From Eledone cirrhosa (taxonomy: Eukaryota): 64,000 nucleotides of DNA. The stretch covers positions 262,508,001 to 262,572,000 of the forward strand of contig OZ024742.1 in assembly GCA_964016885.1 (NCBI GenBank). The letters run 5' to 3'. The notes under the pieces are model-generated. The model made no database searches and was not told the origin of the DNA. It worked only from the letters and a program-made list of their open reading frames with translations. A program made the translations under genes and the position numbers. Every line of letters starts with the position of its first letter. Position 1 is the stretch's first letter. This document shows, one piece after another, positions 1 through 64,000 of the stretch.

Positions 1-535
1 CCGATGTGCTGAACGAGTGTGACTTTTGAGTCCAGCCAGCGACTTGAAAACTGGCACAAACACTACACATGTGACAATTATTGACACAGTGTACATGGTA
101 CCATGTGACGACAAGTGCAGAGAGATCTCCAGATACAAAGCAATGCCTGTGCCGTGAAGCTTTTATAGTGAGCAAAGGCACTGCACAAAGCCAGTCCCAC
201 TCTCTTAACCAAGATGATATTTATCAAAAAGAAGAACAAGTCAACATCATTGGAAACCATCAGAGTTGCAGGTGTTATATCAGAGTTTTCCTATTCCTAG
301 AATTCAGCCTTGACAAAGGCTAAGGGGTCATCTCTCCCGGTGATTTTGGATGGCCATTGACTCTTAAGAGCTCCTTTGCCCTTTGACAGGTTTTGTTTTT
401 AGTCCTGCAGGATGTCCAAAGTCACCCTCCTCACCAAGAAACCTTGGTGGGGTTGCCAGTTTAGTCGCCAACGACCCGACCATGAGACAGGTTGTACTGG
501 GATACATGTTACCAGTAGCACCAACTGGTGACCTG
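1..535 (-). mobile_element. Unclassified non-coding retroposon copy 1 (runs off window start), abutting (TACA/TA)n
   Basis: Reverse complement is near-identical to 6319-6850; same sequence as 39981-40357; strand inferred from the end shared by the other two copies. Confidence 0.75.
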
Positions 536-1505
536 ACATATACATATATACACATATATATACATACATACACATATACATATATATATACATATATATA
601 TACATACATATACACATACATATATATATACATACATATACATACATATATATATACATACATATACATACATATATATATATATACATACATATACATA
701 TATACATACATATACATACATATACACATACATATACATACATATATATATACATATACCTACACATATATATACATACATATACATACATATATATATA
801 CACACATATACATGCATATATATATACATACATACATATACATATACATACATATACCTACATACATATACATACATGTAAGAATATTTTCGAAACAGCG
901 AGTGGGTTTGAAATTATTAGAAATGTAAGCTATCGCTGTATTTTGACTAAAGAAATTAAAGAAATTATTTAGCCTGATAGTGGGGTTAAGAACCCTCGGA
1001 GAAATGGAAATAGATGAGTATTGACGTACATGGGAGTCGAACCCACATCTTTGGTTATCCATATACATACATATACACACACATATACATACACATATAT
1101 ATATATATACATATATATATACATATATTTATACATATATATATACACACATATATACATAGATATATATATACACATATATACACACACACACACATAT
1201 ATATATATATACATACACATACATATATAAATATATATATATATATATGCACATATATATACACATATATATACATAGATACACATATATACATAGATAT
1301 ATATATATACATAGATATATATATATACATAGATATATACATATACATAGATATACACATATACATACATACACATACACAGATATACATATACATATAC
1401 ATATATATATATATACATATATATATACATATATATACATACATATATACATACATGTACAGATATATATATACATAAATGTACATTCATATACATACAA
1501 ATATG
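536..1505. repeat. Compound (TA)/(TACA) microsatellite with a short non-repetitive interruption
   Basis: Direct reading; all YIHM-rich ORFs here are repeat artefacts. Confidence 0.95.
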
Positions 1506-1632
1506 TACATATAAGTAGAAGGGGTATTTAATTTCTTTGAATAATCCCTAATATATTTCCACTATCCAGTGAATTTCCAACCGATAAGGTATGATTTTCA
1601 TGGGTACATCTCTATTTATAAAACAAACTTTG

Positions 1633-1696
1633 TATTTTATCTGATGAAAGCGTACCAATGTTGTCTTGGTAGCCTTGAAATATATATAATAAAATA
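1633..1696 (+). ncRNA. Type I hammerhead ribozyme motif
   Basis: TATTTTAT / CTGATGA / imperfect stem II (aagcgtaccaa..ttggtagcctt) / GAAA / TATATA palindrome / TA / ATAAAATA; 8-bp stem I. Confidence 0.75.
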
Positions 1697-2073
1697 AATA
1701 TTGTTTTATAAATATAGTTTCCATTTATTTAATATCATTGTATATGTACATACACATACATACATGCATATAGCGAAAATCTGGAAAACTTGAGTTTTCA
1801 GGTAAAGAAAATGACCAGTTAACACACATCTTACAAATTCAATCAGTAAGCGAAATAGTAAGAATATGCAAGACTTTTATAAAATTTAACATGTAATTCT
1901 TCACTGTTGTTCTTAACTAAATTCCTGTAATCCTGTAATCCTGCTACGTTTTATTCTTAGAATCCAGAATTTTTCTTTATAATGAAAAAAGAGAGAGACA
2001 TACATATAGAAACATACAAACATGATTACAGACACACTCACACATATACATACATACATACATACATACATGC

Positions 2074-2129
<56 letters not shown>

Positions 2130-2181
2130 CTAATTATGTTTGTATATTATATATATATAATTATATATAATTATATGTATA

Positions 2182-2253
<72 letters not shown>

Positions 2254-2284
2254 TTAAGACAAACAAAGAGAGAGAGAGAGAGGG

Positions 2285-2398
<114 letters not shown>

Positions 2399-3964
2399 TG
2401 TGGTACAGCATTAGATTTATCAACGGCGGAAACAGACGACACTTTAAAATGGCAGTTGAGCTCTTCATGAGGAAAATGGTGATTAAAACATCCCGAACTT
2501 GTCTCTGTCTCTCATCATCTTTCTCTTTCTCCCCCCCCCCTCTCTCTCTCCATCCATCTATCTCTATTTTCTTTATCTATTTATTATTATTTTTTTGCTT
2601 AAGTTTTCTGTGAAAGTTAGCTTGGGAATTAAACAGAACAGGATCCATGCTATAAAGTATATCAGAAGATAATAATTTGTAATTCTTCCCCATTTAAACA
2701 GTGAGGAAATTATGGCCACATCCTTTTTCTTTTTTTTTTCATTTCATTAAATATGTCTATAAATATATATATGATGACAGGCATTTTGAAAAGATCGGGT
2801 TTAGGAAGAAGAGCGATACTTTTACACCAAAGTAGGAATACATACAAACATGCATAAATATATAAAATCCCCGCGGAGGGACCTGTCCGTTTGGTCTAAA
2901 TTACAGGCTTGCCTGATTAAGACAGAATACACAGTTACTAATATATATTGATAACTGGATATTCTGACGATATATTACAAGTTTCGCCGCAACAGGGCGA
3001 ATATCTCAAACGTGATAAATCGCTTCTTATAAAAAGAATGGCGACAAATACTTTTTCTCTAGTTTTTATTTTTTTACTGTGTTCTGATTGTGGAACATGG
3101 CTACCTTGTTAGGAGTTAGTTGGAGGACCACTCTGCTGCTACGCGGTGTTTTGCGACGCATGTTTCATAAGCCAATTTCAAGATAGATGGATTATGTTGA
3201 TCAGACACCTAGGTCTATCTGGGTGGTCAACATCATTAGAATCCACCAGAGTGCATCACAACCTCCCACATGACCACTCCCGACCAATCAGAATGGCCTC
3301 AATCTTTGCTGCCGCCGTTGTTGTTTAACTCCTGGCCAGTCTTCACCCAACAGATACATTGATCAAAGGTGTTTCAGCCACGATACTCCTTTTTTCTTTA
3401 AGACTGTATCATCCAGTGTGTTCTTTACTTATTTGAGACGGCATGGAATGTTTTAAGGTTGATTTTGGTTGCTATTTCTAGCACGCCAAGACATCTTTTG
3501 TAGTTCGTCTGGCAATGAAGATGCCATGGCCATGACAACCTCACCATGGTGACAATGACGATAGATGTGTAGTTGACATTTGCAGGTGTCTGTGTAACAT
3601 CTTCACGAATATCAAGTAGTCAAATAAGCCACAGCTATCGGAAGTGACTTTAGCAGCAGAGCTGTTTTCTACTTGAGAGTAGCACATATTCAGGATTGTT
3701 GTTGTTATCGTTAGAGATGATCTTTAGCCGAAGATCAATTCTGAATAGCAAACCTGTGGATCAAAGACGTTCCAGTCATGACCATCCATGAGGTTACATT
3801 GTCAAATATGTCCTTCCATTTTGAAGAATTTATTCAATTTTTTTAATCTGGGAAGATTAGGCTACCATTTCTAACAGGCCGAGCGACAGTGTAGAGGCAT
3901 CCATTTGTTATGGAAGTGTAGCCCAACCACAACACCAATGAAAGAACAAGCTGTATTTACGTCC

Positions 3965-4135
3965 CGTAACTCAGTGGTTCGACAAAAAAGCAACCGATAA
4001 AATAAGTCTCAGATTTATGAAACGAAATATGTACTGTGATGGATACGACTGACTAAATCCCAGTGGAGCACAAGCATCTCCACAGTCTAATAACTGAACC
4101 CAGTAAAATAATAAAGAAATGAAATATGTGGGTGT

Positions 4136-4173
<38 letters not shown>

Positions 4174-4174
4174 T

Positions 4175-4215
<41 letters not shown>

Positions 4216-4345
4216 GGTAGAGAAAGAGAACGATCACCTGGTACTTTATTTTTCGATCCCGTGCGGGATCCCAGCGGGATTTGAACTCGGAAGGTAGAGA
4301 ACCAGAACAAATACTAAGTATTTTGTCCGGTGCTCTAATGACCGT
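3965..4345. mobile_element. Two degenerate SINE-like fragments around a (CA)/(TA)/(GA) microsatellite
   Basis: GGTACTTTATTT..GATTTGAACTC motif shared with 8750-9005, 25733-25848 and 37400-37540; B-box-like GAGTTCAAATC on the minus strand. Confidence 0.5.
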
Positions 4346-4403
4346 CCGTAATAATAATAACGATAACAACAACCACAAGAACAACAATAACCATTTCCAC
4401 TAT

Positions 4404-4801
4404 AACGTTCTGGTCAATTAGTACAATTAAGTTCGTTTCGGTTGAGTGGTCACATGATCAGTCATGTGTAACCAAGTGTTGAAACAGGCAGGTGTGATGG
4501 TGTGATACTTACTGAGTCATCCAGACACTCTATTTTTGTTTTCCATGGTTCCCGTTATAGCTGCATCTGTTGTGTTCCGGATATAGAATGACGATGGGTC
4601 CTCTGTCGGTTTCGACGATCACCATTCAGTTAAGAGATCAACTGAAAGTCCTACTCGGGAATGGCTGAATATTCCATAATCATGTAATTCTCAGCATGAC
4701 ACCATATGTGACAAGACTGGAGCTTTGAATTACATTCCACCTTGTATTACAGTGTATGTGAGTGAGTACTCCACAGACACGTGTACCCTAGACATAACTC
4801 T
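4404..4801. repeat. ~400-bp segment duplicated in inverted orientation at 22614-23041
   Basis: Near-identical reverse complement apart from small indels. Confidence 0.9.
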
Positions 4802-5305
4802 CAGGAAGATTCAGGGCGATACAATATGAGACAAGGCTGGCCTTTTGCATTATAGGAGCAGTCCATTTCGTATTATAATGTAAGTGGTCGATTACAGATA
4901 TGTACCTTTAACGTTGGTGGTGATGGTGGTGGTGGTGGTGATAATGGTATTGGTAGTGGCAGTGGTATTGGTGGTGATATTGTTGGTGGCCTTGATGGTG
5001 GTGGTGGTGGGAGTGCGGTGATGGTGGTGGTGGTGGTAATGTGGTGATGGTAGTGGCGGTGGTGGTGGTGGCAGTGATGTCTGTGATACCTAACATGACA
5101 GAGACACAGTCTTTCATTATCCGATCGTACGTTCATCACTACGTTTACTACATTTACAAATATTTCAACAACAACGATTTTCAATAGACAGGCCTGACCC
5201 CTATCACATACATACACACATGCACAGGCACACACAGACACACACACACACAGAGACACACACGCACAGGCACACACAGACACACACACACACAGAGACA
5301 CACAC

Positions 5306-5395
<90 letters not shown>

Positions 5396-5809
5396 CACAG
5401 GCACACACACACATGCACACACACACACACATGACTGAGAATAGCTGAACTCAGTCCTGTTAACGAAGCCGTAAACGCAGTCGTTGAAAACATTCAAAAC
5501 ATTTCTACTGTTTGTCAGATTCATTATACACTAACGATGTAATGTTGTGTTACTAAATTCCAACCAGAGAGAGAGAAAGGGGAAGATAGAGGGGGTGAGA
5601 GAGAGAGAGAGAGTGACGGACAGACTGAGTGAGTGAGAGAGAAAGAGAGTGTGTATGTGTGTGTATCCATTCTGTTTCTTAATGGTGTTGAAAGAATTAG
5701 AGGGCAACGAAGAATGAAAGGTGAAAACTCACATAGATGCATACATCGACATTTATACAATCTCAACTATACACACAGTAATATATGTATCTCGGTGTGT
5801 TGAACATCC

Positions 5810-6185
5810 GTCGGTTCTTTGGATGAGTATTCCAGTTGCTTAATCAACGGGACAGCTTGCTCGTGCAATTAACATGCCGGTGACTGAAGATTCCACAGAC
5901 ACGTGTACCCTTCACATAGTTCTCTGGGAGATTCAGCGTGATACAGCATGTATCAAGGCTGGTCCTTTGAATTACAGGTAAAGTCCGTATAATTTAAGTG
6001 GCTGAGCATTCCACAAACACATGTACCCTGAACGTAGTATTCTGGAAGATTCGTCTGACAATGCTGGCCATTTGAATTAAAGGTACAACTAATTTTCCTC
6101 AGGTGAGTGGACTGCAGCAATGTGAAATATATTGTCTTACACAAGGTTACAACCTGCCGCCGGGAATCGAAATCACAACTTTACG
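5810..6185 (+). mobile_element. Degenerate interspersed repeat (CCACAGACACGTGTACCC family, SINE-like)
   Basis: Core motif recurs at ~4770, 5893, 6011, 22625(-) and 23340(-). Confidence 0.55.
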
Positions 6186-6318
6186 TGAATTTGATTCCAT
6201 GTGAATTTGATTCCGTTTTCAGAAACGTATGTATGTATGTATGTATGTATGTATGTATGTATGTATGTATGTATGTATGTATGTATGTATGTATGTATGT
6301 ATGTATGTATGTATATGT

Positions 6319-6910
6319 GTGCTACTGGTAACATGTATCCCAGTACAACCTGTCTCATGGTCGGGTCGTTGGCGACTAAACTGGCAACCCCACCAAGGTT
6401 TCTTGATGTGGAGGGTGACTTTGGACATCCTGCAGGACTAAAAACAAAACCTGTCAAAGGCCAAAGGAGCTCTTAAGAGTCAATGGCCATCCAAAATCAA
6501 CGGGAGAGATGACCCCTTAGCCTTTGTCAAGGCAGAATTCTAGGAGAAGGAAAACTCTTATATAACACCTGCAACCCTGATGGTATCCAATGATGTTGAC
6601 TTGTTCTTCTTTTTGGTAAATATCATCTTGGTTAAGAGAGTGGGACTGGCTTTGTGCAGTGCCTTTGCTCACTATAAAAGCTTCACGGGACAGGCATTGC
6701 TTTATATCTGGAGATCTCTCTGCACTTGTCGTCACATGGTACCATGGGCCCAGCACTATGTGTCAATAATTGTCACAAGTGTAGTGTTTGTACCAGAGTT
6801 TTCAAGTCGCTGGCTGAACTAAAAAGTCACACTCGTTCAGCGCATCGGTAGGGGTTCTCCTACATGGATATAAAGTAGTGGCCGTACTCGAAAACGAGTT
6901 GGCAGCCACC
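6319..6910 (+). mobile_element. Unclassified non-coding retroposon copy 2 within (ATGT)n
   Basis: Preceded by (TATG)n; ends CTCG-AAAA-CGAG-TTGGCAGCCACC followed by ATGTATGT. Confidence 0.8.
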
Positions 6911-8475
6911 ATGTATGTAACAAATTAAGACCGTCACTTGTCTTAAGCTGAACGTAAATACAATCAGAATTAAACTAAAGCAAACGACGAACCTAAAGAA
7001 ACGTAAACCAAACACTTACAATACACCCCAAACGCCAAATCCAGACTGCTCAAGGTTAGCCAGTCACCGACTCATACGAATTATTGTAATGGAGATAACT
7101 GACGTCATCAGGCTGTAGCCATTGTGTTGCGTAATTTCTATATTTTAAAAAGTCCACAGCGGCTACGATCCCATTACATAATTTGCATAGAACTCCCGCA
7201 TAACCAGTATTACCCTTAGGGTTTACCACCAACCCAAACCCTTTACACACCTGACCCGGTACACAGCAACGCGCCGATCCTAACCCTGTGTGCAACTACC
7301 AGGACGCAAACTGACCCAACTCAGCCGAGATCCTATATTTGATTCGAAACTTTTACCTTTTAAATGAACCAACAAACCCGAGAAGGAATTAAGCGAAGCC
7401 ATATGTCCAGCCAATAAATAACCGTGTGAATACGACTACAAACTTTGCGAAACAACTGCACATGAAATAATAAAGGAAATATTAAAACAGTAGAAGCAAA
7501 TAAAACGCAACAAGACATAAAACCTTTACAGGTTAACTCAGAACGAACGAAACTACTGCGCATAAATCGTAATTAGAAAAATAATAGTTCGAAATGAACA
7601 CGCAACATACGCTCTACTCGAATCTTATGACATAACCAACAAACAAAAGCCTAGAATAATATCAACTTATTTGTAAACCCGTGCCTGTAATCCAACGCTG
7701 CCTATTGACATATGTTGAGAATACCACATCGTACTGCCCCAAAATGGCCAAAGTCAGGGCCACTATCCCTGCCAGCGTCCGTCAATGACATCATAGTACC
7801 CGTATGTTAGTCTACTATCATTCAACTATCAACGCACTATCATGTCAGGCTACGTTAGCCGTTATACACATGACATCAGATGCTTTCGTCAGCCGTTATA
7901 CTCATCATATCAGCCACGTATACCATCCGCGAACCAGTTCTATTATCTTACCCCCCTTTCTTCAGCTAAATCCAGTTCCAGACTAGTATATAAAGTAGAG
8001 AAATCATCTATACTATTCAATCTAACCTAAAACTCAGTAGTCGATCCTATAATCCATCTCATATTCATGTCACTATTGTTAAGGTCCCCTTAACCACTAC
8101 TAAAGTCCTATTAACAAAAATAGCTATCTGTCTTTTTGTGCTCTTTCTAGCCTCGGCTATAGATCTACATTTATGCAACATCGGAATCAAAATACTTCTT
8201 GGAATACACCCTTTCTACTCCCCCATCTGACTACTACACAAACCCTCTACTTCAGGTTTAAGCCTTTCCACCAGTGCACCGATCTTCCCGACAACAGCTC
8301 GTAAATTCTATTAGCGCTAAAACTATAATTATTATCACCCAACAGGGACTACCTCTTACACTAAGAAATTACAAGCCGCCAATCCACCAGCACGATAATA
8401 TACATTTCACAAAACCTACTCAAATACTGCTCTACCTCGGGCCTATTGACGTCCCATCAACAGTCTTATCGAACT

Positions 8476-8669
8476 TAGCAATCTAAACTATAATAAAGGA
8501 AGATCTTCCTAGCAATCTAAACTATAATAAAGGAAGGTCTTCCTAGCAATCTAAGCTATAATAAAGGAAGGTCTTCCTAGCAATCTAAGCTATAATAAAG
8601 GAAGGTCTTCCTAGCAATCTAAACTATAATAAAGGAAAGTCTTCCTAGCAATCTAAACTATAATAAAGG
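8476..8669 (+). repeat. 34-bp tandem repeat, ~5.7 copies
   Basis: Unit TAGCAATCTAA(A/G)CTATAATAAAGGAAGGTCTTCC starts at 8476, 8510, 8544, 8578, 8612 and 8646. Confidence 0.95.
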
Positions 8670-8749
8670 TCTGCGGGACTGCGTACGTTTTTTTTTATTT
8701 TATCCCGTTAGTAAAATAAGTTGGATTACTTTGAATAAACAATTGTTTC

Positions 8750-9005
8750 TACTTTTGGCACAAGGCCAGAAATTACTCAGTGTATTACTGGTACTTTGAA
8801 TAAATACTTTGAATAAATAATTGTTTCTACTTTTTGGCACAAGGCCAGCAATTACCCAGTGCATTACTGGTACTTTATTTTATCGACCCCATTATGATGA
8901 AAGGCAAAGTCAACCTCAGCGAGATTTGAACTCAGATCGTAAAGGGACGTAACTACGCTGGAAAGCATGTCCGACCCTTTACCGATACTGCCAATTCACC
9001 GCCCT
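8750..9005 (-). mobile_element. tRNA-derived SINE, degenerate, with duplicated 3' part
   Basis: Minus strand has A-box-like GGTGAATTGGCAG and B-box-like GAGTTCAAATCTC; same family as 25733 and 37400. Confidence 0.6.
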
Positions 9006-9699
9006 GTACTTTGAATAAATAATGAATGAATATTACATAATTTATCTACTAAATTTCGTAAACAAAAATAATTTCGTAAAAATAAATAATTTAAAATTGA
9101 CTTCTTTTCAAAGTTGCACTTCCGGTATATCGTCGACACCACCACCATTTCAACTACCATATATATAGAAAGAGAGAGTGTGTGATGTCAACACTTCCGG
9201 TAGCGATCACTTAAATAAACATACTAATTTTCTGTCACTAATTTTCTCCTAATGCAGTTTATATATAATATCGTCTTTTTTAATGTATCATGGAATACAT
9301 TACTGATTACATAAGACTGTAACAACGTCTTCGTTCAATTTCTGTGTATATTGTCAATTATGATTTTATTTGATGTATCATATCTACATGTATATATACT
9401 TGCGTATAATATCAATATACACACTACACATGCTAGCAGAAAACTACCTGAAGGGTGGTTTTTCTGCTAGTACTAAATTTAATGCTCAACTTATCCACGA
9501 AATCATTGATTGATTCCAAAACCATCTTACCTTATTTAGACCCATTAACCCTCATAGATTCCCTGTATTTAGTTCCCTTCATCATCAACCTGAGATGTAT
9601 GTTCCCAACGATTTTTAAATCTCATGTAATCAAGTGCCCACCTCCTGGTAGCAGAAACTAAAGTTTTCAGAATCGCACGACCTTAATAACCGCACGATA

Positions 9700-9981
9700 C
9701 ATAATAACCGCAAAAAATGAATTGAAATGTACTAACCATTTCAATAACTATTAAACTCCTGCACAAACTACAGATAGAGTTTGTTTCGCCGAAAATTCGT
9801 GGCTGTGTCATATAATCCTAGGGAGTAAGGATTATCTGAACAGCACACCTAGAGATAATTTAGGTAACTAAATATCGCACATGGTGTCGGCGAAACAAAC
9901 TCTCTCTCTGTAGTTTGTCCAGGAGTTTAATAGTTAATGAAATGGTTAGTACATTTTAATTCATTTTTTGCGGTTATTATG
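9700..9981. repeat. Inverted repeat (~92-bp arms, ~95-bp spacer), Penelope/retrozyme-like remnant
   Basis: 9700-9792 is the reverse complement of 9887-9981; the arm carries a hammerhead 3' half (GAAA-CAAAC..GTTTG-TC). Confidence 0.8.
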
Positions 9982-10609
9982 TATTTTCCATTTGTTCATA
10001 GATTATATTCAAAACACACTTCTTTGTGTGTTTATCTCTATATATTATAAAGAGCCCAGTTTTTATACCTTGAGTTCATTAATTACAGGGTATTAACTCG
10101 AGTTTTTAACTCCGTTCTCCATTTGTATATATATATTGTTGCATAATATATGCAGACAGATGGTGCAGTGCACCTTACTGCTGCATTAGTGCCTACCTTA
10201 TAGGCACCCGTTTTACGTGTGTTGTGTTGAGGCAAATAACTATGTGTATACTCTGGTAATGTATCTTACATTGCCCATTGAGTGCGCTGAGATACAACGG
10301 GTACTGGCATTGATAAATATGCTGGGTCCGTCAACCCGTATTATATATATATAGATATAGATAGATAGATAGATATGTTTCTTTTTATTTGCCACCAGGG
10401 CATCAAAAAGTGGGACAAGTACAATGGGGGGGGGGGGGGTTACACAAAAAGGCGAGTAAAGAAAACAAATAACAAATATAAAATTAACAATAAAGTCCTC
10501 AATAGGGAGGGGGCGTTTGGGGGGTCGCACACACCCCCGAAAAAAGTGTGCAACCCTTCTCCTCAGGAGCACAGAGAGAGGGTGCTCCTCGTTCCTTCCT
10601 CTTTTCCAC

Positions 10610-13600
10610 CTACAGGCTGATGTAAAGAGAAGGCCCATTCACACGGGCCATTCTCGCCACTTTCACCCACCTTTCATAAAAACGACTGGGGTGCAGCACC
10701 TCTCTCTCCATCCTGATCCTTCTTCCGAAATGATATCGGAAGAAACGGACCAGGTGTTGGCCAGAGAGAAAGGTGCCTGACCTCAGTTCTTTCAGACGCG
10801 TCCACCATACAACCTCTTTCACCATGGCTATTACGCACAGAAACACCGCCTCTCCTTCATTTTTGAAGGGGGAGGCGGCTTGACCGTTACAATAGACTCA
10901 GTGGTCAACCGGATCGGTCCCACCCTTGACAGCAGTTGTTCGACATAGCCCCACAGATCGGCTACGCCAGAGCAGTGTACCAATGCGTGTGAAACGGTTT
11001 CCTCGTCGCACACGCATCTGGGACAGATCTTTTTGGCGGGGTCCCTACCCGGGCGCCCGTGTCTGTAGAGCTTTTCTCGAACGGATAGAGCCCCTCGGTA
11101 GCACTGCCAGGCCAGGGACTTCTGGAAGTTGTCCATAGGTCCCGGGCTGAATGTCCTACCGAACAGGCTGGCCAGTTCGTCTTCCTCCATGTCTAGGGCT
11201 TCTCCGAGGGCGTCGTCGCACCTGCTGCGTACCAGCCCTCTATAGAATTTTGCGGTGGAGTCTTCACTGATAACCGGGTCCGCCTGCCAGAGGGCGGTGA
11301 GCGCCTGGGCACACTCAGTGTGCCAGGCGCCCAGTTTTCTCGGTTTTTGCTTGACCCAGGATTGCAGCTCGGTGAGTGAGACGAGTCTGGGAAAGGTTCG
11401 TCTCACAAACGAGGCCCCCACCGGTTGACCGGTGAGGAATACGTGAAGGTGCCGAAGCCTTAATGCGTGTTTACGCATCATTAGCCACGACATCCCCAGC
11501 CCTCCTTTCGAAGGGTGTTGACAGCAGATGGATCTCCTCACCAAAGGAGCCCGCTTCTTCCAAAGGAATTGGAAGAGTGCGCGCTCCATCTTGGCGAGGG
11601 TTTCCCTTGGGCAAGGCACGACGGTCAGGAGGTAGTAGATGACGGACGCTATATAGGTGTTCGCCACCTCCGCCCGACCTTTCAGGGATAGTTTGCAACT
11701 GGCCCACTTCTGGGTCAGTGCAAACACCCTGTTCGTAACCTCAGCCCAGTTCTTCTCCACCTGGAGGTCTGGTCCGAACCAGACCCCGAGCAACTTCACC
11801 GGGCCCTCCGTCCAGTGTCCGACGACGCCATCGGAGGGCATCGGTTTTCCCCTCCACGTGCCGAGTTGCAAACCGATCGACTTGTCCCGGTTCAGCTTAG
11901 CCCCTGTGAACCTTTCGTACTCCTTCAGTAAGGTGCCGATCGCCCCGATTTCGGAGGCCGTCGACACCATTACTGTCACGTCATCGGCGTAGGCCGACAC
12001 CGCTTTCCGCAATCCCGGTTCCAAAGGGATGCCCTGCAACAACTCCAACTACCGCATAGTGGCTCGAGAGTCAATACATACAGAAAGGAAGAGAGAGGGC
12101 ACCCTTGTCGGATGGACTGCGCGATTTCGAACGGCTCCGAGAGGTAGCCGTTCACCTTGACTCTAGAACAGATGCGGCTGCTGTGCATAGCAGTGATCCA
12201 GCCCCTGAAAACGGGTCCGAAGCCTGCCGCCGCTAGCACCGCATCCAGGTAACCATGGTCGACCCTATCGAACGCCTTAGATTGATCCAAGTTTATCAGA
12301 GCCCCACCTAAGCCGGGTTCGTTCCCAACCCTCTCTATGATGTATCGCATGAGGTGGAGGTTGTCATGGATGGACCTGGACGGGATAGCACATGTCTGCG
12401 CATCTCCCACCAGGTTTCCCACGACAAGCGCCAACCTCTTTGCTAGCACCTTGGCCAAAATCTGTAACTCTGTATTTAGCAGAGTTATGGGCCTGAAGTT
12501 ACTTATATAGTCCCCCTTGTTCTCGTCCTTCCTCACTAGCGTGACTACGCCCTTGGTCACAGCACAGGGAATTCTCCCGTTCTGTTGCCAGTTGCAGTAG
12601 ACCGCCTCGAGGAGATCGGGGAACAAGTCCGGCATAGCTAGATATAGTTCGTATGGAAGACTATCGAGACCCGGGGATTTGCGTTTGCCGCATTGGCTCA
12701 GCACGTCCTCTATCTCAGCGGCTGAAATCGGCTCCTCGCAGGACTTCGCCTCCCTGTCCGAGAGACGCGGCAGGCCGTCGAGGTATGGACCGAAGTCCAC
12801 ATCCCCAACCGGCTCTCCGCCCCTTCCGAACAATCGGGCAAAGTGCCTTTGAAAGGCCTCACACATCTGCTTAGGTTCAAGAATCGCCCGTCCATCCTGG
12901 TCTCGCAAAGACCGGATGGTGGATCTAGTTCCACTCCTGGCTTCTGTCACGCGGGCCCAGCTAACAGCTTTGGCTCCCTCGTTCTCTAGCGCACGTATTT
13001 TACTTCGGACAACGCAGCCTTCGTGCTTCGCGTCGAAAAACTGGCTCAAAGCCGTTCTCGACGCTAGCACTCTGGCCACGTCGCCGCTTCTAATTGCCTC
13101 TTCTACTCTATCTATCAGCTCCCTTTCTTTCCTATTCCTATCCGCAGATAGAACCTTACTAAATTCTATCGAGACTAATCTAATCTCTCTCTTTAGAGAT
13201 ACCCACCACCTGCTGTTGACGATCGCTCCAGTCAACCGCTCCTTAACTAACGTACTAATCCAGTCCCTGTAAGCTTTACTTGCCGGTAAGGACAAGTTCA
13301 GCTTCCAGTAACCGGGGCCCTGTCTATGCGTTCTATCAAGGTTGACCATGCAGGTCACCAACTTGTGGTCTGAATAGCCAACCATGAGCATTTCTGGACA
13401 ACTTAGAAAGTCCCTGTCCTTATTTCTAACTAAGAACCTATCTAGGTACGATCTAGATTGACCGCTGCGATTTGACCAAGACCAGGTTGGCACCGTCGGA
13501 AAATTTAGTCGAAATCTATCGGCCAGGTCAAATCGGCCGAGTAACCCCTTGAGGCTGTTGCACCCCTCTCTATCGGGACATGCCCCTGCATAGTCCCAAC

Positions 13601-14046
13601 GTGCATCCAGGATACCATTCCAGTCCCCCACTAAAAGCAGGGAACGGGACGTCCCTAGAAAAGACTCCAGACGCTGGAAAAAGTCGGGCCGCTCTGTCCC
13701 AAAAGGGGCATATGCGGCTACCAGCCTAAAGGCTCCACCTTCACCACTGCCAAGGTCCAGCACCACCAGTTGACCCCCCTGGGTCCAAGTGAACTATCTG
13801 TGTGGCGAAACCCAGATATTTTTGCAGCAGAACGACAACCCCACCCCCACCTCCAGACTGACAGAGAGATGCGTGCACCTCAAAGTCATCAAAGGTGGGG
13901 GCTAGCTGTCGCATGCTGCTGATCCGGGCCTCGCAGATAACCATCAGATTTATAGATCGTGCCCTGAGGTCATTTAGAAGCATTGCTTGCTTCCAAGATG
14001 AGCCCAGGCCACGCGCATTTAGACACCCTATTCTCAGCACAGCCAT
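10610..14046 (-). pseudogene. Copy A ORF2 (APE endonuclease-RT-zinc finger), broken into 4 pieces
   Basis: ORFs 13741-14070, 11976-13766, 10831-12048 and 10610-10846 are colinear with the intact ORF 41916-45353. Confidence 0.92.
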
Positions 14047-14070
14047 GTTGGTGGTAAGGAGAAAAGGCAC

Positions 14071-15847
14071 TTACCTCTCTGCGTCCCGGGGAGCGGGCCG
14101 CTCAATTTCCATGAGGGTTGGGGATGGGTTGTTGGGTGGGGTGGTGGTTTGTGGAAGTGTAGGGGCATCAGTGTATGGTGGGGTTGGGGTGTTTGTGGTT
14201 GAGTGGGTGTCCGGGTAGGGGGTGGGGAAATTTTTTAGGAGGACGCGGTTGAATGGCTTGGAGCAGGGGGGGGGGGGCACGTCTTCCGTGAAATTTATTT
14301 TCAACATTTTGTATAAGTTCATTGGGACTTTAATCATTTGTAAATGAAGTAGTCCCACAGCAGTTAGAAAGTTGGGCCCTTCAGTTTGGACCGAAGGGTT
14401 TGACGAAATTGTGTTCATTAGTTCTTTGTTGTCTGTGTTCATGTTTGTATATTGTAAAGTCTTTTTTTGCGTAGTGTGACGGGGAGGGGTGGTTTGTATA
14501 TAGTTTGTTTTCTCTTGGGGAGGGTTAATGTTAATAAGTGTGTCTGTGGTGCGCCTCCTCTTCTTTCTTTTTACTATTTGGAAGGGAACTTTTTCGTCTT
14601 GCGAGGAAAGGGGTTCGTCTTCCTTGTTGGGTGGGAGGGGTATATTTTCTGGTAGTGTTTGCGGTGTGTGTGTTTTTGTATTTGTTTTGGGTGGGGAGGG
14701 GTTGGGTGGGACAGTGTTCTGTGTTGTTTTTTCACTTGTTTGTTGTTGTTGTGGTGGTGGTGTTGTTGGTTTTTGTTGTTGTTGTTGTTGTGGTTGTTTT
14801 TGTTGTTGTTGTTGGGGTGGTGGTGGTGTTGGGGTGTTGGTAGCAATGGTTTTTTGTCGGTGTGAGCTGGGGACAGGCAGCCCTCAGGTGACCTCTATTT
14901 CCACAGCGGTAACAGGAGGGACGCCTACCCTCCACAATAATGTTGAGGTGGGTACGGTCATCCAGCATGACGCGCTCAGGGATTTGGGCGATACGTTTTG
15001 GCCTTATTTGGGTCAGAACTTCAATGCTCGTTCCACTGAACGCGTCGCCGGATGCCTTCCCTATTGATATAAGGTTGTCCTCGTCTAAGTTGAGGAAACC
15101 GGTTAGTAACCACCAGTAGTTTATGTTTGGGGTGATGGTGGTTATCCATATTCTTTGGGTTTTTTTACCCATGTAGGTGGGGAAAAAGGTGTAATGTGTG
15201 GAACGAATTGGCGACACAGAGTATTTTTTCGCCGCCAATTCGTCTTTCATCAATATGGATAAACTCCCATAGAGTTTATCCTTTTGTATGAAAATTATGT
15301 CTTTCATAGCCTCTTTCAAGACTAACTGAATTTCAGCTTGAGATGGTTGTGCTGGTTTTTTTGTTTTGTTTGCAATTGTACGGAATACAACAGTTCGTAA
15401 TTGCGTCTGTTTTTTTAGTCCTGGGGGCGAATTGATGGAAAAAGATCCATTTTCGCCAAACGATACATATTTTTTTGCTTTTTCAAGCATTTCTTTTGCA
15501 TTTGATATATCCTCAAGCACATATGTGACTGATATTTTAGCAGTATGTGCAAAAGATATTTTGTTTTCGTTGTTGGTGTTTGAATTGTTTTGTTTCTCGT
15601 AATTTGAGTTGTTTTCATTTTTGTTGTTGTTGTCTTTCTCGTTTGGTGTGTTGGTTTTGTCATTGTTAGTGTTTGAGTTGTAATAAATTGGGTTTGCACC
15701 CGTTTTTAATTGTTTGTCTGGCATATCGCCTTTTACGAAGTCTTTTACAACGTTGACACGTGAAAGCAAAACGCTTTGTACCGCTTGCTTCTTTCTCTCT
15801 TCTTCCTTAGTGAGCGTGGCGTTATCGTCCACACCTGCTACAGACAT
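14071..15847 (-). pseudogene. Copy A ORF1 (gag-like, zinc knuckle), frameshifted in a low-complexity linker
   Basis: CYRCGNRGHLRAAC knuckle in 14732-15847; C-terminal part 14071-14442 ends MEIERPAPRDAER*. Confidence 0.88.
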
Positions 15848-16085
15848 GGCGTCAATTTTTTACCATGTGAGTCAGCAAAATTTTTTTGGAGTAGTTTTTA
15901 CCCCCAAAAGGGGTAAAAATACGATGACCACCCGTCTACAGACCTAGCCGGGTGGTTAAAAGGCACGAAGACAACACAATAAAGAGACAAACACTTACTG
16001 TCAATGGGTAAAAGTTCAAAAAGGCAGGAGCCGATGTTATACGCGTCTATACTATACGAGATAGATAGATAGATAGATAGATATA

Positions 16086-19000
16086 TTTCTTTATTAGCCA
16101 CAGGGGCACAAAAAAGGGGACAAATACAAAGGGGGAAGTTTACATACAATAAAAACGCGTAAAATGTTATCACAAATGCAATTAAAAAAGTTAGTCGATT
16201 TTCCCCAATAGGGGAGACAATTTATATGGATAACACATACCCCCGAAAAAATGTGCAACCCTCATCTCCAGGAGTACGAAGAGTTTGTACTCCTTTCCTC
16301 TCCTCCTCTTTTTCCTCAACCTACAGGCTGATATAGAGAGAAGGCCCATTCACTCGGGCCATTCTCGCTACTTTCACCCACCTTTCATAAAACTTGCTGG
16401 GGTACAGCACTTCTCTCTCCATCCTGATTCTTCTTCCAAAGTGGTATTTGAAAAAAAGAATCAGTTGTTGGCCGGAGAGAAAGGTATCTGACCTCAGCCC
16501 TTTCAACCTTGTCCACGATACAACCTCATTCGCCATAGCTATCACACAAAGGAAAACCGCCTCTCCTTCGTTTTTGAAGGAGGGTGGTGGTTTGATCATG
16601 ACAATGGACTCGGTGGTCAACTGGATTGGTCCCACCCGCGACAATAGTCGTTCTACATAGCCCCACAGGTCGGTGACGCCTTGGCAGTGTATGAATGCGT
16701 GCGCGACGGTTTCTTCGTCTCGTACGCACCTCGGACAGATCTTTTTTGCAGGGTCCCTTCCCGGGCGCCCATGTCTGTAGAGCTTGTCTCGAACTGGTAG
16801 AGCTCCTCGGTAGCACTGCCAGGCCAGGGACTCTTGGAAGTTGTCCATCGGTCCCGGGCGGAAGGTCCTACCGAACAGACTGGCCAGTTCGTCTTCCTCT
16901 ACGCCCAGAGTTTCACCGAGAGCGTTGTCGCACTTGCTCCGGATAAACCCTCTATAGAATGACGAAGTGGAGTCTCCACTGATCACCGGGTCCGCCTGCC
17001 AAAGGGCTGTGAGCGCCTGAGCACAATCGATGTGCCAGTCGCCCATTTTCCTCGGTCTTTGCTTGACCCAGGACTGCAGCTCGGTCAGCGAGACGAGTCG
17101 TGGGAAGGCTCGCCTCACGAACGGGGCCCACCGGTTGTCCGGTGAGGAATACGTAGAGATACCGCAACCTGAGCGCTTATTTGCGCATCGTCAGCCACGG
17201 CATCCCCAGCCCTCCGTTGGAAGGGCGTTGGCAGCAGATGGATCTTCTCACCAAAAGAGCCCGCCTCTTCCAAAGGAATTGGAAGAGCGCGCGTTCCATT
17301 TTGGTGAGCGTTTTGGCTGGACAAGGCACGACAGTCAAGGGGTAGTAGATGGCGGACGCTATATAAGTGTTCGCCACCTCCGCTCAACCTTTCAATGATA
17401 GTTTGCACTCGGCCCACTTCTGGGTGAGTGCAAACATCTTGGCCGACACCTCGTTTCAGTTCTTCTCCACCTGGAGGTCCGGACCAAACCAGACCCCGAG
17501 CAGCTTTACTGGTCCTTCCGTCCAGCGTCCGACGACGCCATCGGAAGGCATCGGTTTGCCTCTCCACGATCCGAGTTGCAAACCGATGGACTTGTCCCGG
17601 TTCAGCTTCGCTCCTGTGAACCTTTCGTATTCCTTCAGTAAGGTGCCGACCTCCTCGATTTGCGAGGCGCTCGACACCATTACAGTCACGTCGTCGGCGT
17701 AGGCCAACGCCGCTTTCCGCAGTCCCGGTTCCAGAGGGATGCCCTGCAATAGCTCCAACTTCCGCAGTAGTGTCTCGAGAGTTAATACGTACAGAAGGGA
17801 GGAGAGGGGGAATCCCTGTCGAATGGATCGCGTGATATGGAACGGCTCCGAGAGGTAGCCGTTCACCTTAACACTTGAGCAGATGTTGCTGTTATGCATT
17901 GCAGCAATCCAGCCCCTGAACACGGGTCCGACGCCTGCCGCCTCGAGCACCGCATCCAGGTAACGATGGTCAACCCTATCGAAAGCCTTAGACTGATCCA
18001 AGTTGATCAGGGCCCCACCGAAGCCAGGTTTACACCCTACCCTCTCTATGATGTATCGCATGAGGTGGAGGTTGTCGTGTATGGACCTGGTCGGGATTGC
18101 GCATATCTGCGCTTCTCCCACCAGGTTCTCGACGACAAGCGCCAGCCTCTTTGCCAACACCTTGGCCAAAATCTGTAACTCTGTGTTTAGCAGAGTTATG
18201 GGCCGGAAGTTGCCTATGTCATCCCCCTTATTCTCGTCCTTCCTGACTAACGTGACTACGCCCTTGGTTACAGAACTGGGAATTCTCCCTTTCTGCTGCC
18301 AGTTGCAGTAGACCGCTTCCAGGAGACCGGAGAACAAGTCCGGCATTGCTACGGAAAATTCGTAGTGTAGACCGTCGAGACCTGGAGATTTGCGTTTGCC
18401 GCATTGGCTCAACGCGTCCCCTATCTCAGCGGCTGAAATCGGCTTTTCGCAGAAATTTGCCTCGCTGTCCGAGAGTCGCGGTAGGCCGTCGAGGTATGGA
18501 CCGAAATCCATAGCCCCTCCCGGCGCGCCGCCCTGCCCGAACAGTTGAGCAAAGTGCCGCTGAAAGGCCGCATACATCTGCTTCGGCTCACGTATCACGC
18601 GTCCGTGTTGGTCCTTCAAAGACCGAATCGTGGACTTGTTGCCACTTTTCGCCTCCGTCACTCGGGCCCAGCTCACAGCTTTGGCTCTCTCGTTTCCCAG
18701 TGCACGTATTTTGCTTCTGACAACGCAGCTTTCATGCTTTGCGTCGAAGAACTGGTCCAAGGCCGTTCTCGTTGCTAGCACGCTGGCTGCGTTCCCACTT
18801 ATAATTGCCTCTTCTACTTTATCTACCAGTTCTTTCTCGGTTCTATTTCTATCTAACGCTAATTCTTTACTAAAAGCTAACGAGTCTAATCTAACTGCCC
18901 TCTTGAGAGAGTACCACCATCTGTTGTTGACAATGGCCCCTGTCAAGTGCTGTTTAACTAAAGTGCTAATCCGTCTACTGTAGGCTTTGCATGTCGGTAA

Positions 19001-20620
19001 CGACAAGTTCAGCTTCCAGTAGCCGGGCCCTTGTTTATGGGTTCTATCAAGGTTGACCATGCAGGTCACTAGTTTGTGATCTGAATAGGCAACAATGAAC
19101 ATTTGTGGACAGCTTAACATGTCCCTATCCTTATTTCTAACTAGAACCCTATCTCGGTACGATCTAGATGTTCTGCTAAGATTAGTCCACGTCCACAGTG
19201 GCACAGTCGGAAAATCTAGTCGATATCTACCGGCCAGGTCAAATCGGCCGATTAACTGTTTGAGGATATATGACCCCCCTTTATCGGGACATGCTCCCAC
19301 ATAGTCCCAACGTGCATCTAGGATTCCATTCCAGTCCCCCACTAAAAGTAAGCAGCAGGACGTTCCCAGAAAAGTCTCTAGACGTTTGAAGAAGTCTGGC
19401 CGCGGTGTCCCGGATGGGGCATATGCGGCCACCAGCCTGAAGGCTCCACCTTCACTACCGTCAACGTCTAAGACCACCAGTCGACCCTCCGGGTCCAGAT
19501 ATACCGTTTGTGTTACGAGGCCCAGGTGTTTCCGCATCAAAACGGAAACCCCGCCCCCACCCCCGGCTGACAGAGAGATGCGTAGATCTCAAAGTCATCG
19601 AAGATGGGGGCCAGCTGTCGCTCGCTGTGGATCCTGGACTCGCAAATGGCTACTACATCCATACTGTGCAACCTGAGGTCGTTTAAGAGTTTGCCCTGTT
19701 TCCAGGGCATCCCCAGGCCGCGTACATTCACACACCCAACTCTTATATTGGCCATGTTGGTTCTGAAAAGTTAAAAGAGGAGAAGAAAACACTCACCTCT
19801 TCGTCTCCCGGGGATCAGACCGCATGGTTTCCATGGGGGTGTTGGAGAAGAGTTGTCTGGGTGGGTGGTGGTTTCCGGCGGGGTGGGGACGGAGATATTT
19901 GGTGGGGTGGGTGTGTCTGGGGTAGGTGTGTCTGGGTGGGTGTGTCTGGGGTGAGGGTGGGGAAACTTTTTAAAAGGACGCGGTTAATGGGTTTAACACA
20001 AGGATTACCCACGTCCTTAGGAAAGTTTTCCTTTAAAGACTTATAGGTGTCCGTAGGGACCCTAATCATCTTTAAATTAGGTTTGTCTACACAGTTCGAA
20101 AAAGTTTTCCCTTCGGTTTTCACCGATGGGTCGTTGGAGATGACCTCCATTAAAGTTTTGTTTTTACTGTTTATGTATGTGTAATGTTCTTGTTGTGTTG
20201 CGGTGGTTTTTGTCTGTTGTTCCTGTGGGAGCTTTCTTTTTGTTGTAGGTGTTTGTGTTTGGAGTGGTTTTGTTTTCGGGACGGGGGGGGGGGTTGTAAT
20301 GTTTGTGTTGTTTGTGTTGGTGGTTGTATGTTTGTAGTGATGTTTGTTGTTTTTTTGTTCTTATGGTGTCTTTTCTTCTTTCTTTTCGAACGGAGAGGCT
20401 CTCCCTCATCTTCACTTGGTGATGATGTGGGGGCCTCGTCAGTTGTGGTCTCTGTGTTATTTTGAAAGGGTATGTTTTGGGGAGCTGTTGTGTTTGTGGG
20501 TGTTTTTGCAGTGGTTTTAGGTGGAGTGGGGTTGGGTGGGACTGTGCTTGCAGGTTGGTTTGTTGTTCTTGTTTTGGTTGTGTTTGCGTGTTGTTGTTAT
20601 TGTTGTTGTGGTGGTGGTGG
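16086..20620 (-). mobile_element. Tx1-clade LINE copy B, 5'-truncated within ORF1, ORF2 disrupted
   Basis: ORFs 19537-19755, 17456-19540 and 16321-17118 closely match copy C; 3' end AATAAAGAAA+(TATC)n; head-to-tail with copy A. Confidence 0.93.
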
Positions 20621-20981
20621 ATAAAATAGATAGATCGGATCTAGCTGTCGAAACGGCCGGAGCTCAGCCATCCAGGTTATGATTCTTTTCCTATATATAT
20701 AAATATATACTTATAAAAATAGGAAAGCAAGAACGGGAGAACATTTTCCTTCATCAGTTGTCTGCTGAGGGTCTTGGACATTTCAACGCATTAAAGACAA
20801 TATGTCTCACCCCCAGGGCGTCAATAACTCAAGGAAGTTATTGGGAAAAAAGGGAAAGAGAGAGAAAAAAATAGTAACAGAAAGGAAGAGGGAAGAAAAA
20901 GGAAAAAAAAGCGGAAAAAAACGGAAAGCAACAAACCGACGAGGGAAACCCGAAATATATATATATGTATATGTATGTGTG

Positions 20982-21067
<86 letters not shown>

Positions 21068-21100
21068 AATAATGGAGCTGCGGCGCTGCAAATGGGTTAC

Positions 21101-21416
21101 ATATGAAAAAGTTTGTCCTCATCAGTGGCCTTCCAACCGTCGTAGGCATTTCGTCGCATTAAAAGCCATATACCTCAGGTTGGTGCGAGCAACGGCTAAA
21201 AAAAGTCGTTGGGACACGTAAATTAGGGGGACGCTAGGGTAAACAAACAAAATGGTTTAAGTAATTTTGTTTGTTTACCCTAGCGTCCCCCTTATTTACG
21301 TGTCCCAACGACTTTTTTTAGCCGTTGCTCGCACCAACCTGAGGTATATGGCCTTTAATGCGACGAAATGCCTACGACGGTTGGAAGGCCACTGATGAGG
21401 ACAAACTTTTTCATAT
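21101..21416. repeat. Near-perfect ~315-bp palindrome between (TA)n tracts
   Basis: 21101-21253 is the reverse complement of 21263-21416 with about 2 mismatches. Confidence 0.92.
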
Positions 21417-21443
21417 ATATATATATATATGTGTGTGTGTGTC

Positions 21444-21486
<43 letters not shown>

Positions 21487-21560
21487 AATGGTAGCTATGA
21501 TGCTTCCATAGGCGGTATGCCAGTTGAACACTCTATGTTCTTACAGAGCAGAGTGTGATA

Positions 21561-21694
<134 letters not shown>

Positions 21695-21824
21695 ATCTAG
21701 ATCGGATCTAGCTGTCGAAACGACCGGAGCTCAGCCGTCCGGGTCCTGACTCTTTTCCTATTATCCACTCTATTACCCTAAATATTGAGTACTCTGGTGC
21801 GTTATGGTCCACCTGGTATCTTTG

Positions 21825-21964
<140 letters not shown>

Positions 21965-21971
21965 GTGTGAG

Positions 21972-22048
<77 letters not shown>

Positions 22049-22613
22049 AGATGTCATTAATTAAGACCAGTAAGGCCATAGTTAGACTTAATACTTAGTT
22101 TCGAGTCGACTTTTCAATTGAAATTGTGTAGTCGGATACTACGTAGAAGTCCATTGGATCGAGTGTGTCTGTAATTGAAAGTACCAGCTTGTAACACACT
22201 ATTTCACGTTGATTTGGATCAATTACGTTAAGGGTAAACGTGTCTCGGGAATACTCAACCACTTGTACGCTAATACTAGAGTTGGACGTTCAGTTGATCT
22301 CTCAACTAAATGGTGATCGTCGAAACCGACCACCACCATCACCACCATCACCACCACCATTACCACCTTCACCACCAACTTCACCAACACCACCATTATC
22401 CCACCTTCACCACCACCGCCTCCACAACCTTCACCATCACCACCTTCACCACCACTAACCCCCCCCCCCCCCCACACACAACCACCACCACCACCATCAC
22501 CATCACCACCACCATTACCCACACCACCACCACCACCACCACCATCACCAACACCGCCACCACCATCACCACCACCAACTTCACCCCCCACCATCATCAC
22601 CACCACCACCACT

Positions 22614-23041
22614 AGAGTTATGTCTAGGGTACACGTGTCTGTGGAGTAGTCACTCACATACACTGTAATACAAGGTGGAATGTAATTCAAAGCTCCAGTC
22701 TTGTCACATATGGTGTCATGCTGAGAATTACATGATTATGGAATATTCAGCCAATTACACTCTCAATCCCGAGTAGGAGTTTCAGTTGATCTCTTAACTG
22801 AATGGTGATCGTCGAAACCGACAGAGGACCCATCGTCATTCTATATCCGGAACACAACAGATGCAGCTATAACGGGAACCATGGAAAACAAAAATAGAGT
22901 GTCTGGATGACTCAGTAAGTATCACACCATCACACCTGCCTGTTTCAACACTTGGTTACACATGACTGATCATGTGACCACTCAACCGAAACGAACTTAA
23001 TTGTACCAATTGTACCAATTGTACCAAATGACCAGAACGTT
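22614..23041. repeat. Inverted duplicate of 4404-4801
   Basis: Direct comparison. Confidence 0.9.
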
Positions 23042-23728
23042 GTTATTCACGCGTTGGACATTCAACTAAATTCTCATCATCGAAACTGATGGAAGATCTA
23101 TCATCAACATCACCATCAACATTTTATTTATCAACCTACTTACTTATCTCCTTCTCTATTATTTCCAATCGTTATTTCCATTTACGAATACACGTCCTCC
23201 ATTTATCTCTCCCTGGAATTGATATAGAGGTAAGTTTAAGCCATTGGGGCCTCTTCAGTTTCTTTTTCTAAGTATCATTTCTTCCACCCAGATTTTAGAC
23301 AAGTTGAGCATCTGATGTATCCAAACACTTTGATAGAACTACGTTAAGGATACACGTCTCCACCAATGTTCTGCAACTTGCACATTGGTTTCATGAGTAG
23401 GGTTGATTGTAACAACTGCAACACTCTTCGTCAATACTAACGGAGGTCCATCACAACAAAAATATTCTTGACATAGTTTGTGACACACAGACAGGCAAAC
23501 AACCTTTCACCTTTCCATCAGATGTTCACAGTTCAACTTTGACATTTCAATGAGATGTTCATATATATATAACAGGAAAAGATAGATCTCTACATATGCA
23601 TACATACACACATGTATAAACGCATATATATATGTATATGTGTGTGTATGAGTATATATATATATCGTATATATATGTATACATATATATTTATGTATAC
23701 ACACGCGTATATGCATATGTATATGTAT

Positions 23729-23800
<72 letters not shown>

Positions 23801-23990
23801 GGGGAGGGAGAGAGAAAGAGAGAGAAAGAGAGAGAGATAGTTAGATATACGCATATGTAAACATTCACATATACATACACAACGGCATGATGACATAGAT
23901 ATGTGATATGTGTATATATAAAAACTGGCTCTCCGTCGGTTACGACAATGCGTATTCCAAGAGGTCAGCCATCGGGTCCACCTCTTTATA

Positions 23991-24035
<45 letters not shown>

Positions 24036-24315
24036 TGTGTGTGTGTGTGTCTGTCTGTCTGTCTGTCTGCCTGCCTGTCTGTGTCTGTGTCTGTGTGTGT
24101 AAGTTGGGTTATATTGAAGTTCACCAATATATATCCCCGTAAAGATTATAGAAGCTCAATGCTTATCAGTATCCTTGGTGAAGCAGTAACTGAAAAAGGT
24201 TGAAGGGGTTTTTAGCCTCTGTAGATTCTGCTACAGACTGTTATGGCACAGACTGCAGAGCTCAAAATTCAATAAATTGAGAGTGAATAACCAATTTAGA
24301 CTCATAACAAAATTT

Positions 24316-24896
24316 TACTCTACGTACGTTTCAATGTATAACAGCTGGCCATACCTCAGTGTATATTGGACATTAGTCCGCTGGTCTACATATCTTCAAG
24401 AATACAAATATTGATATAAGCATCAACATAAAAACTTGCAAAAACTAACTTCATATTACAGATTAGACTCACATCATATTAAAGAAATGTAACAGCGTAC
24501 AAAATTTGAAAGCAACCACAAGATGTAACCATAAGCAGTTTTAAAGGTAGTATAATAAAACTTAGCACTTCCGTGCATCCATAAAAGTATAAATTTATAT
24601 TATTATAGTGACACTATATTATTTAGCAGCTTGATATGAAAAATAAGTTTAGTCAATAATAAAATATGTGAGTACAGATATACAAAGGAATATAAAATTG
24701 GAAAGGATAGATACTGTCTTAATAATTTAATTTTATTTATTATGATATGAGTCTAATCTGTAATATGAGGTTAGTTTTTGCATGTTTTTATGATGATGCT
24801 TATAGCAATATTTGTATTCCTGAAGTTATGTAGACCAGCGGACTCAATGTATATTGAGGTATGGGCTGCTGTTACATATTGAAACGTACGTAGACT
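24316..24896. mobile_element. Diverged inverted-repeat element; each arm holds a decayed hammerhead
   Basis: Arms 24316-24482 and 24737-24896; consensus TATTC-CTGAAGA-long stem II-GAAA-CGTACG-TA-GAGTA, with one core mutation per arm. Confidence 0.7.
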
Positions 24897-25520
24897 CTGG
24901 ATCTGCGAATCACACAAATGTTGCTCTGGATCCACCGTAGACTCTTTCGGCCTCCATCCGCTTTCCTGTCGCCACAGTACCGGCCGCCTTCCACGCCATG
25001 CTGCTCTCAACTAGGTCATAAAGCATGGCTTGGATGCTGCAGGCTTCCCCTCCCAGCTCGAGCTGGTGGGGCTGGACCGAGGGGACGGCAAAAGGCGAGA
25101 CGGTATAACCATCTTCCTGTTCCGCGGTGGTAAACGCTTCGTCTGGGATGCCACTTGCAGCGACACATTCTCCAGCGGCAACCTGGTGCAGTCTGCGACT
25201 AATCCAGGTTCTGCTGCACATCGGGCAGAGGATGATAAAATCTCCAAGTATCGGTCGCTCTCCGACAGGTTTGCAGTCGAGCCCCTAGCAGTGGAGACTT
25301 CTGGTGTCCTTGGCCCTAGGGCTACCTCCGTACTTACCACCATAGGTGCTGAGCTGGCTAGCCGCAGGTGTGAGCCTCACGAGATAGAATGGCTCTTTCA
25401 GCGCATGTCCCTTATCATCCTCCCGGGAAACGCCTTCTCCATTCTGTCCGCCGGGGCTGTGGAGCGGCCGGCACGTGGGACTCCATTTGCTCACAACAGA
25501 GAGAGATGAGGAGGGCGAGA
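24897..25520 (+). mobile_element. 3' fragment of a CRE-clade-like non-LTR element (zinc finger + restriction-like endonuclease)
   Basis: GLHPLSC..RH upstream, then DGKRRDG..WDAT..AE..K..KY..PLAVETSG..LFQRMS..GNA in ORF 25030-25509. Confidence 0.8.
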
Positions 25521-25732
25521 GAGATGGAGGCGATGACAGTGTAGCTTAAGTAAAGCTATAATATATTATATTATCACTGTTAACCCTTTTATTACCATCG
25601 GGTAGTCTATAGATGAAAAACATCTATAGAGAATGGTTGCTAGTGTTTGTAAAATAGAATTGTTGTGGCTATTACTGTTTGTTGTGCTAAACTCTCACGA
25701 TATAAACTACAGGTATTCAATCTATTATTATG

Positions 25733-25848
25733 GCGGATTGGTAGTATCGGTAGAGGGTTGAACGCCATGCTTTACAGCATAGAGTTACGCCCTTTTACGG
25801 TCTGAGTTCAAATTCCACCGGGGTTAACTTTGCCTTTCATCCTTACTG
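25733..25848 (+). mobile_element. tRNA-derived SINE fragment
   Basis: GGCGGATTGGTAG..CTGAGTTCAAATTCCACC..AACTTTGCCTTTCATCCTT. Confidence 0.6.
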
Positions 25849-25888
25849 ACAACACCAGCAACAACAGCAAAAGCGACAACACCACCAA

Positions 25889-25961
<73 letters not shown>

Positions 25962-25964
25962 GTA

Positions 25965-27420
25965 ATGACGAAACCACACAGCAGGCAGGAGCCGCCCAAG
26001 CTACATCATTCGCGAAGTCTGCAAAAAATGTTGAAAAACAACGTCATGAAAAACAGACGTCTGTGTACGGTCTCGTACCAATATATATCCCCGGGTGGAA
26101 CAAGTGACCGAGTTGCAGGCCCAAAAGGCTATGGGGACCGTGTTGGCACAGAAAGCCTTCATAGCCCGAGGATTGAAGTATGGCACAGTGGATGTGGTCT
26201 TCGCTACACCCGAAGAAACCAGAGCACACTCCATTACGCCACCCCGCAGTGACGAAATAGTGATGGTGCCCACATACTGCGGTCAGAAACTCGCGAGGAT
26301 TCGAGTGACCCAAGTTCCGCCCTCAGTGGAGTTCGCTTGACTGGTGGCAGCCGTCCTCGCTGACGTCGAGGAGTCAACAAAAATCCTAGACGTCATGCGT
26401 ATAAGACAAGAAAACTGCTCAGGCTTGGGGATGGAGCTAATCATCCAATCAAACCATGAAAGCGTAGAGGCCATCCCCGATGTGATCGACCTGGATGACA
26501 GCAGCCATCTACCCGTGATTGTCAAAGGTAGGCGCCCAAGGTGTTAAGGGTGCTGAGACAAAACACACCTTAAGGCCTTCTGCCCCAAACTCACCAAGGC
26601 GAGCACGCGTTCCCCTTATCTCCATACGCCATTCCCCGCAATGGAGTGGCCAAACCATGAGAGGCCGCAGTGGCGGAACAACTACCAGCACCAGCAACAC
26701 CAGCGACAAAAACACCATATCTACCACCAACAGCGCCAACATGGCCAATGGAGAGCATGCCCCTTCTCGATATTGCTTAATTGGACAGAGAGTGTGACGG
26801 CGCTGAAGGGTGGAAAACCATCGCAGCGAAAAAAAAGAAAGAGCTCCTTACCTTCGTCCTCCAAAAAAAGAGGAAGAAAAAAACAACGACCCCCACCACC
26901 ATCACCATCAGTAGCCACACCTCTACAACTACCGAAACCATCCCCTCCAACACCGACACCACCACTGACACCACCACCGATACCACCACCGACACCACCA
27001 CCGCCACCACCACCACCACCACCATGCCATCATTATCATCTGCCCCATCGTCACCTTCAGCAACACCACAGCAAACACAGAAAGCACCAACATCTCAAAA
27101 GCAGATACAATACACAGTTATAGACGCAGACACCAAAAAGCTTTTAAATTACATTGAACATCACACCGACATCACAGGAACAAATTACATACAAACCACC
27201 AAAAGTGTATCTCCCACACATAAAAATAATCGAAATCTCTCAAAAGAATTATACAACATTAAAGAAAAAGCTCCCCGCGGTTATTGGAGACTATCTAGGG
27301 AACCTCACCAAAAGAATTTATTCTAACATTCTAGTGGAGAAATCCACCACTGGTCGGTAGACGAAAATACTCGGAACAGTCGGTACGCTCTTGGGCCCTG
27401 GGTGACCAGGAATCCGTCGC
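25965..27420 (+). mobile_element. Decayed Tx1-like ORF1 fragment
   Basis: PTYCGQK..IRVT and LDDSSHLPVIVKGRRPRC resemble copy A ORF1 (PTYMGKK..; LDDRTHLNIIVEGRRPSC). Confidence 0.7.
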
Positions 27421-28311
27421 GTCAATGATTATTGACCGCTAAACAACACTCTTAAATTTTAAACTTAAATTTTACATTTTTAATCTTTAATCTTAACTTT
27501 AAATTCTATCTTAAAACTTTATTATGACTATCAAAGATATATTTAACATAAATATCAAAGATATATTTACTTAAATGCTTCCTTATACAAATTTTTTTAT
27601 TAAATCTTTCAATTTTAAACCTAAATTTTAAATGTTAATATTTAATCATATTTCAATTCTAAGCCTAAATTTTACATTTCTAATCTTTAATCGTAATGTT
27701 AAACTCTACCTTAAAACCTTTTGGGTTCTAGTTCTGACTGTACATCAGTCCAATATATTATTTAGTGCTTTTGACTAACGCCAACGAAATGTTTTTCTAT
27801 GTAACCTGATCTCCTTTACAACTAGCATGTATCCATGTCAGTGGGTGGAAGCGTGGTAGTAGTTGTATGCACTTATAAGCATACAGCCCCTGACCAAACC
27901 GACAGGATGAAATTATGTAGATTCCTCACTTGAAGGCGGTCATCCTGACTGGCAACAGGTGGCACTGACCACCTTCGGCTCTTCAACATTTCTCTCTGAT
28001 TTTCAGCAACTGCGTAATTTGACGGCTGCAGCTTGAAAAAGTCCGTTTCACCCATACTCATATTTAGAACAGGTTGGGGGTTGGGAGATATAGATGATGT
28101 CTGATGATGGGGGATGTCTTAATCCTAATATAGACATTGAGTTCATGATTGGCTCGGTTTTTACGAATGCAGTTTTTACGAGTTTGAAATCCGATCGTCG
28201 TGTCCACTAGATGGTGTTTATTGTTGGATTAGTTTTCTGGGTGCATTATTTGAGTATGTTTAGGTGTGTTTGGGTTCGGATTTGTGTGTTTGATGGTCCT
28301 ACTTGCTAGTT

Positions 28312-28396
<85 letters not shown>

Positions 28397-28465
28397 CGTT
28401 ATTCCGGGTTGAATCGGAGGTAACCACAGTAAGTAAGGTACTCAATACATAGCAGAGTATAAAAG

Positions 28466-28588
28466 TTTTAATATAGATGAGATTCTACAGGACTAGAACT
28501 GTTTCATTCTTTAGAAATCATCAGGATTCCTGATGATTTCTAAAGAATGAAACAGTTCTAGTCCTGTAGAATCTCATCTATATTAAAA
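28466..28588. ncRNA. Perfect 123-bp palindrome giving a hammerhead on each strand
   Basis: GGATTC-CTGATGA-(t)TTC taaa GAA(t)-GAAA-CAG..CTG-TA-GAATCT at 28524-28574, plus its mirror image. Confidence 0.75.
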
Positions 28589-28596
28589 TATATATA

Positions 28597-28627
<31 letters not shown>

Positions 28628-28675
28628 ATATATAGTTTTGCGAGGTTTTTTATATGAAATCGTGTGTCGAAACAA

Positions 28676-28968
<293 letters not shown>

Positions 28969-29315
28969 GTATTTAGGGTAGTTATCGATAGTGAATAGAC
29001 TGGTTGGAGCATTAACGGTTTGTTTACGCACACACACACAAACACAGATACACACACTATTATATATATATATATATAATAGATGGATGATATACAGATA
29101 GAGGTCACCATTTCACTTCCCCTCATTAGGTATGTATTACATTTGTATATTTATTATACATAATACACACACACATGTATAAACGTATGTATAAACGTGT
29201 ATGTATATATATATATAATCCATATACATACACGAGAGCGTGGTGAAATAGATATGTATCTTAAATATGTTTACGTTGTAAGCAATAGTCTATGTACATG
29301 GTATATATATATACG

Positions 29316-29387
<72 letters not shown>

Positions 29388-29392
29388 CACAC

Positions 29393-29442
<50 letters not shown>

Positions 29443-29447
29443 GTGTG

Positions 29448-29485
<38 letters not shown>

Positions 29486-29490
29486 CAGAC

Positions 29491-29540
<50 letters not shown>

Positions 29541-30019
29541 AGGCATATATATATATATATGCAGTAAATATGTATGCATGCATATATGCACATATATATA
29601 TACATACACACACACACACACATAAATATATATACACAACAGAAAAGTGGTTTCATGTAATAATGGTTCGTCTGAGATTTTCCCATAAGCAGACGATAAT
29701 TTGGTTAAGGTCACCTTAGAGCTCAAATTTATCGCACCTAACCCTTCCTTCTCCCTCAAAAGAAATGGAGCCATCAGCTATCAACTACTAACCATCAACC
29801 ACTTCCTTTAAATATTATTAATATTAATACTAATAGGGACAATAATAATGATGGTGATGGTGGTGGTGGTGGTGGTCGTCGTCGTGGTCGTGGTGGTGGT
29901 CGTGATGGTGGTCGTGGTGGTGGTCGTGGTGGTGGTCGTGGTGGTTGTGATGGTGGTGGTTGTGGTTGTGGTCGTGGTCGTGGTCGTGGTGGTGGTCGTG
30001 GTGGCGGTCGTGGTGGTGG

Positions 30020-31790
30020 AATATATTAGCTATAAACAAAGTAAAAGAACATTCATTAAACATACCATGAGTTAAGTGGCGAACGGTTCTGCAAATACAA
30101 ATGAAAGATGGAATTATAAAAACTGAGCCCATCCAAATTAATAGAAGGATATTCCTTTCACCACTTTTTTTCTGTCTAGCATTGACACCATTATCTGAGG
30201 TATTGAACAAGATTCTGATATAATAGCTACGACCAGAAAATTAATCCTCTCTTATACATGGACGATCTAAAGCTGTACGCTGCAGACGAGAGACAACTTG
30301 AAACACTGCTGCGGTGATATGAAAAATGCTCCAAGGCAACGCCGAAGAGAAGGAAACTAGTGGAGTTCACTAATATCATGCTAGATAAAGAAACTGAGAT
30401 AAGAGAATTAGACCAAACGCAAACATACAAATACTTAGGAATTAATGAAGTAGACGAGGTTCAACACACAGATAAAAGAAAAGGATAAATAAGAATAACT
30501 GTAGATGGTTTGAAATACTACTCAAGACAGAACTAAACGTAAAGAATATGGTAATAGATACGAATACTCTTGTGATCCCAGTAATAAGCTAGTTTTAACA
30601 TTCTGAACTGGACACAAAAGAACTTGCACGACTAAACAGAAAAACGAAAAAATAATAATTACTGTATTTAGAATACACCACCCAAAATCAGATGTAGAAA
30701 GATTACACCTACCGTGAACACAGGGAGGAAGGGACCTTATTCAACTAGGAAACATTTATAAAATAACCACTGGAAGACTACAAAAATACCTGATGAAGTC
30801 TAATGGAAAGTTAATACTAATAGCCAGTAAAACATGAACAAAGCATTGTGTTCTCTCTTCAAGTAAGCTAACAAATTCAAAAAAGAGTTGAATTGACAGA
30901 TGAGAAAATGAAAACAAAAAAGAAACAACAGAAATTGTGAAAAAGATAAAATCGAAATCGAAATACATGAATGCCATGCTAAAACGATGGCAAGAAATAG
31001 CCCTACATGGCCAATACCCAAAAATGCTGAATAAGGAGGAAATGGACAAGTAAAACTCACAAATCTGGTTAAGAAGCGCCGGACTAAAAGCCATGACTGG
31101 AGGATTTCTAATTGCAACACAAAATCAAAACATCCCCATTAGAAATATATAAGAAAGCAGAACGCTGTAAATAATTGTGGTGCTGAGGAAGAACTATTAA
31201 CCACATTGTCCCAGTCTGCCCAGTCTTAGCCCCCCAACCAAAAAAAGATGATGCAGTTTGAATTTACATACACTGTAAGTTATGCCAACACAACGAAATA
31301 TCCACAGAAAAAGGGTGATACAGACATACAGTAGAAAGGGGACAGAGAAAGAGATATGTCTGGGATTTTACAATAAACACAGATAGGCGATCAAAGCCAA
31401 CCGATCTAATATTATAGTCAAAGACCACAAAAAGAAAAAACTATTTTCTAATTGATGTATCAATCCCCACAGACTACAATATACCTATCAAGGAAATGGA
31501 GAATTTATCCAAATATAAAGATCTGGAGATAGAAATAACCCAAATGTGGACGATGAAAACATAAATATTCCCTATAATAATAGGTACTAGGAATGATAAA
31601 AAACAAAACAAAAACAGACAGATACATAGCCAAAACCACAGTACTTTCAAATATATACAGCATACAGAAAACAGCACTACTCAGCACTGCACTCATATTA
31701 TGAAGAGTGCTCAAAATACAATAGACATAACATTGCACATACCCAAGGCGCCCAGAGCTATGCTCGGTGATGCAGTGACGAACCGTTAGA
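30020..31790 (+). mobile_element. Heavily decayed R4/Dong-clade LINE (RT to RLE)
   Basis: Fragments read LSPLFFCLALTPLS, LLYMDDLKLY, HHPKSDVERL, IDVSIP..KYKDLEIEI, matching 57658-60697. Confidence 0.8.
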
Positions 31791-31794
31791 TGAA

Positions 31795-33590
31795 CCGTTA
31801 ATGGGACACGGCCTTTCCATAAGAAGCGGAAGAGAAGGCGCTCCAGTCTGGTTAGACAAGGCACGGTGGTCAGACGGGAAATGAGGACGGAGGCGATGTA
31901 GGTATTCGCCATATCTGCCCGACCTTTCACGGATAGCTTTTTCTCAGCCAATTTGTGAGTGATACCTGCCATCCTGCTCGTAACCTTATCTCAGTTCCTA
32001 CCCATTGGTATAACGCTCCACAACAGTGTCTGACGACATGGACTTGCTTGTTTAGGTGCCCAACCGAAAGCTCTGTGACTTGTCTGGGGTTTATTTTTGC
32101 TCCTGCCACCGCCTCATATTCCTTTAGAGCTGTGGCGATCATCTCCAATTCCGTGATGTCTGACATCACCACGGTGACGTCAACCGCGTATGCCGAAATT
32201 TCTCCCGCATCCCAGTTCGAAAGGAATGTCCCTCAAAAGCTCCAACTTCCGTAACAGTGGCTTGAATGCCCGCACATACAGAAGAGGTGAGGAGTACCCC
32301 TGAGGAACTGAGCGCTCGATCCGAAACGGCTCCGAGAGGTGGCCGTCTACTGTTACAACTGAGTATATTTCGCTATTGCGCATTGTCGTGATCTAGCTCC
32401 TAAAAACAGGGCGAAAACCAGCCGCTCTAAGAACAGTAACCAAGTAACGATAGTCGACCCTATAAATTGCTTTCAATTGATCTAAGTTGATGCAATCCCC
32501 ACCGAAGCCAAGTTTACTCCCTACCCTATTCTTCTTTATTGTCATTTCTTTGGTAAATTTTATCGGCTCTACTCTGATGGCTCTCTTCAGTGCGCCCCAT
32601 TACCACTTGTTAATGATTGTCTGTCTCTATTAGTAATCTGTCCGGGGCTGTTTTCGGTTGAAACGGTCTCTTTTGTGTGTGTGAATATTGTTATTGTTTG
32701 TCACCTCTTCCACCAACTCATTGTTGTTCTTCTGGACAACAGTAAGTTGCTGTAAGATGCTTTTGCTTGTGTGCTTGGCTGTTGATTTTGTATTGTATTT
32801 TTTGTTTTCAATCTTTCTTTTGTGATTGTGGATTTAGTGATTTTTGGTTATGCTGTTATTGTCGTTATTTTTGCTATGGTGATGGGCTAGGTTAAGGAAG
32901 TCTTTACCGTCGTGTGGAACCTTCTGACTTTCATTTTGGGAAGTTGTTCTCTATTTTTCTCTTCCTTCTTGCACAAATTCCTTGTGGTGGTTTTCCCTCC
33001 TCAACTTCGTCACACGACAAAGTTATGGTTTCAGAGAGATCTGGAGCGGCGTGAGTTTGTCAGTATTTGTGTTTGGCTACAGGAGAGTGCATTGCGGTGG
33101 GTTTTCTTTTAAGAGGTTTTGTTAGAGCATCCTACTTTTGTTGTCTTGGGATTTTCTGGTGTTGTTGGTGATACAGCTTCAGTATTGGACGTGTTTTTTT
33201 TCTGCTGCTGCTATGGCTACCTCTTTTCCAGCTACTGCTGTTGTAATTGTTTTTTCTGTTATTAGTGTTGTTGCTGTTGCGGTTGTGGCGTTGGTAAAAG
33301 GGCGGGTTTTCCTTCTATTTTCCGCTGATTGAGGAAGAAAGTTCTTAGGTGGGTCTTAGCAACGTAGGTGTGACACCGGCGCCTTTTCCCGTCCACGGTT
33401 ATAAGCAACTGTGTTCCATTCGGCAGTTTAATAATGTCAGGAATTCATTTCAGCTTTTCCTGGTCTATTTAGAGCAAAAGCTCCATTCCAAATCCGGTTC
33501 AGCTTTCTTGACATGATTTGAGGATTTGGGGGATGCTTTCATTATCCTCTTTATCCAGGATGGCTGCTACCAATCAGGAGATCTTTATCT
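31795..33590 (-). mobile_element. Decayed, internally deleted Tx1-like fragments
   Basis: KLSVKGRADMANTYIAS, KEYEAVAGAKIN and GHLSEPFRIERSV match Tx1 ORF2; the upstream part is ORF1-like and less certain. Confidence 0.7.
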
Positions 33591-33599
33591 CATGTGGCA

Positions 33600-34180
33600 C
33601 ATCTCTCACAGCCACCTTCGTCACTGTTTTGCCAGGATATACCCAGGATGCGGCGTAGGCCTCTCAGATGGAATGAGTCGCCTTTCCTGTCTGGTGTAAG
33701 TGGTTCATGACTTACTACCATATAGCAGTGTGCTGATGAGAAGCCATCTTGATCTTTATGGTCAAGTTGGTGTATGTCCACACTCGGGTTGTGAGGCGAG
33801 TAGTGTTGAGGCTGTCTTCCCAATCCTCTATCGTGCTCTGTGTCGAGGGAGAGGTTGTCAGATATGGTGGAGGCGAGGTAAGTAAACTGATGGATGACAT
33901 CAAGCTCATAGTCTTCGATGTTGATGACTGGCAGTGTCTCTGTGTTCTGTAGCAAGACGTATGTCTTCTTAAGGCTGATATACAGATCGATGGCCCTGCT
34001 GGCCTGGGTGAAGCGGTCCATCAGTATCTGGAGTTTTTGCTGGAAGTGTGCCGCAACCGCTACATGATCGGCAAGCAGCATGTCTCTGATGAGGATCCGG
34101 TACCTTTGTCCTCACTCTGAGGTGGGCGAGGTTGAACAGCCTGCCGTTAGATGTGGGGCGCAGGAAGGTCCCCTTCATTG
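33600..34180 (-). mobile_element. RTE-clade LINE RT fragment
   Basis: GRLFNLAHLR, MLLADHVAVAAH..LQILMDRF, ISLKKT, FTYLASTISDNLSLD, FHLRGLRRILGISWQ. Confidence 0.8.
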
Positions 34181-34374
34181 CAGTGCTGATATCACTGTCT
34201 ATCCATCGACATCTATCTACCTACCTGCCTACATATATATACATATATATACACATCTTACGAAAGTCAACGATGTTGTTCCAGCTATCTCCGGCCATAT
34301 CTATCTCTCTCTCTCTATATATATATATATCAAATAAAGATCCGAAGGCATGGTATAAATTTCCAATCATTTTA

Positions 34375-34451
34375 ATCACGACACATGTTTTAATAAGAGA
34401 TAGATCGATCGTGTGGTCATGATCGATTATCACTGATCTTATCAGGTGAAT
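34375..34451 (-). ncRNA. Degenerate hammerhead motif
   Basis: TCAC-CTGATAA-..-AAAA-CATGTG-TC-GTGA; two catalytic G positions read A. Confidence 0.4.
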
Positions 34452-34924
34452 AATGAACTGTCTTCAAATCCTTGATATGAGGGAGGAAAAACTAACGATG
34501 TTCACTCACTAGAGTTGAGTTCCCCATATGAAGATTCAGCAGCCAAAACACTCCATCTGCTATCGACTTCAGTCAGGGTCATAAATCTATCAAGCCTCTA
34601 TCTCTCAATAGCTGTAAAAGACGCTGGACAGGTCTAATATCAACATCAAATCTGTAGAATTTCGGTCGGTCACAATTAGTGTGAATGAGTACACACACAC
34701 TCGCACACACCGACGCGAGGTCAGAGAAAAATACATATACCAACATAGTATGCACCGAAAGTTAGGTTACAAAACAACAAATGTTATATTGGTCAAATCT
34801 CAATTTTAACGATGTAAATTAGAAAAATTGGGTCAACCACAACCCTATACACACACAAGTAAATTCCGTTCAACGTTCTGCTATATATATATATATGTGT
34901 GTATATATATATGTATATATATAT

Positions 34925-34955
<31 letters not shown>

Positions 34956-35039
34956 CGTTTACACCCATGCCCACACCATGTTTCTACACTCGCGTGTGTA
35001 CACACATATGTATGTATATCCTATGTATGTGTGTGTGCG

Positions 35040-35085
<46 letters not shown>

Positions 35086-35890
35086 ATTAAGTTAAAGTGT
35101 ACATCTACATATGTATACGGAAGTATTAGTATGCATATAAATACACACATGTATACATATGTACATGTACTCAGTTTTTCACTAGACACTTTACAGTGAG
35201 TGTCAGCTAGTCTGTATGTAACCACACAGACGGACCGGGTTTTAGAGTCATACGAGTTTTCAAGGAAACACATTTCCTCTACATGTGTGTATTTATATGC
35301 ATACTAATACTTCCGTATACATATGTAGATGTACACTTTAACTTAATTGTTTAAGCGTCAGTCATACAAAAGTGAGTTAGAAGCGAAACGAAATTTAATT
35401 TCGTTTCGTTATTTGTTTTTATCGTTTCCGCTGAACCGGTGCGTACAATGACTCACGTTCTATGCAAATTAGTCTACCCACTACTAATTTTCATAGAAAA
35501 AGCATATAACGATATGTGCTTTTACAATTCTCCAGAGAAGCCGGAAGATGGGTAAATATTGCTGATGAGATGTAATAACATCGAAACTAGTCCAATATTC
35601 CTGTCTGGCTCTCTGGAGAATAGAGGAAATGTGTTTCCTTGAAAACTCGTATGACTCTAAAACCCGGTCCGTCTGTGTGGTTACATACAGACTAGCTGAC
35701 ACTCACTGTAAAGTGTCTAGTGAAAAACTGAGTACATGTACATATGTATACATGTGTGTATTTATATGCATACTAATACTTCCGTATACATATGTAGATG
35801 TACACTTTAACTTAATTGTTTAAGCGTCAGTCATACAAAAGTGAGTTAGAAGCGAAACGAAATTTAATTTCGTTTCGTTATTTGTTTTTA
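35086..35890 (+). mobile_element. Retrozyme/Penelope-like non-autonomous element: ~469-bp unit x1.3 plus an inverted 5' segment, within (TA)n
   Basis: 35281-35421 is repeated at 35750-35890; 35086-35280 is the reverse complement of 35622-35817; central hammerhead. Confidence 0.85.
35555..35599 (+). ncRNA. Canonical type I hammerhead ribozyme (predicted cleavage after GUC at 35592)
   Basis: AATATTG / CTGATGA / GATGT-aata-ACATC / GAAA / CTAG / TC / CAATATT; stem I extended by 35527-35552 pairing with 35600-35621. Confidence 0.92.
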
Positions 35891-36234
35891 TATATATATA
35901 TATAGTTCCATATGTATATGATCTGCACCATTCTACTTCGTATCTTCCATGTACACTATCCCCAGCACATCATTAACTCCTTATAGCATGAGCCCCCTTA
36001 ATAACCCCTTACCACACCCAGCACCCCACCCGAAACACCGGAATCTCTATCATAAACCGCACCACCACCACACCCACACAGAAAATCAGCCTCAGCGGCC
36101 GTTGATTGCAGAGTCGGGCTAGATCGGTAAAGACCGAACCTTAAGCTAATCAATAGCGAAACGCGCGTCACCAACCAATAAACGTAATGAAGGATTAACC
36201 ACTCGTCCTTGTTTTATTTTATTATGTATGTGTG

Positions 36235-36277
36235 TACGAGGTGAGGATCCGCTAAGGTGAAACAATTGTTCTTGGTA
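36235..36277 (+). ncRNA. Degenerate minimal hammerhead
   Basis: TACGAG-GTGAGGA-short stem II-GAAA-CAATTG-TT-CTTGGTA; C3 is mutated. Confidence 0.4.
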
Positions 36278-36369
36278 TGGTGAACTAACTGTTGTGTAAC
36301 CACTTCTACCTAACTCGTCCCATGGACTGAGTGCTCTACCACTACGGATATTACCTTGCAGTGTTCTAC

Positions 36370-36445
<76 letters not shown>

Positions 36446-36536
36446 GATAGCAAGCTATCGTTTTAGGTAAATAAAACCCTTTAGGTAAATAAAACCCTTT
36501 TTATACAGCCGACCATGTTATCCTTCACTCTTTCAT

Positions 36537-36595
<59 letters not shown>

Positions 36596-36620
36596 GAAAG
36601 TTTGTTCCGAAAGTATTGCA

Positions 36621-36710
36621 TGTGTCCGAAGAATCTGCAGATCTAGAATCAGACAGATCCATACAATGATCCTGTCTCGAGCTGTCTGCCGACGAAACAA
36701 TTGTAACACA
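36621..36710 (+). ncRNA. Hammerhead motif with a U4C change and long stem II
   Basis: TGTGT-CCGAAGA-..-GAAA-CAATTG-TA-ACACA, in a ~160-bp insert between (TA)n tracts. Confidence 0.6.
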
Positions 36711-36762
36711 CAATAAACTGAGTCCAGATGCATCACTGATTTTTCGTTTTATATTATATATA

Positions 36763-36823
<61 letters not shown>

Positions 36824-37005
36824 AAGTATGTGTTCTTACGTGTAAAAAATACATATAGGGATACAAGTATTATCCAACCGTATGCCAATGTGATTCTATG
36901 GCGGGTTAATAAATTAACAAGCCAGAACATATAAAATCAAGGTCTAGCAAATAGAGAAAAAGTTTTAAAATAAATTTTAAAAAGTTCGCTGTACTTACTA
37001 TATGT

Positions 37006-37089
37006 GCCTTTACCGCGCGGTTTCAAACCCCAAAATAAACGGATAATCCAAGCGGATTTTCATTGAAAAGGGGACTCTCTTCAGAAGGC
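37006..37089 (-). ncRNA. Type I hammerhead with intact core
   Basis: GCCTT-CTGAAGA-GAGTCCCC..GGGGTTT-GAAA-CCGCGCGG-TA-AAGGC; lies between inverted repeats 36929-36965 and 37207-37242. Confidence 0.8.
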
Positions 37090-37234
37090 TCTTCTCGCTC
37101 GGAGAATATAAAATTCTCGAGTTCAAATCACAAACTGACGCCATACAAAACCGTTCCCGGATGAGAGTGAATGAGGAAAGGAATAATTTTGTCTATTGCC
37201 GTGTGTAAACTTTTTCTCTATTTGCTAGATCTTG

Positions 37235-37278
<44 letters not shown>

Positions 37279-37399
37279 AGCATTTCTGAATTGGGAGTGG
37301 GCAAATTTGGTCAATTTAGTTGTAGTGATTAGTTTAGGTCTTTACACTCTAAAATGGTCAGAAAATACAGTTTGTGTCCAAACAGGTCATATTGACGCA

Positions 37400-37540
37400 T
37401 AGAGTTACGGCCCTTGCCAATTCTGAGTTCAAATCCTGGCGAGGCTAACTTTGCCTTTCATCCTTACGGGGTCGATAAAATAAAGTACCAGTGATCCACT
37501 GGGTAATTTCTGGCGTTGTACCAAAAGTAGAAACAATTAT
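37400..37540 (+). mobile_element. tRNA-derived SINE fragment
   Basis: CTGAGTTCAAATCC..AACTTTGCCTTTCATCCTTACGGGGTCGATAAAATAAAGTACCAG. Confidence 0.6.
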
Positions 37541-38094
37541 ATTTACAGCTTTCAATAATGTAGATTCAACAATGGGTTATACCAGTTAACATAGTTGGAT
37601 AGATAGTGAGTTTATTCACTGATTACGCTACAGATTTCTAGAAAAATATCACACGATCCACAGGACAGGTGCAATGTGTCCGAACACGGAAGAGCCGAGC
37701 TCCCACTGTCATTGCCTCCATCTCACTCGCCCTCCCCATCTTTCAATAATTATAAAGTGATTATAACAAAATGTCTTATGAATCTGTCTCTGAATACACA
37801 TATTAGCAATTGGCAAATAGTGATATGTGGAGAAAAAGTTATGACAACAAAAAAATTTACAATGAAGGTTAACATAAAATATTACACTGTTGTTATCAAA
37901 TATCAACCAAGATATAAAAAAAAACTTCGACATGCGATAAACATAACATAAATTGTAACGCATATATAAATGAATATGTTTTTAGTAGTTTGGGGAGAAC
38001 CGACTGGACGTGGGCTGCCCCTGAATCCAATATTCTTTTTTTTTTTTGTCTCTGTGTACACAGCCTGTGTTTACCATGATTCCTTTATAACTGT

Positions 38095-38390
38095 TATGCA
38101 ATGAACCTGATGATGTCGCCGGAATTTATTGGCCTTTGAAATATATATAGTGTTTTCAGGATAAAAACTTGAAAGGAATTTCAACTTACCGGCCTCCTGT
38201 CACTTTATTCAATAATAGGAAAAAGTATGACCCGGACGGCTATATCTGGACTGAGTTCAGATATAGCTGTCGAATCGGCTTGAGTTCTGCCGTCGGGGTC
38301 ATACTTTTTTCTATTTCCCACTCTACTACTCTAAGTATTGAGTACTCTGGTGCGTTATGGTCCATCTGGTTCCTTACCACAATTCCTTTG

Positions 38391-38392
<2 letters not shown>
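38095..38392 (+). mobile_element. Element with two tandem decayed hammerheads, ending in (TA)n; truncated relatives at 20628-20692 and 21692-21826
   Basis: CTGATGA..GAAA-TATATA-TA at 38107-38149; second fold at 38217-38313 has long stems I/II but an eroded core. Confidence 0.6.
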
Positions 38393-38449
<57 letters not shown>

Positions 38450-38707
38450 TACACATACATATCCACACATGTCTGACATACCATTCATTCTTTCCCTTTT
38501 TCTGTTCATACTTCCTCATCTCTTTTTCTTACAACCAGCCTCCACCACCCAATACCCACCCCTGTCTTCTCCCTTTATTCCATCCCGTTTCATAAAAGCT
38601 CTTCTCCTTCCTTGATTACAGCTGATCCATCGTCACACGCGATCTAAAGACAACACGCCACATTCGTACACACTATCTATCCATCTATTTGTCATCTGCC
38701 TGTCTGT

Positions 38708-38894
<187 letters not shown>

Positions 38895-38912
38895 ACACAC
38901 ACACACATTTAC

Positions 38913-38975
<63 letters not shown>

Positions 38976-39162
38976 AGTGGAAGCTTAGTAAAATCGAAGC
39001 TTTGGCCGTGGCCAAGCAAAGTCGACCTACAATAAGGAATGAGTAGCAAAGCACTCAATAAGGGTAGGTCCTTAGAGTAATAGCATTACGTTTAAATAGC
39101 TTGACAAATTGAAAATTACGGTAGGCAAAACCCAACCATACAATAGCAAAACAACGAAAGAA

Positions 39163-39268
<106 letters not shown>

Positions 39269-39296
39269 TGTATGTATGTATGTATGTATGTGTATG

Positions 39297-39330
<34 letters not shown>

Positions 39331-39425
39331 TGTATATGAGACAATATCACGCGTGTTCACGAGACATAAAAAAGGAAAGAAATAAACCCTCAATAAATAA
39401 CATCAGTAATCTGTCATATGACAGG

Positions 39426-39510
<85 letters not shown>

Positions 39511-39980
39511 GTGTGTGTGCGTGTGTGTGTGTGTGGTGAGTAGTCTAAACACACACCTGTAAACCAATGAGAATTAGCAGTACATTTAGACTACTTAATT
39601 CATACACACACAAAGTACATGCAGACACATAAACATACATATGCAAAGTGAAGCATATTTATCATATGTGTATATACATTAAGGTACGTTTATACACAAT
39701 TATTTATTATACCCTACGATTGTTTGACAGTATATATCATAGTACAGCGGTGCTCGTGGATTATTCTTTAATTGTAAGTTGAAAGATAACTTTATATATA
39801 CATGCATGCATACATACCTACATACATCATACATACATATATATATATATACATGCATACATACATACCTACATACATCATACATACATATATATATACA
39901 TACATGCATACATACCTCCATACATCATACATACATATATATATATGTACATGCATACATACCTAAATACATACCTACAT

Positions 39981-40357
39981 GGTGGCTGCCAACTCGTTTT
40001 CGAGTACGACCACTACTTTATATCCATGTAGGAGAACCCCTACCGAATCGTTGAACAATTGTGACTATTTAGTCCAGCCACGACTTGAAAACTCTGGTAC
40101 AAACACTACACTTGTGACAATTATTGACACATAGTGCTGGACCCATGGTACCATGTGACGACAAGTGCAGAGATCTCCAGATATAAAGCAATGCCTGTGC
40201 CATGAAGCTTTTATAGTGAGCAAAGGCACTGCACAAAGTCAGACCCACTCTCTTAACCAAGATGATATTTACCAAAAAGAAGAACAAGTCAACATCATTG
40301 GATACCATCAGAGTTTCAGGTGTTATATCAGAGTTTTCCTTCTCCTAGAATTCTGCC
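39981..40357 (-). mobile_element. Unclassified non-coding retroposon copy 3 within (TACA)n
   Basis: Same fixed end (TACAT-GGTGGCTGCC) as copy 2, more truncated at the other end; TACA repeats on both sides. Confidence 0.8.
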
Positions 40358-41022
40358 TACATACATACATACATACATAATATATAATTCATATATACAC
40401 ACACACACACACACATACATACATACATACATACATACATACATACATACATACATACATAATTAACTTTATATACACGATATTTTTTCAATACATATTT
40501 AAAATCTAACTAACGGAATATAACTGCCAATTGCTTTTCAAATCTTTCTCTTATAACTAAATAAAAAAAACTACGCTAACTTTATAAAGAAAAACGTTAA
40601 CGACCTTCTGTTTTAACCAAATCGTAGCTATCTAACTAATTAATGTATGCACAAATGATAATTTCTTATTCTTGTGGAGGTAATTTCTATATATAATAAA
40701 GATACCTATATTCTACCAATGTATTGAGTAACACCCATAATCTATACTCACTAATGGCAAATTGTTAAATGAAATGATTTGCTTTATATGGTATATTACT
40801 ATGGGAAGAAACAATTGTTAGTAATTGAATGCCTTGAACTTTAACATTTTTGGTTTGTAAGCAAATTGTAACTAACGCGAGAGTCAAGCGAGAACCATTT
40901 ACTGCAGCAAGACGTCGTTAGTGCGCAATTGTGAACAGTAGAAAATATGAGCGTAAATGGGTAAATATTATCTGTGTCCGTTTGACTATCTTAATGTCTC
41001 TCTCTTTGACTAAGGGTAACAA

Positions 41023-41069
<47 letters not shown>

Positions 41070-41149
41070 ACAGCAACAACAACAAAAGCACGAACTCCAA
41101 TAGCTGTCCAAAGATTGATAGATAGATACATAGGTAGTAAAACAAAGTT

Positions 41150-41346
41150 ATCGTAATTTCCTGGGTACACTTTTGATCATTTTTTCGGGGGTATGTGTTA
41201 CCCATAGGTAATGTCTTCCCCTATTGGGGAAAAATCGATTGATTTTTAAATTGCATTTGTGATAGTATTTTACACGTTTTTATTGTATGTAAACTTCCCC
41301 CTTTGTATTTCCCCCTCTTTTGTACCCCTGTGGCAAATAAAGAAAC
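41150..41346 (+). mobile_element. Tx1 3'UTR-only fragment (copy E) followed by (TATC)n
   Basis: Similar to the reverse complement of 41679-41860. Confidence 0.85.
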
Positions 41347-41347
41347 A

Positions 41348-41389
<42 letters not shown>

Positions 41390-41609
41390 ACCTGTCTGTC
41401 GGTCTATCGATTTATGTGACTGTCTATAGCTATCTATTTATGTATACTTATCAATGTCTCTATCTTCGGAGAAGAACAAGATAAGAAACAACGACAACAG
41501 CAATAACAAAACACGAAATGCATAGCAGTCCGGTGACAGACAGAGAGAGACAGACATACATATATACAGACAGACAGACAGAGAGACATACATACATACA
41601 TACATACAT

Positions 41610-41646
<37 letters not shown>

Positions 41647-41915
41647 TAGACAGATAGATAGATAGATAGATAGATATATTTCTTTATTAGCCACAGGGGC
41701 ACAAAAGAAGGGGACAAATACAAAGGGGGAAGTTTACATACAATAAAAACGTGTAAAATGTTATCACAGATGGAATTTAAAAGTTAGTCGATTTTCCCCA
41801 ATAGAGGGAGACAGTTTATATGGGTAACACATACCCCCGAAAAAAATGTGCAACCCTCATCTCCAGGAGTACGAAGAGCTTGTACTCCTTTCCTCTCCTC
41901 CTCCTTTTCCTCAAT

Positions 41916-44900
41916 CTACAGGCTGATATAGAGAGAAGGCCCATTCACTCGGGCCATTCTCGCCACTTTCACCCACCTTTCATAAAACTTGCTGGGGTAC
42001 AGCACCTCTCTCTCCATCCTGATTCTTCTTCCAAAGTGGTATTTGAAAAAAAGAATCAGTTGTTGGCCGGAGAGAAAGGTGTCTGACCTCAGCCCTTTCA
42101 ACCTTGTCCACCATACAACCTCTTTCGCCATAGCTATCACACAAAGGAAAACCGCCTCTCCTTCGTTTTTGAAGGAGGGTGGCGGTTTGATCATGACAAT
42201 GGACTCGGTGGTCAACTGGATTGGTCCCACCCGCGACAATAGTCGTTCTACATAGCCCCACAGGTCAGTGACGCCCGGGCAGTGTATGAATGCGTGCGCG
42301 ACGGTTTCTTCGTCTCGCACGCACCTCGGACAGATCTTTTTTGCAGGGTCCCTTCCCGGGCGCCCATGTCTGTAGAGCTTGTCTCGAACTGGTAGAGCTC
42401 CTCGGTAGCACTGCCAGGCCAGGGACTTTTGGAAGTTGTCCATCGGTCCCGGGCGGAAGGTCCTACCGAATAGACTGGCCAGTTCATCTTCCTCCACGCC
42501 TAGAGTTTCACCGAGCGCGTCGTCGCACTTGCTGCGGACCAACCCTCTATAGAATGACGAAGTGGAGTCTCCACTGATCGCCGGGTCCGCCTGCCAGAGG
42601 GCTGTGAGCGCCTGAGCACATTCGATGTGCCAGTCGCCCATTTTCCTCGGTCTCTGCTTGACCCAGGACTGCAGCTCGGTCAGTGAGACGAGTCGTGGGA
42701 AGGCTCGCCTCACGAACGGGGCCCACACCGGTTGTCCGGTGAGGAATACGTAGAGATGCCGCAGCCTGAGCGCGTGTTTGCGCATCGTCAACCACGGCAT
42801 CCCCAGCCCTCCGTTAGAAGGGTGTTGGCAGCAGATGGATCTTCTTACCAAAGGAGCCCGCCTCTTCCAAAGGAATCGGAAGAGGGCGCGCTCCATTTTG
42901 GCGAGCGTTTTGGCTGGACAAGGCACGACGGTCAAGCGGTAGTAGATGGCGGACGCTATAAAAGTGTTCGCCACCTCCGCTCGACCTTTCAAGGATAGTT
43001 TGCACTCGGCCCACTTCTGGGTGAGTGCAAACACCTTGGCCGTCACTTCGTTCCAGTTCTTCTCCACCTGGAGGTCCGGACCAAACCAGACTCCGAGCAG
43101 CTTTACCGGTCCTTCCGTCCAGCGTCCGACGACGCCATCGGAAGGCATCGGTCTGCCTCTCCACGATCCGAGTTGCAAACCGATGGACTTGTCCCGGTTC
43201 AGCTTCGCTCCTGTGAGACTTTCGTATTCCTTTATTAAGGTGCCGACTTTCTCGATTTGCGAGGCGCTCGACACCATTACTGTCACGTCGTCGGCGTAGG
43301 CCGACGCCGCTTTCCGCAGTCCCGGTTCCAGAGGGATGCCCTGCAATAGCTCCAGCTTCCGCAGTAGTGGCTCGAGAGTCAGTACGTACAGAAGGGAGGA
43401 GAGAGGGCATCCCTGTCGAATGGATCGCGTAATATGGAACGGCTCCGAGAGGTAACCGTTCACCTTGACCCTTGAGCAGATGTTGCTGTTGTGCATTGCA
43501 GCAATCCAGCCCCTGAACACGGGTCCGAAGCCTGCCGCCTCGAGCACCGCATCCAGGTAACGATGGTCAACCCTATCGAAAGCCTTAGACTGATCCAAGT
43601 TGATCAGGGCCCCACCGAAGCCGGGTTTACACCCTACCCTCTCTATGATGTATCGCATGAGGTGGAGGTTGTCGTGTATGGACCTGGTCGGGATCGCGCA
43701 TGTCTGCGCTTCTCCCACCAGGTTCTCGACGACAAGCGCCAGCCTCTTTGCCAACACCTTGGCCAAAATCTGTAACTCTGTGTTTAGCAGAGTTATGGGC
43801 CGGAAGTTGCCTATGTCATCCCCCTTATTCTCGTCCTTCCTGATTAGTGTGACCACGCCCCCGGTTACAGAACTGGGAATTCTCCCGTTCTGTTGCCAGT
43901 TGCAGTAGACCGCTTCCAGGAGACCGGAGAATAAGTCCGGCATTGCTACGTAAAATTCGTAGGGTAGACCGTCGAGACCTGGAGATTTGCGTTTGCCGCA
44001 TTGGCTCAGCGCGTCCCCTATCTCAGTGGCTGAAATCGGCTTTTCGCAGAACTTCGCCTCGCTGTCCGAGAGTCGCGGTAGGCCGTCGAGGTATGGACCG
44101 AAATCCATAGCCTCTCCCGGCGCGCCGCTCCCCCCGAACAGCCGAGCAAAGTGCCGCTGAAAAGCCGCACACATCTGCTTCGGCTCACGTATCACGCGTC
44201 CGTTTTGGTCCTTCAAAGACCGAATCGTGGACTTGTTGCCACTTTTTGCCTCCGTCACTCGGGCCCAGCTAACAGCTTTGGCTCCCTCGTTTCCCAGAGC
44301 ACGTATTTTGCTTCTGACAACGCAGCCCTCGTGCTTTGCGTCGAAGAACTGGTCCAAGGCCGTTCTCGTTGCTAGCACGCTGGCTACGTTGCCACTTCTA
44401 ATTGCCTCTTCTACTTTATCTACCAGTTCCTTCTCGGTTCTATTTCTATCTAACGCTAATTCTTTACTAAAAACTATCAAGTCTAATCTAACTGCCCTCT
44501 TGAGAGAGTACCACCATCTGTTGTTGACAATGGCCCCTGTCAAGTGCTGTTTAACTAAAGTGCTAATCCGTCTACTGTAGGCTTTGCTTGTCGGTAACGA
44601 CAAGTTCAGCTTCCAGTAGCCGGGTCCTTGTCTATGGGTTCTATCAAGGTTGGCCATGCAGGTCACTAGTTTGTGATCTGAATAGGCAACCATGAACATT
44701 TGTGGACAGCTTAACATGTCCCTATCCTTATTTATAACTAGAACCCTATCTAGGTACGATCTAGATGTTCCGCTACGATTACTCCACGTCCACAGTGGCG
44801 CAGTCGGGAAATCTAGTCGATATCTATCGGCCAGGTCAAATCGGTCGATTAACTGTTTGAGGCTGTTACACCCCCCTTTATCGGGACATGCTCCCACATA

Positions 44901-45353
44901 GTCCCAACGTGCATCTAGGATTCCATTCCAGTCCCCCACTAAAAGCAAGGAGCGGGACGTTCCCAGAAAAGTCTCTAGACGTTTGAAGAAGTCTGGCCGC
45001 GGTGTCCCGGATGGGGCATATGCGGCCACCAGCCTGAACGCTCCACCTTCACTACCGTCAACGTCTAGGACCACCAGTCGACCCTCCGGGTCCAGATGTA
45101 CCGTCTGTGTTACGAGGTCCAGGTGTTTCCGCAGCAAAACCGCAACCCCACGCCCACCTCCTGGCTGACAGAGAGATGCGTAGATCTCAAAGTCGTCGAA
45201 GATGGGGGTCAGTTGTCGCTCGCTGTGGATCCTGGACTCGCAAATGGCTACTACATCCATACTGTGCGACCTGAGGTCGTTTAAGTGTTTTCCCTGTTTC
45301 CAGGGCATCCCCAGGCCGCGTACATTCACACATCCAACTCTTATATTGGCCAT
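41916..45353 (-). CDS. LINE ORF2p, 1145 aa: APE endonuclease + reverse transcriptase + C-terminal zinc finger
   Basis: NVRGL, ICES, GDWN, YLDR, SDH; KSPGLDG, FRPITLLN, DQSKAFDRV, QGCPLS, YADD; CPRC..ETVAHAFIHC. Confidence 0.95.
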   Translation of the reverse strand: MANIRVGCVNVRGLGMPWKQGKHLNDLRSHSMDVVAICESRIHSERQLTPIFDDFEIYASLCQPGGGRGVAVLLRKHLDLVTQTVHLDPEGRLVVLDVDGSEGGAFRLVAAYAPSGTPRPDFFKRLETFLGTSRSLLLVGDWNGILDARWDYVGACPDKGGCNSLKQLIDRFDLADRYRLDFPTAPLWTWSNRSGTSRSYLDRVLVINKDRDMLSCPQMFMVAYSDHKLVTCMANLDRTHRQGPGYWKLNLSLPTSKAYSRRISTLVKQHLTGAIVNNRWWYSLKRAVRLDLIVFSKELALDRNRTEKELVDKVEEAIRSGNVASVLATRTALDQFFDAKHEGCVVRSKIRALGNEGAKAVSWARVTEAKSGNKSTIRSLKDQNGRVIREPKQMCAAFQRHFARLFGGSGAPGEAMDFGPYLDGLPRLSDSEAKFCEKPISATEIGDALSQCGKRKSPGLDGLPYEFYVAMPDLFSGLLEAVYCNWQQNGRIPSSVTGGVVTLIRKDENKGDDIGNFRPITLLNTELQILAKVLAKRLALVVENLVGEAQTCAIPTRSIHDNLHLMRYIIERVGCKPGFGGALINLDQSKAFDRVDHRYLDAVLEAAGFGPVFRGWIAAMHNSNICSRVKVNGYLSEPFHITRSIRQGCPLSSLLYVLTLEPLLRKLELLQGIPLEPGLRKAASAYADDVTVMVSSASQIEKVGTLIKEYESLTGAKLNRDKSIGLQLGSWRGRPMPSDGVVGRWTEGPVKLLGVWFGPDLQVEKNWNEVTAKVFALTQKWAECKLSLKGRAEVANTFIASAIYYRLTVVPCPAKTLAKMERALFRFLWKRRAPLVRRSICCQHPSNGGLGMPWLTMRKHALRLRHLYVFLTGQPVWAPFVRRAFPRLVSLTELQSWVKQRPRKMGDWHIECAQALTALWQADPAISGDSTSSFYRGLVRSKCDDALGETLGVEEDELASLFGRTFRPGPMDNFQKSLAWQCYRGALPVRDKLYRHGRPGRDPAKKICPRCVRDEETVAHAFIHCPGVTDLWGYVERLLSRVGPIQLTTESIVMIKPPPSFKNEGEAVFLCVIAMAKEVVWWTRLKGLRSDTFLSGQQLILFFKYHFGRRIRMEREVLYPSKFYERWVKVARMARVNGPSLYISL

Positions 45354-45393
45354 GTTGGTGCTGAAAAGTTAAAAGAAGAGGAAAAGAAATCAT

Positions 45394-47166
45394 TCACCTC
45401 TTCGTCTCCTGGGGACCAGGCTGCACAATTTCCATGGGGGGTTGGAGGAGTTGTTTGGTGTGGTGGTGGTCTCTGGCGGGGTGGGGACGGAGATGTTTGG
45501 TGGGAGGGGGTGTCAGGTGGGGTGGGGGTGGGGAAACATTTCAAAAGGACGCGGTTATAGGGTTTGATGCAGGGGTTACCTACGTCGTTAGGAAATTTTT
45601 CTTTTAACTGTTTATGTGTGTCCATGGAGGTCCTAATCATTTTAAGATTAGGATTCTCCGAAGAGTGTGTAAAAGTTTTCCCTTCGGTCTCCACCGAAGG
45701 GTTTTTATATATGGTGTCTGTTAAAGTTTTATTGTTAGTATTTATGTAGGTGTAACATTTTTGTTGTGTTGTGTTGCTTTTTGTCTGTGGTTCTTGTGTG
45801 TGTTTACGTTTTGTAGTAGGTGTTTTGTTTTCAGGAGGGGGTGTTTTTGTTTGTGCTGTTTGCGTCGCTTGTGTTGGTGTTTGTGTGTTTGTTGCATTTT
45901 TGTTTGTGTTACGTCTTTTCTTTTTTCTTTTTACTGGTCGGAAAGGCTCTCCCTCATCTTCACTGGGTGACGATGATTAGGCCTCATCCGTGTTGTTGGG
46001 GTGGGAAACATTTTGAGGAGCTGTTATGTGTGTGGGTGTTTCTGGAGTTGTTTTAGGTGGGGAGGGGTTGGACTGTGTTTGTTTTGTTGTCACTATTTTT
46101 TTATGTTGTTGTTGTTGTTGTTGTTGTGCTGGTGTTGCAGTGTTGGCACTAATGCCTATTTTTGGCTAGTTAGCCGAGGACAGGAAGCTCTCAGATGACC
46201 CCTGCTTAGGCAGTAGTAACATGAGGGCCGCCTACCCTCGACCGAAATGTTTATCTATATAAGCCCATCCAGCAGCACACGTTCCGGGATCCTAGCTATT
46301 CGTTCTGGTGTCATTTGGACCAGAATTTCCAGGCTAGTTCCGCTGAACAGGTCGCCGGAGGACTTACCTACCGATATTATTGAGTCTTTTTCGAGGTTTA
46401 AAAATCCACATAGTACCCACCAAATATCAATATTTGGTGTGATACTTTGGATTTTTATTTTCTGTGTTCTTTCCCCATGTAAGTGGGGAAAGAGGTGAAC
46501 AACGGTGACACAATTGGCGACACAAGAATATTTCTGTGCCGTCAGTTGGTCTTTCATCAGAATGGATAAACTCCCGTAGAGTCTACCCTTCTGAATGAAA
46601 GCAATGTCTTTTAAGGCATCTTCTAAAACCAACTCAATTTCGCCTTGTGAAAGTTGAGTCGGTTTTCGGGTTTTGTTTGAGACTGTCCTGAAAACTATAG
46701 TTTTCAAAGCAGCTTCTCTTCGCAAATCTGGGGGAGAGTTTATGGAGAATGATCCGTTCTCACCAAAAGTTATGTATTGTCTGGCGTTATTCAAAAGCTC
46801 ATTTGCATTTGAAATATCTACCGGGGTGTAGCTTACCGTTTTCTTTACGGTTTGCGCAAACGACATTTTGTCGTTTACTTCCTTTTTGCAGTTATTGGTC
46901 TTGTTGTTGATGTTGTTTTCGTTCATAGTATTGTTGTTGTTGTTGTCGCTGGTGTCACTGGTTGTGTTGTTTTTGTTCATTGTTTCACACTTTTGGTTTT
47001 GGTTTGTTGCCATGGCAACGTCAAGTTGTTGATCAGTAGGTGGAGAAAATCCTTCCTCTTACTGACCTTTGTCTTTGACATCTGCTACTATGACAGTGGT
47101 AGGGGGAAGCTGTAAGCATATCTTCCCCTTTCCTCCTTCGAATGTTGGTGAAGAAGCTTCAGCCAT
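45394..47166 (-). pseudogene. Copy C ORF1, frameshifted
   Basis: ORF 46255-47013 is homologous to copy A ORF1; knuckle CYYCLSRGHLRASC near 46180-46222; ends MEIVQPGPQETKR*; start position uncertain. Confidence 0.8.
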
Positions 47167-47402
47167 TTTTTTTTTAAATGTTAGTTTTTCAAAAAACAAT
47201 TTATGAACTATTTCGCCTAAAGGCGTAGAATATTTTGAGAGACTGACCAGATCAAAATTTGACCTGGCAATCCCTCTACAAATTGGTATAAAAATGAAGG
47301 TTCACAGTTAAGAGTTTCTATAGAAATTTAGGCAGAACTTACCCAGCAAGTTTCATGCGTGTGTCCATCCCAGAAATAGATAGATAGGTAGATAGATAGA
47401 CG

Positions 47403-47468
<66 letters not shown>

Positions 47469-47469
<1 letters not shown>

Positions 47470-48892
47470 TTCTTTATTTGACACAAGGGAGGTTTTACAT
47501 AAAAATCGGCGGGGGTTTTACATAAAAATCGTATAAACTTTAACATTAATAAATAACAATAAACTATATATTAAAAAATTAACAATCGAAATCCCCAATA
47601 AGGGGGGACGTTACTGAATGGTTGTTTTACACCCCGTAGATAGAACAATCCTCAACATCAGAAGCACGTTTTGTAAGTGTTCCCGTCTTCCCTCTGTTTG
47701 TCTTCCTCAACCTACAGGTTTATATACAGAGAAGGCCATTCACTTGGGCCATTTTCGCCATATTCACCCACCTTTCAGTGAATTTATTGGGGTGTAGCAC
47801 CTCTCATTCCACTCTCACCGTCCTTCTGAAGTGATACTTAAAGAAAGGGATACGTTGTTGTCCGGAGAGGAAGGTGTTTTCCCTCAGTCCTTTCAACCTC
47901 TTCCACCATATCACCTTTTTCTCATAGCCACCAGACAGAGGAAAACCGCCTCTCCTTCATTCTTAAATGAAGCCGGCGGGGGGATCCTCACAATGGACTC
48001 GGCTGACAACTGGATGCATCCCACATGTGGCAGTAGCTGTTTGACATAATTCCACAGGCAAGTCAATCATGGGCATTGAACAATTGTGTGAAGAACAGTT
48101 TCAATGTCCTGCTCGCATCTTGGACAGGTCCTTTTGGCAGAGACCTCTGGAAGTTATACATAGGCCCTGGATGGTAAGGCCTCCTGAACAGACCGGTTCG
48201 TCCTCTTAGATGCCTAGAGTCTCCCCGAGAACGTCGTTGCACTTATCCTCTACTAATCCCCTATAGAATGTCGACGTGGAGTCTCCGCGGATTGCCGTTT
48301 CCGCTTGGTAGAGAGCTGTGAGCGCCTGAACGCACTCTCAGGTGCCCATTTTCGGGGATTCGCTTGACCCAGGACCGCAGCTCTGTTAGCGAGACGAGTT
48401 GTGGAAAAGCTCATCTCACAAACGACAACCACACCGGTTCGCCGGTCAGGAATACCTGGAGATAGCGTAGCCTCAGCGCATGTTTGCGCATCATCGGCCA
48501 CGGCATGCCCAGCCATCCGCTAGAAGGGTATTGGCAGCAGATGGATCTCCTCACCAATGGAGCTTGTTTCTTCCAAAGGAACTTGAACAGTAGAAGTTCC
48601 ATTTTGGTGAGGTGATCGGGGACAAAGCACGACTGTCAAGCGGTAGTAGATAACGGACGCTATGTAAGTGTTCGCTACCTCCGCTCGACCTTCTAAGGAG
48701 AGTCTGCACTCAGCCCACTTCTGAGTGAGTGCAAACACCTTCGCTGAGACCTTGTTTCAGTTTTTGTCCACCTGGAGGTTTTGGATCAAACCAGACCCCA
48801 AGCAATTTCACCGGTCCTTCAGTCCAGCGTCCAACGACGCTGTCGGACGGCATGGGTTTGCCTCTCCATGAGCCGAGCTGCAAACCGACAGA
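47469..48892 (-). mobile_element. Tx1 copy D, 5'-truncated and decayed, head-to-tail with copy C
   Basis: ALTQKWAECRLSLEGRAEVANTYIAS, FLWKKQAPLVRRSICCQ; GATA-like flanks. Confidence 0.88.
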
Positions 48893-48949
48893 CTCGTTAG
48901 ATAGAAAGACAGACAGAGAGATAGAGAGATATATAGATAGGTATAACTA

Positions 48950-49410
48950 ACTCATCGAAGGCTAAGATCTTTGATACTTACATCCTACCAGTTGTACTAT
49001 ATGGTCTTGACTGTGTTAATTGGACGACAAGGTCACTTCAGAAGCTCTCTACATTCCAGAACCACATCATGAGACTTATGACTGGCAAGCGCCTCAGCGA
49101 CCGTATCTGTATCAGTGAGCTGCTCAACATTACCGAACTTAGAGCAATTACAACAATTGTCAAGTCAAGAGTATTCAAACTATACGGCCATATAAAAAGA
49201 TCAACTAGTGTTGTGAGTAGGTTATGCCTGGAAAGAAGGTTGGCTGGTCAGAGACGCAGAGGCCGGCAGCCAAAACGATGGCTTGACAATATGACAACTT
49301 ATGGACTGGACTTGATCTTTACTATTTAAACTCTTCTGCTGGTGATCGAACTTTGTGGAGAGAGATATCACATGTTGATGCGCAGTCTGCAACGTGCGGA
49401 GTTTAATGTC
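48950..49410 (+). mobile_element. RTE-like LINE 3' fragment
   Basis: KLYGHIKR..GQRRRGRQPKRWLDN C-terminal signature. Confidence 0.7.
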
Positions 49411-49644
49411 ACAAGAACTCATCGTAATTTAATGGACATATTGTTAAACAACATATGGAAGAAAATTTGTAAAATGAAATACGGCGACGGCCAGAGTAAA
49501 AAGAGGACACACGAGGATTCAAGCATAAATATATAGAATATTGTAAATAAGGAGTTATTAAATATTTTCTTACTATAAATGTAGAACTGATCCTGAATAC
49601 GCGCGCGCGCACACACACATACATACGCATATATATACACACAT

Positions 49645-50774
<1,130 letters not shown>

Positions 50775-51262
50775 TATGTGTGTGTGTTGTTAATTCTTGC
50801 TGTTGTTGCTATTGATGTTATCATTGTTGTTGCTGTTATTACTTTCTTTTATATCTTCTTACAGGTCAGATTGAAACGTATTATACACCCTCGCATTCAT
50901 ATTGAATATATAACCTCACCTTGTCATATCATAATCTGCATCACATATATGCACCACCAGCTATACAATAGTCTGTCTATATAAATTATACACACCGCAT
51001 ATATATTCCTCTCCCTCCCCCTCTCTCTCTCTCTCCTCTCTCTCTCTCTCCACAACACATACACACACACACACACATATATATATATTGTATATACATT
51101 GCCATGACCACCAACAACAACATTTGATCTCTCTATATATATATTTACATCACCACCTCTCTCTCACTATATATATATAATCACCCACCTTCTATAGCCG
51201 CCTCCACCACCGCCACCACCACCTAAACCTTAACAGACACCTTCAGCAAAGACACCTGGGAT

Positions 51263-51593
51263 ATGATGAATCGGAAGAAATTTACCTTGGATTCACTTGA
51301 GTCACCAGAAAATGCGATTCGCTTGAGATGGAACCTGCGTCCATCCAGCTTACTTGAGACCCTTTCAGAAACTGACCTACCGTTCATTGTCCAAGCAGAA
51401 AATGGCAGAAAATGGTCGCCGTACGCAGACAAGTCTTTTGATTGGACTCAACCTTTACTCTTGTATCGTCAAATATCTGGAGTGAAGGTTTATGCTCAAG
51501 TGATAGATCAGCAAAATGGAGTGAAAGAAGCCGCTGATGACCAGGTGAGCCTCAATGGCTCCCAACTCTTCGTGATTCCAATAGAATGCCAAG
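51263..51593 (+). CDS. Probable first coding exon of a CABIT-domain (GAREM/THEMIS/Serrano-like) host gene
   Basis: W..SLLETLSETDLPFIVQAENG..PLLLYR..VYAQ..GSQLFVIPIECQG recalls the GAREM CABIT N-terminus (compared from memory); ends AAG|GTAGGA, phase 1. Confidence 0.6.
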
Positions 51594-51598
51594 GTAGG

Positions 51599-51670
<72 letters not shown>

Positions 51671-51682
51671 GTTGTTGTTATT

Positions 51683-52074
51683 CCTTGAATCTCAGTCATT
51701 GATGTTGGTTAACTGGAAAGTCCGTTGGATTGAATATCAAGCCACTACCTGCAGCCTCAGATATTCAGGACGTATCGGAGGGTTCTTGCTGTTCCAAGCA
51801 AGCATGCCTTTTGAAGCGTTCCAAAAAGCGTGAAGGGGCCGATTTTCTTTAACCATCCCTGGAAACTTTTGGAGATAGTCCCCAGTGCGCCTATGACAAT
51901 CGGGATCACTTTGACTTCATGGCAGTTCCAAATCCTTTTCACCTCCCACTTTAGGTCCTGGTATCGGTTAATTTTCTCCCTCTCCTTCTCTTGCACTCTC
52001 GTGTCGAACGGGCAGGCCACATCCACAATCAGGCACGATCTTTTTTTTTTGTCCACAACCACCAGGTCAGGTCT
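51683..52074 (-). mobile_element. R4/Dong-clade 3' fragment (RLE) within (TAA)n
   Basis: [28 protein letters not shown]; near-identical to the 3' end of 55609-57600. Confidence 0.9.
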
Positions 52075-52102
52075 ATTATTATTATTATTATTATTATTAT
52101 TA

Positions 52103-55100
52103 GGCTTTTTCGGAGAGGTTTGGATCTCGCCATACGGGCCATCTTCCTGGACCCAGAAGGTAAGTTGGTGGTGCTGGACGTGACCAGCGGAGACGGGCAA
52201 GCTTTCAGGCTAGTGGCCGTCTATGCCCCGACAGGAGCAGGGCGGCCTGATTTCTTCCGGCATCTGGAGACCTTTCTTGGAACATCCCGCTCTTAGAGTG
52301 TTAGTGGGCGACTGGAACGGGATCTTAGATGCACGCTGGGACTGTGTGGGATTAGCGGATATGGGAGGAGGGTGCAAGAGCCTCACCAACCTGCTCAGGC
52401 GTTTTGAACTGTCTGACAGGTACCGATTGGATTTCCCGAATGTGCTAATGTGAACTTGGACAAACCGCATCGGGTCATCCAGATCATATCTAGATCGAAT
52501 ATTTTGTAGGGAAATAGATAGGTCTAGCATAGGCTGTCCACAATTCAAGATAGTCAGCTACATGGACCACAAATTCGTGATCTGTGTGCTTGACTGAGAT
52601 AGTCTTCATAGACGACGACCCGGTTACTGGAAGCTAAACGCGTCCTTACCAGCACGCAAGGCCTACAGAGACGTGATTAGCGAACTAGATAAGCGAGCGT
52701 TGACGGGAGCCATCGTCAACAACAAGTGGTGTTTGATCTGAAAAGAGCGATTAGAATAGAGTCCATTAGGTTTAGTAAGGTTTTAGCTATAGAGAAAAAT
52801 AGAGCAGAGGGAGAACTAGTTAGAAAATTAGACGAGGCGCTTAGAAAAGGCATCGCAACCGACGTACTTGCGGCGAAATTCTTCAATGCAAAGCACGAAG
52901 GCTGCGTTGTCAGAGCTAGGATGCGTGCTCTCAGACACGATGGGACGAAAGCCGTTCAATGGGCCCAAGTGGCGGAGGCGCGTCGTGGCAACAAAGCCAC
53001 GATCCGGTCTTTCGTGGACCGCGACGGGCGCATGCTACTCGATCCTGGACAAATGTGTGAAGCTTTTCAGCGACACTTCGCTCAGCTGTTCCGGGGCAGC
53101 GGCGGGCCGCATCGAGGGATGGACTTTAGTGTCTACCTCGACGGACTGCCGCGGCTCTCGGCCACTGAGGCGGAGTGTTGCGAAAAGCCGATAACAGCCG
53201 CTGAAGTACGGGAGGCAATGACTGGCTGCACAAGGGGTAAATCGCCTGGTTTGGATGGTCTGCCCTATGAACTTTACGTAAAGATGCCAGACTTGTTCGG
53301 AGGCCTCTTGGCGGACGTCTACTGCAACTGGCAACAGAACGGGAGAATTCCCAGCTCTGTGAGCCGAGGAGCTGTGGCGCTGCTGAGAAAGGATCCGAAC
53401 AAGAGGGATAACATAGATAATTTCAGGTCCATAACTCTGCTAAACACAGAGTTCAAGATTTTAGCCAAGGTGCTAGCAAAGAGGTTGGCGCTTGTCGTTG
53501 GTGGTCTGGTGGGAGAGGCGCAGACATGCGTCATTCCCGACAGATCCATCCACGACAACCTCCACCTCATGCGATACATCGTGGAGAGGGTAGCTAAGGA
53601 ACCTGGCACTGGTGGGTCCTTGATCAATTTAGATCAGTCGAAAGCTTTCGATAGGGTCGACCATCGTTACCTAGCGGCAGTCCTGAGGGCGGCTGGCTTT
53701 GGGCCCGTCTTCAGAGGCTGGATCGTTGCCATGCACAGCGACATCTGCTCTGTGGTGAGAGTGAACGGTCACCTTTCCGAACCGTTCAACATCATGCGCT
53801 CGGTCCGCCAAGGATGTCCCCTCTCATCCCTCTTGTACGTATTGACTCTCGAGCCATTACTGCACAAACTGGAGACGTTGAGGGGGTCCCGCGCGAACTA
53901 GGATGCGGAAGATCCGTGTCAGCATATGCGGACCATGTCATCGTAGTGGTGTCGAACGCCAAACACATCGAGGCGATCGGCACTACACTAAGAGAATACG
54001 GAGCGGTGACAGGAGCAATGATCAACCAGGAAAAGTCAGTGGGCCTGCAGCTCGGCTCCTGGAGAGGCAGGTCCATCCATCCAACAACGTCGTCGGGCGC
54101 TGGATGGGCGGAGCGGTTAAATTGCTAGGGATCTGGTTCGGTCCGGACCTCCAGACGGACAAAAACTGGGACGAGGTGACGAGCAGGGTGGCTTCTCTCA
54201 CCCAGAAATGGGCCGAGAGGAAGCTATCCCTGAAAGGTTGAACGGAGGTGGCTAACGCGTACATCGCGTCCGTCATCTACTACCTCATGACCGTCATACC
54301 TTGTCCTAAGTCCAGCCTGACTGCGCTGGAGCGTTTGCTCTTTCGTTTTTTTGTGGAAGGGACGCGCTCCAATGGTCAGGCGGTCCATCTGCTGTCAACA
54401 CCCGCTACGTGGAGGGATGGTCATGCCGTGGCTAATGATGCGCAGACACGAGCTCAGGCTACGACATCTCCACCTCTTCCACGACGGTGATCAGGTGTGG
54501 TCGCCGTTTGCTAGACCCATCTTCCCCAGCTCGTCTCCTTGACGAAGCTGCTGTCCTGGGTCAAGCGTAGACCGAGAGGGAGCGCTTGGAGACTGGAATG
54601 TCTTCAGGCGCTCACAGCCTTCGACCAATCGGGCAATTTAATCGGAGGAAACTCCACCTTGCCGTTCTATAGAGGATTGGTGGAGGGGAAGAGCGACGAC
54701 GTACTTGGGGAAACTCTAGGCGTCGACGAAAATCAACTAGCCAATCTCTTCGGAAGAACTTTCGGGCCGGGTCCTATGGACAACTTCCAGAAATCCCTGG
54801 CCTTGCAGTGCTACCGAGGAGCTTTGCCAGTTCGGGATAAACTCTACAGGCATGGAGGTGCCGTCAGCCGGGCATGTCCGAGATGCGCGCAGAGCGACGA
54901 AACCGTCCTGCACGCACTCGTCCAGTGTCCGAAAATTGCTGACTTGTGGGTTTATGTCGAACACCTGCTGTCGCGTGTAGGACGGATCCGGCTATCATCT
55001 GAGTCCATCGTGAGGATTGCCCCGCCCTCTTCCTTTAGCCGGGAAGGGCAGGAAGTTTTTATCTGTCTGGTGGCCATGGCGTAAGAGATAGTATGGTGGA

Positions 55101-55540
55101 CACGTTTGAAAGGGCTGAAGACGAGCACTTACCTCTTCGGTGATGCCCTGATTAACTTTTTCAAATTTCATTTGAAAAGGAAAATCAGAGTAGAGAGGGA
55201 AGTGCTCTCTTCCCAACATTTTGTTGAAAGATGGGTGAGAGAAGCAAGAATGGTCCGAGTGAACGGGCCTACTCTGAGTATATATCTGTAAATTAAAGGT
55301 GGAAAACTGGGAGAGGGCACTTGCCTTGGTGGTCAGGATCACTGTGGCCTTTTACTGGGCTTTCTCCACAAATGTCCCTCCGAAGTCTCCCCCCTATTGG
55401 GGAACTTTTCATTGTTATTTTTTGTTACATCCTCTGTTTTTGTTTTTTACACGCAAAAATGCCCATTTGTACCGTCCTGTATTGTCCTGTACTGTCCTTA
55501 ATATCTACTTTATGTAAACCCTTGTGGTTAATAAAGAAAA

Positions 55541-55541
<1 letters not shown>
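52103..55541 (+). mobile_element. Tx1-clade copy F (different subfamily), 5'-truncated and decayed, within (TTA)n
   Basis: APE-RT-zf pieces (ORFs 52726-53901, 54539-55084); ends AATAAAGAAAAC+(ATT)n; preceded by (TAT)n. Confidence 0.92.
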
Positions 55542-55601
<60 letters not shown>

Positions 55602-55608
55602 GTTATTA

Positions 55609-57597
55609 CTCTTTGAGTCTCAGTCATTGATGTTAGTTAACTGGAAAGTTTGTTGAAATGAATATCAAGCCACTACCTGCAGCCTCAGATATTCAGTACG
55701 TATCGGAGGGTTCTTGCTGTTCCCAGCAAGCATGCCTTTTGAAGCGTTCCAAAAAGCGTGAAGGGCCCAATTTTCTTTAACCATCCCTGGAAAGTTTTTG
55801 AGATAGTCCCTAGTGCGCCTATGACAATCGGGATCACTTTGACTTCATGGCAGTTCCAAATCCTTTTTACCTCCCACTTTAAGTCCTGGTATCGGTTAAT
55901 TTTCTCCTTCTCCTTCTCTTGCACTCTCGTGTCGAATGGGCAGGCCACATCCACAATCAGGCACGATCTTTTTTCTTTGTCCAAAACCACCAGGTCAGGT
56001 CTATTGTGTTCCAGTTTCTTGTCCGTCTGTATCCTAAAATCCCACAGCACCTTCACCTGATCGTTTTCTATCACCGACTCTGGCTTATGCTCATACCACT
56101 TCTCAGAATGTGGTAAATTGTTTACTTTGCATAGGTGCCAGTGGATCACCCTGCCCATCACATCATGTCTCCAGCTCTTATAGTGAGTCTGGGCTAGGTG
56201 TTTACACTCGGATACAATGTGAGCCACAGTCTCCTCTCTCTCTCCACAGATCCTGCACAGTGGGCTAGCCTCCTCCTTGTAAATGTGGTGTTTCAACCAC
56301 TTCGTTTTGAGGGCCTGCTCCTGCGCAACCATTAACATTCCTTCTGTAGCCTTTTTAAGGTCTCCTCTTTTCAACCAGTTCCATGTCTGTGGATCTCTAA
56401 ATTCAGTTTTCTCAAAGAAGGTACTATGAAGGGATTTTTCCTGAAGGCTGCTATTTCTCCTTGATGTTATTTCCTCCTTGGACATCCCCTGGCCTATTGT
56501 CCCCTCCTTCAGTACAGTTCTGAGCATTGGCTCCTTACTATCAGTCACGTATTTTTGTAGGTTGTTTTTCTCCATCTGAACACAGTCCTCTATGCTGATA
56601 AGACCTCTTCCACCTTCAGATCTCCTTAAGTAGAGTCTATCGACATCACTCCTCTTGTGGAACATATTGTAGATAGTAAATAGCTTCCTAGTCTTCCTAT
56701 CCATTTCTTTTTGTTCAGCAACATTCCATCTCAGAATTCCCGCACTGTACCTAATAATAAAAACAGCTCGGGAATTTACTGCACTTATGGCATTCCTACT
56801 GTTCAGATGTGACTTTAATACGCTCCTTACTCTCCGAAGGTATTCACTTCTTATCAATTCCTTCATTTTTTTGTTCTTGATGTCATCAGCCTCCAGAACG
56901 CCCAAATACTTGTATCCTTCCTCAGAGTAAATTTCCCTTATCATCTCACCTGTTGGTATCTGGATTCCGTTACTTCTGCTCAACTTACCCCTCCTCATCA
57001 CAATGACTCCACACTTACTAATACCAAATTGCATACATATATCATTGCTGAAAATACGGACAGTGTCAACAAGCACATCCAACTCCTTCTCACTCTTCCC
57101 GAAGAGCTTAAGATCGTCCATGAAGAGGAGGTGATTGATGGTAAGCCCTCCCTTTCCCAACCTGTATCCTGCTCTCACCTTTCGCAGTACACTGGTCAGG
57201 GGCATCAGGGCAAGGACAAACAACAGAGGGGACAGACTATCTCCCTGGAAGATACCTCTCTTGATCTTCACGCTTCCCAAGGATTCTCCAGTTGATGTTA
57301 ACTCTGTTTCCCAGGACTTCATACTTTTGCCCAACAACTGTCTGATGTTATCTGCCACCTTGAAGATCTCCAGGCTTTTGGTGATCCAAGAATGAGGCAC
57401 CATGTCAAATGCCTTTTTGTAGTCTATCCATCCCATGGCAAGACCAGTGTGTCTCCTCTTGCAATTCCTCATTACCATCTTATCAATAAGTAACTGGTCC
57501 TTTGTACCACGTGACTTCTTTCGGCATCCTTTCTGTTCGTCCGGTAACAAGTTGTTTGTGTGGAGGTGATGGTAGATTTCCTTAGACATAATGCTTG

Positions 57598-57600
<3 letters not shown>
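55609..57600 (-). mobile_element. R4/Dong-clade LINE, 5'-truncated, uninterrupted 638-aa RT-CCHC-RLE frame (55685-57601)
   Basis: [47 protein letters not shown]; (TAA)n on both sides. Confidence 0.93.
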
Positions 57601-57652
<52 letters not shown>

Positions 57653-57657
57653 TATTA

Positions 57658-60600
57658 CAGTTGCATTTATCTTGCTTTATGTTTATACGAGTTATCACCA
57701 AGTCACAACCAGTGACCTCAAGAGACAACAAGGTCCGCCATGTTCAAGAAAGAACATACATACTCACACATGCATCTTTAGTGTTTAGACTTGTGATGTA
57801 CTTATATTGACAGAATCTTCCTTAGTATATGGGCAGTTCCCATTAGTGCTATCTTTTGTATTTCTCCTATACGCGGGTTTCCTGGGATTTGCGATAAGTA
57901 ATCATTAGACCCCTTAGGTATCATTCCCAGAGCGCCTACAACCACTGGTATTGTTTTAGTTCTCAATTTCCACATTTTTCCAATTTCTATCTCCAGGTCC
58001 TTATACTTGCTCAATTTTTCAAATGTTTTTATAGATACATTCTTGTCTATTGGAACAGACATATCAATTAGCAGGCATACCCTCTTTTTAAAGTCCTTCA
58101 ATATTATATCAGTTTATAATAGTTTCTGTAGCAGTTCTTTCTTTGCAGTTACTTTTACCTGCTTTGCTTTTTCTGTGTTTTCCATTTCAGCAGTAAATGG
58201 GTCTTCTGAAATTTGTAGTCCATTACTGTATCTTTGTGCATCTTTTGTAATGGAATATGATCTTTTGATGCTTTCGTGTTTCAAAACGAGTTTGATCATC
58301 CAATCATGTGATTCCCTTAGATATGTAGATAATCCAATTGTTGCAGTTTTCAACGCAATGTCTAACTGGATTAACCCACGTCCTCCTTCTTTCCTAGGGA
58401 GATATATTCTATCTATATCTGCCTTAGGGTGATGCATTCTGTGCATGGTTAAGAATTTTCGAATTTTTGTATCGAGCCTACGGATCTCTGTGCTTGACCA
58501 ATTGATGACATTGTAACTGTAGGTTACTACTGGTATGGCAAGCGTGTTTATGGCATCGATCCTATTCCTTGCATTCAATTCCGTTCTTAAGATTGCTCTT
58601 ACTCTGCGGTAACATTCCTTCCTTATCCTTTCCCTCATTGTCGAGTGCTTGATTCCGTCTCCTTCACAAACACCTAGATATTTGTAAGTTTTTTCTTGAT
58701 CAAGTTCTCTTATCACGTTCCCCCGATCAAGATTAATGTCTGAACTCTTCAGCAGCTTTCCTCTGGTGAACGTTGCTTTGGCGCATTTATCTAGTCCAAA
58801 CTCCATTTTAATGTCATCACTGAACTGCTTCACAGTGGATAATAGCCCTTGCAATTGTTCATCATTTTTTGCAAATAGTTTCAGCTCATCCATGTAGAAC
58901 AGGTGATTAATGGTTTTGTCATAGACTTTATATCCATGTTTTGTTTCATTGAGCATTTTACTTAATGGTATAAGTGCGATGCAGAATAAAAGCGGTGATA
59001 AAGAGTCACCCTGAAAAATTCCACAATTAATATTAACTTCTCCAGCTTCCAGTGATTTTGTTTCACTATTCAAAAGGAGTGTCGTTTTCCATGTCTTCAT
59101 ACTGAATGACAAAAACCTCCTGACAACGGGGGATATTTTGAAAATCTCTAAACATTTTTCAATCCAACTGTGTGGCAAACTATCAAATGCTTTTTTATAA
59201 TCTATCCAAGCAATCGATAGATTTTTGTGTCTATTATGACAATCTTCCGGTATCATTTTGTTAACCAGAAGCTGATCCTTACAGCCATATGAGCCTCGTT
59301 TACACCCTTTCTGCTCAATGGGAAATAGGTAATTTGTTATCAGGTGGTCATATGTGTATTCAGTTAGGACTGATGTTAAAATTTTATACATTGTGGTCAA
59401 GCAAGTTATCGGTCTGTAATTTTGGAGATTGTTTGTCTCATCATTCTTCGGAAGCAGGAATGTAATGCCGTTAACTAGCCATGCTGGTATCTTTTCTGGC
59501 TCCTTAACTATTTCATTGTAAAGTTGGGCTAACAGCTCATGAGACTCTGTGAAGGCATTTATCCAAAAGTTTTGTATTTTGTCTTTTCCTGGGGATTTCC
59601 ATTTGCTGGTTTTTCTTAGAGCCAAGCACAACTGTTCAACTGTTATATTTTCCCATGTTTGTTCCTCAAGGTGAGCTGTATCTTTCATTTGTCTGTCTAT
59701 CCATGGGGCATGTATGTTATGAACTTTTTCTCCGGCCCAGATCTTTTCCCAGAATTCTTGCACTTCCTCCTTGGGTGGTATTGATTTAGCAGTTATTGTT
59801 GACTTACCAATTTTTCTGTAGAAGTTTCTTTGGTTGTTTTTGAACATATTATTGTCCTTATAGAATCTAGATCGTTTTTCAAAGCGCCTTATACGAGCAG
59901 CTTTGGCCGACACTTTTTGCTTGATTATTTCTATCAGCATGTCTATGTCACATGTTGATTTTATACTGTACTTTTTTTTCAATTTTCTAAGTTTAGTTTG
60001 TTTAACATGTTCACCTACTTTATAGTTTGTTAAAATTTCTATGTCAGATCGGAGAAGGTTTATTTGGCGATTGATGTTCTCTTGCCAAGTAGATTTCTTG
60101 TGGGAATTCCTTTGTTTTTTCATCTTCACTCCACATAAGTGAGTGGTGACTTTAGCCGATGCATAATAGAGATGATTTAAATCAGTAATGTTTAGTTTGT
60201 TTGTGATGATAATGTTTTTGAGAATTATGTTAGTCTTGTGTATTATCTTTTGGTTCTGTTTGGAGTTCTGGATCTTAGGGAGGGTGTCTCGTTGCCCCAT
60301 GTCAGATTCTTTCATTTTCATCCATTCGATCATAATTTCATCCTTCAAGTTGGCAAGTTCATTCTCATTCATTTCTTTATCATTTACGATCTCACTATTT
60401 TCATTTGGAGTTTCATCTTGAGCATGCACTCCCTCCACTTTTTCGACCCTTTCTTTAATTTGTTCTGTTGCCAGTGATTCCGCCCCAACCCTGGGATTCG
60501 AAGTGTTACAATTTACCTCGTTTTCACTGACACATGTTTCATTTTCCCTTCGCTGACTTTGTGCTAATAGCTTGATCTGATCAATTTCTATATCAGTTAG

Positions 60601-60697
60601 TAACTTTTTTCTTACAATATTTCTTCGTATATTGGCTAGTTTGTTACTGTCAATATAGCCTCTGTTTTCGGGATGTTTCTTTTTCCAGTTGATATAT
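57658..60697 (-). mobile_element. Second R4/Dong family copy with an internal deletion of the zinc-finger region
   Basis: Long RT ORF ending at 58114 (FYMDE) joined directly to the RLE tail 57802-58101. Confidence 0.9.
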
Positions 60698-60940
60698 GTC
60701 TGTTCTGTATTCGATGATTGCTGACTTGTGGAGCTATGTCGAACAGTTGCTGTCACGTGTAGGACGGATCCGGTTATCGACTGAGTCCATTATGCAGATA
60801 GCCCCGCCATCCCTTATCTTGCTTTATGTTCATATGAGTTATCACCTAGTCACAACCAGTGACCTCAAGATACACCAACGTCTGTTCAAGAAAACCACAC
60901 ACACACATACATGTTTCTTTAGGTGTTTAGGGAATGTTTA
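60698..60940. mobile_element. Short Tx1 ORF2 scrap (+) fused to a Dong 3'UTR scrap (-)
   Basis: ADLWSYVEQLLSRVGRIRLSTESIMQIAPP, then sequence matching 57668-57790. Confidence 0.75.
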
Positions 60941-60992
60941 TGGTTAGTATTGTATTTATATTTCATTTATTATTATTATTATTATTATTATT

Positions 60993-62340
60993 ACAGTTGC
61001 ATTTATCTTGCTTTATGTTCATACGAGTTATCACCAAGTCACAACCAGTGACCTCAAGAGACAACAAGGTCCGCCATGTTCAAGAAAGAACATACATACT
61101 CACACATGCATCTTTAGTGTTTAGACTTGTGATGTACTTATATCGACAGAATTTTCCTTAGTATATGGGCAGTTCCCATTAGTACTATCTTTTGTATTTC
61201 TTCTATACGGGGGTTTCCTGTGATTTGGGAAAAGTAATGATTAGACTCCTTAGGTGTCATTCCTAGAGCGCCTACAACCACTGGTATTGTTTTAGCTCTC
61301 AACTTCCACATTTTTCCAATCTCTATTTCCAGGTCTTTATATATGCTCAATTTTTCAGATGTTTTTATAGATACATTCTTGTCTACAGGAACGGTCATGT
61401 TAATTAGCAGGCTTAATCTCTGTTTAAAATCCTTCAGTATTATATTAGGTCTATATGCATCTATTTCTTGGGGGGGGGGGGGTATGTTTGGACGCTAAAG
61501 TTCCACAAAATTGATATGTGACCTTTTTCAAGTATGAGAGGTGGTTGATGCTCCCATCAATTATTTTGATGGGACAGGTCAAAATGCTTACATATTATCT
61601 AATGTATGTATTGTGCTGCTCTGTTGTTCGGTGGGAACTATAGGACTGCATATTGAAATTATATGATCAATGGTTTCTGGTTGTTTTTTTACATACACGG
61701 CACAATGGGTTGCATCCGTTTTTTATGATATTGGTTTGATAATTTTTTGTTGGCAGACACTGATCTTGTGCTGATATAATCAGTCCTTCAGTTTCCGATT
61801 TCAGTCCGCATCAGGATTGTTAGCTCTTTCTGTGTATTTTCCATACAGAGGCTTTTCTTGCCATTTCTTAGCCAGTTTCTTTAATAGTTCTTTCTTTGCA
61901 GTTACTTTTAACTGCTTTGCTCTTATTGTGTTTTTCATTTCAGCAGTAAAGGGAGTTTCTGAAATTTATAGTTCATTATTTTATCTATGTGCAACTTTTG
62001 TATGATATTTTGTTGCTTTCGTGTTTCGTTGCTGTCTGCCATTAATTTTATATGCTTAGCAGCATCAGTTACAGCAGTTCCCTTAGTCTGTCCAACTTGG
62101 GTATCAAGCATGAGATTGGTAGCATATTTTTTGCTCTCCTTCAAGATAGAATGAAGCTTCTTACTTCTCTCATATTTTTCAACAAGTTTCAGCATACAGT
62201 CATTTGTTATTTTAAGGTATTGGGGCAGTCCAATAGTGGTGGTCTTGTAGGTAAGTTCAAATTGGATCAAGCCATGGCCTCCTTGGGTTCTAGGAAAGCA
62301 AAGACGATCCACATCTGCTTTAGGGTGGTGCATCCTACTA
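60993..62340 (-). mobile_element. Decayed R4/Dong fragments (two pieces)
   Basis: 3'UTR nearly identical to 57658-57800; KYKDLEIEIGKMWK-like and MHHPKADVDRL segments. Confidence 0.85.
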
Positions 62341-62344
62341 CAAG

Positions 62345-64000
62345 TCAGTAACTTACGGATTGTTCTTTTTCCCCTGTTATATAACCTTTTGCATTGAAAA
62401 TTTGTTATTGTTTTGAATTTAAGAGAGCCAGTATCTTAGTGAGCTGGTTTGTTTAGCTCTACTTGAAGCCCTTAGGGACTAAATCTGTATTTGTTTTTCG
62501 AACACGCTCCTCAATTTATTGCGAAAATTAAGATGGCGGACAAAGATGTTGCTTCTGCTAAACGGAATGGTGGACTGTCCATAGATTGGAACAGCCAAAA
62601 TTCTAAAAACAATAACAGCAGCAGCAGCAACCCAAACTTATATCGTGGAAACAAAGCGGCTTTACGGCTCTGCCAATGTTTACCACGGTGAATGTCACCG
62701 CCTCCATCCTCAACGACGGTAGGCGCGGTCAACACCACTGGCAACACCACCACAACCACTGAAACAACGGAAACGAAAAACAAAATTAAAACGAACTCAC
62801 ACGACAGAGACAACACAAATGATAACATGAACAAGACCAACAACAACAAAAGCAAAAACAAGGCAAACAAAAGTGAGAACAACAACGACGACAGCACTAC
62901 TAGCAACAACAACGCGAAAAAAAGATAACACTAACAACAGCAACAACGACGTGAATAACAGCAACACATTCGCTGCTGCGGCAGCAAAAAAGAGATAATT
63001 TGTCAATATGGACTTAAACTTATAAAACAGAAGGTTTGACCTAGGCATGGAAGTTGGTAAAAAGAGAAAAGACCTGGGCCAACCTACCCGTCCCGGCAGA
63101 GGTGATGGCAGTAACTGATGCATTTCAGTGCAAAGCCGCAATGCGGAATTGGCTCCAGAGTCTGAAGTGGAGGCTGCAATGAAATGCATCAGAGGGAATA
63201 TCGAGTATATAGCAAGACCTTTCGGCCCCATCTTGGTATTATTTAAAACCGACTATTATAAAGCACTTGGTGGGTGGTCCCATATAAAACAGACCGCATG
63301 GTAATGTACCCAACCTACATTGGAAAAAGAACAGTGAAAGTCCGTATTCCCAGGATCCCACCAGGACTGGACTTATGGTGGCCCCTGAGATGCGTTATCG
63401 AGGAAGGTATCGACCGTACACTCAAAGACGTTATCAAAACAGCGTGAGAGGACTGGTCAGGGGTGGATTTGGAGATTCTTCTGCAAATCAAGTCGGAACA
63501 GCTGAAGAACATCCCGCACCATGGGTGCCTTCGGTAAGAGTCAACCATACAAGTAGTTACTGATAGCAGAATAGCACACTGCTTAGTCTGCGGTGAAGCA
63601 ACGCATCTGCAAGCCTTCTGCCCTCAGCGCAAAAGTGCAGGGTACTGCAAGCCTCCGTTGCTGCAAACACCAATGCTGAGACGTAAAACCTCCCAACCAA
63701 CGCCAGCATCGACAACATCAGCCGCGACAACACCAAAAAGGACCACCAAAACCACCCAGGGAGTCATCCGAACAAGCTCTCCCTCTCACCCTCATTCAAA
63801 CAGGCACACAGACCAACGCTCACACACCCGTAAAAATACTCACAAACCCGTAAAAACACTCCCACTCCCCTCTGACACAGAGCCCCCAGACACTAGTTCC
63901 TCCTCATCCCCAAGTGAAGATGAGGGGGGATCCCCAAAACCCCCAAAAAACAAAAAACAAAAAACAAAAACACAAAACCAACAACACACAAAACATACAC
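62345..64000 (+). mobile_element. Decayed Tx1-like 5'UTR/ORF1, runs off window end
   Basis: N/T-rich linker, PTYIGKRTVKVRIP, CLVCGEATHLQAFCP knuckle, PSEDEG motif shared with copies B and C. Confidence 0.75.

Follow-up and report, generated by a model that had tools for sequence, protein, structure and literature searches.

A conserved, apparently functional splice donor over the ORF1 stop of two-ORF LINEs in an animal genome, and rare chimeras joined exactly at donors

LINEs must keep their 6-kb RNA unspliced, so perfect splice donors should be purged from them. Replacement of the 5'UTR together with ORF1 recurs in LINE evolution, and in retroviruses U1 at the major splice donor suppresses polyadenylation. 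For human L1, conservation of a donor in the 5'UTR was attributed to a RUNX3 site and not to U1, and spliced retrocopies (SpIREs) amount to about 2% of full-length copies (passages of PMC5860796). In mRNA/L1 chimeras the acceptors lie in or beside the LINE, and splicing rescues L1 copies with a compromised 5' part (passages of bioRxiv 10.1101/2025.02.02.635956). No earlier account of ORF1 and ORF2 fused by splicing, or of a donor placed on the ORF1 stop of a LINE, was found in the literature covered, which included few subscription journals or Repbase reports; the main text of an octopus repeat paper (PMC13282606) mentions neither splicing nor chimeras nor ORF1.

The window, a 64-kb stretch of genomic DNA, was searched against its 3.0-Gb animal assembly, whose repeat landscape seems similar to that of an octopus. 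Three related two-ORF LINEs (A, B and C), all on the minus strand and each terminated by (TCTA)n, were identified in it (Table 1). ORF2 of C matched PF03372, PF00078 and PF13966 in Pfam, and possesses its own ATG in the context CAAC-ATG-G. A CCHC zinc knuckle (PF00098) was revealed in ORF1 of A with an E value of 3.4e-4, just past the cutoff. No homologue was found when databases were searched with ORF1, and none of the 93 homologues found for ORF2 was named Tx1. Judged by eye, the flanks are (TCTA)n or (TCTG)n in families A to I and K, and (ATT)n in J1. Structure and microsatellite targets fit the Tx1 label, which was assigned from these features and not from a phylogeny.

Table 1. Positions of the LINE features in the window
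Feature	Position	Strand
Element C, full length, between (TCTA)n microsatellites	41652..47371	-
C ORF2, 1145 aa, open; endonuclease, RT and zf-RVT	41916..45353	-
C ORF1, disrupted by stops and frameshifts	45394..47166	-
C ORF1, likely ancestral stop TGA	45396-45394	-
C ORF1-end donor, GTGAAT in this copy, GTGAGT in most C copies	45392..45397	-
Putative 37-nt intron of the initial annotation; no copy with its removal found	45361..45397	-
Predicted hairpin, purine run 5' of the donor with pyrimidine run of the spacer	45375..45403	-
Conserved in-frame ATG (Met-Glu motif), 12-15 codons upstream of the ORF1 stop	45433..45435	-
C 5'UTR donor GTAAGT, about 30 nt from the 5' end; used in chimera L264	47337..47342	-
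Element B, 5'-truncated, immediately upstream of A, in tandem	16059..20619	-
B spacer, from donor GTGAGT (19796-19791) to CAG (end 19763)	19763..19796	-
B ORF2 ATG	19755	-
Element A, full length	10347..16058	-
A ORF1, zinc knuckle, one frameshift	15847-14071	-
A ORF2, broken	start at 14046	-
A ORF1-end donor GTAAGT (14074-14069) and 28-nt spacer without AG	14047..14074	-
A 5'UTR donor GTAAGT	15993..15998	-

The initial annotation had read the spacer between ORF1 and ORF2 as a micro-intron, whose removal would fuse the two frames in B and C. Its letters were reproduced exactly, from the donor-like GT to the CAG, in both C (37 nt) and B (34 nt), and removal of either spacer would indeed land in the ORF2 frame. 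In A, AG|GTAAGT and the lack of an AG before the ORF2 ATG were likewise found as described; the spacer, given as 21 nt, measures 28 nt from the donor G to the ATG, the last 7 nt having been omitted. The TGA said to lie inside the donor is likely the ancestral ORF1 stop, as a plurality of copies have it in frame and the peptide is common to A, though in the window copies of B and C it stands out of frame with the upstream ORF1 because of frameshifts in C-rich runs. The frame of this stop was found in 11 of 27 C-type copies (the other frames in 7 and 9) and in 16 of 30 A-type copies (others 4 and 10). The donor of the window copy of C has itself decayed to GTGAAT. Readthrough had been suggested for A, but ORF2 occurs in all three frames relative to ORF1 across the families, which speaks against it.

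The donor at the end of ORF1 was widely kept. A complete match (8/8) to AG|GTRAGT, 15-50 nt before the ORF2 ATG, was present in 92 of 137 junctions and in none of 822 control windows from the same loci; some of the 137 had been chosen because their donor was anomalous, and members of a family do not count as independent. Exact GTRRGT was present in 110 of the 137, and, counted by eye, in 31 of 40 rows whose retrieval had made no use of the donor; three decayed old copies (L140, L142, L145) had no donor. Further subfamilies were obtained through searches anchored on ORF2 or on the upstream Met-Glu motif, and G|GTRRGT lies at the ORF1 stop in two clades that are about 70% identical in ORF2. The second of these, clade J, shares 68-71% identity with A-I in the initial 1.4 kb of ORF2; its ORF1 could not be aligned with theirs as DNA. 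It keeps the donor with the stop moved to +6..+8 (G|GT AAG TAA), so the hexamer is maintained apart from the stop codon. Each of the possible stop codons was seen, always within a donor-compatible hexamer (GTAAGT, GTGAGT or GTAGGT). The site over the ORF1 stop is conserved and apparently functions as a 5' splice site.

A second donor was identified 30-65 nt from the 5' end in nine of nine families with a recovered 5' end (C, N, A, E, I, H, F, J1 and K), a count that leaves out B, G and J2, whose 5' ends were not recovered. No AG follows this donor at a common position, and E and H have none. Within C, the search for removal of a 5'UTR intron returned 13 matches against 105 intact copies, and no true splice product was among them; ten were antisense matches to the ORF2 end, two were point mutants, and one was the chimera L264 described below.

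For the micro-intron, the genome was searched by pattern with both exon anchors. Copies with a gap of 0-14 nt numbered 0, against 638 with a gap of 30-45 nt, gaps of 15-29 nt lying outside the search; copies lacking exactly the spacer, which the initial annotation had proposed to look for, did not appear. Of the features whose conservation that annotation had proposed to test, the GT of the donor was kept across copies, and CAG and frame were not general. An AG ahead of the ORF2 ATG was present in four of 15 subfamily representatives (B, C, E and J2), in frame in the closely related B, C and E and out of frame in J2. CAG was absent in G, H, I, A, F, K and J1 among these representatives; G and H, which in ORF2 stand closest to B/C and to E, both lack the AG. 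Counted by junction, an AG lay within the final 15 nt before the ATG in 42 of 137, mostly in the C/B/E group and J2. Joins of the B/C/E CAG to any other donor gave two matches, both deletions, and joins from the donor to AGs inside ORF2 were not found in genomic copies. Several search patterns ended in "not C" and missed about 1/4 to 1/3 of rows; the donor-join test was repeated at a second offset. A control anchor upstream of the donor returned mostly another repeat family and one microhomology deletion. Neither donor was seen joined in the 15 matches listed from four runs of contigs whose kind of molecule is unstated (289 further matches existed), an outcome neutral between the readings.

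The 34-37-nt spacer has the 5' splice site consensus of a U2-type intron, and lacks a conserved in-frame 3' AG and the donor-branch distance of such an intron. That distance would be less than 30 nt, where human extracts need about 50 nt (passages of PMC6692369), a threshold which may not be that of the host. Shorter animal introns exist (PMC13644364 and PMC4463651), so length alone does not exclude an intron of 34-37 nt. Probably, then, the site is a real donor which is not used for a micro-intron.

A spliced, gag-pol-like fusion of ORF1 to ORF2 could also pass through an AG in codons 5-7 of ORF2, with an intron of 41-61 nt. For phase-2 donors an AG 14 nt into ORF2 would be in frame, as would a TAG at 19 nt for phase-1 donors, but AGs standing in two phases make an in-frame one expected by chance. 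Joins at the CAG of B, C and E do stay in frame over spacers of 31-39 nt, but the in-frame CAG seems to have a single origin, which leaves a frame prior of one in three. A fusion-only RNA might fail in cis retrotransposition and so leave no copies, which would soften the lack of spacer-less copies. Against fusion, the context of ORF2's own ATG was kept in every family found, the ATG being part of the search patterns. By either the CAG or the inner AGs, such a fusion is considered very improbable.

Three kinds of genomic chimera were identified in which the sequence is joined exactly at a donor to the base after an AG of another repeat. C/B/E exon ends without a following G made up 45 rows, of which 18 belonged to junction 1, 4 to junction 2, and 23 were point changes or small deletions. 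In junction 1, which came from a donor-anchored search, a C-type exon end continues into F-family sequence that begins just behind a CAG; it was carried by 23 of 30 fetched loci, the remaining seven being chance matches, and has multiplied as one subfamily of 23 dispersed copies. An N-type ORF1 lies upstream of it and is also present in plain F copies; a native family with an N-type ORF1 end and its own donor was not found by pattern search. In junction 2 (four copies), a C-type ORF1 end runs into an N/F hybrid, again just behind a CAG, 75 nt upstream of junction 1. It was found among junction-1 copies without being selected for, and was the only backward register jump common to several copies among 99 examined, the other jumps being single-copy or caused by the reference. 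In the third kind, the single copy L264, the 5' exon of C reaches as far as its 5'UTR donor and continues with a SINE-like repeat, starting at the base that follows TAG; the first base after the join is mismatched, and TAG stands at the join position in 17 of 39 natural copies of that repeat. No chimeras were found at the donors of A/F/K, B or J.

The four junction-2 copies and three in-register relatives carry a C-type ORF1 on an F-type ORF2, with 85-89% identity to C in ORF1 (six scored) and 91-94% to F in ORF2 (seven scored). The 5'UTR of C was seen in two of the seven, and six of them grouped in the ORF2 tree with weak support. Recombination in register is another process at work here: ORF2 of B and C is 92-96% identical and ORF1 only 70-75%, and 3'UTRs were swapped among families, which indicates that it is frequent. 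As with SVA_F1, the 5' part of the chimeras ends at a donor, the 3' part starts after an AG, and a chimera has multiplied; this sequence criterion leaves room for microhomology. Since the donor side itself ends in AG, a 2-nt microhomology in template switching also explains the AG at the ORF1-end donor, and the founding events number three. Splicing is the likely origin of these rare joins at donors.

The purine run before the donor could pair with the pyrimidine run of the spacer in a predicted hairpin. Across 11 families, own arms were computed to pair better than swapped arms in three windows (p 0.0009-0.011), which were chosen post hoc and with family relatedness left in; slid windows were null (p 0.21-0.82), and against shuffled arms the mean z was -0.77, with p below 0.05 in four of 15 families. 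The first set comprised 16 representatives without the decayed, donor-less L140, L142 and L145; the second comprised 15 after an A variant standing for F was removed. The predicted arm pairing is suggestive only.

This hairpin, with the stop at its top, could together with the Met-Glu motif and CAAC-ATG-G be a translation-coupling signal, in which the likeness to a donor would be incidental and the chimeras would come from template switching at the hairpin. The arm covariation and the frequent in-register recombination agree with such a signal. So does a conserved ATGGAR, which stands 45-95 nt ahead of the ORF2 start codon in 27 of 30 loci selected without use of the motif. But every loop variant stays within the donor consensus, even where the stop of clade J has moved out, and the hexamer recurs in nine 5'UTRs which have neither a stop nor an ORF junction. 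Also counting against it are two out-of-register joins, each placed precisely at the end of the exon and behind a CAG, and a third at the other donor; we regard this explanation as unlikely.

Copia-type elements make Gag from spliced RNA, and EVADE likewise has a spliced gag RNA. By the same means the ORF1-end donor could be routinely spliced to a distant acceptor, at the element's own 3' end, in a neighbour or in host DNA, to give an ORF1-only mRNA with the chimeras as by-products. The donor lies exactly where a spliced RNA would retain the whole of ORF1, the chimeras point toward splicing at this donor, and the ORF2 stop of families A-I is marked by a run of pyrimidines and TAG|G; in J1, however, that pyrimidine run is absent. 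Moreover, no retrocopy was found with the donor joined to the 3'UTR or elsewhere within the element, though the rarer joins between elements were captured. The donor phase varies among clades, and the 5'UTR donor would be left unexplained. A routine ORF1-only mRNA is accordingly held to be rather improbable. The whole of ORF2 as one intron, from the donor to the ORF2 stop, was rejected as a candidate: no retrocopy was found, J1 has no conserved acceptor context, and the lone match (L071) was unrelated DNA.

In fungal telomerase RNA the spliceosome cleaves without ligation. Cleavage at the ORF1-end donor would leave ORF2 on a lariat-capped RNA and release the 5' exon, onto which the reverse transcriptase could jump, and a free 3' end there would explain jumps to exactly that base. 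Most long spacers hold a pyrimidine run and a TTAAC/CTAAC-like word without AG behind the donor, but A, F and K have no clear branch word, and the donor would stand 20-30 nt from the branch. An ORF1 exon set free in this way would have neither a stop nor poly(A), and the CAG in both recipients would be left unexplained; we hardly believe in this route. Likewise very doubtful is a wider version that makes spliceosomal action at the ORF1-end donor a regular part of the life cycle, either through a 53-61-nt intron ending at the AG in codons 5-7, with a fusion product that works in trans, or through cleavage, and that takes the donor as the joint for 5'UTR-ORF1 exchange.

What the DNA shows is a pair of conserved donors without a conserved acceptor, no product of local splicing, and rare exact joins at donors. 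In other systems U1 stimulates promoter-proximal transcription and protects from premature polyadenylation. By analogy, and at somewhat less than even confidence, we propose that the unpaired donors are docking sites of U1 snRNP on an RNA that is normally left unspliced, with ORF2 made by re-initiation and with rare splicing between elements. U1 snRNP would bind both the ORF1-end and the 5'UTR donor and may raise the yield of full-length 6-kb intronless RNA by either of these two routes. ORF2 would be translated by re-initiation at its own ATG, and the predicted hairpin, in which the spacer base-pairs with the exon sequence next to the ORF1-end donor, might keep splicing rare. Occasional splicing could occur on a read-through transcript of tandem elements, such as B-A in the window. 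The 5'UTR and ORF1 of the upstream element would then be joined to an AG just before the spacer of the downstream element, which would leave ORF2 intact together with its re-initiation signal, and such a product could give rise to a hybrid family.

Both donors were kept in every family examined for them, in spite of the purging that would be expected. If U1 docking is true, the LINE exploits the splicing machinery to shield its own RNA. The chimeras offer a concrete route for replacement of the 5'UTR and ORF1, namely splicing between tandem neighbours; a spliced gag-pol-like fusion is unlikely.

Retroviral and copia donors decide the fate of RNA rather than a protein fusion, as is proposed here, but they belong to LTR elements, whose acceptors or poly(A) sites are defined; no such site was identified in these LINEs. 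Kibi, Koshi and crocodilian Tx1 elements share two ORFs, an ORF1 zinc knuckle, an endonuclease-RT ORF2 and microsatellite insertion with the present families; the targets here are (TCTA)n and (ATT)n, and the Tx1 passages of PMC4494074 carry no mention of splice signals. Human L1, according to passages of PMC5860796, is also an autonomous LINE with a rarely used conserved donor and rare spliced retrocopies, and sequestration of the donor in RNA structure was proposed for it, as here. SpIREs are spliced within one element and are mostly dead ends, whereas no retrocopy joining a donor and an acceptor of one element was found here; unlike human L1, the present LINEs have a second donor on the ORF1 stop, and their products join two elements and have multiplied. 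The 5' part of mRNA/L1 chimeras likewise ends exactly at a donor, but there host exons give the donor, and the passages of bioRxiv 10.1101/2025.02.02.635956 contain no ORF1 exchange from LINE to LINE. In SVA_F1 (MAST2) and STK40-SVA, described in PMC6139936, subfamilies were founded by splicing an upstream exon into the element, as is proposed here. The donor of SVA comes from an exon of a host gene and the element is non-autonomous, whereas here two LINEs of autonomous type are joined and the module is a 5'UTR with ORF1.

The two-ORF LINE families B and C had a common ORF2 (92-96%), while their ORF1s differed (70-75%), and 3'UTRs were likewise swapped among the families (loci L220, L222 and L128). 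Coordinates of several features, including further repeats of the window, are listed in the table.

Features in the window and at related genomic loci
Feature	Position	Strand, frame or family
Met-Glu codon pair before ORF1 stop	window 45433-45435, 19833-19831, 14112-14110; J/K loci L153-L182	in-frame
5'UTRs with inverted repeat and TTAAC/CTAAC word	L232, L144, L143, L292, window 15900-15925	E, H, I, K, A
Additional truncated relatives (~70% to C); two other ORFs with an RT, each set apart by LINE type	window 52110-55275, 47372-48897, 55685-60789	+, -, -
Tandem array, 16/31-nt unit, ~46 copies	window 49987-50703	

An in-frame Met-Glu pair lay 12-15 codons upstream of the ORF1 stop and was retained in 27 of the 30 loci, persisting even where the rest of the ORF1 DNA could not be aligned. 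This conserved pair could be the start of a short upstream ORF helping re-initiation.

In families E, F and J1 (L230-L234, L224-L229, L141), GTGAG or GTAGGT directly followed the ORF2 stop TAG, giving a third donor-like site; no such sequence was present after the ORF2 stop in A, B, C, G, H or I. A perfect AG/GTAAGT was also observed within ORF1 of C (46362-46367, minus strand), and A was without it.

The 5'UTRs of E, H, I, K and A shared an inverted repeat (T-run, C-run, then G-run, A-run) on the 3' side of the 5' donor. They also had a TTAAC/CTAAC word some 40 nt beyond this donor. The last 15 nt of the C 5' exon (47342-47356) were near-complementary to a segment of the ORF2 end (around 41985-42000), which may be chance at such length.

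Among loci L097, L091 and L086 there were one single-copy 204-nt duplication across the junction and two microhomology deletions, which are background rearrangements. For junction 1, where a C-type exon end is joined at the donor to F-family sequence after CAG, one 5'-truncated F copy among the 100 matches listed (G000:C1:338431851-338431929) started at the same base, which would fit reverse transcription stopping there and favours template switching.

What the first reader, a model, noticed from the sequence alone, without database searches (positions are those of the whole stretch)
47337..47345. Both full-length Tx1 copies carry a GTAAGT donor near their 5' ends despite unrelated 5'UTRs
Seen: copy C has TGG|GTAAGT (47342-47337), ~35 nt from its 5' end. 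Copy A has ACA|GTAAGT (15998-15993), ~60 nt from its 5' end. Each is followed ~55-65 nt later by a pyrimidine-rich TGTAG acceptor-like site. Inference: either a 5'UTR intron, or a donor that joins the acceptor before ORF2 to give an ORF2-only mRNA. Unspliced RNA must still be the transposition template, since integrated copies keep these signals; that would be a retrovirus-like balance of spliced and unspliced RNA in a LINE.
Basis: partly seen in the sequence, partly recalled or inferred. Interest (0 to 1): 0.7.

Follow-up and report, generated by a model that had tools for sequence, protein, structure and literature searches.

The report
Splice-donor signals in LINE retrotransposon leaders
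Two related LINE jumping genes each carry a splice-donor motif just after their start, which likely marks a short, partly retained leader intron, so that unspliced RNA would be what gets copied into the genome, a balance already known from human LINE-1.

Summary
Both GTAAGT motifs are where stated (47342, 15998; 33 and 60 nt after the (TATC)n 5' junctions). This exceeds chance (joint p 1.6e-4 to 4e-3 before look-elsewhere; n=2). Three details fail. (1) Only copy C has a good pyrimidine-rich TGTAG; A's is weak, follows a CTAG and lies in a hairpin. (2) The 5'UTRs are weakly homologous, not unrelated. (3) The acceptor before ORF2 exists in C and in truncated copy B, but A reads TAC there, so an ORF2-only mRNA is not general. 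No spliced copy lies in the window. Best reading: a promoter-proximal U1 site and 55-67-nt leader intron, partly retained, working like the +97 donor of human L1 (SpORF2, SpIRE). The 'retrovirus-like balance in a LINE' is therefore already known. This leaves a small chance that ORF1 and ORF2 are mutually exclusive exons. No RNA data or family survey was possible. Host is probably an octopod (closest named RT: Argonauta, 67%).

The parts
41677..47375 (-). Copy C: 5'-complete APE-RT LINE (Tx1-like). ORF2 intact, ORF1 disabled, (TATC)n at both junctions
47343..47375 (-). C putative exon 1 (33 nt). Holds two ATGs (47368, 47356) of a 9-codon uORF that stops at the TAA inside the donor
47337..47342 (-). 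C 5'UTR donor D1, TGG|GTAAGT
   Evidence: rank 4 of 278 GTs by U1 pairing
47276..47342 (-). C candidate 67-nt leader intron (TTAAC at 47311, acceptor TGTAG ending 47276)
47235..47276 (-). C long hairpin directly after the acceptor (-25.6 kcal/mol)
45394..47166 (-). C ORF1 region (zinc-knuckle ORF1), 3-4 premature stops and frameshifts
45392..45397 (-). C inter-ORF donor-like site D2, GAG|GTGAAT, overlapping the likely ORF1 stop
45361..45390 (-). C pre-ORF2 acceptor-like site A2 (pyrimidine tract, TTAAC, CAG), 7 nt before the ORF2 ATG; rank 1 of 163
41916..45353 (-). C ORF2, 1145 aa, EN-RT-zf. Its stop TAG at 41918-41916 forms acceptor-like site A3
10376..16058 (-). Copy A: 5'-complete sister subfamily (81% to B/C in ORF2), frameshifted
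15999..16058 (-). A putative exon 1 (60 nt), no ATG
15993..15998 (-). A 5'UTR donor D1, ACA|GTAAGT
15936..15998 (-). A candidate leader intron: 55 nt to CTAG (15944) or 63 nt to TGTAG (15936); TTAAC at 15959; AGs inside a hairpin
14069..14074 (-). A inter-ORF donor D2, GAG|GTAAGT, containing the ORF1 stop TAA; best U1 pairing of 294 sense GTs
14047..14068 (-). A inter-ORF spacer: pyrimidine-rich but with no AG (CTTAC where B and C read TTCAG); ORF1 and ORF2 in the same frame
10610..14046 (-). A ORF2 (3 frameshifts, 1 stop). Its stop TAG forms acceptor-like site A3, rank 2 of 139
16084..20620 (-). Copy B: 5'-truncated inside ORF1, 91% to C; keeps D2 and A2
19763..19796 (-). B inter-ORF donor D2 GAG|GTGAGT (rank 1 of 231) and acceptor A2 (rank 1 of 121), only 34 nt apart
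47470..48897 (-). Copy D: 3' fragment whose (TATC)n tail abuts the 5' end of C; its 76-nt internal deletion is not GT-AG bounded

Best explanation
Each 5'-complete copy carries a GTAAGT donor 33-60 nt after its start and an acceptor 55-67 nt further on, which likely form a short, only partly removed leader intron inside the LINE's internal promoter. SHOWN: the motifs, their spacing, and their retention in integrated copies. INFERRED: U1 snRNP binds this promoter-proximal donor, which would raise Pol II output and shield the A-rich ORF1 region from premature polyadenylation. Some transcripts would lose the intron and serve as mRNA. In the B/C subfamily some may splice on to the acceptor before ORF2, giving an SpORF2-like RNA. 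Spliced RNAs that retrotranspose would lose part of the internal promoter and be dead ends, so only unspliced RNA founds new active copies and the signals persist. The main route to ORF2 protein is likely still translational coupling on the bicistronic RNA, since A has no pre-ORF2 acceptor. It works like the human L1 +97 donor.
For: Motif placement exceeds shuffles (joint 1.6e-4 to 3.8e-3; full intron signature 6.6e-5). Sense GTRAGT in A, B and C occurs only 5 times: 2 at D1, 2 at D2, 1 inside C ORF1, none in ORF2. In C the acceptor ranks 2 of 163 and is the first AG after TTAAC. The donors sit at non-aligned positions of weakly homologous UTRs, which suggests retention through turnover. Internal poly(A) signals exist for U1 to suppress: 3 in A (1 AATAAA, 2 ATTAAA) and 3 in C (AATAAA); ORF1 regions are 38% A. 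Precedent, passages read: L1 donor G98U99 is conserved, splices within the UTR and towards ORF1/ORF2, most transcripts evade splicing, and spliced copies are about 2% of full-length L1s and dead ends (PMC5860796; PMC2896524). A promoter-proximal 5' splice site enhances transcription and U1 telescripting (review PMC10228655).
Against: Only two 5' ends, and no RNA evidence. A's donor lacks exonic consensus and is outside the top 10 of 294 by U1 pairing; A's acceptors are mediocre (ranks 10 and 37 of 139). A's ACAG before the donor itself scores as an acceptor (rank 3), so the region is simply T-rich. No spliced copy among the six family copies in the window (uninformative at an L1-like 2% rate). 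Splice sites are no more or less base-paired than shuffled controls (10 sites, 18-144 of 150 shuffles reach the observed value), so no structural switch was found. In L1 the donor appears to be kept because it overlaps a RUNX3 site, so conservation need not mean selection for splicing.
Confidence: 0.45

Rival explanations
1. Coincidence or by-product. The hexamers are chance, or part of promoter-factor sites in T-rich 210-nt leaders, and are at most cryptic splice sites of no use to the element.
For: n=2 and the motif was picked after the fact; some shared hexamer is expected in 74% of shuffles. The donors are at different distances and do not align. C has an equally good donor inside ORF1 (46367) that A lacks. 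Unrelated LINE bodies in the window carry GTAAGT at 1-2 per 2-3.4 kb. A's acceptor is weak.
Against: Both donors are followed by a branch motif and YAG at a similar distance (only 13-14% of shuffles that have a donor show this).
Confidence: 0.3
2. Regulated ORF2-only mRNA. D1 splices to the acceptor 7 nt before the ORF2 ATG, and this is the main source of ORF2 protein.
For: A2 is the top acceptor-like site in B (1 of 121) and C (1 of 163). In C the exon-1 ATG is in frame with ORF2 after a D1-A2 join, and in frame and stop-free to ORF1 after a D1-A1 join (1,006 of 10,000 shuffles stay open, times 1/3 for frame). C keeps ORF2 intact (0 stops, branch pN/pS 0.31) while ORF1 has 3-4 stops (p about 0.01 for 4 of 4, about 0.035 for 3 of 3). 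Human SpORF2 precedent.
Against: A has no AG there and no ATG in exon 1. A's ORF1 stop is in frame and 28 nt before the ORF2 ATG, an L1-like reinitiation layout. T-rich inter-ORF spacers are common in fish L1 (PMC5381506). No ORF2 homolog shows a matching leader: 2 of the 64 hits (of 125) that reach the N-terminus have extensions over 15 aa, and the closest EN fragment starts at the ORF2 Met. Those proteins are mostly genomic predictions, so this test is weak.
Confidence: 0.12
3. Mutually exclusive ORF exons. Leader exon, then either ORF1 (A1 to D2, spliced on to the acceptor at the ORF2 stop, removing ORF2) or ORF2 (D1 to A2), with unspliced RNA as the genome. D2 and A2 lie too close (34-37 nt) to be used together.
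For: D2 is the best U1-pairing site in A (1 of 294) and B (1 of 231) and overlaps a stop conserved as AGG-TRA in A, B and C. The ORF2 stop is a pyrimidine-rich CCTGTAG in A, B, C and D (ranks 2/139, 2/121, 3/163, 3/30).
Against: These are homologous sites, so each counts as one observation. D2 is weakened in C (GTGAAT). The tract before A3 encodes a conserved hydrophobic C-terminus shared with relatives, and copy E ends in TAA with no AG. A lacks A2. No ORF2-less or ORF1-less copy in the window.
Confidence: 0.07
4. Micro-intron fusion. D2 splices to A2 (34 or 37 nt), joining ORF1 to ORF2 in frame.
For: The join is in frame in B and C, and A's ORFs are already in frame across one stop. Pyrimidine content is 90%, with TTAAC 8 nt before the AG.
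Against: 34-37 nt is below the usual minimum for metazoan U2 introns (recalled; my search for mollusc intron sizes found no paper). A has no acceptor. No ORF1-ORF2 fusion among the 64 homologs reaching the N-terminus. A relative has a free-standing 623-aa ORF1.
Confidence: 0.04

Closest known systems
Human L1 5'UTR donor G98U99: SpORF2 mRNA (97 to 1837; PMC2896524) and SpIREs (PMC5860796); passages read
   Same: Donor within about 100 nt of the 5' end of a bicistronic APE-RT LINE; acceptors in the 5'UTR and upstream of ORF2; integrated full-length copies keep the sites; unspliced RNA propagates.
   Different: Here the UTR is 210 nt rather than about 900 and the candidate intron 55-67 nt rather than over 500. 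The pre-ORF2 acceptor is 7 nt from the ATG and absent in one subfamily. A second donor overlaps the ORF1 stop. Splicing is demonstrated for L1 and only predicted here.
Tx1-clade microsatellite-targeting LINEs Kibi (TC)n, Koshi (TTC)n and crocodilian (TTCC)n families (PMC4494074; passages and section 15 read)
   Same: Two-ORF APE-RT elements inserted in simple repeats.
   Different: Target here is (TATC)n (copy E: (ATT)n). The passages read report no splice signals. Clade placement by RT tree was not possible.
Zebrafish LINE with functional splice sites (Tamura et al. 2007, Gene 390:221; seen only as a citation in PMC3091869 and PMC12026185) and Drosophila TART (PMC1636488, abstract)
   Same: Splice sites in non-mammalian LINE RNA.
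   Different: TART introns are in antisense RNA. The zebrafish paper was not read, so element and positions are unchecked.
[quoted passage not shown]
   Same: 5'UTR of 0.14-0.23 kb, little similarity between families past the 5' end, T-rich inter-ORF spacers.
   Different: The word 'splic' has 0 occurrences in that paper's main text, which proposes IRES or reinitiation for ORF2.
Simple-retrovirus env splicing and copia/Ty1 gag-only spliced RNA (recalled, not from a call)
   Same: One transcript used unspliced as genome and spliced as subgenomic mRNA.
   Different: No LTR or packaging signal. LINE proteins prefer their own RNA in cis, which penalises splicing. Functional analogy only.

Membership tests
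Tx1 clade non-LTR retrotransposon | ORF2 with APE endonuclease, RT and C-terminal zinc-binding domain | tested here: met
   Pfam Exo_endo_phos, RVT_1, zf-RVT; best solved relative human L1 ORF2p, E 6e-52
Tx1 clade non-LTR retrotransposon | Separate ORF1 with RNA-binding and CCHC domains | tested here: met
   zf-CCHC; Atlas look-alikes at 0.90-0.92 include ZCCHC3-type RBD clusters, a lead only
Tx1 clade non-LTR retrotransposon | Target preference for a repeat | tested here: met
   4 of 4 minus-strand copies (A-D) have TATC-like DNA at the 5' junction and a (TATC)n tail
Tx1 clade non-LTR retrotransposon | RT phylogeny groups with labelled Tx1 references rather than L1 | not testable with these tools
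U2-type spliceosomal intron (leader, copy C) | GTRAGT donor, branch motif, pyrimidine tract, first YAG after the branch point | tested here: met
   (consensus motifs recalled; crude score)
U2-type spliceosomal intron (leader, copy A) | Same four features | tested here: inconclusive
   Donor and branch motif present; tract weak; first AG is CTAG; hairpin
U2-type spliceosomal intron | Removal from RNA | not testable with these tools
   No RNA or eukaryotic nucleotide collection available
L1 SpORF2/SpIRE-type splicing | Donor near the 5' end of the UTR | tested here: met
   2 of 2 5'-complete copies
L1 SpORF2/SpIRE-type splicing | Acceptor upstream of the ORF2 AUG | tested here: inconclusive
   Present in 2 of 3 copies (B, C); absent in A
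L1 SpORF2/SpIRE-type splicing | Integrated spliced copies | tested here: inconclusive
   0 of 9 modelled junctions found in 64 kb; sample far too small
Retrovirus-like subgenomic splicing as obligatory route to the downstream ORF | Acceptor before the downstream ORF in every subfamily | tested here: not met
   A lacks it (single copy, so damage is not excluded)
snRNA-, spliced-leader- or ribozyme-derived 5' head | Match to an Rfam family | tested here: not met
   0 matches at gathering threshold in the whole window
U12-type intron | RTATCCTT donor (recalled) | tested here: not met
   Donors read GTAAGT

The most novel reading that the evidence does not exclude
This Tx1-like lineage solves the bicistron problem by splicing. 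A shared leader exon is joined either to ORF1 or to ORF2 as mutually exclusive exons. The ORF1 stop codon is built into a donor and the ORF2 stop codon into an acceptor, so ORF2 is excised as an intron from ORF1 mRNA. Unspliced RNA is mobilised through its conserved 3' tail. In copy C one exon-1 ATG is in frame with both ORFs.
Probability: 0.07. Interest if true: 0.75.

Novelty: new member of a known kind. Interest (0 to 1): 0.3.

Why it matters
How LINEs make ORF2 protein from a two-ORF RNA is still an open question (PMC3894237, passages). For human L1, splicing from a 5'UTR donor is known and is seen as harmful to the element. If a donor near the 5' end proves general in invertebrate Tx1 leaders despite sequence turnover, it would point to U1 recruitment as a shared requirement of LINE internal promoters. 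That is a modest but useful extension. If the mutually exclusive exon model held, it would be a new expression strategy for non-LTR elements. As it stands this is a two-copy motif observation with a close published precedent. My searches (open-access PMC and bioRxiv only, listings read, Repbase Reports not covered) listed no paper on splice signals in Tx1 elements.

Tried and rejected
Rfam scan for an snRNA, SL-RNA or ribozyme head: 0 hits. Local alignment and BLAST of the two UTRs: not significant; only global alignment showed weak homology. Search for spliced integrants: 0 of 9 junctions, and D's 76-nt deletion is not GT-AG. Hairpin masking of splice sites as a switch: small hairpins cover both donors, but pairing is no higher than in shuffles at any of 10 sites; rejected. 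Protein searches for a spliced leader or an ORF1-ORF2 fusion: none; weak, since hits are mostly genomic predictions and the nearest are 67-77% identical. ORF1 relatives (176 hits) carry no DNA context. Cluster look-up for names and accessions could not be made, so the unnamed relatives stay without taxon. The O. vulgaris repeat paper's supplement gave no hit for 'fasta' and is only 5,371 characters. Supplements of PMC4494074 were not available and may hold Tx1 junction sequences that bear on this. No paper on mollusc minimum intron size was found. The idea that the 210 nt are host DNA between two insertions was considered and judged unlikely: equal lengths, weak homology, and TATC directly at the junctions of truncated copies B and D too.

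Full report
SETTING. The window is AT-rich, microsatellite-dense animal DNA holding several non-LTR retrotransposons. The closest named relative of the ORF2 reverse transcriptase is a protein of the octopod Argonauta hians (67% identity), so the host is probably an octopod (inference). O. vulgaris has 13 recently active L1-Tx1 and 5 Dong-R4 families (PMC13282606, passages), the two kinds seen here. Self-BLAST and translation resolve one family into copies A (16058-10376), B (20620-16084, truncated in ORF1), C (47375-41677), D (48897-47470, 3' fragment), E (52105-55541, plus strand) and F (41178-41372, 3' stub). B and C are 91% identical overall and about 95% in ORF2; A is 81% to both. A-D all have TATC-like DNA at the 5' junction and a (TATC)n tail; B's tail abuts A's 5' end and D's tail abuts C's. 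ORF2 of C is intact (1145 aa, EN-RT-zf). The Tx1 label fits the anatomy and target preference but could not be tested by phylogeny.

THE OBSERVATION. Both donors are exactly where stated, 33 and 60 nt from the junctions, with TGTAG 62 and 58 nt further on. Dinucleotide shuffles give joint probabilities of 1.6e-4 (GTAAGT in the first 70 nt of both) to 3.8e-3 (GTRAGT anywhere in both UTRs). Real window DNA gives 2.7e-4 to 1.3e-3. Both candidates also contain TTAAC, and the full signature appears in 262 and 100 of 20,000 shuffles. It is more than chance, on two data points.

CORRECTIONS. The acceptor is good in C (rank 2 of 163 YAG on a crude pyrimidine score) but poor in A (rank 37 of 139). In A a CTAG comes first and both AGs lie in a hairpin. 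The UTRs are not unrelated. They have the same length (211 and 209 nt), both fold better than shuffles (z -2.7 and -3.1), and their global alignment beats 996-998 of 1,000 block shuffles and nearly all GC-matched real segments (0 of 1,367 and 2 of 1,927 reach it), though local alignment is not significant. The donors are not aligned with each other in the best alignment, so they may have been re-created during turnover. The acceptor before ORF2 is the top-scoring site in B and C but is missing in A, which reads CTTAC. By U1 pairing C's donor ranks 4 of 278 and A's is outside the top 10 of 294 (U1 motif recalled).

The best U1-pairing site in A (1 of 294) and in B (1 of 231) is a homologous GAG|GTRAGT 28 and 41 nt before the ORF2 ATG; C has a weaker GTGAAT there, 44 nt before. 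It contains a stop conserved as AGG-TRA in all three. In A, whose frame is unbroken for 270 codons, this is the ORF1 stop; in B and C indels in C-rich tracts blur the frame. The ORF2 stop is a pyrimidine-rich CCTGTAG that ranks 2/139, 2/121, 3/163 and 3/30 as an acceptor in A-D. However, it encodes a C-terminus conserved in relatives and E ends in TAA. In C, an exon-1 ATG opens a 9-codon uORF that ends in the donor's TAA when unspliced. It is in frame with ORF1 after removal of the leader intron (open for 109 nt; 1,006 of 10,000 shuffles) and with ORF2 after the long splice. A has no such ATG, so this is unreplicated. C has 3-4 ORF1 stops and none in ORF2 (p about 0.01-0.035; ORF2 branch pN/pS 0.31), a weak hint that ORF2 can be kept without ORF1.

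NEGATIVE RESULTS. No Rfam family in the window. No integrated spliced junction (0 of 9 models). No excess structure over splice sites. Of 125 ORF2 homologs, 64 reach the N-terminus; 2 have extensions over 15 aa and none is an ORF1 fusion. The closest EN fragment (68%) starts at the ORF2 Met.

MECHANISM. Shown: the motifs, their spacing, their retention in genomic copies, and the missing acceptor in A. Inferred: the leader is an internal Pol II promoter (standard for this LINE group). U1 binds the donor, aiding transcription and suppressing the three internal poly(A) signals found in each of A and C (U1 roles from review PMC10228655, passages). A share of transcripts loses the 55-67-nt intron, and in B/C some may splice to the pre-ORF2 acceptor. 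Spliced RNAs that integrate lose promoter sequence and die out, so the lineage runs through unspliced RNA. ORF2 is mainly made by coupling or reinitiation, as for L1 and SART1 (PMC5381506 and PMC3894237, passages). Confidence 0.45. Rivals: chance or promoter overlap 0.30; ORF2-only mRNA as main route 0.12; mutually exclusive ORF exons 0.07; micro-intron fusion 0.04.

COMPARISON WITH WHAT IS KNOWN. It works like human L1. There a conserved donor at +97 splices to 1837 to give an ORF2-only mRNA in many tissues (PMC2896524, passages) and to acceptors in the UTR and ORF1. Spliced integrants are 131 of 6,609 full-length copies and are dead ends, most transcripts evade splicing, and the donor overlaps a RUNX3 site needed by the promoter (PMC5860796, passages). 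Splice sites are also reported for a zebrafish LINE (citation only) and TART antisense RNA (abstract). Membership in that class cannot be claimed, because splicing itself could not be tested. The obligatory retrovirus-like version fails on copy A unless A is damaged. PMC9115989 (passages) has 0 occurrences of 'Tx1' or 'splic'. My paper searches (listings read) showed nothing on Tx1 splice signals, within an open-access library only.

VERDICT. A real and modestly significant motif pattern with some mis-described details, and an interpretation that has a direct published precedent. New member of a known kind; interest 0.3. The mutually exclusive exon reading (probability 0.07, interest 0.75) is cheap to test with the host assembly and RNA-seq.

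Noticed in passing
window 14074, 19796, 45397 (minus): Conserved donor-like GAG|GTRART overlapping the likely ORF1 stop; the best U1-pairing site in copies A and B.
   Followed up: partly
window 10610, 16321, 41916, 47712 (minus): The ORF2 stop TAG sits in an acceptor-like CCTGTAG in four copies; with the site above it brackets ORF2 like an intron.
   Followed up: partly
window 45394-47166 versus 41916-45353: Copy C has a disabled ORF1 (3-4 stops, frameshifts) but a fully open 1145-aa ORF2.
   Followed up: partly
window 52105-55541 (plus): Copy E, a more distant relative (about 71% nt), has (ATT)n at its 5' junction and tail instead of (TATC)n: a target switch within the lineage.
   Followed up: no
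window 16059-16095 and 47376-47478: Head-to-tail stacking: each 5'-complete copy starts directly after the (TATC)n tail of a truncated sibling. An upstream copy's promoter or poly(A) signal could affect the next.
   Followed up: no
window 51599-52077, 55542-57676, 57600-60993 (minus): A second LINE family with (AAT)n tails whose RT matches R2-type proteins best, probably Dong/R4-like; tandem copies interleaved with copy E.
   Followed up: partly
window 16195-16220 and equivalents in A, C, D, E, F: A CCCTATTG(G/A)GG motif (hairpin in B, -9.3 kcal/mol) and a CCCT(T/G)GTG..AAATAAA-like end are conserved in all six 3'UTRs despite divergence around them; candidate 3' recognition signals.
   Followed up: no
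window 16038-16048 and 47354-47364 (minus): Both leaders begin with an ACGC(G/A)T-like core about 10 nt from the 5' end; A's AGACGCG fits the frog L1 leader motif (A/G)GACGC(G/A) described in PMC5381506.
   Followed up: no
window 41178-41372 (plus): A 3' stub (copy F, about 170 nt) of the same family in opposite orientation, facing the tail of C.
   Followed up: no
window 31742-32530 (minus): An old, heavily decayed RT fragment of the same lineage (43% aa, 4 stops), without evident TATC flanks.
   Followed up: no
window 49987-50703: A 31-bp (2 x 16) tandem repeat of about 23 copies.
   Followed up: no
window 21080-21400: A long inverted repeat (about 160-bp arms) upstream of copy B, seen by eye; MITE-like or fold-back.
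   Followed up: no
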